Source: an uncultured Bifidobacterium sp. (GTDB taxonomy: Bacteria > Acidobacteriota > Vicinamibacteria > Vicinamibacterales > CAVVIG01). From it: DNA of 64,000 nucleotides. Where the stretch lies: assembly GCA_964577955.1 (NCBI GenBank), contig CAZOAZ010000001.1, positions 116,357 to 180,356 of the forward strand, written 5' to 3'. The notes beneath the pieces are model-generated. The model made no database searches and had not been told where the DNA came from. It saw only the letters and a program-made list of their open reading frames with translations. A program made the position numbers and the translations under genes. The stretch's first letter is position 1. Each line of letters begins with the position of its first letter. This document shows positions 1-64,000 of the stretch, one piece after another.

Positions 1-2897
1 ATCGGCGGGTCCGACGCCGACGGGTTGGTGGCGCGCAGGAGGGTTTCGATCGCCAGCGCGCGGGCGACGCGGAACGGTTCGCCGGCGTCGAGCGCGAGCA
101 GCAGATGCCGGGTTTGAAAGTGCGAGGCGCGCACTGCGTCCACGAGCGCCAACCCGGTGGTCACGGACCAGCACGTGTCGATGCGGAGCAGGGTCTCGTC
201 CGGAACCGCGGCGGCGGGCCGTTCGCGAAAATCGAGGCCGCGCAGCCGAAGCTGCGCCCGGCGCAGGAGCAGCGAGACGAGCGCAGAGCGCGGTCCCGGC
301 GGCAGGCGCAACCCAACCGCGGAGAGCACCGATTGAATGACCTGCAGGCCGCGATCGATGTGCCCACCAACCAGAAACTGTTCCGCGGCGCGGCGTTCCC
401 ACTCGATTCTGCCCGGGTGATTCGTTCCCGAGGCGGCGTTCAGATACATCTCCGCGGCATCGGCGGGACGTCCGGCGTCGGCGAGAGCCGTGGCCAGCCC
501 CTGTTTCCATGCCTGAGCCGCCGCCGCGCCTGGGTCGAGATCCAGTGCGGCACGATAGCGTTCCGCCGCGCGATCGAAGGCGAGCGACCGATGAGCCTTG
601 ACGGCTGCGCGCGCGCCTTGGATGGCGGCGTCGGGACGGTTCCCCGCGCCGCGATAGTGCTCGAAAAGCGCGTCCGGATCGTCGATGCCCGATGCGAGCA
701 GCGCCCGAATGACGTCGCCATGAATCTGGACCGTGCGCTCGGACGAAAGGTCCGCGGTCAACGCTTGACGAATGCGGTCGTGATAGACCTCGACATGCGT
801 CGAGGAGCCGCTGCTCCGCAGCAGATGCGCGGAACGGAGCAACGAGACAAGCGGCCGGTCGTCGCCGTGAAGTCCCGAGGCCTGATGAACGAGATCCGCC
901 GGCATCGGGCGTCCGCAGACCGCGAGCGTTTCAATCAGCGGACGCGCGGCTTCAGGCAACGCGTCCAACTGCGCGTCTATCATGCCGATCAGCGATGCCG
1001 GTTCGTCCGCGGCGGAACGGCGACGCGCGACATGGCTGGCCAACTGTTCGATGAAGAACGGATTGCCCGCAGCCTCGACTTCGAGCCGCCGCCGCGCGGC
1101 CGCCGAGATCGGCGCGCCGGCGAGCCACGCGTTCATCAGCCGCTCCGCATCGCCGGCGTCGATGGGGCCGAGCGCCAGCGTCGACCAGGTGTCGGACGTC
1201 GCGCGATCGAGAAACCGGCGCAGGAACGGCTTGGCGGCGGTTTCCTCACTGCGGAAGGACAGGATGGTCAAGAGTGTCGGCGCCTGCGGCGGACGGAGCA
1301 GTTCGTCCAAGAGCAGCGCGCTGTCGGCGTCGGCCCAGTGCAGATCGTCGACGACGAAGACGAGCGGTCGATGTTCGGCGATCGCCGCGAGCAGTGCCCG
1401 GAGCGCGGCGAAGGCCTGGCGCCTGAGCGCGATCGGATCCATCCCCGCGTCCGGTACCGCTTCAGGGATAGCCGCGACGTCGAAGAGGACGGGAAAGAGG
1501 CGCGCCAGCGCCTGTATCCCCGGCGGCAGCAGCGTCCGCGCGCCCTCAGGCGGAAGCCCGGCGAGGTGCTGGCTCAGACGGTCGACGATCATGTCGAGCG
1601 CCTTGTACGGCACGGTCTCGTGCTCGTAGCAGCGCCCGCGCAGAATCACCAGGTCTGGAGTCTTCGCGATCCGATCGAGGAACTCGCGAATCAGCGCGCT
1701 TTTGCCGATTCCCGACGGACCGTGCACGGCGACCGCCGCGGCGCGTCGGCGGCTGACGGCGAACGCGCGGTCGAGCAGACGCAGCGGCTCGTTGCGGCCG
1801 ACGAACGGCGTTCGCGCGTCGGCGTCAGCCACCGGCGTTGACGGCGTGCGCCGCAGGCGAGCGTGCCGGTTCGTCGTCAGCAAGCCGTTGCGGGCTGACA
1901 GCCGCCGGGCCGGGTCGATCGAGAGCAGGTCCATACAGGTTTCGCTCAGATCGAACGGAACGCTGAACGCGCCAGCTGGCGCCTCCGGCAGCGTCGTGCG
2001 TTTGTGTTCGAGCTGTTGCGCGAACGAGCCGGCGAACGGGAGGTGGCCAGTCAGGGCGCGGTACAACGTGACGCCGACGGCGTACCAGTCGCTTGCCTCG
2101 GAGGGTCGGCCGCCGGCGAGATCCTCGGGCGCGAGATACGCCGGCGTGCCCGCGACGCGGTCCGCCGCCGCTCCGTGTTCCGGAGTCACATCAGCGACCA
2201 GCCCGAAATCGAGGATGACGACACGCCGATCCGCTGCGATCAGAACGTTGGACGGCTTGATGTCACGATGCAGCTTGCCGTGGCGGTGAAGCGCATCGAT
2301 GCCATCCGCGAGCTGGCCGAAGGCGTCACGGAGCCGCTCGATCCGGTCCGCGGCGTGCGCCGGGTCGTCGAGATACGCCAGCAGATCGACGCCGTGAATC
2401 CGCTCCATCGTGAAGAAGCCGTGTCCCTCTTCGACGACCAATTCGTAGAGCGGCACCAGGTTGGGGTGCGCGACGTCGGCGAGGCTGCGGAACTCACGCT
2501 TGAAGTGCAGCAGATCGGCAGGGTGGGCGTCGCGGAGCGTTTTCAGGGCGACGATCTGCTGTCGCGTCGTGTCGAGCGCCTCGTAGACGACGCCCATGCC
2601 GCCCTCGCCGAGACGCTGACGGATCTGGTAACGGTCCGTGCCGGTGAAGGGTGCGGCGGCGCTGCGTGCAAAGGGATCTGCCGGAGTCGATGGGGCGTCG
2701 ATCGGGATCGTCAGCACCGCCGGCGACTCGAGAAAGTCTCCCGCCGACGTGTGGGCGCGCAGCAATTCCGCGAGGGCTTCGCGGATGGCCGGATCGTCTG
2801 CGGACAACTCGTCGAGGCGGCTGGCCAGCGCGACGGTATCGTCGGTCAGCGCCGACTGAAACACGGTCAGCGCGCGGCGCCAGCGTTCGGGAGTCAC
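1..2897 (-). CDS. Ser/Thr protein kinase fused to an AAA+ (AAA_16/STAND-like) ATPase and probably a TPR region. Partial: the C-terminal part runs off the left edge of the window.
   Basis: Reverse-strand translation from GTG ~2897 gives VTPERWRRALTVFQSAL..., then Hanks kinase motifs: GEGGMGVVY, HRDIKPSNVLI, DFGL, GTPAYLAPE. It continues in the same frame into a Walker A GPSGIGKSALIREF near 1700. The plus-strand ORFs 105..1841 and 2004..3071 are its Arg-rich antisense. It is absent from the ORF track because it has no stop inside the window. Confidence 0.8.
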   Translation of the reverse strand, partial: MTPERWRRALTVFQSALTDDTVALASRLDELSADDPAIREALAELLRAHTSAGDFLESPAVLTIPIDAPSTPADPFARSAAAPFTGTDRYQIRQRLGEGGMGVVYEALDTTRQQIVALKTLRDAHPADLLHFKREFRSLADVAHPNLVPLYELVVEEGHGFFTMERIHGVDLLAYLDDPAHAADRIERLRDAFGQLADGIDALHRHGKLHRDIKPSNVLIAADRRVVILDFGLVADVTPEHGAAADRVAGTPAYLAPEDLAGGRPSEASDWYAVGVTLYRALTGHLPFAGSFAQQLEHKRTTLPEAPAGAFSVPFDLSETCMDLLSIDPARRLSARNGLLTTNRHARLRRTPSTPVADADARTPFVGRNEPLRLLDRAFAVSRRRAAAVAVHGPSGIGKSALIREFLDRIAKTPDLVILRGRCYEHETVPYKALDMIVDRLSQHLAGLPPEGARTLLPPGIQALARLFPVLFDVAAIPEAVPDAGMDPIALRRQAFAALRALLAAIAEHRPLVFVVDDLHWADADSALLLDELLRPPQAPTLLTILSFRSEETAAKPFLRRFLDRATSDTWSTLALGPIDAGDAERLMNAWLAGAPISAAARRRLEVEAAGNPFFIEQLASHVARRRSAADEPASLIGMIDAQLDALPEAARPLIETLAVCGRPMPADLVHQASGLHGDDRPLVSLLRSAHLLRSSGSSTHVEVYHDRIRQALTADLSSERTVQIHGDVIRALLASGIDDPDALFEHYRGAGNRPDAAIQGARAAVKAHRSLAFDRAAERYRAALDLDPGAAAAQAWKQGLATALADAGRPADAAEMYLNAASGTNHPGRIEWERRAAEQFLVGGHIDRGLQVIQSVLSAVGLRLPPGPRSALVSLLLRRAQLRLRGLDFRERPAAAVPDETLLRIDTCWSVTTGLALVDAVRASHFQTRHLLLALDAGEPFRVARALAIETLLRATNPSASDPP

Positions 2898-2995
2898 GGG
2901 GCGAGAAATCTTGGCCGGTCCAAACTGTGCGAATCCGTCAAATCTTACTCCGGCAGGACGACCGCCCCGCGCGTCGCCTCCTGCTATGCTTCCGT

Positions 2996-3562
2996 GTGCC
3001 CGAGTCGAGTGAGGTCACCGAACTGCTGCTGGCGTGGCAGCAGGGGAGCCGCCAGGCGCTGGACCAGTTGATGCCGCTCGTCTACGGCGAGCTCAAGGCG
3101 ATTGCGGGGCGCTACCTTTCCCACGAGCGTGCCGGCCACACGCTGCAGTGCACGTCGCTCGTGCACGAGGCGTATCTCAAGCTGATCGATCAGCGTCGCG
3201 TCCAGTGGCAGAACCGGGCGCACTTTTTCGGCATCGCGGCGCAGATGATGCGCCGGATCCTCGTGGATCACGCGCGCGCCGCGCATCGCGAGAAGCGCGG
3301 CGGGTCCGTGCCGACTCTCTCGCTGGACGCGGCGATGGAGGTTCCGGCCGCGGCGTCGGGCGTCGACCTGCTGGTGCTGGATCATGCGCTGGATCGTCTG
3401 GCGGAGATCGAACCGAGTCTCGGCCGGCTCGTCGAGTTGCGCTACTTCAGCGGCCTGACGATCGAGGAATCCGCCGCCGTCCTGGGCACGTCACCTGGCA
3501 CGGTGAAGCGCGAGTGGGCCGCCGCCCGCGCCTGGCTCTTCCGTGAGATGTCTCCGAGTTAG
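2996..3562 (+). CDS. ECF-subfamily RNA polymerase sigma factor (sigma-70 regions 2 and 4)
   Basis: The C-terminal part of track ORF 2651..3562 reads ...LLAWQQGSRQALDQLMPLVYGELKAIAGRYL...LVHEAYLKL...LRYFSGLTIEESAAVLGTSPGTVKREWAAARAWL. The probable start is GTG ~2996. It lies divergent to the kinase/ATPase gene. Confidence 0.85.
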   Translation: MPESSEVTELLLAWQQGSRQALDQLMPLVYGELKAIAGRYLSHERAGHTLQCTSLVHEAYLKLIDQRRVQWQNRAHFFGIAAQMMRRILVDHARAAHREKRGGSVPTLSLDAAMEVPAAASGVDLLVLDHALDRLAEIEPSLGRLVELRYFSGLTIEESAAVLGTSPGTVKREWAAARAWLFREMSPS

Positions 3563-3571
3563 GGTCAGCTT

Positions 3572-3637
3572 GGTGCCGGGTCGGAGCCAGAGAGGTGCCA
3601 GGCTGGGGCCAGACCGGTGCCAGACTGCAGGCTGGTC
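3572..3637. repeat. About three tandem copies of a ~22-bp direct repeat (GGTGCCRGNYYGGRGCCAGASM) immediately after the sigma-factor stop codon
   Basis: Seen directly: ggtgccgggtcggagccagaga / ggtgccaggctggggccagacc / ggtgccagactgcaggctggtc. Confidence 0.5.
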
Positions 3638-3708
3638 CCGTACCGGATTTTCGTCAGACGACTCTGACGGCTATCGCTGATCCGATTCGCTGACCCGCGT
3701 CGCGTTAG

Positions 3709-4644
3709 GTGACAGAGGTTTCCATGTCACCTGTTGCCCGCGGCCGTCGATCCGTTCTCCTGCTCAGCAGTCTCATTGCTCTCGCGGCTCCGGCGACCAG
3801 CCAGGCCGCGACGATTACGCTTCTGTCAGCCGTCGCTGGAGGTGGACCGCCTGTCCTCGCGGGCGGCGGCGTCACCCAAAACGCGGACAAGGTCGTCGTC
3901 GCCGGCGGCTACGAGGCCCACGCACGAACGACCGCCCTCCTCAACGGCGCTCTTTCAGGCGGCGTTTCAGCCCGCACCAACGATGCGGATCAGCTCGCTG
4001 TGGCCAGCGCTCATGTCGAAAGCACTTGGGATTGCCCGACGGGCAACTGCCTCACCGATCGGCCGATCGCACAGGCGCCGTTGCTGGTGCGGGTCGCCTT
4101 CGACGGCATCGTCGATCCACTGATGCTGACGGACCCGACGGCGACCGCCACCGAGGAGGCGTCGCTCGAGATCCTCTTCCAGTATCAATTCCCCGGCGGC
4201 AGTTTCGAATTCCGAGCGTGTTATGAAGCGGGGACGCCCTTCGACCGCGCCGAGTCCGGCTGCGCCAACTTCTTCGAGGCGTCGTTCACGGACACGACCG
4301 GACAGCGGAGTCTGACCGACCGGCTCGTTTTCGGTCCCGGCAACACGGTGTCGTTCGACTGGGCGCTGCCATGGAACGTGCAGAGCAACGAATGGATTGA
4401 CAGCTACGACATCCGCGCGACGGTCGATTCCACGAACTCCAACTTCCCGCACGCGCTGAATTTCCTGAACACGTTTACCGTCCAGCAGACGAGCCTCGAC
4501 CCTGGCATCTCGTTCAACACCGGCGGCGGACTGACGACCGCCGCCCCAGTTGCGGACGGCCAGGTTCCCGAACCCGCGACGCTGCTGCTCGTCGGCGCCG
4601 GCCTCGCGGCTGTCGCCCGCCGCCGGACGGGAGGTTGGTCATGA
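3709..4644 (+). CDS. Secreted protein with a C-terminal PEP-CTERM sorting signal
   Basis: N-terminal signal peptide (LLLSSLIALAAPATSQAAT). C-terminus ...VPEPATLLLVGAGLAAVARRRTGG, the canonical PEP-CTERM motif followed by a TM segment and an Arg cluster. The true start may be the ATG at 3724. Confidence 0.8.
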   Translation: MTEVSMSPVARGRRSVLLLSSLIALAAPATSQAATITLLSAVAGGGPPVLAGGGVTQNADKVVVAGGYEAHARTTALLNGALSGGVSARTNDADQLAVASAHVESTWDCPTGNCLTDRPIAQAPLLVRVAFDGIVDPLMLTDPTATATEEASLEILFQYQFPGGSFEFRACYEAGTPFDRAESGCANFFEASFTDTTGQRSLTDRLVFGPGNTVSFDWALPWNVQSNEWIDSYDIRATVDSTNSNFPHALNFLNTFTVQQTSLDPGISFNTGGGLTTAAPVADGQVPEPATLLLVGAGLAAVARRRTGGWS

Positions 4645-5207
4645 ATCGAGTCTTCCTCGTGTGCGCGCTTGCGTCGTCAGTCGCATGTAGCGAGGCGACG
4701 GCTCCGAGTTCCGATGACAGCGCGCCGCCTGTGAGCGGCTCGACGACCGGGATGGCGCAGTCGTGGGTCGGGACTGGTTCGTCAACCAATTCGGGCTATG
4801 TGGCGAACGCGCAATTGACCTGGGCCTTCGAGACCGCCGTGGCTGGCATCGCCAGCTACCGGCCGACTGGCACGGTGACGGTCACCGTCCCGGGTTGTTC
4901 GATTGCGCCCAACAGCGCATCGGTCACTCCCACGACCGGGGTCCTGCAGGTCGACTACAACACGAATCCGCCCACGTATCACGGCGTCGGCGTCACCGCG
5001 TGGACCGCGACCTACACGTGCCCGCAGGTGCCATCGTTTACTGGCGGAGTCTCGGCGGGGTTTCTCGGCGGCATCGGCGGAGTCGCGGGCGCGAACAGTC
5101 TCGAAGCCGCCGGACAAGTCGGCGGTAACGGCCAGACGATTGCCGGGACTGCCACAAACAGCGATACGACGTTCACGTGGTCGTTGACGCGTCAAGGGAC
5201 GCGCTGA
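4635..5207 (+). CDS. Putative lipoprotein, hypothetical
   Basis: MVMNRVFLVCALASSVACSE... is a signal peptide with a lipobox-like Cys. The start overlaps the upstream stop in an ATGA arrangement. There is no recognisable domain. Confidence 0.55.
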   Translation: MVMNRVFLVCALASSVACSEATAPSSDDSAPPVSGSTTGMAQSWVGTGSSTNSGYVANAQLTWAFETAVAGIASYRPTGTVTVTVPGCSIAPNSASVTPTTGVLQVDYNTNPPTYHGVGVTAWTATYTCPQVPSFTGGVSAGFLGGIGGVAGANSLEAAGQVGGNGQTIAGTATNSDTTFTWSLTRQGTR

Positions 5208-5209
5208 CG

Positions 5210-5250
5210 CTGGCGGGGCAGGAGGGGCGGGAAGGGCAGGCAGGGCAGGC
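5210..5250 (+). other. G-rich tract with five or more G3-4 runs (putative G-quadruplex-forming sequence) on the plus strand after the gene stop
   Basis: ggcggggcaggaggggcgggaagggcaggcagggcagg. A similar G-rich element follows the stop at 9711-9745. Confidence 0.4.
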
Positions 5251-5260
5251 GTGAAAAAGG

Positions 5261-5347
5261 CGTCAGTCGCTAGTCCGTGCCTCCGGCCCTTCGACGAAGC
5301 TCAGGGCCGTCCTGAGCACGTCGAAGGACGGCTAGCGACTGACGCTG
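5261..5347. terminator. Nested three-level inverted repeat between convergent genes (putative bidirectional terminator)
   Basis: Outer arms gcgtcagtcgctagtccg / cggctagcgactgacgc. Middle arms ccttcgacg / cgtcgaagg. Inner arms ctcagg / cctgag. It lies between the stops at 5207 (+) and 5360 (-). Confidence 0.5.
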
Positions 5348-5359
5348 GATGACTGAAAC

Positions 5360-6520
5360 TTACTTGGTGCCGGCGCCGCGCGCGACGAGTTTCTGCACGC
5401 GCCAGTTGATCAACTCGCCGACGTAGATCTCGTTTTCGGACGGGCACGCGATCGCGTGAATCCAGCCGAACTCGCCGAGATTCCGCCCCGGACCGCCGTA
5501 GACGCCGAGGACCTTGCCTTCGAGCGACACCTTGTAGATGCGGCTCGGATACAGATCGCCGACAAAGAGCACCGGGTTCGGACCCGGCGTCATGCAGAGC
5601 GCGTCGGGCGCGCCAGGCGCCTGCGAGCCGGTCGTCGCGTTCGGCGCCGGGACGCCGTAGACGACCTTGCCCTTCGTGACATCGACCGGGACATCGATGA
5701 CGAACTGGCGGAGGAACTTGCCCTCGGTGTCGAAGACCTGGATGCGACGGTTGCCGCGATCCGCGACGAACACTTCGTCCTTCGGCGAGACGGCGATGCC
5801 GTGCGGTGTGTCGAACTGCCCAGGACCGTTGCCGAGCGATCCCCAGCTGGCGACCCATTCACCGCGGGCGTTGGCCTTGCCGACCCGCGAGTTCACGTAG
5901 CCGTCGCTGAAGTACGAATTGCCCTTGGAGTCCCACGCAACGTCGGTCGGCTGGTTGAAGACGTTGTCGCGATGGACCGGAACGGGGTTACGCGGATTGT
6001 TGTTCTGCGGCGCGGTGATGGCGACGCCGGCGCGCTGCAGCAGCCCAGTGAGCGTCGAGGCGTAGTCCGGCGGTGTCATGAAGTGCGACGCTTCGCCCTT
6101 GCGGCCGAAGATCCACACCGGGCGGCCCTGGGGATTGAACTTGATGATCATGTCCGATCCCTTGTCGACGACCCAGATGTTGTCGTCCTTGTCGATGCGC
6201 ACGGCGTGCGCGTACGACCAGGCGTACAGGTTCTTGCCGATCTCGCGCACGAACTTGCCGTTCTTGTCGAACTCGAGCAGCTGCGCCGCGGTCGCCATGT
6301 ACGACGGCCCGGTCGAGTTGCCACGCGAGAACACGAAGATGTGTCCCTTCGAGTTCACCGCCACGCCGCCAATCTCGCCGAAGTACACATCGTCCGGCAT
6401 CTTGAACGGATCGGGGATCGACTCGAACGGGATCGTCGGTACCTGCGCCAGCGCCGGTGCGACGGTCAAACCGAGAAACGCGAATGCCAGGAATACTCGC
6501 CTCATTGGCCTCCTCCACAT
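5360..6520 (-). CDS. Secreted NHL-repeat (six-bladed beta-propeller) protein
   Basis: Signal peptide MRRVFLAFAFLGLTVAPALAQ. Repeated NHL-type blades, for example FDTPHGIAVSPKDEVFVADRGNRRIQVFD. Confidence 0.8.
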   Translation of the reverse strand: MWRRPMRRVFLAFAFLGLTVAPALAQVPTIPFESIPDPFKMPDDVYFGEIGGVAVNSKGHIFVFSRGNSTGPSYMATAAQLLEFDKNGKFVREIGKNLYAWSYAHAVRIDKDDNIWVVDKGSDMIIKFNPQGRPVWIFGRKGEASHFMTPPDYASTLTGLLQRAGVAITAPQNNNPRNPVPVHRDNVFNQPTDVAWDSKGNSYFSDGYVNSRVGKANARGEWVASWGSLGNGPGQFDTPHGIAVSPKDEVFVADRGNRRIQVFDTEGKFLRQFVIDVPVDVTKGKVVYGVPAPNATTGSQAPGAPDALCMTPGPNPVLFVGDLYPSRIYKVSLEGKVLGVYGGPGRNLGEFGWIHAIACPSENEIYVGELINWRVQKLVARGAGTK

Positions 6521-6967
6521 GACTGCCGAGTTTTCGAGCCCCGGCGCGCCATCGTACCGACGGGCTTTTCCTTACGCAAGATTAATGAATGGGGTTAGCC
6601 CCCCGGGGGCTGACTCAAGCTGGACCCTGCAATTGGTCTCGCGGAGTGTCGAGCGTTGGCCCGGCGTCGCGGCTCTGGGCCGCCGGGCTGGATTGCCGAT
6701 GGGAGCGAGCGGCCGCTCTCGTCTCGGCGGATCGCGGCGGTCGCCGCGCCGATTCTCCGATGAACCTCGCCTCAGCCTCTCGTACCGCAAAGAGGGGCCA
6801 TGGCTTCGCGTTTGCGGGTCTTCCGCCGGCAGCGAGTGGCCGCGCGGCTGAAGACGTCTCTCGTGCGCGTATCGGTGTTCGTGCCAGCGGCCTCGATCCG
6901 ATCCACGACGCGCGGTTGATCTTCGAACTCGGCGTCGGCTCGTGGTGAGTTGCCGCCGCGCGTCGCT

Positions 6968-6996
6968 CGGAATCCGGCTGAAGCCGGACGCCACCG
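6968..6996. repeat. REP-like palindromic element, family A (TCCGGCTKMAGCCGGA hairpin with a GCCACC tail)
   Basis: aatccggctgaagccggacgccacc. Other copies of the same family are at 15126-15169, 17296-17317, 28131-28156, 31016-31070, 32950-32996, 36478-36498, 38627-38652, 57545-57592 and 62660-62730. Confidence 0.6.
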
Positions 6997-7028
6997 AATC
7001 GACGGCATCTCATGCATAATTTGCGGCG

Positions 7029-9710
7029 ATGCCTCTCAGTTCGGGCGCTCGTCTCGGCCCTTACGAAATCGTCGCACCACTCGGGGCCGGGGGAATGGGC
7101 GAGGTGTACCGAGCCCGCGACACACGGCTTGGGCGCGACGTTGCGCTGAAGGTCCTCGCGGCGCACGTCACCGCCGACGCCGATCGGATGCGCCGCTTCG
7201 CGCAGGAAGCGCGCTCGGCCGCGGCGCTCAATCACCCGAATATCCTGGCCGTCTTCGACGTCAGCGCGGACGGTACAACACCCTATCTGGTCAGCGAACT
7301 CCTCGAGGGCCACTCGCTGCGCGAGCTCCTCGAGTCCGGTCCGTTGCCGCCGCGTCGCGCCGTGGACTACGCGGTGCAAATCGCCCGCGGCCTCGCGGCG
7401 GCGCATGAGAAAGGGATCGTTCACCGCGATCTCAAGCCCGAGAACCTGTTCATCACGAGCGACGGACGCGTCAAGATTCTCGACTTCGGGCTGGCCAAAG
7501 TGATGAGCACCGAATCGCGTGGCGCCGAAACGACGCTGGCGACAGCGGCGCCAGGGACCAACCCTGGTGTCGTGATGGGCACCGTCGGCTACATGGCCCC
7601 AGAGCAGGTCCGCGGCCAGGCGGTCGATCATCGCGCCGATCTGTTTGCCTTCGGCGCAGTCCTGTACGAAATGCTGACCGGCCGTCGCGCCTTTCAGCGG
7701 GACACCTCGGCCGAGACGATGACCGCGATCCTGAAGGAGGAACCGCCCGCGGTTCCCGAAAGCGGCGGACAGGTGTCACCAGGCTTGCAGCGGATCGTGG
7801 CGCATTGTCTCGAAAAGCAACCGTCGCTGCGATTCAAGTCGGCTGACGATCTCGCCTTTGCTCTCGACGCCCTGTCATCGTCAACGCTCACGCCCGCGGC
7901 GGGGGCCGCGGCTGCCGTTGCCACGGAACCGGCGCGACGGAGTCGAAGCGCGGTCGTCGCGGTCGCGGCCGCCATGCTCGCCGCGCTCGTGGCTGCGGCG
8001 GTGACGTGGTCATTCCGTCCGCCGCCGGTCGCGCCGCAGGTGTATCGGTTCAACATCACGCCGCCGCCGGACTGGCGCTTCGCGGTCCCGGCGGCGCCGG
8101 ATTCGCCGCTCGCCGTCTCGCCTGACGGACGGTCGGTCGTCGCACTCGGCATCAATGGCAAAGGTCAGACGGCGCTCTGGCTGCGAAATTTCGACGCCTT
8201 CGAATCACGGGTCCTGGCTGGAACCGAAGGCGCCGGCAACACGTTCTTCTGGTCGCCGGACAGCCGCTCACTGGCGTTCATGGCCCGGGGTAAGTTGTCG
8301 CGGCTCGATCTCGCAACCGGAGCGGTGACTTATCTCGCCGACGTTGGCGGTGGCTCACTTGGCGGCGCCTGGAACCGCACCGATCAGATCCTCATCGCGT
8401 CCTACGCCGGCTTCTACCGGCTACGCGCGAGCGGGGGGACGCCCGAGCGTGAGCAGACGCTGGCGGCCGACGAAACGCTCCTCACGAATCCAATTTTTTT
8501 TCCTGACGGCGAGCATTACCTGATATCCGTCACGCTGGGGAACGAGATCCGTGCCGGCGCGCCGAAGGCCATCGACATCGCCAAGCTCGGCGAGGCCAAA
8601 CGGACGCGTCTCCTGACCGCCGAGCAGTTCGCCGTGCCGGTCGCCGTGGCGGCCGGCCACATGCTGTTGATGCGCGGCAATCGGCTCGTCGCGCAGAAGT
8701 TCGACGACCGGTCGTTCGCGTTGAGCGGCGATCCGGTCACGATCGCAGATCGCGTTCAACTGATTGCCACCCGTCCTTATCCGGTGCTGTCGGCTGAGGC
8801 GGGCGGCGGGCTCGCCTATGTCGCGGAACAGCAGGCGGTGCTGCATCAGCTCGCCTGGTACGACCGCACCGGTAAGCGGCTGTCGAACATCGGCGAACCA
8901 GGCGATTACTCGAATCTCGACCTCTCACCGGACGGCACTCGGCTCGCCGTTGCGGTCATGGAACCCGGGCAGCGCACCCGCGACATCTGGACGTTCGATC
9001 TGACACGCGGCGTCCGGACCCGGTTTACCTTCGGCACCGGTGAAGAGCGAACCGCGGTGTGGTGGCCGGACGGCAACCGGCTGATTTACAACTCACAGCG
9101 CAAGACGACCGAACGTGAGCTGTACGACAAGCTGGCCGACGGCACCGGGAGCGAGCGGGTGCTGCTCGCCGACGGTTTGAGCAAGGATCCGCTGGGCGTA
9201 TCGCCAGACGGCAAGGTGCTGCTCTATCGCGAGAGCGGCCGCAATGGCAACGACGTCATGGCGATGCCGTTCGACGGCAAGCCGTACCCGATTGCGGCGA
9301 CGCCGGCCGACGAGTCGCTGGGCAAGTTCTCCCCGGACGGACGCTGGATTGCCTACACCACAACCGAGACCGGACAACGTGAAATCTACGTTGTCCCGTC
9401 CTCGCCCGAGGTTGGCGGCCGCTGGCAGATCTCGACCAATGGAGGCGATACGCCGCGCTGGCGCGGCGACGGGCGCGAACTGTATTTCGTGGGCCAGGAC
9501 CTGACGATCATGGCGACGACCGTCGACGGCTCAGGGCCGGGCTTCCGAATCGGCGCGACGACTCCGCTCTTCAACGTCCCGCTCGCGCGCCAGATCGGTT
9601 ATCAATACTCCGTCGCCCGCGACGGCCAGCGCTTCATCGCCAACGTCGAGTCTGCTGCCAGCGCCTATCAGATCGTCGTCGTCTCCGACTGGCGGACGAT
9701 GATCAAATGA
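7029..9710 (+). CDS. Ser/Thr protein kinase with a TM segment and a C-terminal TolB-like WD40 beta-propeller
   Basis: LGAGGMGEVYRARD, VALKVL, HRDLKPENLF, DFGLAKV, GTVGYMAPEQ. Then an Ala-rich TM helix and repeated SPDG...LAF/YS propeller blades typical of TolB-like domains. Confidence 0.9.
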   Translation: MPLSSGARLGPYEIVAPLGAGGMGEVYRARDTRLGRDVALKVLAAHVTADADRMRRFAQEARSAAALNHPNILAVFDVSADGTTPYLVSELLEGHSLRELLESGPLPPRRAVDYAVQIARGLAAAHEKGIVHRDLKPENLFITSDGRVKILDFGLAKVMSTESRGAETTLATAAPGTNPGVVMGTVGYMAPEQVRGQAVDHRADLFAFGAVLYEMLTGRRAFQRDTSAETMTAILKEEPPAVPESGGQVSPGLQRIVAHCLEKQPSLRFKSADDLAFALDALSSSTLTPAAGAAAAVATEPARRSRSAVVAVAAAMLAALVAAAVTWSFRPPPVAPQVYRFNITPPPDWRFAVPAAPDSPLAVSPDGRSVVALGINGKGQTALWLRNFDAFESRVLAGTEGAGNTFFWSPDSRSLAFMARGKLSRLDLATGAVTYLADVGGGSLGGAWNRTDQILIASYAGFYRLRASGGTPEREQTLAADETLLTNPIFFPDGEHYLISVTLGNEIRAGAPKAIDIAKLGEAKRTRLLTAEQFAVPVAVAAGHMLLMRGNRLVAQKFDDRSFALSGDPVTIADRVQLIATRPYPVLSAEAGGGLAYVAEQQAVLHQLAWYDRTGKRLSNIGEPGDYSNLDLSPDGTRLAVAVMEPGQRTRDIWTFDLTRGVRTRFTFGTGEERTAVWWPDGNRLIYNSQRKTTERELYDKLADGTGSERVLLADGLSKDPLGVSPDGKVLLYRESGRNGNDVMAMPFDGKPYPIAATPADESLGKFSPDGRWIAYTTTETGQREIYVVPSSPEVGGRWQISTNGGDTPRWRGDGRELYFVGQDLTIMATTVDGSGPGFRIGATTPLFNVPLARQIGYQYSVARDGQRFIANVESAASAYQIVVVSDWRTMIK

Positions 9711-9779
9711 GGTTGGCAGGGCGGGCGGGGCTGGCAGGCAGCAGCGACATCGGTAGGGACAGCCTTTAGGCTGTCCGAC
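9711..9779. repeat. G-rich tract followed by a REP-like palindrome of family B (CATCGGTAGGGACAGSCTTTAGSCTGTCC)
   Basis: ggttggcagggcgggcggggctggcaggcag ... catcggtagggacagcctttaggctgtccgac. Family B copies are at 28172-28202, 38591-38619, 34479-34508, 35241-35266 and 60892-60917. Partial copies are at 21721, 22750 and 37398. Confidence 0.55.
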
Positions 9780-10583
9780 TCAGTCCGGCATCGGACGTTC
9801 AACACGGTCGACGACGAGGACCTCGATCGGCGCTCTCGTCGACTCCAACTTCAATCCCAGCTGTTCCTGCACTGCCGTGAAGATATTGGGCGCACTCGCG
9901 TCGGTTGGCGCCGGCGCGCCGGCCGGCGCGGCCGGAGGTTCGGGCGTCCACGTGAGCTCCATGTCGTAGCGCCCGGTCAACTCGGTGCGATCGATGATCA
10001 CGCGGTTGACGATGGCCGCGAGCATCGGCAGCAGCTGCGCGACCGGCATGCCGCGCAGGTTCAACGCGTTGCGCGGGTTGGCGATGTTGGCGCACGGCCG
10101 CTGCTCGCGCAGATCGATCTCCGGATCGGGGCAAACGGTGGGACGCAGGCCGGGCGCTGATCCGACCGGACGGCCCACGACGAGCGCGTAGACCGGGAGT
10201 TCACGCTGCTCCCGGTGGACAGTGAGCTTGAAACGATCGGCGAGCAGCGTCTGCAGCATCCACAGAGCATCACGGACCGGCGTCGCCGGATCCGTGGCTC
10301 TGGCGGTCAGGTCGAAGCGATCGCGATCCAGCCACTCCGGGCCGCCGATGATCTGATCGTTCTGCAGTTGATACGCCGTCCGAATAATGAAGCGGAGCGG
10401 CACCGAGCGCGCGGTCAGCCGTCCACCAGGGAGGACGACGAACATCATCGCCGGATTCTCGGACGGCTTCACCGACGCGACCTCGAACTCCATCCGCGAC
10501 GGCGCCGGTCCGAGTCCCTGTGCCAGCACGAGGCCGGAACCGAGTGCGGCCAGCGCGACCGACATCCAAACACCTCTGAGCAT
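9780..10583 (-). CDS. Secreted protein of the Solibacter-type TIGR03435 family (uncharacterised)
   Basis: Signal peptide MLRGVWMSVALAALGSGLVLAQG, then ...MEFEVASVKPSENP..., which is characteristic of TIGR03435 as I recall it. The start is ambiguous (TTG 10604, ATG 10583 or ATG 10565). Confidence 0.6.
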   Translation of the reverse strand: MLRGVWMSVALAALGSGLVLAQGLGPAPSRMEFEVASVKPSENPAMMFVVLPGGRLTARSVPLRFIIRTAYQLQNDQIIGGPEWLDRDRFDLTARATDPATPVRDALWMLQTLLADRFKLTVHREQRELPVYALVVGRPVGSAPGLRPTVCPDPEIDLREQRPCANIANPRNALNLRGMPVAQLLPMLAAIVNRVIIDRTELTGRYDMELTWTPEPPAAPAGAPAPTDASAPNIFTAVQEQLGLKLESTRAPIEVLVVDRVERPMPD

Positions 10584-10600
10584 CTGCGGCAATTGTATTT

Positions 10601-10631
10601 CCAACCTCTGACCTCTGACCTCTGACCTCGA
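10601..10631. repeat. Heptamer microsatellite (CCTCTGA)x3.5 that fills the whole intergenic/5'UTR region
   Basis: ccaacctctgacctctgacctctgacctcgatc. On the coding (minus) strand this reads (GAGGTCA)n, i.e. repeated SD-like GAGGT motifs, just upstream of the TIGR03435 start. Confidence 0.6.
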
Positions 10632-11210
10632 TCAACTTCTTCCCGCCGTCCAGCGTATCGCTTGACGAATCTGACTCAGGAATCCGGCGTCCGTCCACGT
10701 TGATCCGAAGTGGCCGAGCGCGTTGTAGTACACGCGTCCGGTCCCCATCGTCTTTGTCCACGCGAGCGGATAGTCGCCACTCGCGCCGACGGATGCGGCG
10801 TCGAGCGTCAATAGCACGTGGACCGATGGCCGGGGATTCTCGCGGAAGGTGTAGAACTCGTCGAAAAGTTGAAACGACGCGCCGATGCCGGTGTGGATCG
10901 GGTGCGCGCGATCTTCGACCGCCACCCGCGCGGTCTGGGTCCACGGATGTTCCTTGAAATAGGCGCCCACGAGCGCGCCATACTCCGGCCAGCCGTACAA
11001 CGTGTCCGTGGCGCTGTGCGTGCCGATGAATCCATGGCCGCTGGATACGAAAGCAAGGAGCGAAGCCCGCTGCGCGGCCGTCAACGGCAGCTCGCCGGAG
11101 GTCATCGCGAAGAAGATCACATCGACCGACGCGAGGGCGGCAGTCTCGAATGCCGAGCATGCTGACAGTGTACGTTCCGAATCGTACGTTTGTCGCTCGG
11201 AGTCTGACAC
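10632..11210 (-). pseudogene. ThuA-like protein (type-1 glutamine amidotransferase-like), apparently truncated at the 5' end
   Basis: ...VDVIFFAMTSGELPLTAAQRASLLAFVSSGHGFIGTHSATDT...YYNALGHFGSTW matches the ThuA core. The first ~50-60 residues, including the KVLVF strand, are missing. The track ORF begins with a non-homologous MSDSERQTYDSERTLSAC. A repeat block lies upstream. Confidence 0.45.
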
Positions 11211-11352
11211 CCGAACGTCCTTAAACGCGGTGTGTCAGAGTCCGAGCGACGAGGTGGATGCTGGCCGTCAGAATCCGAGCGACCTGTCGGAGTCATGTAG
11301 ACGATCGGTGTCTGACACCCGGCGTCAGAAGCCTTGCCGGTGTCAGACACCG
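11190..11352. repeat. Block of short inverted and direct repeats (TGTCTGACACC / GGTGTCAGACA and CAGARTCCGAGCGAC x2)
   Basis: gtctgacaccc (11199), gtgtcagagtccgagcgac (11233), gtcagaatccgagcgac (11263), ggtgtctgacaccc (11301), ggtgtcagacaccg (11337). Confidence 0.5.
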
Positions 11353-11357
11353 ATCTT

Positions 11358-14207
11358 CTACTGGAGCTTCATTGCCTCGCTGAATGCCTGTGTCAGCGCC
11401 GGCACATCGGTATCCGCGTCCCGCCACAACGTCGCGAAGTTCTGATACGCCACGCGGGCGATCGCCGTCTCGCCCGACATTGCCAGCGCCCGTGCCCGCT
11501 GCAGTTGCGCCAGCGCGCCGACCGGGTCGCTGACGACGATGCCGCGATGGTCGAGGATGCGCTGGAATTCGGCGGCGGCCTCGGTGCCGTGGTGAAGGGC
11601 GAGGTAGGCGAGCCCGCGCACGTAGATCGGGTAGAGCGCGCCGAAGAACGTCGGCGTCGAGCACGGCGGCATGGCCAGCTCGTACGGAATCGTCGCCTTG
11701 AGCCATTCAATCGCCTTGGCCGGCTCGCGCCGGTTGATGGCGGTGAGTGCCCGCAGCGTCGGAATGTACGTCGAGCGAACCGCGGTGTCTTCCGGAAACC
11801 GTTTCTCGAGATCGGCCGCGAGCGCCAGCGGACGCGCGGTGTCGCCCACCAGCGCGAGCGCGAAGGCCGCCCCGTACTCGACATCCCGTCCCGTGGACAT
11901 CATCAGCGCCGCGGTGGCGGCGTGTCTGGCTTCGGCCGTGTTGCCGGCAAAGGCTTCCCAGAGCGAGCCGCCGGTTTCGTAAAGCGCCGCGATCTCGCGC
12001 TTGCCGACCTGCTGCGCGCCTTCAACCGCTCGCCGCAGCGTTTTCCGCGCCTGCTGCATCCGGCCGCCGTAGGCCAGCACGAAGGCTTCGCGATCCGTGA
12101 TCCAATCCTCGATGCCGGGCTTGCCGCGGTTGATCGCGACCTCGCGCTCCATCGCCGCGATGTCGCCTTTGAGGAAGGCGAGGTCGTAGCGTTGTAGCGA
12201 GAAGTCGGGCGTGTCGATGCCGCGCGTCGCCGCCTGGCGCATGGCGTTCTCGGCATCGTTGAAGCGGTTGAGGAACTGGCTATTGAACGCCAGCTCCAGA
12301 TAGCCGGCCGGGAAGTCCGGGTCCAGCGCGTTCTGCTTGCGCGCTTCCTCGATCGCCTTCTCGTAACGGCCGAGCGGCGGATAGACGAACGCCGCCAGCA
12401 GCGTATGCGGCACGATGTCGCGTGGATAGGTGCGGCTCCACAATTCGAAGGTCTGCTGCGCCCGCTCGATGTTGCCGGTGACCTGAAGATCGTAGTTCGC
12501 GGTGATGAAGAACTTCTCGCGATCGGTCGTCCGGTCGCGCAGCTCGAACGCCGCGGCCCCGCGCTCCGCCGAGAGCCCACGCTCGCCGACGAGATTGAAG
12601 GTGAAGCCGAGCATCGCGTGTGCCATCGCGAACTTCGGATCGATCTCGATCGCCCGGCCGAAGAGTCCGATCGCGGCCGGCAAATCGTTGACCGAGAAGA
12701 GCACCTTGAGCGCAGCACTGTACGCCTTCAGCGCTTCGAGCGATGGGGTTGACGCTTCCTCGAGCGGCTTGTCGTGTTCCTTGACCGTGGCCAGCGATTC
12801 GCCGACTTTCGTGCGGAAGCGGCTGGCGATGCGGCTCAGCGCGTTCAGCACTTCTTCCTTCCGCTCCGCCTGGATTTGCTCGGTGTCGATCACTTCGCCG
12901 GTCTTGCAGCTGGTGGCGCGGAGCCCGAGCACGTACTGCGTGCCGAGCGTGGTGATCGATCCGTCCAGCACCGCGGCGCTGGCGGTTCGGACGCAGATGT
13001 CGCGCGCGATCTCCGGCGTGAGGCGGGCATCGCCTGGCTGTCCCATGAGGCGAAGCGTCGCCTGGAGCCGTTCTTCGGAGACCAGGCTGAGGAACGGCGA
13101 CTGTTCGAGTTGGACCGTCAGCCCCTGGCGCAGCGTCCCGTCGAAGACGGCATCGCCGGTGGTGTTGGCGAAATCGGCGAGCACCAGAGTGTCCTTGTCG
13201 GTCAGCGTCGGTGCGCTGCGGCCGGCGATCAGAAACGCGCCGCCGACGCCGAGGAAGAGGAGCGCGGCCACGCCGGCCAGGATCCAGCGGCCGGTGTGAG
13301 ATGACGTTGGCTCGTGCGCCGCGATCGTCAGGCGGCCAGTGTCGGTGTTCCGCTTCAAGCGGCGCAGGTCGACGAGAATGTCCCCGGCGTGCTGATAGCG
13401 CATCGCCGTGTCCTTCTCGAGGCACTTCTCGATGATGTGCGCGAACTCGATCGGCAAGTGCGGATTGAGCTTTCTGACCGGCGTCAGCGGACGATTGAGA
13501 ATCGCGTCGGCCGTAGCCGGCCAGGTGTTGCCTTTGAACGGGAGCGCCCCGGTGGCCATCTCGTAGAGGACGACGCCGAACGAGAAGACATCCGTACGGG
13601 AGTCGAGCGCGAGGCCGCGGACTTGTTCCGGCGACATGTAGGCAATGGTGCCCATCAGCGCGCCGGTTTCGGTGAGGCTGGTGTCCGGCGAATGCGTCGG
13701 CTGATGGGTCAGATCGATCGCCGCGGCCTCGGCCGCCCACGTCGCCAGCCCGAAGTCGAGAATCTTCGGCCCGTGCGCGGTGACGAAGATGTTCGCCGGC
13801 TTGATATCGCGATGGATGATGCCGCGCGCGTGCGCAGCCTGCAGGCCGTCCGCGACCGCGATCGCCACATCGATCATCGCCGACACGGTCATCGAGCCGC
13901 GGCCGAGCGGCTGTTGGAGCGTTTCCCCTTCGAGGAACTCCATCGCGATGAACGGCGGGTCGGTGCCGACATCGTAGATCGTGCAGATGTTCGGGTGGTT
14001 CAGCGCCGAGGCGGCGCGGGCCTCGCGCTGGAACCGCTCGAGCGCGGGCGGGGAAGTGGCGTTCTTCTCGGTCAGCACTTTGATGGCGACGGTGCGTTCG
14101 AGACGCGTATCCCGCGCGCGGTAGACCTAGCCCATCCCGCCGGCGCCGAGCAGGGTGGTGATCTCGTATGGGCCGATGCGCGATCCGGTGGCCGGGGCGG
14201 TCAGCAC
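11358..14207 (-). pseudogene. Ser/Thr protein kinase with a TM segment and TPR repeats, interrupted by an in-frame TAG in the glycine-rich loop
   Basis: Track ORF 11358..14078 has [20 protein letters not shown], then a TM helix and TPR-like repeats. Upstream in the same frame from GTG 14207 I read [47 protein letters not shown]. The TAG at 14127-14129 (minus strand) replaces the expected Glu (GAG). The plus-frame track ORF (…AVDLAHPAG…) confirms the gacctagcc bases. Confidence 0.7.
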
Positions 14208-14222
14208 AACACGTCCTTGTCG

Positions 14223-14981
14223 TTAGAAAGTGCGAGTGATTCGGAATCCCGCCGGCGCCACGGCCAACGACCACGTGGCGTGCGGGCGTGGAGCGATCGC
14301 ATCCCGTTGCGCGGGCGCTGGGTTCGTATACCGCTCATAGTCGTGCGCCGCGCGCATCGGCTGCGAGAACAGCTGGAGCTCGGAGATCGCCTGGCCGATC
14401 CCGAAGGTGACGACGCCGTCGATGGCCGGCCGATTGAACCCGACGGATGTCGTGAGCCCGGCGGCAGCGTTGACCGACAGCGAGAGCAGGCGCGACTTCC
14501 AGGATCGTCCGTACGATTCCTCGCGCGCCGCCTGCTTCAGGAAGCGTTCCGCCGCTCTGAGCTTCGCGCGGCGTTCGATGGCGGTGTCGCCCGGCAGCGC
14601 GCGGAGTCGCGAGGCGAAACGTCCGGCCTGCAGCGGGAACACGACCTGGCCCGCGGCGCCGAGGGCTGAGGTGGCTGCGCCAATAAACAGATCCTGACGT
14701 GTGGATTCGTCGGTGCTCGCTGCAGCAGCGAGCGCCTGCCCGGCGGTTCCGGCGGTATAGGCCGCCAGCCAGCCGTACCACCAGCGATTGGCACCGGCCC
14801 GTCCCGCGTCGAGCGCTTCCTGGATGAAGGCGAGACGAGTGGAGACTTCACCGTCAGACGGCTCCGTCGACTGCGCCCGAACGGCGGGCGCGCCGAGTTG
14901 GATCATCAGAATCGCCGCTGCGACGCCGTACCAGGCTCGGCCCCTCGAAATTCGGACGCCGCGGCCAGGACCAAGGACCAT
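14223..14981 (-). CDS. Secreted hypothetical protein
   Basis: Signal peptide MVLGPGRGVRISRGRAWYGVAAAILMIQLGAPAVRAQS. Ala-rich, with no recognised domain. The track ORF extends to 15071. Confidence 0.5.
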   Translation of the reverse strand: MVLGPGRGVRISRGRAWYGVAAAILMIQLGAPAVRAQSTEPSDGEVSTRLAFIQEALDAGRAGANRWWYGWLAAYTAGTAGQALAAAASTDESTRQDLFIGAATSALGAAGQVVFPLQAGRFASRLRALPGDTAIERRAKLRAAERFLKQAAREESYGRSWKSRLLSLSVNAAAGLTTSVGFNRPAIDGVVTFGIGQAISELQLFSQPMRAAHDYERYTNPAPAQRDAIAPRPHATWSLAVAPAGFRITRTF

Positions 14982-15202
14982 GGCGATGCGAATCAGAAAA
15001 CGTCCTACAGGAGGGTTCCGAACAGCTCGGCCGTTCGGGGCCACCGCCGGGATTGACAGTGTTTGTCCCACAGCCCGTTAGACGGCCCTTGTACGGTTTT
15101 TCCGTAGAGCTCGTTAGAGCACTTCGGTGGCGTCCGGACTTCGCGTGGCGTCCGGCTTTAGCCGGACCTCATGAGACGTTCGTCTCTTGACTTGCTGACA
15201 TC

Positions 15203-16405
15203 GTGAGCCCAGGCTTGCCCCCCATGGCTGAAGCGGACGCACTCTGGATCTCGGACAACATTCGCGACTGGCACCGGAAGTTCGGCTTCATCCATGAGAC
15301 GAAGTTCACGACGCCGTCCAGCACGACCATCGAGCACCTCACCGGCAATGGCGACGCCGCGATCTGGACCGGCTGCTACCTGGCCGCGGAGGCGTTCCGT
15401 TATGCGATCAAGCCCACGCCCGCTGGCTTCGCCTATCTGAACGAGGCGCTGCGGCGGGTGCGCGACGTGTCGACCATGGTGCCGAGCGGGTTCATCACGC
15501 GGACGATCTTTCCGAAGATCACCGACCCTGACGACCCGGACTATCCGCTGTATCAGCACTTCTGGCTGGAAGAGCACCACTCGGAGCTCTTCGATGTCAA
15601 CTACAACGGCGTGCTGTCACAGTGGGTGGGGCATCCGACGCGGGATCAATACGCCGGCGTGCTGTTCGGCCTGGGCGTCACCTACGAGCTGATCACCGAC
15701 GCGGGTGTCCGCGCCATCTGCAAGGACACGATCACGCACCTCATCCGCGGCCTGATCGATCACGCCTGGATCATGAGCACGCCTGGTCATCCGTTTCAGG
15801 AGACGTACCTCATTCGTCCGGATCACCTGCTGAGCGTGCTGCAGCTCGGGAAGTACGTCAATCCCTCAGAATTCGCCTCGACCTACGACATCACACGGTT
15901 CATGTTGTCGTGGGCGGTGGGGCTGCCCATCTGGTACGACTGCCTCAACGTGCGCGAGCAGTACTACAAGTTCAATCTCGACTATCTCTATTGCTACAAC
16001 CTGATTCATTACGAGTCCAGCGCGTCGCAGAAGAACAAGTACCTGCAGAAATATCAGCGCCTGCGGACAACGACGAAACAGCATCTGAACGCGCACTTCA
16101 ACATGATCGACCGCGCGCTGACCGGCCCGGACGCGACCCGCGATGCCGAGACGCTGGTGCTCCTCGACCAGCTGTGGTCGCGCGGCTTCCGGGATCTCTG
16201 TTCGGCGAATCTGCCGTCGTACCCGTTGTGTGGCGGCGAAGCATGCGATCCGATTCCGCCCGTGGACCGGCCGTATACGGATTTCATGTGGCAGCGCAGT
16301 CCGTTCCATGTCGATTGCGTCGCGGACGGGAGCAAGGAATCAGCCGGTATCGACTACATCCTGCCGTACTGGATGGCGCGGTATTTTGGCTTGACCGCCG
16401 TCTAG
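15203..16405 (+). CDS. Hypothetical cytoplasmic protein (400 aa, rich in Trp/Tyr/His), unrecognised family
   Basis: A clean ORF with non-Arg-rich composition. GC is slightly lower (~60%) than its surroundings. Confidence 0.6.
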   Translation: MSPGLPPMAEADALWISDNIRDWHRKFGFIHETKFTTPSSTTIEHLTGNGDAAIWTGCYLAAEAFRYAIKPTPAGFAYLNEALRRVRDVSTMVPSGFITRTIFPKITDPDDPDYPLYQHFWLEEHHSELFDVNYNGVLSQWVGHPTRDQYAGVLFGLGVTYELITDAGVRAICKDTITHLIRGLIDHAWIMSTPGHPFQETYLIRPDHLLSVLQLGKYVNPSEFASTYDITRFMLSWAVGLPIWYDCLNVREQYYKFNLDYLYCYNLIHYESSASQKNKYLQKYQRLRTTTKQHLNAHFNMIDRALTGPDATRDAETLVLLDQLWSRGFRDLCSANLPSYPLCGGEACDPIPPVDRPYTDFMWQRSPFHVDCVADGSKESAGIDYILPYWMARYFGLTAV

Positions 16406-16420
16406 GATCGGTCAGGCGCA

Positions 16421-16458
16421 CGAATTAACAATTGACAATAGTCAATTGTCAATTCGAG
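16421..16458. promoter_or_regulatory. AT-rich imperfect palindrome containing TTGACA motifs (putative promoter/operator of the VOC gene)
   Basis: cgaattaacaattgacaatagtcaattgtcaattcg lies 10-47 bp upstream of the ATG at 16468. It is a sharp low-GC island. Confidence 0.45.
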
Positions 16459-16467
16459 AATCCGCCC

Positions 16468-17280
16468 ATGACGAAACATCTTCTCGCGCTCGCATCGGTT
16501 CTCTTGGTTGCCGCGCCGGCCCGCGCGCAGCTGGTCATGGCCAATCAGCTCGGCGTCACGATGGGCCACGTGCATCTCGTCGTCAAGAACGTCGAAACGC
16601 ACAAACGCTTTTGGATCGATGTGCTGGGCGGGACGCTGGTCAAGAACGGACCGCTGGAGCTGATTCAGTTCCCGGGCGTCTACATCATGCTGCGACAGGG
16701 CGAAGCGACCGGCACGCCCGCCGGCACGATCGTCAATCACTTCGGCTTCACCGTGAAGGACATGAAGGCGTCGCTCGAGAAGTGGAAGGCCGCGGGCGTG
16801 CAGATCGAGCCGACCGAGAACCCGAACGAAGTCTACGTCCACACCGAGGACGGCATCCGCGTCGAGGTCTACGGCGAGCCGGCGCTGCCGACGCCGGTCA
16901 GCATGAATCACATTCACTACGCCGCGAACGACATCCCCGGCATCAAGGCGTGGTACGTGAAGGTGTTCGGCGCCAACCCCGGCCGCCGGCCGTGCATTGC
17001 GTGCCTGGCGCGGCCGGCGATGATCGAGTCCGACGATCTGCCGGGTGTGAACCTGTCGTTTGGCGGCAGCCGTACGCCGACCGCGCCGACGAAAGGGCGG
17101 TCGCTCGATCACATCGGCTTCGAAGTCGCGAACCTCGAGGCGTTCGTCGCGGCGATTGAGGCCAAGGGAATCAAGCTGGATTCGCCGATCCGTCAGGTCC
17201 CGAACTCGAAGGTGAAGGTCGCATTCCTGACCGATCCCTACGGCACCTACATCGAGCTGACCGAAGGCCTCGCTCCGTAG
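16468..17280 (+). CDS. Secreted VOC-family protein (glyoxalase/bleomycin-resistance/dioxygenase fold), two VOC modules
   Basis: Signal peptide MTKHLLALASVLLVAAPARAQ. Motifs HVHLVVKNVE..., HFGFTVKDM..., MNHIHYAANDI..., LDHIGFEVANLEAF. Confidence 0.75.
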   Translation: MTKHLLALASVLLVAAPARAQLVMANQLGVTMGHVHLVVKNVETHKRFWIDVLGGTLVKNGPLELIQFPGVYIMLRQGEATGTPAGTIVNHFGFTVKDMKASLEKWKAAGVQIEPTENPNEVYVHTEDGIRVEVYGEPALPTPVSMNHIHYAANDIPGIKAWYVKVFGANPGRRPCIACLARPAMIESDDLPGVNLSFGGSRTPTAPTKGRSLDHIGFEVANLEAFVAAIEAKGIKLDSPIRQVPNSKVKVAFLTDPYGTYIELTEGLAP

Positions 17281-17295
17281 TAGCGAGGTGATCGT

Positions 17296-17317
17296 GGAAT
17301 CCGGCTTCAGCCGGATT
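17296..17317. repeat. REP-like family A copy, a perfect 22-bp palindrome
   Basis: gaatccggcttcagccggattc. Confidence 0.6.
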
Positions 17318-17390
17318 CATCCCCAGGCCGGGACGGCATGGCCAGTGATCGCGCCACTTGACAGCGCCTCGTCAACTGTCATAGTGTCCT

Positions 17391-17810
17391 ATGACAGCAG
17401 GCGCGATGCGATTTCAACTCAATTTCAAATCCGGCAAGCCGGTCTACCTCCAGCTCGTCGACCAGGTGCGGGCCGCTGCGGCGTCGGGCGCGATCAAAGC
17501 CGACGACCCGCTGCCGTCGATTCGCCTCGTCGCCGAGGAACTGCGCGTCAATCGCAACACCGTCGCCAAGGCCTACGCCGAACTCGAGAGCCAGCACGTC
17601 ATCGAGACGATTCCCGGCAAAGGCTGCTTTCTCCTCGACGCCGGGAGCCCCTTCAAGAAGGACGTGCGCGTCAAGCTGCTCGCCGACGAAATCGATCCGG
17701 CGGTCGTCCAGGCCCACCACCTCCAGGTCAGTAAAGCCGAGTTCCTCAAACTCGCGGCCGAGCGTTTCGATGCCTTCGAACGCCGCCGCGCTCACGCCAC
17801 GAGTGCATAG
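17391..17810 (+). CDS. GntR-family transcriptional regulator (short, YtrA-like)
   Basis: Winged-HTH motif LPSIRLVAEELRVNRNTVAKAYAELESQHVIETIPGKGCFL. It sits immediately upstream of ABC transporter genes. Confidence 0.8.
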   Translation: MTAGAMRFQLNFKSGKPVYLQLVDQVRAAAASGAIKADDPLPSIRLVAEELRVNRNTVAKAYAELESQHVIETIPGKGCFLLDAGSPFKKDVRVKLLADEIDPAVVQAHHLQVSKAEFLKLAAERFDAFERRRAHATSA

Positions 17811-17812
17811 CC

Positions 17813-18712
17813 ATGACTCCAGTCATCGACATTGAAAATCTGGTTCGCCGCTACGGGCGGACCGACGCGGTCAACGGTCTCAGTCTCCGCGTCCCGCCCG
17901 GACGTTGTTACGGCTTCTTCGGCAGAAACGGCGCCGGCAAGACAACGACGATCAAGTGCCTGCTGAATCTGCTCCGGCCGGCCAGCGGGCGGATCACCGT
18001 CTTTGGCGCGGATCCGGCGCGCGACGAAGTGGCGATCAAATCGCGGCTGTCCTACGTGCCCGATCAGGTCGCCTTCTATCCGTGGATGACGGTGCGCGCG
18101 ACGCTGGACTACTGCGCCTCGTTCCGCGAGCGCTGGAATCTGGAGACCGAACGCACGCTGCTGCAGCGCTTCGGCCTCGATCCGCGGCAGAAAGCGACCC
18201 ACCTCTCGAAAGGGCAGCGCACGCAGCTGGCGCTGGTCGCGGCGATTTGCCCAGAGCCGGATCTGCTGGTGCTCGACGAGCCGACCTCCGGACTGGATCC
18301 GATCGTCCGCCGCGAGTTCATCGAAACCGTGATCGGCACCTATCAGGAAGGCGACCCGGAAAACCGGACCGTCTTCGTTTCGACCCACCTCATCGCCGAG
18401 TTCGAAGGGCTCATCGACGAGTTCACCATCATCGAACGCGGGAGGAACGTGCTGACGATGGAGGCGGACGCGGCGCGGGCGCGGTATCAGAAGATTCACG
18501 CCAGATTCACCGTCGAGCCAGCCGGCCTGGATCTGTCGGGCGCCCGGGTGCTGCGTCGTGACGCGCGCGACCTCGAGCTCGTCGCCGATGGCTCTGGCGC
18601 CGACATGCTCGCGCGCCTTGCCGCTTTCTCGCCGGAGGTTCTCACCAGCGAGGCGCTGACGCTCGAGGAGATCGTCGTCAACACGCTGCGCCCGCTGGGG
18701 GCCGTCGCATGA
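17813..18712 (+). CDS. ABC transporter ATP-binding protein
   Basis: Walker A GRNGAGKTT, signature LSKGQRTQ, Walker B LLVLDEPTSGLD. Confidence 0.9.
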   Translation: MTPVIDIENLVRRYGRTDAVNGLSLRVPPGRCYGFFGRNGAGKTTTIKCLLNLLRPASGRITVFGADPARDEVAIKSRLSYVPDQVAFYPWMTVRATLDYCASFRERWNLETERTLLQRFGLDPRQKATHLSKGQRTQLALVAAICPEPDLLVLDEPTSGLDPIVRREFIETVIGTYQEGDPENRTVFVSTHLIAEFEGLIDEFTIIERGRNVLTMEADAARARYQKIHARFTVEPAGLDLSGARVLRRDARDLELVADGSGADMLARLAAFSPEVLTSEALTLEEIVVNTLRPLGAVA

Positions 18713-20151
18713 ACGCCGTGCTTCGACCGATCGAAAAGGAAGTGCGCGCGCTGATGGTGCCCTGGATGGCGGCGGCGGCGCTCTTTGGCGTGCCATTGTT
18801 GCTGGAGTGGCGCGTCAGACCTGTCTTCGGCATCGTCGTGTTCACGGCCAGCGCCATCGTCCTCGGCGCCATGTCGATCGGCCACGAACTGTCAGACCGG
18901 ACGCTCGGCTGGGCTCTCGCGCATCCGGTCAGCCGTTCACGACTGCTGGCGACGAAGGTTGGTGTCGCAGCGCTGATGTTGACGGCCCTGGCACTGATGG
19001 TGAATCTGCTCGACGGGATGGACTTGCGAATCAGTCGGGAATTTCCGAACGACTGGGTCCCTCTCGCGGTGACGTTGGGTATTGACGGTCTCCTGTTGGC
19101 GCTGTGGTTCACGCTCGTGACGCGCGATCCGCTCGCAGGCGTGGTGCTGGCGGGTGCGGCGCTGGCGCTGGTCTGGAGGCTGCCGGCGTTGCTTGTGATA
19201 CCTGGCGCTTTCGAGGTGTCGGTCCGAGTATGGGCGCTACGCGGACTTGCGGTTCTGGGTGCGTTGGCAGGGTGGTACACATTCACGCGTCTCGAGGTGA
19301 CCGATGGGAGTCGGTCATTGGACCTCACGGCGTGGTGGCCTGTTGCCAGAGGGCGAGCGTCCGCGTTCGAAACGCAGTCGTCAGTACAGCGTTCGCCGCT
19401 TTGGCAGCTCGCATGGAAGGAACTGCATCTGCAGCAATTGAGTCTGGCCGCAGCCGGAATCTACTTCGCGGTGTCCGGCATTGCGATCGTGGCGAATCGC
19501 GCCGGGCTGGGTCTGCCGGGATTCACGATCGTCAACTCGGTCTACGGCACACTGGCCAGTGTGATGTTCGGCTCGATGGCGATCGCCGAGGAACGTCGAT
19601 CCGGCGTCTGGGGGTGGCAGGCATCTCTTCCGATTCGAGCGTGGAAGCAATGGGCGCTCAAGCTGAACGTCGCGCTTGGCTCGAAGCTCTTGCTGGTGTC
19701 CGGACTGCAACTGCTGATCTTCTTGAGTGTGAGCCCGTACGAGTTCGGTTCTCTCGAGGAATACGAGGCGTTGGTCCACAGTCTCGCGTATTCCCTGGCG
19801 GTCGGCGTTGGCATGACCATCCTGGCGTTTTATGTGTCCTCGTTTTCATCGAGCGGCATCCGCGCCAGCCTGGTCACTCTGGTGACCATCGTGGTGATGC
19901 AGATCCTGATCCAGTCGACGCTGATGTTCATCAGCCGGTTCGGCTTCGGCGCCTCTCAGACGTTGGCGCTCACGCCGCCGATTCAGTTCGTGATCGCTGC
20001 CGGCGTGGCGGCCGTGATGTTGCGCCTCAGTTTCATCAACTACAAGTATTCGGACCCGGTTTCTGGTGTCCCGCGTCAGGCGATGGCGCTCGCCGCGAGC
20101 GTGATTGCCGTCGTGGCCCTGGCAACCATCGTGGTGGGAGTCATCGGATGA
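18709..20151 (+). CDS. ABC-2 type transporter permease (polytopic membrane protein)
   Basis: ATGA overlap with the ATPase stop. There are 10 or more hydrophobic segments. The N-terminus MNAVLRPIEKEVRAL is shared with the next gene. Confidence 0.7.
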   Translation: MNAVLRPIEKEVRALMVPWMAAAALFGVPLLLEWRVRPVFGIVVFTASAIVLGAMSIGHELSDRTLGWALAHPVSRSRLLATKVGVAALMLTALALMVNLLDGMDLRISREFPNDWVPLAVTLGIDGLLLALWFTLVTRDPLAGVVLAGAALALVWRLPALLVIPGAFEVSVRVWALRGLAVLGALAGWYTFTRLEVTDGSRSLDLTAWWPVARGRASAFETQSSVQRSPLWQLAWKELHLQQLSLAAAGIYFAVSGIAIVANRAGLGLPGFTIVNSVYGTLASVMFGSMAIAEERRSGVWGWQASLPIRAWKQWALKLNVALGSKLLLVSGLQLLIFLSVSPYEFGSLEEYEALVHSLAYSLAVGVGMTILAFYVSSFSSSGIRASLVTLVTIVVMQILIQSTLMFISRFGFGASQTLALTPPIQFVIAAGVAAVMLRLSFINYKYSDPVSGVPRQAMALAASVIAVVALATIVVGVIG

Positions 20152-21704
20152 CCGCGGCGCTCAGGCCGATTGAAAAGGAAGTCCGGGCGCTGCTCTTGCC
20201 GTGGCTCGCCGCCGCTGTGACGATCGGCGCGGCGCGCGCGGCCGCCAACGATCCCAATCGGTTCGTGCTCCTCGCCTACCTGGGCGGCGCGATCGTTCTT
20301 GGAGCGTGGTCGGTTGGTCATGAGTACTCCGGCCGGACGCTCTGGCTGTTGCTCTCTCAGCCGACCGCGCGTCCGCGCGTCCTTGTGACCAAGGTCGGCG
20401 TCATGGCGGTGATGCTGGCCGTCCTGGCCATCCTCGCCAGTCCGGTCTTGAGTCCGACAGACATTGCCTATAGCGGCGGCATCGCCAACGAACCGTCACT
20501 CCCGGCGCCCGTGGTTCCGGCCGTGGCGGGCCTGTTTCTGGCGCTGTGGGTGACGCTCCTGACCGGAAGTCCGATGGCCGGCACCGTGCTCACGACAGCC
20601 GTCATGGTCGCGATTTGGATCGCGCCGCAGGTCGCCTCGGCGTTTGCGTTCGGTCCGCCGTCGGAAGCGACCCAGGCGTTCGCATCGTTTGCCGCCATAA
20701 TTCGCGGGCGCGCGTTTGCCGTGCTCGCGATTATCGCCGCATGCGCAGGAGGCCTCTCGTTCCTACGGCTCGAAGCGATTGACGGCGGCGCTCGGCATGT
20801 CGATCTCTCCGCGTGGCCTCGGCAGGCCGCGACAGGTTCGGCGGTGCCCTCGAGACGGCGTGCCCCGCTCTGGCAACTCGTGCGGAAGGAACTGCATCTC
20901 CAGCAACTCACTTTTGTTGTGGCCGGCGCCTACACGCTGGTGTCCACCATCGCGTGGCAGGCGGGCCGCCTGAACCCGGGTTCGCCGCTCACGACTGTGG
21001 GACTGTTTACCACGCTCTACTGTCCACTGGTGGCGTTACTGATCGGCGCACTGGCAAGCGCGGAAGAGCGCCAGTACGGGACGCTCGAATGGCAGGTGCT
21101 GCTGCCGATCGCCGCGTGGAAGCAGTGGATGGTGAAACTCGGCACCGTGGTGATCCTGACAGGTCTCTGCGCACTCGCCTTGCCGATGGTGTTCGCGTTG
21201 CTCTATCCCGCCGGCAACGAACTGAGCTTCGCGTCCGCCTACCTGGCCGTCGTGCTCCAAGCGGCGCTCGTGGGTCTCTACGTCTCGTCCTTCTCGACGA
21301 GCGGGGTTCGGGCGCTGCTGGTCTCCATCCTTCTCATGTCAGCCGTCACGCTGCTCTGGATCGTGACGACGGTCGGCATCAGCAGATTCTTCGGCGGCGC
21401 GAACGACGGCATCGTGCGCTTTGCCCTGGAACAGGCTGCCGACCCGCAATTGCGTGCGCTGTGGTGGGGGAGGATGGCGCTGAGCACCATCGTCAGCATC
21501 GGCATTGTCGTGGCGATCTGCCGGCTGACGTTTCTCAATCATCGTTCGGCCGAGCGCGGATCGGGTCCGATTCCACGTCAGGCGTTCTGGCTCGCCGCCA
21601 GTGTGCTGGTCGCGGTTGCAGCCTTCAGCATCATGACCGGTGCCATCAACGTCCGGTCGCGCCAGATCTTTCTGGAGATGAGGACCTCGAAGCTGTCTCA
21701 TTAA
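20148..21704 (+). CDS. ABC-2 type transporter permease, a tandem paralogue of the preceding gene
   Basis: An internal start inside track ORF 19104..21704 (the part before it is Arg-rich and spurious). The ATG at 20148 overlaps the upstream stop as ATGA. It begins MTAALRPIEKEVRALLLPWLAAA. Confidence 0.7.
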   Translation: MTAALRPIEKEVRALLLPWLAAAVTIGAARAAANDPNRFVLLAYLGGAIVLGAWSVGHEYSGRTLWLLLSQPTARPRVLVTKVGVMAVMLAVLAILASPVLSPTDIAYSGGIANEPSLPAPVVPAVAGLFLALWVTLLTGSPMAGTVLTTAVMVAIWIAPQVASAFAFGPPSEATQAFASFAAIIRGRAFAVLAIIAACAGGLSFLRLEAIDGGARHVDLSAWPRQAATGSAVPSRRRAPLWQLVRKELHLQQLTFVVAGAYTLVSTIAWQAGRLNPGSPLTTVGLFTTLYCPLVALLIGALASAEERQYGTLEWQVLLPIAAWKQWMVKLGTVVILTGLCALALPMVFALLYPAGNELSFASAYLAVVLQAALVGLYVSSFSTSGVRALLVSILLMSAVTLLWIVTTVGISRFFGGANDGIVRFALEQAADPQLRALWWGRMALSTIVSIGIVVAICRLTFLNHRSAERGSGPIPRQAFWLAASVLVAVAAFSIMTGAINVRSRQIFLEMRTSKLSH

Positions 21705-21782
21705 TGCGGAAGCCGGCTGAACATCGGTAGGAACCGTCGTCCTCGACGGCGTGGACGAGGCTCCGCCGGAACTGGTACTCAC

Positions 21783-22283
21783 ATGACAACGATGAGGCGG
21801 CGCTTGATTCTTGTGGCAGTTGCCGTCCTGGCCGTAGTGGTCGTCGGTGGCAGGGTGCGTCAGCAGTTGGCGACCGAATCACGCGATCAGGCAGTGACGG
21901 CAAACGATCTCCGCATCCTGCAACAAGCGGACGCGCTTTTGAAAGACGCCTCGGTGTGGAATCGCCATGACGATCGCGTGTGTGACGACGACGAGGCCGG
22001 CGGCAAGCGGAGTTTGTTCTGTGCGTTGCAGAAGGCGGACCGGGAGATTCTCGGAGCGTACGAGCATCGGAGTGTCGCGCTGCAGGAGGTGCGGTTCGCG
22101 ATTCAGGACGCCACCCGCGATCGACAGATCGAGATGGTCATCCGCGCTTTACGGCAATTCAGTTTGCCGCATCGGCTCATGGACTTTAACAATCGTCCGG
22201 ACACACGGTTTGAAGATGTCAAGCAGGTACTGCGGATCGCGACCGAACGTGTCGGAGCACGACTAAACAGCTCGAAGCAGTAG
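21783..22283 (+). CDS. Hypothetical protein with an N-terminal membrane anchor
   Basis: MTTMRRRLILVAVAVLAVVVVGG..., with no recognised domain. Local GC is lower. Confidence 0.5.
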   Translation: MTTMRRRLILVAVAVLAVVVVGGRVRQQLATESRDQAVTANDLRILQQADALLKDASVWNRHDDRVCDDDEAGGKRSLFCALQKADREILGAYEHRSVALQEVRFAIQDATRDRQIEMVIRALRQFSLPHRLMDFNNRPDTRFEDVKQVLRIATERVGARLNSSKQ

Positions 22284-22320
22284 GCAATCGCCACCGTACT
22301 CGACGGCGCGTTGTGCCGAC

Positions 22321-22758
22321 GTGAGTGAGTCGAAGAGACCTTCCATGGACTTGCATATCAAGAAGGTGTGGGTGCCTGGTGCAGCATCCTGTCTGTTGTT
22401 TTTTGGATTCTATTGGGTGCTCATCTGGTTGCCTTTTGACAAGACCAGATTCCAGTTCCTGGCCATCCCATATCTGGTGCTGCCATTCGGCGGCGCCCTG
22501 GCCGCCTATTGGTCCCGCCGAATGAACGGTTCAGTCCTCGAGCGCATCGTGTCCGCACTGTTCCCTGTATTTGCGTTTGTCGCGCTAGTTACGGTGAGAA
22601 GTGTGTACGCATTGTTCTTTGAGGGCAAACCTTATACGCTGCCACATTTCCTGGCCGGCTTCTCCGTGACCCTCGTTTTCATTCTTGTAGGTGGCCTGTT
22701 GCTGGTACTAGGCGCATGGCCGTTCTGCCGCCCGCACCGCAGAGAACGGTTGTCCTGA
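22321..22758 (+). CDS. Small hypothetical integral membrane protein (4 TM)
   Basis: Hydrophobic segments LLFFGFYWVLIWL, AIPYLVLPFGGALAAYW, FPVFAFVALVTV, FSVTLVFILVGGLLLVLGA. Markedly lower GC (~50%). The start may be the ATG at 22345. Confidence 0.5.
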   Translation: MSESKRPSMDLHIKKVWVPGAASCLLFFGFYWVLIWLPFDKTRFQFLAIPYLVLPFGGALAAYWSRRMNGSVLERIVSALFPVFAFVALVTVRSVYALFFEGKPYTLPHFLAGFSVTLVFILVGGLLLVLGAWPFCRPHRRERLS

Positions 22759-22831
22759 AGACATCGGTAGGATCGAACTCCATGGGGTAGCTTCTCTTGT
22801 CGAAAAATCGCTGATCGCGACGAGAGATCTC

Positions 22832-24814
22832 TCAGGGCGCGATCGCGTCGATCGCGGCGGCCAGAAGCGGGTACAACCCCTGCTGCGCTTCACACGTCGT
22901 GATCCAGTCTCGACCCTGACCATTGCCGTCCGGTGCGCCTCGGCGGGCACATCCGTCGGTTCGCAAGAGAGCCAGCTGTAGCTGTTGCAGGGCGCGCACG
23001 GTATCGTCGCTCTGCAGCGCCGCCACGGCGTGGCTGAAGTACTGCATCAACGCATTCTGGTTGCCGCTGTTCGTCACGTCGCTTCCCGGTAGCACCGCGA
23101 CCGCGGTTGCCGCGGCCTGTACCTGGACTTCCGCGTAGGAAGCCGCGGCGATGACGGTCACCTCGGTGTCATCCGGCACGCCGGCACCCAACGCGTCGCT
23201 CACCGAGAGTCTCAGCACATACAAACCCGGAGCGTCTGGAATGAACGTTGTCGTCGGCGAGGATGGATCGAAGAGATCGCCGTTGCTGCCACGTGGACGG
23301 CTGACCACCGACCAGTCGTAGACGAGCGTGTCGCCGTCGGCATCGACGCCGGATCCGCTGATCGTGACGACGTGGCTCGTGACCGCGATCTGGTCGAGGC
23401 CAGCGTCCGCCGACGGCTGCGGGTTCTGTGCGATCGACAGCGAGACCGGCGCGCTGCGGAGTCCGTCTTGATCCGACACGACGAGGCTGATGACGTAGGT
23501 GCCGAGAATGTCCGGCGTGAAGAACGGCGTCGCCGTGCTGGCTCCCGAGAGCGTGGCGGCCGCGCCAGCGGGCGCTGATGCGAGCGACCAGCTGTACGTC
23601 AGAAGATTTGTCGCCGTGTTGTCGTCAAAGGAGCCCAGCCCGTTGAGAGTGACCTGCGTTCCTGGTCTGACGGTCTGGTAGGTACCGGGGACCGCAACCG
23701 GATAGGCGCTCGGGCGAAACAGCTCTACGTCGGCGAGCGCGGCGGCCTGCTGAAGCGCGAGACCGCCGGCAATCAGCACGCGGCCATCCGCCAGTGCCGA
23801 CGCCGTGTGCACGTACCGCGCCGAGATCAACGTCGATGCGGGCGAAAAGGTGTTGGCGCCAGGATCGAAGCGCTCTGCCAGCGACCGCGCGTCGCTGGCG
23901 CTGACGCCGCCGGCCCCGCTGGCCCCTCCCGTGATCAGCACGCTGCCGTCGGCCAACGTCGTGGCGACATGAAACGCTCGCGCCTCGGCCATCGCGTTCG
24001 CGGACAGCGTGAACGCGTCGGCTCCTGGCGCGAACGTTTCAGCAGTGGCGAGCCATCCGAGACCGCCACTCGACCCTCCGGCGATGAGTACTCGGCCATC
24101 GGGAAGCAGGCTGGCGGTGTGGCTCGTTCGTCCGCTGCTCATCTGATTTGGCAGCAACGTGAAGGCGTCCGTCGCGGGATCGAAGATCTCGGCGCTGTTC
24201 CGGGCGGCGCCGAGCGACACCCCTCCGGCGATCAGCACCCGGCCGTCGGCCAGCAGCGTTGACGTGTGCTCATAGCGTCCGGTCGCCATGTCGGCGATCG
24301 CGGATGAGACCTGGGATACCGGATCGTAGATCTCCGCGGACGCGAGGCCCGCGCCAGGTTGTCCGCTGTTCCAGCCGCCAGTAATCAGCACCCGTCCATC
24401 GAGCAGCCGCGTCGCGGCCGACTGTTTGCGTTCACGAGTCAGTGAGACGCTCGACGTGAACCGATTGAGGATCGGATCGTAAATCTCCGCGGTCGAAGAC
24501 TCCTGTCCGCCGGCAATGAGGACGGTGCCGTCGAGTAGCAGCGTCGCGGTTGCCTGATAGTGAGAGCCGCTCGGAGGGGGATCGACACGCGTGAAGGTGC
24601 CGCTGGACGGGTCGTAGATCTCGGCGCTCGGTGCCAGCCCCGCGCTGCCGAATCCGCCGACGATGAGCACCTTGCCGTTGGCGAGCACCGTCGCGGTGTG
24701 CGCCTGGCGGTCGGTCGTCATCTGGCCGGCCGCTTTGAACTCGGCGCCGGCAGCGAAGGCATGAGCGGACACAACCACGCACAACGCCACCACTCCCACA
24801 ACGACGCGATTCAT
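22832..24814 (-). CDS. Secreted Kelch-repeat beta-propeller protein with C-terminal PKD/Ig-like domains
   Basis: Signal peptide MNRVVVGVVALCVVVSAHA. Seven or more copies of ...LLxDGRVLIAGG...AEIYDP... Kelch motifs. Then YSWSL...TYVISLVVSDQDG (PKD-like) modules. Confidence 0.8.
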   Translation of the reverse strand: MNRVVVGVVALCVVVSAHAFAAGAEFKAAGQMTTDRQAHTATVLANGKVLIVGGFGSAGLAPSAEIYDPSSGTFTRVDPPPSGSHYQATATLLLDGTVLIAGGQESSTAEIYDPILNRFTSSVSLTRERKQSAATRLLDGRVLITGGWNSGQPGAGLASAEIYDPVSQVSSAIADMATGRYEHTSTLLADGRVLIAGGVSLGAARNSAEIFDPATDAFTLLPNQMSSGRTSHTASLLPDGRVLIAGGSSGGLGWLATAETFAPGADAFTLSANAMAEARAFHVATTLADGSVLITGGASGAGGVSASDARSLAERFDPGANTFSPASTLISARYVHTASALADGRVLIAGGLALQQAAALADVELFRPSAYPVAVPGTYQTVRPGTQVTLNGLGSFDDNTATNLLTYSWSLASAPAGAAATLSGASTATPFFTPDILGTYVISLVVSDQDGLRSAPVSLSIAQNPQPSADAGLDQIAVTSHVVTISGSGVDADGDTLVYDWSVVSRPRGSNGDLFDPSSPTTTFIPDAPGLYVLRLSVSDALGAGVPDDTEVTVIAAASYAEVQVQAAATAVAVLPGSDVTNSGNQNALMQYFSHAVAALQSDDTVRALQQLQLALLRTDGCARRGAPDGNGQGRDWITTCEAQQGLYPLLAAAIDAIAP

Positions 24815-24894
24815 GCGGTGACACTATAAGACTGATTGTGCCGTTTCCGACGCGCGCGCCGGGCCGTACGCGTTGATGTAGTCCGTCGTCCTAC

Positions 24895-24950
24895 TAGCCC
24901 CTAGCCCCAGCCCCTAGCCCCCAGCCCCCAGCCCCCAGCCTCTAACCTCT
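24895..24950. repeat. Heptamer microsatellite (YAGCCCC)x6 followed by TCTAACCTCTGATC, in the intergenic/promoter region of the Kelch gene
   Basis: tagcccctagccccagcccctagcccccagcccccagcccccagcctctaacctctgatc. Confidence 0.6.
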
Positions 24951-24954
24951 GATC

Positions 24955-26412
24955 TCATGATCGTGTGACCGGACGCCAACGCCGCTCGAGCCGTTCGGCC
25001 ACCCGCGTCAACGGGAACGTCAGCAGCAAGTAGAGAAGCGCGACGAGCGGCCAGATGGTGAGCGGCGCCGCGTAACGGCTGGCCAGCTCTTGACCCGTGC
25101 GCGCGAGCTCGGTCAGTCCGATCACAGACACCAGCGACGAATCCTTGAGCAGCGCAATCCCTTCGTTGGTCAGCGGCGGGACGACGCGCCGGAACGTCTG
25201 CGGCAGGATGATGCGGCGCATGGCCTGCCAGTAGGTCATGCCCAGCGAGCGCGCCGCTTCCATCTGTCCGGCGTCGATCGACAGGATGCCCGCTCGAATC
25301 ACTTCCGAGATGTACGCCGCGGCGTTGAGCGTGAGCGCAAGGATGCCGCTCGCGTACGCCGGAAGCGAGACGCCAAAGGTCGGCATGACGAAATAGACGA
25401 AGAGAATCTGGACCAGCAGCGGCGTGCCGCGCATCAATTCGACGTACGCCGCCGCCGGGATGGCGAAGACGCGATTCCCGCGCACGCGTGCGAGCGCCAG
25501 CAACAGGCCTACCGGCAATGCGAGCACGAGGCTGACGGTGGCCATCACCGCGGTCATCCACACGCCGCGGATGAAGAACGTCCAGGTTCTGGCGAGCAAG
25601 CCCGGGTCGAAGGTCCGCGCCGAGACCGTGCCGGCGCCAGCCGCAGGATTCGCGTCCGGCCCGAACCACTTGGTGTTGATGCGGGCGTACTCGCCGCTGT
25701 CCTGGATCCGCCACAAGGCTGCGTTGACGGCGCGGCGCAGGTCATCGCTCTCCTTGGCGAGGACGATGCCGAAGCGCTCGTCGGTGTATTCCGGCCCGAC
25801 GGTCTTGAGCGTCGGAAACGCGCGCTGAATCATGTAGCGGAGCACCGGGCCGTCGCTGGCCACGGCGTCGATGCGGCCGTTCTGCAGATCCAGGAGCGCC
25901 AGATCGATCGTGTTGTATTTGGCGATCGTCACGCCCGGGCGCTTTTCCATCGAGAACTGCGCGGTCGTGTTGATCTGAACGCCGACCGTGCGGCCGGAGA
26001 GGTCGTCCAGCGAACCGAGCGGGCTGGCCTTTTGCGCGACCACCTGCTGGCCGGCCGCGATATAGGGGTCCGAGAAGAGCAGCGTCTGCTGCCGCTCCGC
26101 GGTGATCGTCACCGCGGAGATGACCACGTCGAACCGTCCGTTCTGCAGAGCGGGGAAGATGCCGTCGAAGCTCGCGTTGATGAGTTCGATGCGGACCCCG
26201 AGGTCCTTGCCGATCGCCTGGGCAATGTCGACATCGAAGCCGCTGAAGTCGCCGCCTTCGGCGATTCCGAACGGTGGATACGTCGCATCGATCCCAACCC
26301 GCAACTCACCAGCCGCGCGTACGCGCGCGAGCGACGACGGCGGTTGTGCCGCGGCGCTGGCGGCGAGGAGGCCGAGTGTGAGCGTGAGCGCAGCGAGGAA
26401 GCGCGTCTTCAT
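24955..26412 (-). CDS. Polar amino-acid ABC transporter with the periplasmic substrate-binding domain fused to the permease domain
   Basis: An N-terminal signal plus an SBP_bac_3-like region (GELRVGIDATYPPFG...FDVVISAVTITAERQ...). The C-terminus carries the His/Gln-type permease EAA-like region (...SLGMTYWQAMRRIILPQ...). Confidence 0.85.
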   Translation of the reverse strand: MKTRFLAALTLTLGLLAASAAAQPPSSLARVRAAGELRVGIDATYPPFGIAEGGDFSGFDVDIAQAIGKDLGVRIELINASFDGIFPALQNGRFDVVISAVTITAERQQTLLFSDPYIAAGQQVVAQKASPLGSLDDLSGRTVGVQINTTAQFSMEKRPGVTIAKYNTIDLALLDLQNGRIDAVASDGPVLRYMIQRAFPTLKTVGPEYTDERFGIVLAKESDDLRRAVNAALWRIQDSGEYARINTKWFGPDANPAAGAGTVSARTFDPGLLARTWTFFIRGVWMTAVMATVSLVLALPVGLLLALARVRGNRVFAIPAAAYVELMRGTPLLVQILFVYFVMPTFGVSLPAYASGILALTLNAAAYISEVIRAGILSIDAGQMEAARSLGMTYWQAMRRIILPQTFRRVVPPLTNEGIALLKDSSLVSVIGLTELARTGQELASRYAAPLTIWPLVALLYLLLTFPLTRVAERLERRWRPVTRS

Positions 26413-27191
26413 GCGCGCACCGCTGAATGTCCGCTACTGAAGCTGTCCATGAACGCCTTGGTCTCCGGATGACTGGGGTTGGCGAGCACTGTGCTCGCCG
26501 GACCGACTTCCACCGCGCGGCCGCCCTCGAAGTAGATCACCTGATCGGCGATCGCCCGCGCAAAGTTCAAGTCGTGCGATACGACGATCAAGGTCTTCTT
26601 CAGATCGTCCAGGGCACGCAGGAACGTGGCGACTTCGTTGACCAGCCGCGGGTCGAGCGCGGAGGTCGGTTCGTCGAAGAGGACGACGGCCGGCTCCATT
26701 GCGAGCGCACGCGCAATCGCGACGCGCTGCTGCTGGCCGCCGGAAAGCTGCGCCGGATAGTGCTGCTCCTTGCCGGAGAGTCCGACGCGATTCAAGTAGT
26801 AGCGTCCGGTTTCTTCCGCTTTTGCCCGCGGCAGCTTCTTCACCGTCATCGGCGCCTCGATGACGTTCTCGAGTGCGGTCAGATGTGGAAACAGGTTGAA
26901 GTTCTGGAAGACCAGACCCACCCGCGCCCGGACTCTTTGTACCAGCGCATCGTCATCGGCTGCGCTCGGCGTTGTCCCGCCAGCCACTTCCACGTCATCA
27001 ATCGCGATCCGCCCGGCGTCGAACCGCTCGAGCCGGTTCAAACACCGCAGCATCGTCGACTTGCCGCACCCGGACGGGCCGAGAATCGTCGTCAGCTGGG
27101 CGTCGGCGATCTGAAACGTGGCGCCATTCAGGACGGTGTTCGGTCCGTACTTCTTGACGACATTGGCCACTTCGATCACGAGGTCCTCCAC
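26409..27191 (-). CDS. Amino-acid ABC transporter ATP-binding protein
   Basis: Walker A GPSGCGKST, signature LSGGQQQRVAIARAL, Walker B VVLFDEPTSALD. ATGA overlap with the downstream permease. Confidence 0.9.
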   Translation of the reverse strand: MEDLVIEVANVVKKYGPNTVLNGATFQIADAQLTTILGPSGCGKSTMLRCLNRLERFDAGRIAIDDVEVAGGTTPSAADDDALVQRVRARVGLVFQNFNLFPHLTALENVIEAPMTVKKLPRAKAEETGRYYLNRVGLSGKEQHYPAQLSGGQQQRVAIARALAMEPAVVLFDEPTSALDPRLVNEVATFLRALDDLKKTLIVVSHDLNFARAIADQVIYFEGGRAVEVGPASTVLANPSHPETKAFMDSFSSGHSAVRA

Positions 27192-27216
27192 GCGGACCGG
27201 CTAAAGCCGGTCCGTT

Positions 27217-28110
27217 TCAGTTCGACAAGAATGCCGTCACAAGCCCACCCGCAGCAGCCACGCAGAGCACCGCGAAGACACTGCGCCGGATGACGCTGCC
27301 TCTCAGCTGCGCGGCTACGGCCGAGGCATCGCCCTTCATGATTCTGACGATCTTCGACCAGTCGTTCCGGTCAGCCGCAATCGCGCGCCTGGTGTCGTCG
27401 TACGGACCGAAGACGGTCACCTGTGCGCCCGTCTCGATGCAGCGTTCATCGACGCGCGCGTTGATCGGCGGTGGATCGTCCAGATAGCGACGTTCGCGCC
27501 GAAATTCACCGTCATCGTCATTCCACAGATCCTCGACCTCAGGACGAGTGAACGGTTTCCTGGCGGGGTGAAAGGGAAGTGTCGGCAGCAGTTCAGTCGC
27601 GCGCGCGAGCGCACCCTGCAGGTCGAGCTCAGATGGGGCGCAGTCGAGTTCCGGCACCGCCAGCAAGTCGTACGAGCCAGAATTCGTCACGATCGTCGCC
27701 GGCGTCTGTGCGATTCCGTCGCCGTAGATGACTTTGGTTGATGTGCGGGCGCCGGGCGTGCGCCGCCACTCGTAGACTTCAAAGCGATAGGCGACCGCCG
27801 GGCGATTGCTGAACGGCGTCTGGAGTGGCGTGCCTTGGGCCTTGATCGTGCCGACCAGAACGGCCGACTGCCCATGGACGGGAGGCCGGCCGTCGAGCCC
27901 GCCGCTGATTGCCGCGCGTTCCTTCGAGGCCTGGACGGCCGAGAGCGCGAGGTTCGCGGCCATCCAGAGCAGGCCGCCGGCGAAGATGGCCACACCGATG
28001 GAACTCGTCAGCGGTACGCCAGCGACAGCGCGGAGCGCGCCGGCGACGCCGGCGATGGCCGCAAGCAGTGCGAGAAACGAAAGCGTTCCGTTGAAGGCGC
28101 AGCCCTTCAT
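27217..28110 (-). CDS. Hypothetical membrane protein (2 N-terminal TM helices, 1 C-terminal TM helix)
   Basis: LSFLALLAAIAGVAGALRAVAGV / IGVAIFAGGLLWMAANLALSAV at the N-terminus. ...VFAVLCVAAAGGLVTAFL at the C-terminus. There is no recognised domain. Confidence 0.5.
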   Translation of the reverse strand: MKGCAFNGTLSFLALLAAIAGVAGALRAVAGVPLTSSIGVAIFAGGLLWMAANLALSAVQASKERAAISGGLDGRPPVHGQSAVLVGTIKAQGTPLQTPFSNRPAVAYRFEVYEWRRTPGARTSTKVIYGDGIAQTPATIVTNSGSYDLLAVPELDCAPSELDLQGALARATELLPTLPFHPARKPFTRPEVEDLWNDDDGEFRRERRYLDDPPPINARVDERCIETGAQVTVFGPYDDTRRAIAADRNDWSKIVRIMKGDASAVAAQLRGSVIRRSVFAVLCVAAAGGLVTAFLSN

Positions 28111-28130
28111 GCCGCGTCATCGTACATTAC

Positions 28131-28202
28131 GGTGGCGTCCGGCTTTAGCCGGATTGCAGTGTCGTGCGCGGCATCGGTAGGGACAGGCTTTAGCCTGTCC
28201 GA
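28131..28202. repeat. Tandem pair of REP-like elements: family A (ggtggcgtccggctttagccggattgc), then family B (catcggtagggacaggctttagcctgtccgatc)
   Basis: Seen directly. It lies between convergently and divergently arranged genes. Confidence 0.6.
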
Positions 28203-29471
28203 TCAGGCGCGAAGAAAGTCGATCAGCAGTCTGGCGACGGCGTCGGGCTGTTCCTGCTGGACCCAATGGCCCGCGCCCTCGAGCAGGTGGACGCCGCGCA
28301 TCTGGGTGCACGCCGTCTTCGTCATCGCCTCGAGGCTGCCGGCGCGTTGATGCACGCCCCAGTCGCTCTTGCCCGAAATGAAGATGCTCGGGACGTCAAT
28401 GGTCCGGCCGGCAAAGAGCTGCAGCTCCTGCGACCACTTCGGATTCTGGCCGATGCGGTAGGACTGCAAGCCGCCTTGAAATCCGGTGCGGCCGTACTCG
28501 CTCGCATAGACCTGGAGTTCGTCCTCGGTCAGCCACGTGCACGCGGCAATCTCCGCCGCCGACGGCATCGCCGCCGCCGCCGTTTCCGCCATGCCCTGGT
28601 TCAGATCCATCACGTAGTACTTCGGCAGCTTCGCCAGCTCGCTGGCATTGAAGGCGGTGAGCGGGAACGGCTTGTTGTCTTTCCAGTCGGCGCTCTTGAA
28701 GTGATAGTAGGCGCGGATGAAATCGTGGATCCCCTGCCTGGGATGCCACATGTTTTCATTCGCGGGACGCGTCGCGTAGTAGGCCTGATAGTGCTTGCGC
28801 GGCTGCGGCAGTGCCGCGAGCTCCGCGTTGACATCGGGTCGTCGCGCCGCGGTAGGTGTGGGCTCCGGTTTCAACCGGGCCTCTTCGTAGGGGCCCACGG
28901 TGTTGAAAGGCAGCGTCGGCGATCCGCCGAACGGCGCGCTCATCAACGCCACCTTCGTGAAGACGTCGGGACGGGTGAGCGCGCACCAGGCCGCGACCGG
29001 TGAGCCGTAATCGTGGCCGATGATGGCGGCGACGCGGCGATAGCCGAACGCGGACACCAGTCCGAGCATGTCGCGCGTGTGATTCAGCTGCGTGAACGGT
29101 GCCAGGTCATCGTCGAACTTCACCTCTGTGCCGCCGGACCGTCCGTAGCCGCGCTGATCGGGAACGATGACGTGATACCCGGCGCGTGCCAGGGGGAGGA
29201 TGATCTTGCGCCAGCTGTAGGCGAGTTCCGGGAAGCCGTGGACGAGCAGCAGGAGCGGACGATTGGGCGTCTCGAATCCCGCTTCGAGGACGTGAAAGGT
29301 GATCCCGTTGACGTTGTTCACCAGCCGCGATCGGATCCCGGCCGGCAGCGTCGTCTGGCCGTAGAGCACCTCGCGGTTGACGGTTTGGGCCTGGGCGCGG
29401 AAGGGCAATGCGCTCGCGACTGACGCGGCGGCGAGACCCTGGATCACTTCGCGGCGGGTAAGGATAGGCAT
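28203..29471 (-). CDS. Tat-secreted alpha/beta hydrolase, epoxide-hydrolase-like
   Basis: Twin-arginine signal MPILTRREVIQGLAAASVASALPFRAQA. Motifs HGFPELAYSW (HGxP) and GHDYGS (Asp nucleophile elbow). Confidence 0.8.
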   Translation of the reverse strand: MPILTRREVIQGLAAASVASALPFRAQAQTVNREVLYGQTTLPAGIRSRLVNNVNGITFHVLEAGFETPNRPLLLLVHGFPELAYSWRKIILPLARAGYHVIVPDQRGYGRSGGTEVKFDDDLAPFTQLNHTRDMLGLVSAFGYRRVAAIIGHDYGSPVAAWCALTRPDVFTKVALMSAPFGGSPTLPFNTVGPYEEARLKPEPTPTAARRPDVNAELAALPQPRKHYQAYYATRPANENMWHPRQGIHDFIRAYYHFKSADWKDNKPFPLTAFNASELAKLPKYYVMDLNQGMAETAAAAMPSAAEIAACTWLTEDELQVYASEYGRTGFQGGLQSYRIGQNPKWSQELQLFAGRTIDVPSIFISGKSDWGVHQRAGSLEAMTKTACTQMRGVHLLEGAGHWVQQEQPDAVARLLIDFLRA

Positions 29472-29498
29472 GGCGAGGATGATACGCCGCCCGCCCGG

Positions 29499-30956
29499 CT
29501 ATGGGGGAGACATCTGCGCGAGGTGTTCGCGGTTGGCGATGTTTCGCGATGCGACGGTGACGTCGGTGTACGGAGCAGGGGATGAGCCATCGACGAGCGG
29601 GTCGTCGACGCCATTCAAGTAGCGGTTCAGAAACGCTACGGTGTACTGATTGATGATGCGATGCGCACGCCGGACATCCATCAGCGGATTCGGCAGTCGA
29701 AGCAGCAGGCCGAGATCTGAGAACGTCGTGTGATTGGTGCCGCCGATGAAGACGTTGTAGATCGGACTCTGGGTTTGTCCGAACAGCTGCATCTGCCGAG
29801 CGTAATGGTCCTGCTCGGCGGTCTTGAAAGTGGCTTGCGTCAGATTCCATCGCGCCAGCTGCGCATCGGTGCTCCTGATGTAAGGCTCGGCGGACTGCAA
29901 ATACAGGAGGGGCCGCCGGAGGTCTCTCGGGGTGTTGGCTGCGAAGTACGGTTTACCGTCCTCGGCGACGCCAGCGCGAATCCGCGGTTCGTCGAGCAGG
30001 GCCTGAACGACGACCGAGCCGCCAAACGAGGCGCCGACATAGCCCACACGCGAGAGATCGAGGCGCCCGGTCAACTGGCCGCGCGCGTCGTGAGCGTTGA
30101 GCGCGTCCAGTGCATCGAGGACGAACTGGACGTCCTTCACCCAGGTCTGAAGCATCCGAGTCGACCGGGCGTCGACGAACACCGGCCAGGCGGCATCGGG
30201 GCCGGGCGGGACGGCATGGCCGTCGGGAAAGATCGTCGTCGACGCGTAGCCGGTGTGATCGATCGCGAACGTCACGAAGCCGCTCGATGCCAGCGCTTCC
30301 ATCTGAAAGATGCTTTGCGATCGATTTGCGCCGAGCGGACCGTGCGAGAAGAGGACGACTGGGAAGGAGTCGGGACTGCTCGCGAATGGCGCATCGACGG
30401 TCGCGTGAGTCTTGACCAGGCGCAGGTTGTCGAAGAGCGCGGCGGGCAGCCCGGCAAACGCGCCGTAGGCGTTCTGCAGCAAGCGCGGATGCGTCGTGAT
30501 GCCGGCCGCCGGTCCAGCCGCGGCCGCCGCCGGATACCAGGCCTGCACGACGAGATTGCGATCGTCGGGGCCGTGGTGCAGTTCGTAGATCGCGGTGCCA
30601 ATCGCAAATCGTCCCGCCGGGGCATCGTAGCTATAGACGGGGAAGATCGACGGCAACACCGCCGCAATGGCAGCCCAGGCCGCGACCGCCAGCGTGCGCG
30701 CGCCCCCCAAAAGCCCTCCGGTCAATCGTCGTCGTTCGTGGCGCAGCCGGTAGAGGGCATACATGGACATTCCCGCCACCAGCGCGTACGTCGGAATCAT
30801 CTGGACACGTCCGCCCTCGAACGTGGCGTGGAGCACGCCCACGGGAAGCGCAATGCCCAGGAAGGCGCCGTAACCCGGCCGCCGCGCCACACCGACTCGC
30901 CACCATGTCATCCAACCTGCCGCGACGATCCACAATCCCAATTCGAGCGTTCTCAC
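29499..30956 (-). CDS. Membrane-anchored alpha/beta hydrolase of the PAF-acetylhydrolase-like lipase family
   Basis: N-terminal TM segments, then PVVLFSHGPLGANRS and GYVGASFGG (GxSxG). The start is uncertain. The track ORF extends into a REP element (the MASGFS... artefact). Confidence 0.6.
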   Translation of the reverse strand: MRTLELGLWIVAAGWMTWWRVGVARRPGYGAFLGIALPVGVLHATFEGGRVQMIPTYALVAGMSMYALYRLRHERRRLTGGLLGGARTLAVAAWAAIAAVLPSIFPVYSYDAPAGRFAIGTAIYELHHGPDDRNLVVQAWYPAAAAAGPAAGITTHPRLLQNAYGAFAGLPAALFDNLRLVKTHATVDAPFASSPDSFPVVLFSHGPLGANRSQSIFQMEALASSGFVTFAIDHTGYASTTIFPDGHAVPPGPDAAWPVFVDARSTRMLQTWVKDVQFVLDALDALNAHDARGQLTGRLDLSRVGYVGASFGGSVVVQALLDEPRIRAGVAEDGKPYFAANTPRDLRRPLLYLQSAEPYIRSTDAQLARWNLTQATFKTAEQDHYARQMQLFGQTQSPIYNVFIGGTNHTTFSDLGLLLRLPNPLMDVRRAHRIINQYTVAFLNRYLNGVDDPLVDGSSPAPYTDVTVASRNIANREHLAQMSPP

Positions 30957-31015
30957 GGTGCCTCCACCCTGAGATTGATGCCGGAGGATCGGAGGCGTTA
31001 CGGGTCGGCTGCGGC

Positions 31016-31070
31016 GGCGTCCGACTTTAGTCGGATTGCATGAAATCGGGCTGAAGCCAGACGCCACCGG
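31016..31070. repeat. REP-like family A, two hairpins in opposite orientation
   Basis: ggcgtccgactttagtcggattgca ... tcgggctgaagccagacgccaccgg. Confidence 0.55.
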
Positions 31071-31078
31071 GATCCGCG

Positions 31079-32923
31079 CTACTTCTCAGCCGCCGGGTGA
31101 CTGTTCTTGTCCGCCGCAATCAGCCGCGCCAGCATCACGCTGGCAAGCCCGCCGCCGGGTTCGCCGCTCACCGCGATGTCCGGCACCAGTTTCACCTTGT
31201 TCTCGCCGAGGATCGCGGCGAGCTGCATCGCGGTGTAGCCGTTCGCGCCCACGGCCTCGATGCCGAGCTTGTAGGCTTCAGCCTTTGCGGCGCCGACCGC
31301 ACGGATCGACGCCGCCTGGCCTTCACCCGTCAGCTGCGCCGCCGCCGCGTCACCCTCCGCGCGTAACCGGATGGCCGCGGACTCACCTTCGGCATGGTAC
31401 CGGGTCGCGGTCGCCTGACCCTTGGCCGCTTCGGCGGTCGCGGCGGCGTTCTGCTGCGCGATCCGCACCAGTTGCTCCGAACGAACGACTTCGCCCTGCA
31501 AGTTGGCGACCGCCGTTTCGCGTTCGAGCGCCTGCCGTTTCACCTGGGCCTCGCGCTGTGCGTCGTAGGTCCGTTCCATCTCCGCCGCGATCTTGCGGTC
31601 GGTCTGCGTTTTCATCAGATCCGCCGGCGGGGCGATGTCGCCGATCAACGTGTCGATGCACTCGACGTCGTAGGCCGCGATCGCCTTCTGGATGCTCTCG
31701 AACGCTTGACGCTGCCGGTCGCTGCGCGCCGACAGGAACTCGAGCACGGTGACCTGTTGCGCCGAGTTCCTGAAGTAGTTGCCGACGGTCGGCTGCAGCA
31801 CGTGATCCACCAGATTCTGCATCGACCCGACGCGCGAGATCACCCGCGGCGCGTTCTTCATCCCGATGTGGATGATCTGCGACACGTCCAGACTGAACGA
31901 GAAACCGTCCTTCGACCGCACCAGGATTGACGACAACCGCTCGTCATAGTGGTGCGCCTCGGTCCGCGCCGCCCAGTTCAACACGATGTTCGTCGTCGGC
32001 ACGAGTTCCACTTTCATGACCCGGCTGTTGATCGGGTGCTTGCCGGGCAGCAGCGGCTCGACCCAGACGCCTTTGCGCCCGCGTTCGACGAGGTCGCCGT
32101 GGGTGAACGAGTCGCCCGAGACGTCCAGGTGCTCGCGGCCCACGTAGCTGACGACGACGCCGACGTAGCCGATCGGGATTTCAGTCAACGGCACTTGTTC
32201 AACCTGCACCAGCCACGGGTTCAGGTTCCACGAACCCGACAGCAGCACCTCTTCCTGAAGACCGCGGCAGCCGCCGGCTTCAATGAACGCCTGACCGCGC
32301 TGGAAGCTTTCATGTCCGGCGACGACCGGACCGGCAAGATCGCCAGGCATGATCGGGTGGCCGTCGAGCATCGTCACGATGCCGACGCGATCGGGCGGCG
32401 CCTGGTAGACCCGCAGGTCGTGCGGGTTGAGCGCGTGACTCTTCGCATTGAGCGGCGTCACGACTTCGAACAGCGCCGGGTTGATGCGGTAGGTGCCTGC
32501 CGTCAGCACGGCGATCTGCCGTCCCCGTTCGCCGCCGTTTCTGAGAAACGCCGCCGCGTCCTGGTAGTTGTCGCACCCGATCGCGCGCGCGAGCACGCGT
32601 TCGGACGGAATCGCCGCGCCGTCAGCCGCGACCACGAGCGCGAGTTCGCCCGGCTGGATGATGACGACCGGGATCTTCTCGACCTTGTAGCGCCAGCGCC
32701 AGAGTCCGAAGTGCCATCCCGGCGGCAGCAGTTGCGCCTGATAGCCGGCCTCGCCGTCGAGCGCGATGATCCGGCCCGAGGGCAGCGGAGGACCGAAGCG
32801 CTTGACCACCAGCCCCGATTCGTCCTCGGCGATGATGCGGATGCCCGCCCAGAGCATCAGCAGCACGAACAGCCCGAGCGACGCCAGCAGTCCGACCGTC
32901 AGCCCCACGCTTGTCAGAGTCAT
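31079..32923 (-). CDS. Flotillin-like SPFH/Band-7 protein
   Basis: N-terminal TM segment (LTVGLLASLGLFVLLMLWAGI), an SPFH domain, and a long Ala/Glu/Gln-rich coiled-coil C-terminus (...AQREAQVKRQALERETAVANLQGE...). Confidence 0.85.
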   Translation of the reverse strand: MTLTSVGLTVGLLASLGLFVLLMLWAGIRIIAEDESGLVVKRFGPPLPSGRIIALDGEAGYQAQLLPPGWHFGLWRWRYKVEKIPVVIIQPGELALVVAADGAAIPSERVLARAIGCDNYQDAAAFLRNGGERGRQIAVLTAGTYRINPALFEVVTPLNAKSHALNPHDLRVYQAPPDRVGIVTMLDGHPIMPGDLAGPVVAGHESFQRGQAFIEAGGCRGLQEEVLLSGSWNLNPWLVQVEQVPLTEIPIGYVGVVVSYVGREHLDVSGDSFTHGDLVERGRKGVWVEPLLPGKHPINSRVMKVELVPTTNIVLNWAARTEAHHYDERLSSILVRSKDGFSFSLDVSQIIHIGMKNAPRVISRVGSMQNLVDHVLQPTVGNYFRNSAQQVTVLEFLSARSDRQRQAFESIQKAIAAYDVECIDTLIGDIAPPADLMKTQTDRKIAAEMERTYDAQREAQVKRQALERETAVANLQGEVVRSEQLVRIAQQNAAATAEAAKGQATATRYHAEGESAAIRLRAEGDAAAAQLTGEGQAASIRAVGAAKAEAYKLGIEAVGANGYTAMQLAAILGENKVKLVPDIAVSGEPGGGLASVMLARLIAADKNSHPAAEK

Positions 32924-32949
32924 GTCGTCTCCTTGTGCGTGACGCCATG

Positions 32950-32996
32950 TGGGTCCCACTTCAGTCGGACCTCGAAGTCCGGCTAAAGCCGGACCC
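32950..32996. repeat. REP-like family A, two hairpins
   Basis: gtcccacttcagtcggacc tcgaa gtccggctaaagccggacc. Confidence 0.55.
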
Positions 32997-33065
32997 TACA
33001 GGTGCCACAGTGCGGCTGCCGTGAGTGCATCGGCTGGGCCAGCCCGCGCGCGGCGAGGATCGACA

Positions 33066-33081
33066 AAATCAGGCCTGATTT
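33066..33081. promoter_or_regulatory. Perfect 16-bp palindrome AAATCAGGCCTGATTT in the promoter region of the sigma-54 activator gene, followed by an AT-rich stretch
   Basis: Seen directly about 65 bp upstream of the start at 33144. attgtaatgacgttgagtcagtgattaaatcgcg follows. Confidence 0.45.
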
Positions 33082-33143
33082 CGAGTGGCGTTACATCATG
33101 AGCGCGATTGTAATGACGTTGAGTCAGTGATTAAATCGCGTTC

Positions 33144-34520
33144 ATGCCAACCGTCACCTGGCAGGGAGGCGAACCGCCGCGGGCCGTGGACGCCGCGCTG
33201 AAGGCCGCGACGATCCAGGTAACGCGCGTGGCAGGGGTCAGCCTGCAGGCTGGTCCCTTGATCGTTTTTAGCGAAAAGCCGCGGATCCCCCCTGTCAAAC
33301 AACGCGTGCTGTGGATCTGGCTCTGCCGGGACCGGGTGCCTGATGCTCGCGCGACCGAGGCCGTGCTGCAGGGCGCGTATGCGGTGATCTCGCTCGCCGA
33401 CGCGACCGCGCCCGCCGAACTGGTGACACGCGTGCAGGAACTGCTGACGCCGGATCCTGCGGCAACCCCCCCGTCTGACATCGTCATGAAGAGCGCCGCG
33501 GCACGCCGCGCGATGATCCGTGCCGCGCGCGTGGCCGCCACCGCCATGCCGGTGCTCCTGGTCGGCGAAACCGGCACCGGCAAGGAAGTGATGGCGCGGC
33601 TCATTCATTCCTGGTCGGCGCGGGCGAGGCAGCCGTGGGTCGCGATCAACTGCGCCGCGATTCCCAACGAGCTGATGGAGGCGGAACTCTTCGGCTACGC
33701 CCGCGGGGCGTTCTCTGGTGCCGTGCAGCGCTACGACGGGCAGCTGATGGCGGCCTCCGGCGGCACGGTCTTCCTGGACGAGATCCACGAAACACCGCTC
33801 GAAACCCAGGTCAAACTCCTCCGCGTCCTCGAGGACCGCATCGTCAATCGGCTCGGCGAGAACGCCTGGCATGAAGTGGACTTCCGGCTGATCGCGGCGA
33901 CCAATCGCGACCTGCGCGCGCTGATCGACGCTGGACTCTTTGGCGCCGACCTCTACGAGCGCCTGGCGATCGTGACGATCCGGCTCGCGCCGCTGCGCGA
34001 ACGTCTCGAGGATCTCCCGTCGCTCGCGGAGCATTTCCTCGCGAAGTTTGCCAAAGAGCAGAGCCGCCCGAAGCTGATCGGGATCTCCGCCGCGGCGATG
34101 CGCGCGCTGACCGCGTACCCATGGCCAGGCAACATCCGCGAACTGCGCAATGTGATCTACGAAACGCTCGTCTTCAAGCGCGCGGGGGTGGAACTCCTGT
34201 TGTCGGATTTGCCGCGTCGCATCCTGCGCCGAGGGCAGGCCGCGCGCGAGTCGATGGTCGACCGTGCTGCGCTGGCGAGAAAGATCGAATCAGGATCGAT
34301 GAATCTGAAGGCTGAAGTGCACGCGCTGCACCGCGTGGCGATCGAGGAAGCGCTCTCGCGTGCCGGCGGCAACGCCGCCGAGGCCGCGCGTCTCCTCGGG
34401 GAAGTCGGCCGAGGAGTGGCGCGCGACCCCGGCGGCACGCTGCGCGCGATGATCCGGCGTCTCGAACGCCGAGACACCGGCAGGGACAGGCTAAGGCCTG
34501 TCCCTGCCGCTAGCCGCTAA
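33144..34520 (+). CDS. Sigma-54-dependent transcriptional activator (bacterial enhancer-binding protein) with a non-canonical N-terminal domain
   Basis: Walker A GETGTGKE, GAFSGA motif (EAELFGYARGAFSGA), Walker B GTVFLDEI, C-terminal Fis-type HTH (AGGNAAEAARLLG). The ~130-aa N-terminus lacks the usual receiver-domain acidic pocket. Confidence 0.85.
   Translation: MPTVTWQGGEPPRAVDAALKAATIQVTRVAGVSLQAGPLIVFSEKPRIPPVKQRVLWIWLCRDRVPDARATEAVLQGAYAVISLADATAPAELVTRVQELLTPDPAATPPSDIVMKSAAARRAMIRAARVAATAMPVLLVGETGTGKEVMARLIHSWSARARQPWVAINCAAIPNELMEAELFGYARGAFSGAVQRYDGQLMAASGGTVFLDEIHETPLETQVKLLRVLEDRIVNRLGENAWHEVDFRLIAATNRDLRALIDAGLFGADLYERLAIVTIRLAPLRERLEDLPSLAEHFLAKFAKEQSRPKLIGISAAAMRALTAYPWPGNIRELRNVIYETLVFKRAGVELLLSDLPRRILRRGQAARESMVDRAALARKIESGSMNLKAEVHALHRVAIEEALSRAGGNAAEAARLLGEVGRGVARDPGGTLRAMIRRLERRDTGRDRLRPVPAASR
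34479..34508. terminator. Perfect 30-bp palindrome (family-B-like) at the overlapping 3' ends of two convergent genes
   Basis: ggcagggacaggctaaggcctgtccctgcc. It lies inside the last codons of 33144..34520 and just before the 34517 stop of the minus-strand gene. Confidence 0.5.
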
Positions 34521-35203
34521 CGCCGGTAGTTCTGCGTGCCAGTGGAGCGCCGCGGCTGTTGACGCGGGTTCCGCACTCCCATGTCCAGCGCTTGATCCAG
34601 GCGGAACGTCAGCAGCGCGCCCTTGGGCAGCCTGATCGAGTGCCCCTGGAACGCGTACGAGCCGCCGAGCCCGGATGCCGCGCCGGCGCCCGCGCCGATC
34701 GCCGCGCCTTTGCCGCCATCGGCGATCGCGCCGATGATGCTGCCAAGCACGGCGCCGCCACCGACCCATGCGGCCGTGTCGCGACCATCACGATCGCGCA
34801 CGCCTTCAACCCGTTGCGGTTGGGCGCGGACCGCATACCGCAGCCCGTGCGCGTAGATCGCATCAAGGTCGACCACGAGGTCGCCGTCACGCGCTTCTCT
34901 GACGATCAGGTCGACGCGCGATCCGGCCGGGATGGCCGGGTTGGCGAGCCGGCCGTAGTCGTCCCACACATCCTTGGCAACGATGCCCTGGAAGATGCGC
35001 CGATCGTGACGGCTGACCTCGATCGGCTGCGCTGTCCTCACGCCGACGAACGTGCCGGCCGGGATGAAGGCCAGTCGCCGATAGTTGCCATCCCAGTCCC
35101 AATCATTGCGCCGCTGTGCTACTGCCGTGGGTGCGAGGCACAGCGCGCCGACGATCGCGGCCGTGCCGAATGCAAGTGCTCGAGTGCTCCGTTGAGTGAA
35201 CAT
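34517..35203 (-). CDS. Secreted hypothetical protein with a C-terminal glycine-zipper-like segment
   Basis: Signal peptide MFTQRSTRALAFGTAAIVGALCLAPTAVAQ. C-terminal GGGAVLGSIIGAIADGGKGAAIGAGAGAASGLGG. Confidence 0.55.
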   Translation of the reverse strand: MFTQRSTRALAFGTAAIVGALCLAPTAVAQRRNDWDWDGNYRRLAFIPAGTFVGVRTAQPIEVSRHDRRIFQGIVAKDVWDDYGRLANPAIPAGSRVDLIVREARDGDLVVDLDAIYAHGLRYAVRAQPQRVEGVRDRDGRDTAAWVGGGAVLGSIIGAIADGGKGAAIGAGAGAASGLGGSYAFQGHSIRLPKGALLTFRLDQALDMGVRNPRQQPRRSTGTQNYRR

Positions 35204-35240
35204 GTCTAGCCTCCGCACGTGAGCACTGCAAGTCCATCAC

Positions 35241-35307
35241 CAGACAGGCTGAAGCCGTCCCTACCGTGGTTGGCGTGAGCTCGGGAGGGACCGGCTGCAG
35301 CCGGTCC
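35241..35307. repeat. REP-like family B (reverse orientation) plus a perfect 20-bp family-A-like palindrome
   Basis: cagacaggctgaagccgtccctaccg ... ggaccggctgcagccggtcc. Confidence 0.55.
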
Positions 35308-35342
35308 GTTCAAGGGGAACGCGTCTTGCTCAGCAGCGGCGC

Positions 35343-36434
35343 ATGGATGACGTCCGCCCGCCCTCCTTGCCGCGCCTGCAATACACCGCGTTCGTGCTGA
35401 TCACGATCGCGATCGTGATCCTGCTCCTGCAGCTGATGCAATCGGTGCTGATCCCATTCGTGTTGGCGGCATTGCTGTTCTACGCGCTCGATCCCGCGGT
35501 CGATCGCCTCGCCCGGCTGCGTGTGCCCAGGGCCATCGGCGCGGCCGCTGCGCTGGGGCTGGTCGTCGCGCTGACGGCAAGCGTCACCTTCGCGCTCCAA
35601 GGACAGGCGCTCACGGTGATCGACGAGTTGCCCACCGGCGCGCGCAAGCTCGCGGCGTCGCTCAGATCGCAGCCCGGCGAGAAGCCGGGCGCGATTGAGA
35701 AGGTCCAGCAGGCGGCGGACGTCCTCCAGGGGGCCGGGGGGCCGGCGCGACCGCCGAAGGATGTCGTGCGCGTCGAAGTCGATCGCGGGTTTCGCGCCAC
35801 CGACTTCGTCTGGGCCAGCTCGATCAACATGATGCTGGCCGCGAATCAGTTCGTGATGGTCCTGTTTCTCAGCTACTTCATGCTCCTCTCGGATCAACTC
35901 TTCAAGCGGAAGCTGATCGAGATCGTCGGGACGCTGTCGCAGAAGAAGACCACGTTGAGCGTGCTCGAAGACATCGCGGTGCAGATCGAACAGTTCCTGT
36001 ACATCCAGATTGCGACCAGCGTGATCGTCGCGCTCGTCACCTGGGCCGCGCTCTGGGCACTCGGTCTCAAGCAGGCCGCGCTCTGGGGACTGGTCGCGGG
36101 GATCCTCAACTCGATTCCGTATTACGGGCCTTTGCTGGTGACGGCGGGTTTGTCGATCGTCGGTTTTCTCCAGTTCGGCGAAATCTCCCGCACGGCGGCG
36201 GTCGCCGGCGTGGCGCTCGTGATCACGACGCTCGAAGGTGTGGTCCTGACGCCGATGCTGGTCGGCCGGGCGGCCTCCATGAACAAGGTGGCCGTCTTCG
36301 CCGGGTTGCTGTTCTGGAGCTGGGCCTGGGGCGTGTGGGGCCTGCTGCTCGCGGTCCCGATGATGATGGTGATCAAGGTGATTTGCGACCACGTCGAGCC
36401 GCTGCACCCGGTCGGGGTGCTGCTGGGTGAATGA
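35343..36434 (+). CDS. AI-2E family transporter (UPF0118/PerM-like)
   Basis: Eight TM segments. Characteristic ...ILNSIPYYGPLLVTAGLSIVGFLQFG... and VVLTPMLVGRAASMNKVAVFAGLLFW. Confidence 0.8.
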   Translation: MDDVRPPSLPRLQYTAFVLITIAIVILLLQLMQSVLIPFVLAALLFYALDPAVDRLARLRVPRAIGAAAALGLVVALTASVTFALQGQALTVIDELPTGARKLAASLRSQPGEKPGAIEKVQQAADVLQGAGGPARPPKDVVRVEVDRGFRATDFVWASSINMMLAANQFVMVLFLSYFMLLSDQLFKRKLIEIVGTLSQKKTTLSVLEDIAVQIEQFLYIQIATSVIVALVTWAALWALGLKQAALWGLVAGILNSIPYYGPLLVTAGLSIVGFLQFGEISRTAAVAGVALVITTLEGVVLTPMLVGRAASMNKVAVFAGLLFWSWAWGVWGLLLAVPMMMVIKVICDHVEPLHPVGVLLGE

Positions 36435-36537
36435 GACTGCCTTCGGGCTTGGGCGGGCCAGATTGTGGACGTTGGAGGGTCCGCTTCAGCCGGACCTCAG
36501 GTCGTGGCAGAATCTCCGCTGCAACCTGGAGGTTCCG

Positions 36538-37401
36538 ATGAAAGTCTTTGCCTATGCCTCGCTGCTGACTGTGATGGCCGCTGGACCTGCGCTCGCGGGA
36601 CCGGCGTCCGGCAGCGTGACCTCGCCGACCGGCACGATCTCGCCCAAGCAGGCGATCGCCTACGTCGTCCGCGATTCGAGGAACGCGCGCAACACGCGCA
36701 TCGAGATTCTGCTGACCGACGTCCCGGTGGATGCGGCGAAACTCCAGGGCGATCTTGATCCGCACGTGACGGCGATCAACTTCGACGCGCTCCGGGATCG
36801 CAACTACCTGCTGCTGTGGGTCACGCCGCCGAACACCGTCTCGATGAACGCGACCTACTCGAAGACGATGACGCAGTATCTGAACGATTCGTCCGGCGGC
36901 CTGAAGTCCGAGTTTACGACCAACACGCCGACCAAGGTCGAAGGACGTGTGTACTCCGCGGCGCCGCTCAAGACCTACGACGGATCGACCTACACGATTG
37001 ACGTCAAGTTCTCGGCAGATGTGGTGCCGCCGCTCACCGGTACGGCCGTGGCGGCAGGCGGCGGCGACGCCGGCAAAGCGCTCACGACGTTCCTTGCGGC
37101 GGTCAAGGCGAAGAACTGGAACGGCATCAAGGCGGGCTTGAGTCCGAAGACGCTGCCGATGTACGACAAGAGCTACAACACGCCGGCGGAGAACGCCGAC
37201 AGCGCCGCCGACATTCTCACCGCGCGGCTGGGGCTGACCAATCTCAAGATCACCGGCGGCCAGCAGATCGATCCCAACACCATCGTCCTCGATGTCGAGG
37301 GTGAACGCTTCGGCAGCAAGACGCTGTTCCTCGTGAAGATGGCGAAGACCGGCACGGCGTGGCAGTTCGAAGAGTCGGTGCCGGCCGGTGGCCTGCGCTA
37401 G
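36538..37401 (+). CDS. Secreted hypothetical protein
   Basis: Signal peptide MKVFAYASLLTVMAAGPALAGPASG. No recognised domain. The track ORF starts earlier, at 36427. Confidence 0.55.
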   Translation: MKVFAYASLLTVMAAGPALAGPASGSVTSPTGTISPKQAIAYVVRDSRNARNTRIEILLTDVPVDAAKLQGDLDPHVTAINFDALRDRNYLLLWVTPPNTVSMNATYSKTMTQYLNDSSGGLKSEFTTNTPTKVEGRVYSAAPLKTYDGSTYTIDVKFSADVVPPLTGTAVAAGGGDAGKALTTFLAAVKAKNWNGIKAGLSPKTLPMYDKSYNTPAENADSAADILTARLGLTNLKITGGQQIDPNTIVLDVEGERFGSKTLFLVKMAKTGTAWQFEESVPAGGLR

Positions 37402-38590
37402 GGACAGGCTTCCCGCCTACGCCGAAGGCTCCGGCGAGCCTCGCCGAAGCGCCAGGTGGGCACGAAGGCGGCAGCCTGTCCGTCTCGGCGTACTCTGCGC
37501 GGCCTTCTTTCTGACAGCGTTCGTCGCCGTGCGTGCGCAGGACGGCCGTGAGCCGCTGCCGCCGAAGCCGGCGCCGCTGCCGAATCCCTACCGCCTCGTG
37601 TCCGATTGGCCGACGTTGCCGGCGACCATGAAGGGACCGAACGGCCGGAAGTGGGGCGAGGTGATCCGCATCCACGTGGCGCCCGGCGGAAACATCTGGG
37701 TGTTTCACCGCTGCTTCCACGACAAGCCGTCCGGCGATGCGACTTGTCTCAATCGCGGCGACGCCAACCCGCCGATTCTCGAATTCAATCCCGCCGGACG
37801 ACTGCTGCGCAGCTTCGGCGTCGGACTCTTTGCGCACCCGCACGGATTCACGGTCGATCGGGAAGGCAACCTCTGGGCCACCGATTCGAATGACGACGAG
37901 ACGATTCTGGGAATGCCGGCGAAGAACGCGCAAGGCGTCCCGCTCGGCCAGCAGGTCCTGAAGATCAGTCCGGATGGCCAGGTGCTGATGACGATCGGCA
38001 CGGCCGGTGTGGCTGGCAACGGTCCGAACACCTTCGATCGGCCGACCGGCGTGGCGATCGGCAGAAACGGCGACATCTTCGTGGCGGACGGGCACTCGCC
38101 GAATTCGTCACGAAGCGCGCGGGTCGTGAAGTTCTCGCGCGATGGCCGCTTTATCAAGGCATGGGGGCAGCTCGGACCGGAGCCGGGCAACTTCAGAGAG
38201 CCGCACGATATTTTCGTCGGCGGCTCGCGCGGCTACGTCTACGTCGCCGATCGGTTGAACAATCGCGTCCAGGTCTTCGATCAGGATGGCGGATTCGTCG
38301 CGGCGTGGAAGCAGTTCGGTCAACCGAGTTCCGTCTATGTCGACGGCTCCGACAATCTCTACGTCGGCGCGGTCTTCGCCAGCACGGCGCCAAACGCGAA
38401 CGACCGGGCCATCGTGATCGGCAACGCGCTCACCGGTGAGCTGAAGTACCTGATTCCCGATCCTGGTGATCTGCGCACGATGACCGACACCGGCACGTCC
38501 GCATCCGGCATCGCCGCCGACGCTCAAGGCAACATCTACGCCGCGGACGTCGGCTTCAACAACTTGCGGAAGTACGCGCTGATTCGGTAA
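37388..38590 (+). CDS. Secreted NHL-repeat beta-propeller protein (paralogue of 5360..6520)
   Basis: Signal-like VRLGVLCAAFFLTAFVAVRAQ. NHL blades FDRPTGVAIGRNGDIFVADGHS and FREPHDIFVGGSRGYVYVADRLNNRVQVFD. The true start is probably downstream of 37388. Confidence 0.75.
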   Translation: MACARDRLPAYAEGSGEPRRSARWARRRQPVRLGVLCAAFFLTAFVAVRAQDGREPLPPKPAPLPNPYRLVSDWPTLPATMKGPNGRKWGEVIRIHVAPGGNIWVFHRCFHDKPSGDATCLNRGDANPPILEFNPAGRLLRSFGVGLFAHPHGFTVDREGNLWATDSNDDETILGMPAKNAQGVPLGQQVLKISPDGQVLMTIGTAGVAGNGPNTFDRPTGVAIGRNGDIFVADGHSPNSSRSARVVKFSRDGRFIKAWGQLGPEPGNFREPHDIFVGGSRGYVYVADRLNNRVQVFDQDGGFVAAWKQFGQPSSVYVDGSDNLYVGAVFASTAPNANDRAIVIGNALTGELKYLIPDPGDLRTMTDTGTSASGIAADAQGNIYAADVGFNNLRKYALIR

Positions 38591-38652
38591 TCCGGTAGGG
38601 ACAGGCTGTAGCCTGTCCGCGTTACCGGTGGCGTCCGGCTTTAGCCGGATTG
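38591..38652. repeat. REP-like family B followed by family A
   Basis: tccggtagggacaggctgtagcctgtccgcg ... ggtggcgtccggctttagccggattgcg. Confidence 0.6.
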
Positions 38653-38687
38653 CGTGTTCTGCGATACTTGCCGCGCCTGGAGGCCCT

Positions 38688-39587
38688 ATGCAGAGACGTA
38701 CGCCGCTGCTCGCTCTCGTCGCGTTGACCGTCGGTGCCGCGGCACTTGCCGCGCAGGCGCCAGCACCCGCGAAGAAACAGTGGACGCAAGAGGAGATGTT
38801 CCGGCGCAACGTCGGCACGCAAGAGGAGCAGCGGACGCCGTTCACTCCGCACAAGATCATCGGCAACCTCTACTACGTCGGCACGCAGAGCCTCGCCTCG
38901 TTCCTGGTCGCGACGAACCAGGGGCTGATTCTGATCAACACCAACTACGAAGTCGCCGTTCCTGGACTCAAAGACTCGGTCGAAAAGCTCGGGTTCAAGT
39001 GGTCGGACGTCAAGATCGTCCTTGGCAGCCACGCCCACGGCGACCACATGGAAGGCGACGCGCTCGTCAAGCAGATGACCGGCGCGCAGGTGATGGCGAT
39101 GACGGAGGACGTGCCGGCGCTTCAACGCATGATGCCCGGCGGCAAGCCGCACCCGATCGATCGTCGCCTGCGCGACGGCGAGGAAGTGCAGCTCGGTGAG
39201 ATGACGCTCGTCGCGCGCCTCACGCCTGGCCACACGCGCGGCTGCACCACCTGGACGATGCAGGTGCGAGAAGGCGGCCGCTCCTACAACGTCGTCATCG
39301 TCGGCAGCATGGGCAGCAACCCGGGCTTTCAGTTCGTGAACAACAAGGACAACCCCGGCATCGCCGACGAATACAAGCGCGGCTTCGCCGTCTTGCGCAC
39401 GCTCCGCCCGGACGTGCCGCTGGCGTCACATCCGGCGATGTACGGGATGAAGGAGAAGTTCGAGCGGATCGGCAAAGGGCCGAATCCGTTCATCGATCCG
39501 GCGGGCTACAGAGCCGAACTCGACGCCGTCGAAGAACTGTTCCTGCGCGTCCTCGCGGAGCAGCAGGCCGCCGCCGGCATTCGTTAG
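38688..39587 (+). CDS. Secreted metallo-beta-lactamase-fold hydrolase, subclass-B3-like (HxHxDH)
   Basis: Signal peptide MQRRTPLLALVALTVGAAALAAQAPA. Motif GSHAHGDHMEG. Whether it is a beta-lactamase or another MBL-fold hydrolase cannot be decided from sequence. Confidence 0.8.
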   Translation: MQRRTPLLALVALTVGAAALAAQAPAPAKKQWTQEEMFRRNVGTQEEQRTPFTPHKIIGNLYYVGTQSLASFLVATNQGLILINTNYEVAVPGLKDSVEKLGFKWSDVKIVLGSHAHGDHMEGDALVKQMTGAQVMAMTEDVPALQRMMPGGKPHPIDRRLRDGEEVQLGEMTLVARLTPGHTRGCTTWTMQVREGGRSYNVVIVGSMGSNPGFQFVNNKDNPGIADEYKRGFAVLRTLRPDVPLASHPAMYGMKEKFERIGKGPNPFIDPAGYRAELDAVEELFLRVLAEQQAAAGIR

Positions 39588-39593
39588 AGGGCC

Positions 39594-40772
39594 TTATTGT
39601 CGATCGAAGAAAAAACTGCCGCCGCTGCCGCAGGCCGTATTCCCGAACACCGCGTTCCCGCCGAAGCGGTTCAACGTGGAGTCCACGGTGCCAGCGGTGA
39701 TCGTGCGGAAGCACTCGCTGGTTTGGCGGATGTCGATGATATTCGGGCTCGTGAGCGTCCCGATCAGGATGCCCGGGTTGATTCCGGAGGTACCGAACGC
39801 ATTGCCCGGCAGGAGAACAACGTTCCATTGGCCCGTGAGATTTCGTCCGGTCTGAACGATGAGCAGTTCGTGCGCGACCCCCTCAGCGGTCGCCGGCCGG
39901 ATCCATCGTCCTGTCAGACTGGTGATGGTGAGCGGAAGCGTGGCGGTTTCTTCTGTGGCTCCCAGGCGCGAGCGTAGCGTGACCTGAAACGAGCCCACCG
40001 AATGGTAGACGTGCGTCGCCGGTCCGCCGTCGTGCAGCGCGGTCGTTCCATCGCCGAAGTCCCACGTGAATTCCGAACCCGTAAGGGTGCCCCCGGAAAA
40101 CGTGAACGAGAACTCGGTGACGTCCACGAGGCCGCTGCTGCCGAACTGCGCGGTGATCGTGAGTGGCGTCGCCGACTCACCGAGGATCCGGGTGGCGACG
40201 ACCGTGCCCGCCGCTCCGGCACCGCCGGCGATGCCGACAAGCGCGGTGTTCGAGAGCCCGCCGCCGGCGCCCGCGCCGCCCGTGCTGGTGACGCTCGATC
40301 CCGCGCTCGTGCCGGCGCCTGCACCCGCCGTGCTGCCGCCGATCGCGGCCGCTTCAGCGGCCGTCATCACATTGGTCTGTGCGATGGTCGCCGCGACCGT
40401 CTGTCCCTGAAACACCGCGGACACCTGAATCTGGTACGCGCCGCTCGTCAGTGGCTGCAGGCTGCTGGCCGCCGCTCGGCCGAGGACATTGGTCGTGATC
40501 GTGACGGTTTGCGCCCCGCCGAATGTGGCGGGTGCGGCGGTACGGCCGGCGATGTTGAACGTGACCACGGCGCCGGACACGGGCAGGTTGTTGCGGTCGC
40601 GGACCTCGACGAGGGGTGCCGTGGCGGTCTGCTGCTGGACGATGTTGACGGCGTCCTCGCCGGCGAGCACGAGAATTCGCAGGCCCTGCGGCCGCGCCGG
40701 CTGCTGCGCGATGGTGACTGCCGAAACGCCGAGAAGAAGAGCGGAGACGGCGATGAGTCGGGGCCGGCGCAT
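39594..40772 (-). CDS. Secreted protein with an N-terminal Ig-like (Big-type) domain and a PKD domain. Last gene of the giant-protein operon.
   Basis: Signal peptide MRRPRLIAVSALLLGVSAVTIAQQ. PKD motif FTWDFGDGTTALHDGGPATHVYHSVGSFQVTLRS. The N-terminal ~150 aa are paralogous to 62742..63866. Confidence 0.7.
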   Translation of the reverse strand: MRRPRLIAVSALLLGVSAVTIAQQPARPQGLRILVLAGEDAVNIVQQQTATAPLVEVRDRNNLPVSGAVVTFNIAGRTAAPATFGGAQTVTITTNVLGRAAASSLQPLTSGAYQIQVSAVFQGQTVAATIAQTNVMTAAEAAAIGGSTAGAGAGTSAGSSVTSTGGAGAGGGLSNTALVGIAGGAGAAGTVVATRILGESATPLTITAQFGSSGLVDVTEFSFTFSGGTLTGSEFTWDFGDGTTALHDGGPATHVYHSVGSFQVTLRSRLGATEETATLPLTITSLTGRWIRPATAEGVAHELLIVQTGRNLTGQWNVVLLPGNAFGTSGINPGILIGTLTSPNIIDIRQTSECFRTITAGTVDSTLNRFGGNAVFGNTACGSGGSFFFDRQ

Positions 40773-40828
40773 CTGCAGGGGCAGACTCTATTCCGATCTC
40801 AATCCCGAGTCGAGCCCGGCGACGAGTG

Positions 40829-51095: not shown

Positions 51096-53360
51096 CTAGA
51101 CTCCCGCCAGGCTCAGCGGCGATGCGGCGTCGGCGGCGGCCTGCGCGACGCCCGAGGCGTAGCGCACGTGTTGATGCGCAGCCGTCGCGCTCGTAAACGT
51201 GGTCGCGGTGGTGGTGGCCGTCCAGATTTCCTGCGTGGCGGTGACGAGCGAAGACGGGTCGCTCAGCGCCGGTGGCTTTCTGGAGGCGCTGACCATCGCG
51301 GACATCGCACTGAGATCGAGGTGCGCGCCCTCGAGCCGCGGCTCCTTGATGGCGCCGCCGATGATGACGATCTGAAAGACCTTGCGATCGTCCTGAATCC
51401 TCGAGGCGGCGAGCGCCGGATCGGCCGGCGAGAAGATCCGTCCGGCATTGAGGAGATCGAACGGTGGACGGTTGAGCGCTTCGGCCTGCGAGAGCGTGAT
51501 GTAGGTTCCCGGGCTGAAGCGCTCCGTCACGTCGGTCGTGCCGTTGGTGATCGTGACGCCCTGCGGGCCGCCGAGCGGCCGGCCGTCGACCCGATCGATG
51601 AGAATGCCGAGCGGGGCCCGGCGCTGCGCGACGCGCAGCGTGCCGGTCGGCGGAATCGCGGCAAAGCCGGACGTGGTCGGGCGCGGCGACAACACGACCA
51701 GCGGATCGCCGATGCTGCCGCTCTCGACGTTGTGCGGCTTGTTCAGTTCGTCGGTGAGAACCGTCAAGAGTGACGGCGCGGCCGGCAGCGTGTCGGTCGG
51801 TCCGCTGCCGAGCGTGAAGCTTTCGTCCCACGAGATGGAAAACAGGAAGACGTCGATGCTGAGCGAGCCGTGGATGACGATCGGTCCCGGCCCGGCGATC
51901 GATCCCTCGAGCGTGACCGAGGCGAAACTGAAGCCTTCGACGGAGACGTCAAATCCGGCCGCGACGCGCGCCTCGAAGTGGAACGGCCGGAACTGCACGA
52001 TCGCGTCGACCTGCAGGAAGCCGTGCGCTTCGATGCCGAGTGAGATGCCGACTTCCCAGCGGCCGCCCAACTGGATCGAGTTCGACGTAACGGCGAAGTA
52101 GCCTTCCGATCGGATCTCGATGATCGGGATCGGGTTGTCGAGCGCCAGCCCGACGCGGCGCAGGGCCGGCAGCCGCGCGGGTTCCGGGTTGAAGCCAGGG
52201 AAGAAGCCGCCGATCGACACCACCATGTAGCCCGGCGATCCCCAGCTGAATCGCGCCGCCGCGTCGCCGTACACGGTGAAGATGCCGAGCACGTGGCTGT
52301 CCACGAGACTGGCGTCGATAGACACCATCTGCTCGACCGGATCGATGAGCCCGAGGACATCCAGGCGCAGGTTGATCAACATCGGCAATCCCGGGATCGC
52401 CACCCGCGCGACTCCGAGGATGGCCACTCTGCCGGTCGGGATCTCGACGATCACCGCGAGGTCGATGCCGATCAGGGCGCCCTCGGGACCGAATGACAGC
52501 CACGAGACTTTCAACGACGGGCCAATCAGATGCGTCCCGCGATTGGCGGGGAAGAGCTGATCGGCGATGACGACGAGCGCCATCGGGTTCGCTGGCGGCC
52601 GAACGGCAAAGAGGACGTCGCCAGCTGCGCCGGTGCGCACCGCGCCGCGCAGCGCGTCGCTGTCGGTCCGCCGGTTCACGCCGACGATGCCGCCGACGCG
52701 GTCGAGAGAAAAGCCGAAGGAAAGTTGAATCGGCGGGATGAACTGCGCGCCGAGGATGGCGAGCAGCGAGGGCTGGCCGTCTTTCGTCGCCACAACGGCC
52801 ATGGCGCTGACCTGCACCGGACCGAGCGGCAATTCCAACGTGCCGCCGAACCCGTCGCCGACACGGCCAAGCGCGCCACCGCCTGGCAGTCCTTTTCCGC
52901 CGCCAAATGGCGACGACATGCTGGCGGCGATCTGATCCAGGCGAAACGGTCCGATCGCGGCAGTCGGCGGAGCGGCATTGTCCGACAACGCCGGTGGCTG
53001 GATGACGAGCAGAGAGGACGCGAGCTCGAGGTGAACCGGACCAAGGTCCAGGCCGCCGTGAATGCCTTCCCGGCCGATGTTGGCCACGTCGGCGAGCAGT
53101 TCGGCGAAGCCGGGGATCTTGGCGAGCGGACCGGCAAGCGCGCTGGCAAGGGTCGCGCCGAACGCGTCGCGCTTGTCGTTCCAGGTGGCGAGCGCCGCGT
53201 TCCATGCCGCCTGAGTGACGGTGCCAGGCGGGTCGTTGGCCAGTCCAGCGAGCGCGGTCGCCGCGGCGGTGAGATCGTCGAGCGGAGTCGTGGGCGCGCC
53301 CGCGGCCGTGAGCCACGTACGCAGCTCAGTGGCATACGCGGTGATGTCGCTACCTGCCAC
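51096..53360 (-). CDS. Hypothetical giant protein (754 aa), beta-rich C-terminal half. First gene of the operon.
   Basis: GTG start at 53360 with a GAGGAG SD 8-13 nt upstream. The C-terminal half is rich in alternating hydrophobic/Gly segments (…GYFAVTSNSIQLGGRWEVGISLGIEAHGF…). No TM or signal. Confidence 0.65.
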   Translation of the reverse strand: MAGSDITAYATELRTWLTAAGAPTTPLDDLTAAATALAGLANDPPGTVTQAAWNAALATWNDKRDAFGATLASALAGPLAKIPGFAELLADVANIGREGIHGGLDLGPVHLELASSLLVIQPPALSDNAAPPTAAIGPFRLDQIAASMSSPFGGGKGLPGGGALGRVGDGFGGTLELPLGPVQVSAMAVVATKDGQPSLLAILGAQFIPPIQLSFGFSLDRVGGIVGVNRRTDSDALRGAVRTGAAGDVLFAVRPPANPMALVVIADQLFPANRGTHLIGPSLKVSWLSFGPEGALIGIDLAVIVEIPTGRVAILGVARVAIPGLPMLINLRLDVLGLIDPVEQMVSIDASLVDSHVLGIFTVYGDAAARFSWGSPGYMVVSIGGFFPGFNPEPARLPALRRVGLALDNPIPIIEIRSEGYFAVTSNSIQLGGRWEVGISLGIEAHGFLQVDAIVQFRPFHFEARVAAGFDVSVEGFSFASVTLEGSIAGPGPIVIHGSLSIDVFLFSISWDESFTLGSGPTDTLPAAPSLLTVLTDELNKPHNVESGSIGDPLVVLSPRPTTSGFAAIPPTGTLRVAQRRAPLGILIDRVDGRPLGGPQGVTITNGTTDVTERFSPGTYITLSQAEALNRPPFDLLNAGRIFSPADPALAASRIQDDRKVFQIVIIGGAIKEPRLEGAHLDLSAMSAMVSASRKPPALSDPSSLVTATQEIWTATTTATTFTSATAAHQHVRYASGVAQAAADAASPLSLAGV

Positions 53361-53393
53361 GAGCGCGGCTCCTCATCGAAGGACGAAACGGCG

Positions 53394-53408
53394 CGTGTAG
53401 GCTACACG
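53394..53408. promoter_or_regulatory. Perfect palindrome CGTGTAG-G-CTACACG 34-48 bp upstream of the operon's first start codon (candidate operator)
   Basis: Seen directly in the 131-bp gap between the DUF2207 gene stop and the GTG at 53360. Confidence 0.45.
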
Positions 53409-53491
53409 AACAGGACGCGAAAACCGACTCAGCTGTCCTTACGAGATCTCAGTGCGATCGTACTTCGCACCACGCACATCGCACTACGTGC

Positions 53492-55396
53492 CTACCATCC
53501 ACCACCACCGCCGCCGCCGGAGGATCCGCCGCCACCGCCGCCACTGCTTCCACCGCCGCTCGAACTGCTTGAACTCGGCGCCGAGACGCCCGCGGCCATG
53601 CCGCTCGCCGCCGCGGCCCATCCCGCCGTGGCGCCGGCGCCGCCGGAGCGGCCGCTGCCGAAGCCCGTCCACGAGCTCGACGATGAACTGGAGCTGGAAC
53701 TGCCGGACGATGACGAGTAGTCCGAGCGCGAGGAGTGACTGATGCCGGTGGACCCGTGTGTGACGGACCACGCGTCCATCTGTTTCTCGAGCTCAAAGGC
53801 GAGGAGCCACGGATACCAGTCGTCGTGCAGCGCGGGATTCTGGGTGCGCAGCTGCGACATGAAGTAGAGCCGTCCGGCTGCGAGCTCTTTCCGAAACGCA
53901 ATCCCTTCGCGCCGCTGCCGTGACCGCAGCGCGTTGATCGCGGCGACGGTCGCCCCGAGCGCGAGCGCGACGACGACGGTGATCGTGAGCGTTGACAGGT
54001 ACAGGTAGCCTGCGCCGACGTAGTACCAGAGAAATGCACCGACACCGCCGGCGAATGCGGCGGGAAACAGCAGGCAAAGCAGCGCCTCGCCTAGACCCCA
54101 GTGCAGGCGCTTGCGGAACATGCCGCCGGGAATAGACGCGAGTCCAGCGACGAGCAAACTGCCCAGAAAGAGCAGAAACACCGCGAGGCCGGGCAGGTCG
54201 GCGGCGATCCAGTCGTAGATCGCCAGCGCCAGCCCGCCAAGCAGCAGCACCGCGGTCTCGATGCCGTAGCCCTTCGGTGCCTCGGCGAACGGGAACGTCG
54301 CTTTCAACGCGCTCGCGAGATCCTTTTCGATGACGCTGACGGGATTGAACCCGGTCTTCTTGTAGTGCGACTTCACGTCCTCGGTACTGGTCGTCGTCCG
54401 CTCGCCGTAAAAGAGTTTGTCGATCAGATTCTTTTCGTAGCCCGCGAGCTTCGAGCGCGCGATCGTCATTCTCATCGTCAGCCCGCGATCGCTGACGCTC
54501 GACTCGATCTTCTTCTCGCTGGCCATTCGCGCCAGCAGCGCCACGACTTCCGGCTGGCCGATGCTGTCGTCCCAGGCCGCCGACACGAGCTCCGCCGGGT
54601 GTTTCAAAATGTGTTCGCGGAGCCACGCTTCGTCGACGTCACCCGGCAGCGGCGCGAACCGTCCCTTGAGCCCTTCGGACAGGAGCACCCAGACGATCGA
54701 GACGAGCGGCACGGCGATGAGCGCGAGGATCGCGGCACGGATCGCCGGAGGCCGCGAGTCGTCGTAGATCACCGGCGTGCCGGCGCCGACGTACTTGAGC
54801 GGAATCGTCAGGACGAACTTATTGCCGGGCGAGAGATCGGTCGCGGTGTATTGGTCCTTGATCGGGGTGATGGCCTCCCACGCCGGGTCAACCGTCAGCC
54901 GGAGCTCGAACCGCTTGATATCGCCGACGCGATCGGGAAACGCGAAGTCGTGATCGAGGGTGTACTGCTCGCCGTTGACCTGCAGGATCCCCGAGAGCGT
55001 GTAGCGCAGCTGGTAGCGGATCGCGGTGTTGTTGAACGGCGGATCGGACGTCTCGCGGCTCCGCCAACGGAGCGTCTCGCGGTTGGTGAACGAATAGTTG
55101 TCCACGAGGCTGAGGCCACCATCGGTCATCGGCTGCCAGGACGTGCCGACCATGCGCGACATCCCGTCGAACGTCAGTCGCTGGCGCGGCCGGATGTTGA
55201 ACGTCCGCTCGCCGCCGTTCCAGTCGCCGCTGAACACCATCGTCTGTTCTTCGGTCACCTGCAGGCTGCCGTCGGCATTCAGGTGCGCGGTGACCGACAG
55301 CAGATCCCAATGCAGCTCGCGCTGCGCAAACGCAGTGGCTGGGACGACGAGGAGGAGGAAGGCGACGACCCAGACGCGAAGGAGGCGAAGAACCAT
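53492..55396 (-). CDS. DUF2207-like membrane protein with a C-terminal Gly/Ser-rich tail
   Basis: Signal peptide MVLRLLRVWVVAFLLLVVPATAFAQ. A ~250-aa extracytoplasmic domain, several TM helices, and a C-terminus SSSSGSSSSSSSSSSW...SSGGGGGGSSGGGGGGGW. Confidence 0.65.
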   Translation of the reverse strand: MVLRLLRVWVVAFLLLVVPATAFAQRELHWDLLSVTAHLNADGSLQVTEEQTMVFSGDWNGGERTFNIRPRQRLTFDGMSRMVGTSWQPMTDGGLSLVDNYSFTNRETLRWRSRETSDPPFNNTAIRYQLRYTLSGILQVNGEQYTLDHDFAFPDRVGDIKRFELRLTVDPAWEAITPIKDQYTATDLSPGNKFVLTIPLKYVGAGTPVIYDDSRPPAIRAAILALIAVPLVSIVWVLLSEGLKGRFAPLPGDVDEAWLREHILKHPAELVSAAWDDSIGQPEVVALLARMASEKKIESSVSDRGLTMRMTIARSKLAGYEKNLIDKLFYGERTTTSTEDVKSHYKKTGFNPVSVIEKDLASALKATFPFAEAPKGYGIETAVLLLGGLALAIYDWIAADLPGLAVFLLFLGSLLVAGLASIPGGMFRKRLHWGLGEALLCLLFPAAFAGGVGAFLWYYVGAGYLYLSTLTITVVVALALGATVAAINALRSRQRREGIAFRKELAAGRLYFMSQLRTQNPALHDDWYPWLLAFELEKQMDAWSVTHGSTGISHSSRSDYSSSSGSSSSSSSSSSWTGFGSGRSGGAGATAGWAAAASGMAAGVSAPSSSSSSGGGSSGGGGGGSSGGGGGGGW

Positions 55397-55443
55397 GCGC
55401 CCATCGTAACCGGGCCGTCCGCGGCGCTGCCCTGAGCGACCGC

Positions 55444-57351
55444 TCACTCGAGCGCCTCGCGCACCTTGTGGGCCAGCGTGGTGATCGTGAAGGGCTTCTG
55501 CAGGAACCACACGCCGGGATCCAGGGTGGCATGCTGGACGCCGAGGCTCTCGGCGTACCCCGACACGAAGAGGACACGGAGTCCGGGGGCGAGCGCGGTC
55601 AGCCGGCGGGCCAGATCGCGTCCGTTCATGCCCGGCATGACGACGTCGGTGATCAGCAGGTCGACGGATCTGGGCTGGTCTTCAACGAGGCGAATCGCTT
55701 CCTCGGGAGTACCGGCGCTCAAGACCGCGTACCCGAGCCGCTCGAGCACGCGACGCTCCAGCTGAAGGACGCCGGGCTCGTCCTCGACGAGCAGGATCGT
55801 TTCGTGCCCGGTGCGCGGCGCGGTGACGGCGGCGGCGCCGTCGGCCGCCGCGCCCGGCCCGGTCGCAGCCACCGGGAAGTACATGTGAAAGGTGGTCCCT
55901 TTGGAGACCTCACTCGACACCTTCATGAAACCGCCGCTCTGTTTGACAATGCCGAACACCGTAGCGAGGCCGAGCCCCGTCCCTCGGTTCTCCTTGGTGG
56001 TGAAGAAGGGCTCGAAGATGTGGTTGAGCGTATCGGCGTTCATTCCGCGCCCGTCATCGACGATCGACAGATGGACGAAGCGGCCGGTCGCGGCGTCCGG
56101 GTGTCCCGCCCCGTGACCGTCGTCCAGCGTCGCGTTCTCGGTGGCAATCGTGATGTGCCCGACATCCTCGATGGCGTCGCGGGCATTGATGCAGAGATTC
56201 GTGAGGACCTGCTCGATTTGGTTAGGGTCGGCTTCGATCGCCCAGAGGCCGCTGTGCGGCCGCCACTCCAGGATGATGTCTTCACCAATCAGCCGGCCCA
56301 GCAGTCCGAGCGCGTTCGACACGCAATCATTCAGGTTCAACTGGACGGGCTGCACCACCTGCCGGCGACTGAAGGTCAGGAGCTGTTGTGTCAGGCGCGC
56401 GGAGTGTTCCGCGGCGTGTTGAATCTGCTCGAGTTGTTCGCGCATGGGGCTGTCGGCGGCGCTGGCCAGCGCCAGCTCCGCGTTCCCGGCGATCACGGTG
56501 AGCATGTTGTTGAAGTCGTGTGCCACACCGCCGGCGAGGCGTCCGATCGCTTCCAGCTTCTCGCGTTGGAGGTCGAGTTGCTGCGCGCGGCGCTGATCGG
56601 TGACGTCCACGGATACGCCGATGACCTCGGTCACACGACCGTCAGGGTCGACGAGCGGGGCATAGCGCGTCTCCCAGGTCAGGCCGCCGAATTCGCCGTC
56701 GGCGGCGAAGCGCTCGCCCGAGAGCGCCCGGTCGATGTAGCCGCTGCCCCGTGGATCCGGCGACACGTCGTCGGCGATGCGTCCGACAAGTTCGTCGGGT
56801 TTCATTCCGACCTTATCCAGCGCCATTCCCGCGGTGAAGCGAAATCGGCGATCGGTGCCGAGGGCGAAAACCACGGCCGGGAGGTTGGCGACGATCTCGC
56901 GCATCCGCGCTTCGCTTTGAAGCGCGCGCTGCTCGGCGCGCCGCAGTTCCGTGACGTCCTGCGCGAGCACCAGCGCATACTTCACCGCGCCATCGACGCC
57001 GGGGACCGGCACATAGGTGTACGCGTACGACAGATCGCCGAACGGCAATTCGGCCGTGAAGCGGCGGCCGTTCAGGGCGGCGCGCAGGTTGGGTTCGACC
57101 ATCGCGGCAAATGCCGGATCGACGGCGTCGTGTAACAACTTGCCTTCGAGCGACGCCTTCGTGTTGCCGTGCCTGGCGATCTCCGGTCCGTCGGCGAGGA
57201 CGAACCGCAGATCGTGGTCGAACATCATGACGGCGCTGTTGGGCAGGTGGGTGACCAGCAGCTCGTAGAGATCGGGCAGGATCTGATGCCTCCTGCCGTC
57301 TGGCGCCGACTCCGGACCGGGAGATCTCATCATCGTGTCGTCGCGTTGCAC
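55444..57351 (-). CDS. Hybrid sensor histidine kinase (PAS domains, HisKA, HATPase_c, C-terminal receiver)
   Basis: H-box LEAIGRLAGGVAHDFNNML, G-box GTGLGLATV, and a receiver ILLVEDEPGVLQLERRVLERLGYAVLSAG...DLLITDVVMPGMNG. Confidence 0.85.
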   Translation of the reverse strand: MQRDDTMMRSPGPESAPDGRRHQILPDLYELLVTHLPNSAVMMFDHDLRFVLADGPEIARHGNTKASLEGKLLHDAVDPAFAAMVEPNLRAALNGRRFTAELPFGDLSYAYTYVPVPGVDGAVKYALVLAQDVTELRRAEQRALQSEARMREIVANLPAVVFALGTDRRFRFTAGMALDKVGMKPDELVGRIADDVSPDPRGSGYIDRALSGERFAADGEFGGLTWETRYAPLVDPDGRVTEVIGVSVDVTDQRRAQQLDLQREKLEAIGRLAGGVAHDFNNMLTVIAGNAELALASAADSPMREQLEQIQHAAEHSARLTQQLLTFSRRQVVQPVQLNLNDCVSNALGLLGRLIGEDIILEWRPHSGLWAIEADPNQIEQVLTNLCINARDAIEDVGHITIATENATLDDGHGAGHPDAATGRFVHLSIVDDGRGMNADTLNHIFEPFFTTKENRGTGLGLATVFGIVKQSGGFMKVSSEVSKGTTFHMYFPVAATGPGAAADGAAAVTAPRTGHETILLVEDEPGVLQLERRVLERLGYAVLSAGTPEEAIRLVEDQPRSVDLLITDVVMPGMNGRDLARRLTALAPGLRVLFVSGYAESLGVQHATLDPGVWFLQKPFTITTLAHKVREALE

Positions 57352-57544
57352 GGCGTCCAGATGGTCAGTGTCGCGGCATTATTCCACGAGCCGCCGGTTC
57401 GGCGGCTATCGAGATCGCGCCGCCCGTGTACCCGTCCACGATGCACCACCATGTTCGGCCCCGGAGAGATCGTGTTCGAGCAGGCGACCGCGAGTTGCGG
57501 GGCCTTCGTCGCCATGGGACCGGCCGGCATTGACGTCTCTCTTT

Positions 57545-57592
57545 GGCCGGACCTCACATGGTCGGTCCGAGGGTCCGGGTGAAGCCGGACGT
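57545..57592. repeat. REP-like family A hairpins in a divergent promoter region
   Basis: ggccggacctcacatggtcggtccgagggtccgggtgaagccggac. Confidence 0.5.
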
Positions 57593-57621
57593 CGCACAGA
57601 ACAGCCGATAAGCTTTCCAGC

Positions 57622-58566
57622 ATGCGCACGATCGAGCAGATCGACCAGTGGGTCGCCGCCGGGCTGATGGCCCGCGAACAGCGCGATCGGATAGCGCCGC
57701 TGGTCCTGGGAGAGCGGATTCCGGTCTTCGCGGAGCTGAACGCCGCGCTCTATCTCGGCGTCCTGGCCTTCGCAGCAGGCGCGGCATGGACGGTGAACAC
57801 CTACGCCGCGGACTGGGGCGACATCGCGATCCTCCTGCCCGCGACGCTGGTCGTCCTGGCCTGCGCGTTCTACTGCGTCCGCAAGGCGCCGCCCTATTCG
57901 AACGAGCAGGTCGCGTCGCCCACGCTGGCCTTCGACTACGCGCTGTATCTCGGCTGCCTGATCTTCGGCACCGAACTCGGATACATCGAGTACCGCTTCG
58001 GCGTCCTGCAAGGGCAGTGGGACACCTGGCTGCTGCTCGCCGCCCTCGTCTATTTCGCGCTGGCGTACCGGTTCGACAACCGGTTCGTGCTGTCATTCGG
58101 CATCGCCACGCTCGGCGGCTGGTTCGGCGTCCGCATCTCGCGCTTCACCGTCGTCGCGGTGGACGCGATTCGGCTGTCGGCGTTGACCTACGCCGCGATC
58201 GTCACGGTGGGCGGCGTCGGACTGCATGCACAGCGGATCAAACGCCATTTCGTGGAGACGTATCTTCACGTGGCCGCGAACGTCGCGTTGGCGGCGCTGC
58301 TGTCCGGGACGTTCGACGCCGGCAGGCCGTTGCTCTGGCTGCTCGGTCTGTTCGTCGTCGCCGCCGGCGCGATCGCGGCTGGCGTCCGCTATCGCCGGTT
58401 TGCGTTCGTCGTCTACGGCACGCTCTACGGCTACGTCGGGATCAGCGCCCGCATTCTCGACGGAATGCGCGGAGACGCCCTGCCGTTGTTCTACATCACC
58501 GTCTCCGCGGCCGCCGTCATCATCGGCCTCGTCGTCCTTTCACGACGGTTCGGGAGGCACGAATGA
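57622..58566 (+). CDS. DUF2157-like integral membrane protein
   Basis: N-terminal IEQIDQWVAAGLMAREQRDRI (the LxxWxxxGLIxxEQ-type motif) and 7 or more TM helices. Confidence 0.6.
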   Translation: MRTIEQIDQWVAAGLMAREQRDRIAPLVLGERIPVFAELNAALYLGVLAFAAGAAWTVNTYAADWGDIAILLPATLVVLACAFYCVRKAPPYSNEQVASPTLAFDYALYLGCLIFGTELGYIEYRFGVLQGQWDTWLLLAALVYFALAYRFDNRFVLSFGIATLGGWFGVRISRFTVVAVDAIRLSALTYAAIVTVGGVGLHAQRIKRHFVETYLHVAANVALAALLSGTFDAGRPLLWLLGLFVVAAGAIAAGVRYRRFAFVVYGTLYGYVGISARILDGMRGDALPLFYITVSAAAVIIGLVVLSRRFGRHE

Positions 58567-59726
58567 GACGCTACGACCTTCGTGACGAAGAGCGGCTCCG
58601 GCTGCAGAGGCACGTGCGCGATTGGGCCGGTGCCGGCCTGTTGACGGTTGCCCAGGCATCCGCGATCGACGTGGAGCTGCGGACGCCGCTTCGAAGCACC
58701 GGCACGATGCTGCGGCTCGGGCTGGCGATCTTCACATTCATCTGCGCCATCGCCGCAACCGCCTTCGTGTCCGTCGTCTTCAACGTCCGTGGCGAGGGAG
58801 CGGCGGCCGCCCTGTGTGGTCTCGCCGCCGTCGCGGCGTTCGTCGCGGCGGATCAGTTCGCAGGGGCCAAGCACTTTCATCGTCACGGTGTGGAAGAAGC
58901 CTTGGCCGTGTGCGCGGTCGCCTTTGCGACGGTCAGCGTCGTGTTGACCTTGGGGCAGATCGGCCGCTGGTCCGAGGATCTCATCGCCGTCGGCCTGACC
59001 GTTGCCGCAGGGCTTTCAGTGCTCTGCTACGTGCGCTTCGGTTTTCAGTACGCGGCGATCGCGGCTCTCGTGCTGGCCGCGCTCATTCCGCTTCCGCTCG
59101 AGATGCGATCAGAGGTCAAGCGCCTGTTCGCCGCGGCGGTGTGTGCTGGCGCGTTCGTGACGGCTCGGGTGGCGAGGTCACGCGCCAGCAGCGAAATCCT
59201 GGAGGACGACGCGGATGTCGTCAGCGCGGCGGCGTTTGCCGGTATCTACATCGCATTGAACCTGCAGCTGGTGCCGGTCGAACTTGGGGTCGTGCGTGGC
59301 GAGGCCCGGTGGTTCTGGTGGCTCACTTACGCGTGCACCTGGCTGCTTCCAGTTGCGGGCCTGTGGCGCGCGATCGGCGCGCGCGATCGGACACAGCTGC
59401 GCGTGAGCGTGGTGCTGTTGGTCGTCACGCTGGTGACCAACAAGCCGTATCTCGGCTGGGCCAGGAATACGTGGGATCCGATGCTGCTTGGTGTCGTGTT
59501 GATGGTCACCGCGCTGGTCGTCCGCCGATGGCTGGCATCAGGTGCCGATCATCAGCGCGGAGGATTTACGGCGGACCGTATCCTGCCGAGCGAGGAGGAG
59601 GCCGTACAGCTCGCTGGCCTCGCGTCAGCGGCCGTTCACATGCGTCCTGGGGCTCAGCCGGTGCCGACGCCGCCGACATTCGGCGATGGACGCTCAGGCG
59701 GTGGCGGAGCGACCGGCAGTTTCTGA
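58563..59726 (+). CDS. Integral membrane protein (DUF2157/DUF4401-like), translationally coupled to the preceding gene
   Basis: ATGA overlap at 58563. N-terminus ...HVRDWAGAGLLTVAQASAI. Multiple TM helices. The upstream part of track ORF 57648..59726 is spurious. Confidence 0.55.
   Translation: MRRYDLRDEERLRLQRHVRDWAGAGLLTVAQASAIDVELRTPLRSTGTMLRLGLAIFTFICAIAATAFVSVVFNVRGEGAAAALCGLAAVAAFVAADQFAGAKHFHRHGVEEALAVCAVAFATVSVVLTLGQIGRWSEDLIAVGLTVAAGLSVLCYVRFGFQYAAIAALVLAALIPLPLEMRSEVKRLFAAAVCAGAFVTARVARSRASSEILEDDADVVSAAAFAGIYIALNLQLVPVELGVVRGEARWFWWLTYACTWLLPVAGLWRAIGARDRTQLRVSVVLLVVTLVTNKPYLGWARNTWDPMLLGVVLMVTALVVRRWLASGADHQRGGFTADRILPSEEEAVQLAGLASAAVHMRPGAQPVPTPPTFGDGRSGGGGATGSF

Positions 59727-64000: not shown

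Follow-up and report, generated by a model that had tools for sequence, protein, structure and literature searches.

An in-frame TAG just after the glycine-rich loop of a predicted receptor-type Ser/Thr kinase gene is probably a recent nonsense mutation

On the minus strand of the 64-kb stretch of DNA that we analyzed (the window), a gene for a Ser/Thr kinase has a TAG codon, in frame, immediately after the glycine-rich loop. Does this TAG abolish the kinase, does it exist only in the assembled sequence, or is it decoded so that a kinase is made? We found that the locus is a kinase gene by descent and not an intact kinase gene. It is probably an ordinary, recent nonsense pseudogene of a redundant kinase, and kinase-dead.

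We found that the native start of the gene lies upstream of the TAG. Read directly on the minus strand, the gene comprises 949 codons, from a GTG at 14207 (14207-14205) to its own TAG at 11360-11358. On that strand a TAA (14225-14223) is followed by a spacer that contains the Shine-Dalgarno-like sequence AAGGA (14218-14214), which lies 6 nt 5' of the GTG and forms a calculated duplex of -8.0 kcal/mol with the tail of 16S rRNA. Homologues of the full-length kinase begin 10-12 residues before the motif IGPYEI, in agreement with initiation at this GTG. The start is only 15 nt from the end of the upstream gene (14223-15071, minus strand), which encodes a conserved hypothetical protein and is probably co-transcribed with the kinase gene.

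The 26 codons that precede the stop (14207-14130) encode the N-terminus and the Gly-rich loop LGAGGMG (14147-14130). From GTG 14207 the frame reads V-L-T-A-P-A-T-G-S-R, then I-G-P-Y-E-I, then T-T-L-L-G-A-G-G-M-G, and then TAG (DNA: VLTAPATGSRIGPYEITTLLGAGGMG). The TAG is codon 27 (14129-14127) and the next base is G. Past the TAG the same frame is open for 922 codons and reaches the TAG at 11360-11358. Past the stop, the first codon at which translation could start in frame is a GTG at codon 44 (14078-14076), where a 906-aa ORF had been called. The 16 codons in between (14126-14079) contain VAIK (14090-14079), whose lysine is the catalytic Lys43. The remainder of the kinase domain (14075-13395) has all of its catalytic motifs intact. 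It is followed by a hydrophobic segment (residues 307-329; 13289-13221) that we read, from its sequence, as a single transmembrane helix, and by a C-terminal region of ~620 residues with TPR repeats (13220-11361) that is conserved end to end with homologues. The normal terminator is near the ends of homologues P0002-P0004.

When codon 27 was restored to Glu, the 949-residue product matched the Pfam family Pkinase (PF00069) with E = 3.7e-44 and 151.5 bits (cutoff 31.7), and it also matched TPR families. The Pkinase match covered residues 14-271 and profile positions 1-252 of 263. Because the match starts at residue 14 and at profile position 1, the stop is inside the kinase domain. The motifs of the family are in place: GAGGMG at residues 21-26, VAIK at 40-43, the alpha-C Glu62, HRDIKPAN at 132-139, DFG at 151-153, SPE (APE-like) at 192-194, and DVFSFG at 206-211. 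Judged by these motifs, the gene is predicted to be that of a receptor-type Hanks Ser/Thr kinase, with a kinase domain, a transmembrane helix and a TPR domain. In an intact kinase gene, one uninterrupted frame joins the Gly loop and Lys43 to the catalytic core; here that frame is broken by the TAG at codon 27, and the next start is at codon 44. The original prediction had placed an in-frame TAG at 14129-14127, downstream of a canonical kinase N-terminus that was left out of the gene call. Reading of the minus strand confirmed both, with coordinates and motifs all correct: the frame from GTG 14207 encodes the Gly loop, and Pkinase is matched from its first profile position.

We found that codon 27 was ancestrally a GAG. 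Thousands of full-length homologues with the same architecture were found, mostly labelled Acidobacteriota/Terriglobia, and they cover 99% of the query. The best of them, P0002, is 71% identical. It is encoded on an 8-kb metagenome contig (L081), where the kinase gene is preceded at 13 nt by a hypothetical gene on the same strand (3001-3762 of L081) that is 53% identical (E = 1e-81) to window positions 14226-15071. Farther upstream, a divergently oriented glyoxalase gene of L081 is 78% identical to window positions 16432-17277. The region of codon 27 reads GGCATGGGCGAGGTCTACCGCGC in L081 and GGGATGGGCTAGGTCTACCGCGC in the window. Since this syntenic orthologue has GAG, GAG is the ancestral state, and a single transversion, G to T, accounts for the lesion, in support of the single G>T change that had been proposed. 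We also considered the genome-derived loci L001-L080 and found no synteny with the window in any of them; only L081 was syntenic. A degenerate pattern for the same orthologue, with NAG at codon 27, had 0 matches in the metagenome contigs.

Glu had been expected at codon 27 as the residue that follows GxGxxG. That expectation holds for all of the closest relatives, which have E, but it does not hold across the family: many others, in a more distant subgroup, have V, and the residues found are E, V, D, M and I. Because this residue varies, the position tolerates substitution.

The hypothetical protein encoded 13-15 nt 5' of the kinase is conserved between the window (14223-15071, minus strand) and L081 and has no Pfam match. 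It could be a specific partner of kinases of this subfamily.

We suggest that a real and recent G-to-T transversion turned codon 27 from GAG (Glu) into TAG. Ribosomes that initiate at the native GTG 14207 would then terminate after 26 residues. The only ORF left would be the one from GTG 14078, which lacks a ribosome-binding site and whose product would have neither the Gly loop nor the catalytic lysine; it is on these grounds that the locus would be a young, kinase-dead pseudogene. Such a pseudogene would be tolerated because the genome encodes many paralogous kinases. The window holds three GGMG kinases. Neither of the other two is damaged; at the corresponding codon one has GAG (7083, plus strand) and the other GTC (2609, minus strand), so that kinase redundancy is seen within the same 64 kb. 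We infer that the organism itself carries the stop, rather than the assembly alone, and that the locus gives rise to no protein of importance.

We found no damage to the gene other than the TAG. No further stops or frameshifts are present besides that at codon 27. We aligned the gene with 119 homologues and evaluated 197 near-invariant columns. The kinase gene differed at 3 of the 197 (R467K, T486S and Y537F), all conservative changes, and it is within the range of the intact homologues, which differ at up to 8. Relaxed constraint or additional lesions downstream of the stop, as expected of a nonsense pseudogene that has begun to decay, were not found. Because the rest of the gene is undamaged, the stop is either very recent or not in the organism, that is, a consensus error. 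Going by this sequence comparison, the undamaged downstream region would fit a very young lesion, without proving loss of function. An artefact, or a polymorphism of very recent origin, would account for the stop equally well.

We found that disrupted kinase genes are common in related genomes. The related genome loci that we surveyed (1.48 Mb) contain 103 motif-bearing kinases and 105 kinase domains. A stop at codon 27 was found in none of the 103. Elsewhere in the kinase domain, in-frame stops occurred in 2 of the 105 domains (L050 and L073), and kinase domains were split by frameshifts in three of the related loci (L030, L073 and L076). Disrupted kinase domains thus amount to ~4-5% of the 105. 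A stop within a conserved domain, such as that in the window, does not arise as a chance coincidence of sequence, yet one disrupted kinase is within the base rate.

Stops at codon 27 do occur in metagenomes. A scan with the pattern GxxGGMG-TAR-VY[RK]A identified 39 metagenome contigs with a stop at this codon (33 TAG and 6 TAA), representing ~30 distinct alleles; 38 of the 39 are kinases. At least 20 of the 39 contigs have extra frameshifts or are N-terminal remnants, whereas ~7-11 distinct alleles show no other damage over the length that their contigs cover. Some identical stop alleles were assembled independently from different samples (L106 and L112; L107 and L115; L083, L085, L097 and L100), which indicates that stop-bearing alleles at codon 27 exist in nature. 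The kinase family is very large (1,097,948 cluster representatives at 50% identity, E <= 1e-3), and from its size we would expect a few dozen stops at one Glu codon as mutational background.

The contigs L083, L085, L097 and L100, which are from different soil samples, share one kinase remnant, GAGGMG-TAG-VYQARD, with unrelated sequence beyond it. The remnant looks like a gene fragment that has persisted within a single population.

The main alternative to a nonsense pseudogene is that the TAG arose as an error of assembly or consensus, or comes from a minority allele that the assembler picked up, and that the organism has GAG and an intact kinase. The lack of decay in the rest of the gene and the single-base difference from the codon of the orthologue are both consistent with this alternative. 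In addition, the assembly seems to be the only one of its kind, and a second genome that would confirm it was not found: 9 of 10 window proteins tested are singleton clusters at 90% identity among ~15 billion proteins, indicating that the lineage has been sampled once in public data. The matches listed in a scan of genome contigs were paralogues or distant relatives with at most 53% identity. (Homologues of window genes are mostly from Acidobacteriota/Terriglobia MAGs, and the GC content of the window is ~66%.) However, the consensus looks accurate. In Pfam scans, nearly all of the ~40 other ORFs had domain matches without signs of internal stops or frameshifts; the exception is one ThuA ORF that is without its N-terminal part. 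In error-prone assemblies, indels usually outnumber substitutions, and no indels were seen in the ORFs of the window. The frequency of truly disrupted kinases in related genomes, and the identical codon 27 stop alleles assembled independently from different samples, also argue against an error. We consider an error unlikely, and a recent nonsense mutation to be the better explanation.

We found no good signal for translation to restart after the stop. Pairing with the 16S tail at GTG 14078 was calculated to be +0.7 kcal/mol, compared with -8.0 kcal/mol at the native start, and no in-frame start within the kinase domain had pairing better than -2.6 kcal/mol. The 906-aa ORF that begins at GTG 14078 is the public gene call P0001 (NCBI-derived, on a contig of 296,416 nt). 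Because P0001 is exactly the 906-aa call, the deposited sequence carries the interruption too; because GTG 14078 is without Shine-Dalgarno pairing, the 906-aa model is a mechanical ORF call. It had been proposed that a restart here would cost the P-loop and the VAIK lysine, and this is borne out by the position of the GTG, one codon past Lys43. A product from this start would be without the ATP-binding Gly loop and the catalytic lysine, as read from the sequence.

Re-initiation at GTG 14078 or later could in principle turn the interrupted gene into one for a kinase-dead membrane TPR receptor or scaffold (a pseudokinase), the stop being real. Termination followed by re-initiation over ~48 nt, the distance here, is mechanistically possible in bacteria, and the 906-codon ORF is open and undamaged. 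However, an undamaged ORF is equally expected of a very young lesion, and the calculated pairing energies speak against initiation at any of these starts. Furthermore, no homologue naturally starts at the position of GTG 14078; the shortened calls P0054 and P0109 begin at the Met of GGMG, and VAIK is still present in them. We regard a pseudokinase as very unlikely, less likely than a sequence error, and return to the view that the gene is probably a nonsense pseudogene.

Many kinases in the databases (P0054, P0109, P0127, P0134, P0151, P0156 and others) begin exactly at the GGMG Met (MGEVY or MGVVY). These may be systematic start-codon miscalls, as the glycine codons before the Met (GGN GGN) look similar to a Shine-Dalgarno sequence, or they may be signs of upstream lesions.

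We found that TAG is used as an ordinary stop codon in the window. Genes of the window (~40) were called based on GC1/GC2/GC3 composition. Their terminators are TGA (21), TAG (14, or 35%) and TAA (5), and the kinase gene is itself among those that end in TAG. Within the 64-kb window we found neither depletion of TAG as a terminator nor an in-frame TAG in other genes, and there was no coding signal past the other TAG terminators. No tRNA genes were found in the window with ARAGORN, and no pyl genes were found in Pfam scans of its ORFs. Programmed readthrough is characterized by a stop that is conserved in orthologues and by a stimulatory context or structure 3' of it. At this locus the orthologue has GAG, the base after the stop is G, and the calculated fold of 14135-14020 (116 nt, beginning just upstream of the stop) is no better than that of shuffled sequences (z = +1.08).

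A screen for in-frame stops that used GC3 only was swamped by antisense-frame artefacts and was replaced by the GC1/GC2/GC3 call. Two other candidates for recoding or interruption were considered and set aside. A same-frame pair of ORFs separated by a TAG at 29499, considered as a readthrough fusion, was read as two genes: a complete Pfam domain is present in each, and an ATG at 29471 can start the second. An apparent frameshift in an ABC-2 permease (overlapping ORFs, 18709-21704) is two adjacent genes that meet at a TGA (20149-20151).

These results bear on the possibility that the TAG is decoded to give a full-length active kinase, whether through readthrough (programmed or conditional) or with a tRNA of the amber suppressor or pyrrolysine type. 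An inserted amino acid would probably be tolerated at a position where the residue after GxGxxG is variable. In Salmonella, proteogenomics of expressed pseudogenes found that low-level stop readthrough is mostly at UAG, with C as the most frequent adjacent base (PMC9122581). Stops at codon 27 also recur in metagenomes, including the ~7-11 distinct alleles that are otherwise intact. We rejected the 39 metagenome stops as evidence of recoding: they include TAA (6/39), most copies have extra lesions, and in a family of more than one million clusters at 50% identity they fit the mutational background. The everyday use of TAG as a terminator, the kinase gene included, with no coding signal beyond; the lack of tRNA and pyl genes in the 64-kb window; the lack of a downstream fold, and a next base that is G and not C; GAG in the syntenic orthologue; and the absence of a codon 27 stop from all 103 related motif-bearing kinases argue against decoding, which we consider highly improbable. 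The related proposal that an amber after the glycine loop is a leaky or conditional off-switch, at which decoding by a near-cognate or suppressor tRNA would put in a residue that is tolerated and supply a low dose of active kinase, with recurrence reflecting selection and not mutational noise, is just as hard to credit. If readthrough were true, the locus would be a rare natural case in which amber leakiness doses a bacterial signalling kinase.

The original prediction had ranked a recent nonsense pseudogene or a sequencing error ahead of readthrough or amber suppression. Our results support that ranking: codon 27 was originally GAG, there is no Shine-Dalgarno sequence at GTG 14078, TAG is an ordinary terminator, and the recoding signatures tested were negative.

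The significance of the finding lies mainly in annotation, where the 906-aa model from GTG 14078 should give way to a pseudogene, or to the full-length gene if reads show GAG. Acidobacteriota-like soil bacteria have very large sets of kinase genes, and the locus is also an example of turnover among them.

The surroundings of the kinase gene have several features of their own. Two long hairpins with a common core (GTCTGACAC) are located at 11192-11361, directly after and overlapping the kinase stop codon. One is formed by an inverted repeat of 23 nt (11297-11319/11339-11361; 96% complementary) and the other by an inverted repeat of 19 nt (11192-11210/11232-11250; 95%). The 13-mer GGTGTCWGACACC is present in three copies at the hairpins and nowhere else in the window, with 0.06 copies expected by chance. 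The hairpins could be a terminator or a REP/MITE-like element. The ThuA-family ORF (10632-11234, minus strand) matches its Pfam profile only from position 32 of 209, with 16 codons open upstream of the match, and its predicted start (11210) falls inside the second hairpin. This ORF looks 5'-truncated and may be a second damaged gene adjoining the kinase.

Other observations were made farther from the kinase gene. At 43242-53372 (minus strand) there are very large ORFs on the same strand (655, 1238, 853 and 758 aa), one of which encodes a DUF6603 protein while the other three are without a Pfam match. The 853-aa and 1238-aa ORFs, neither of which has a Pfam match, are in the same frame and are separated only by a TGA (48551-48553). 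This pair was likewise considered as a readthrough fusion; it may be two genes or one interrupted gene. A protein with a T6SS Tle1-like phospholipase domain (E = 5.5e-71) is encoded at 59654-61000 (minus strand). The third kinase of the window (1-3014, minus strand) is fused to an AAA_16 ATPase domain and runs off the window edge.

The interrupted kinase gene can be compared with four known systems. With pyrrolysine (UAG) systems, its only common feature is an in-frame UAG in a conserved domain. Unlike those systems, the window has no pylT or pylSBCD and no structure downstream of the stop; many of its genes end in TAG, and the orthologue carries a sense codon at this position. The gene also resembles bacterial nonsense pseudogenes, among them the Salmonella "pseudo-pseudogenes" (PMC9122581): in both cases a single in-frame UAG interrupts an otherwise intact gene that has paralogues. 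By analogy, low-level leaky expression of the window gene is conceivable, although the base after its stop is G, whereas C is the most frequent base at the Salmonella read-through sites.

The closest solved structure is that of M. tuberculosis PknB (PDB 5u94, 1mru and 1o6y), which aligns with residues 12-284 of the restored product (E = 5.7e-52). The window kinase is predicted to share with PknB an N-terminal kinase domain, a single transmembrane helix and an extracytoplasmic sensor. The sensor of the window kinase contains TPRs and is ~620 residues long, whereas that of PknB consists of PASTA repeats. PknB has GFGGMSEVH, with Glu where the window gene has TAG, and, unlike PknB, the window gene is interrupted at codon 27. 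A further comparison is with the kinase-TM-TPR family of Acidobacteriota (Terriglobia), P0002-P0120 (~945-1040 aa), which has the same architecture and 57-71% identity over 97-100% of the length. In these homologues the gene is uninterrupted, with E (in the closest) or V at codon 27, in contrast to the copy in the window, in which this codon is TAG.
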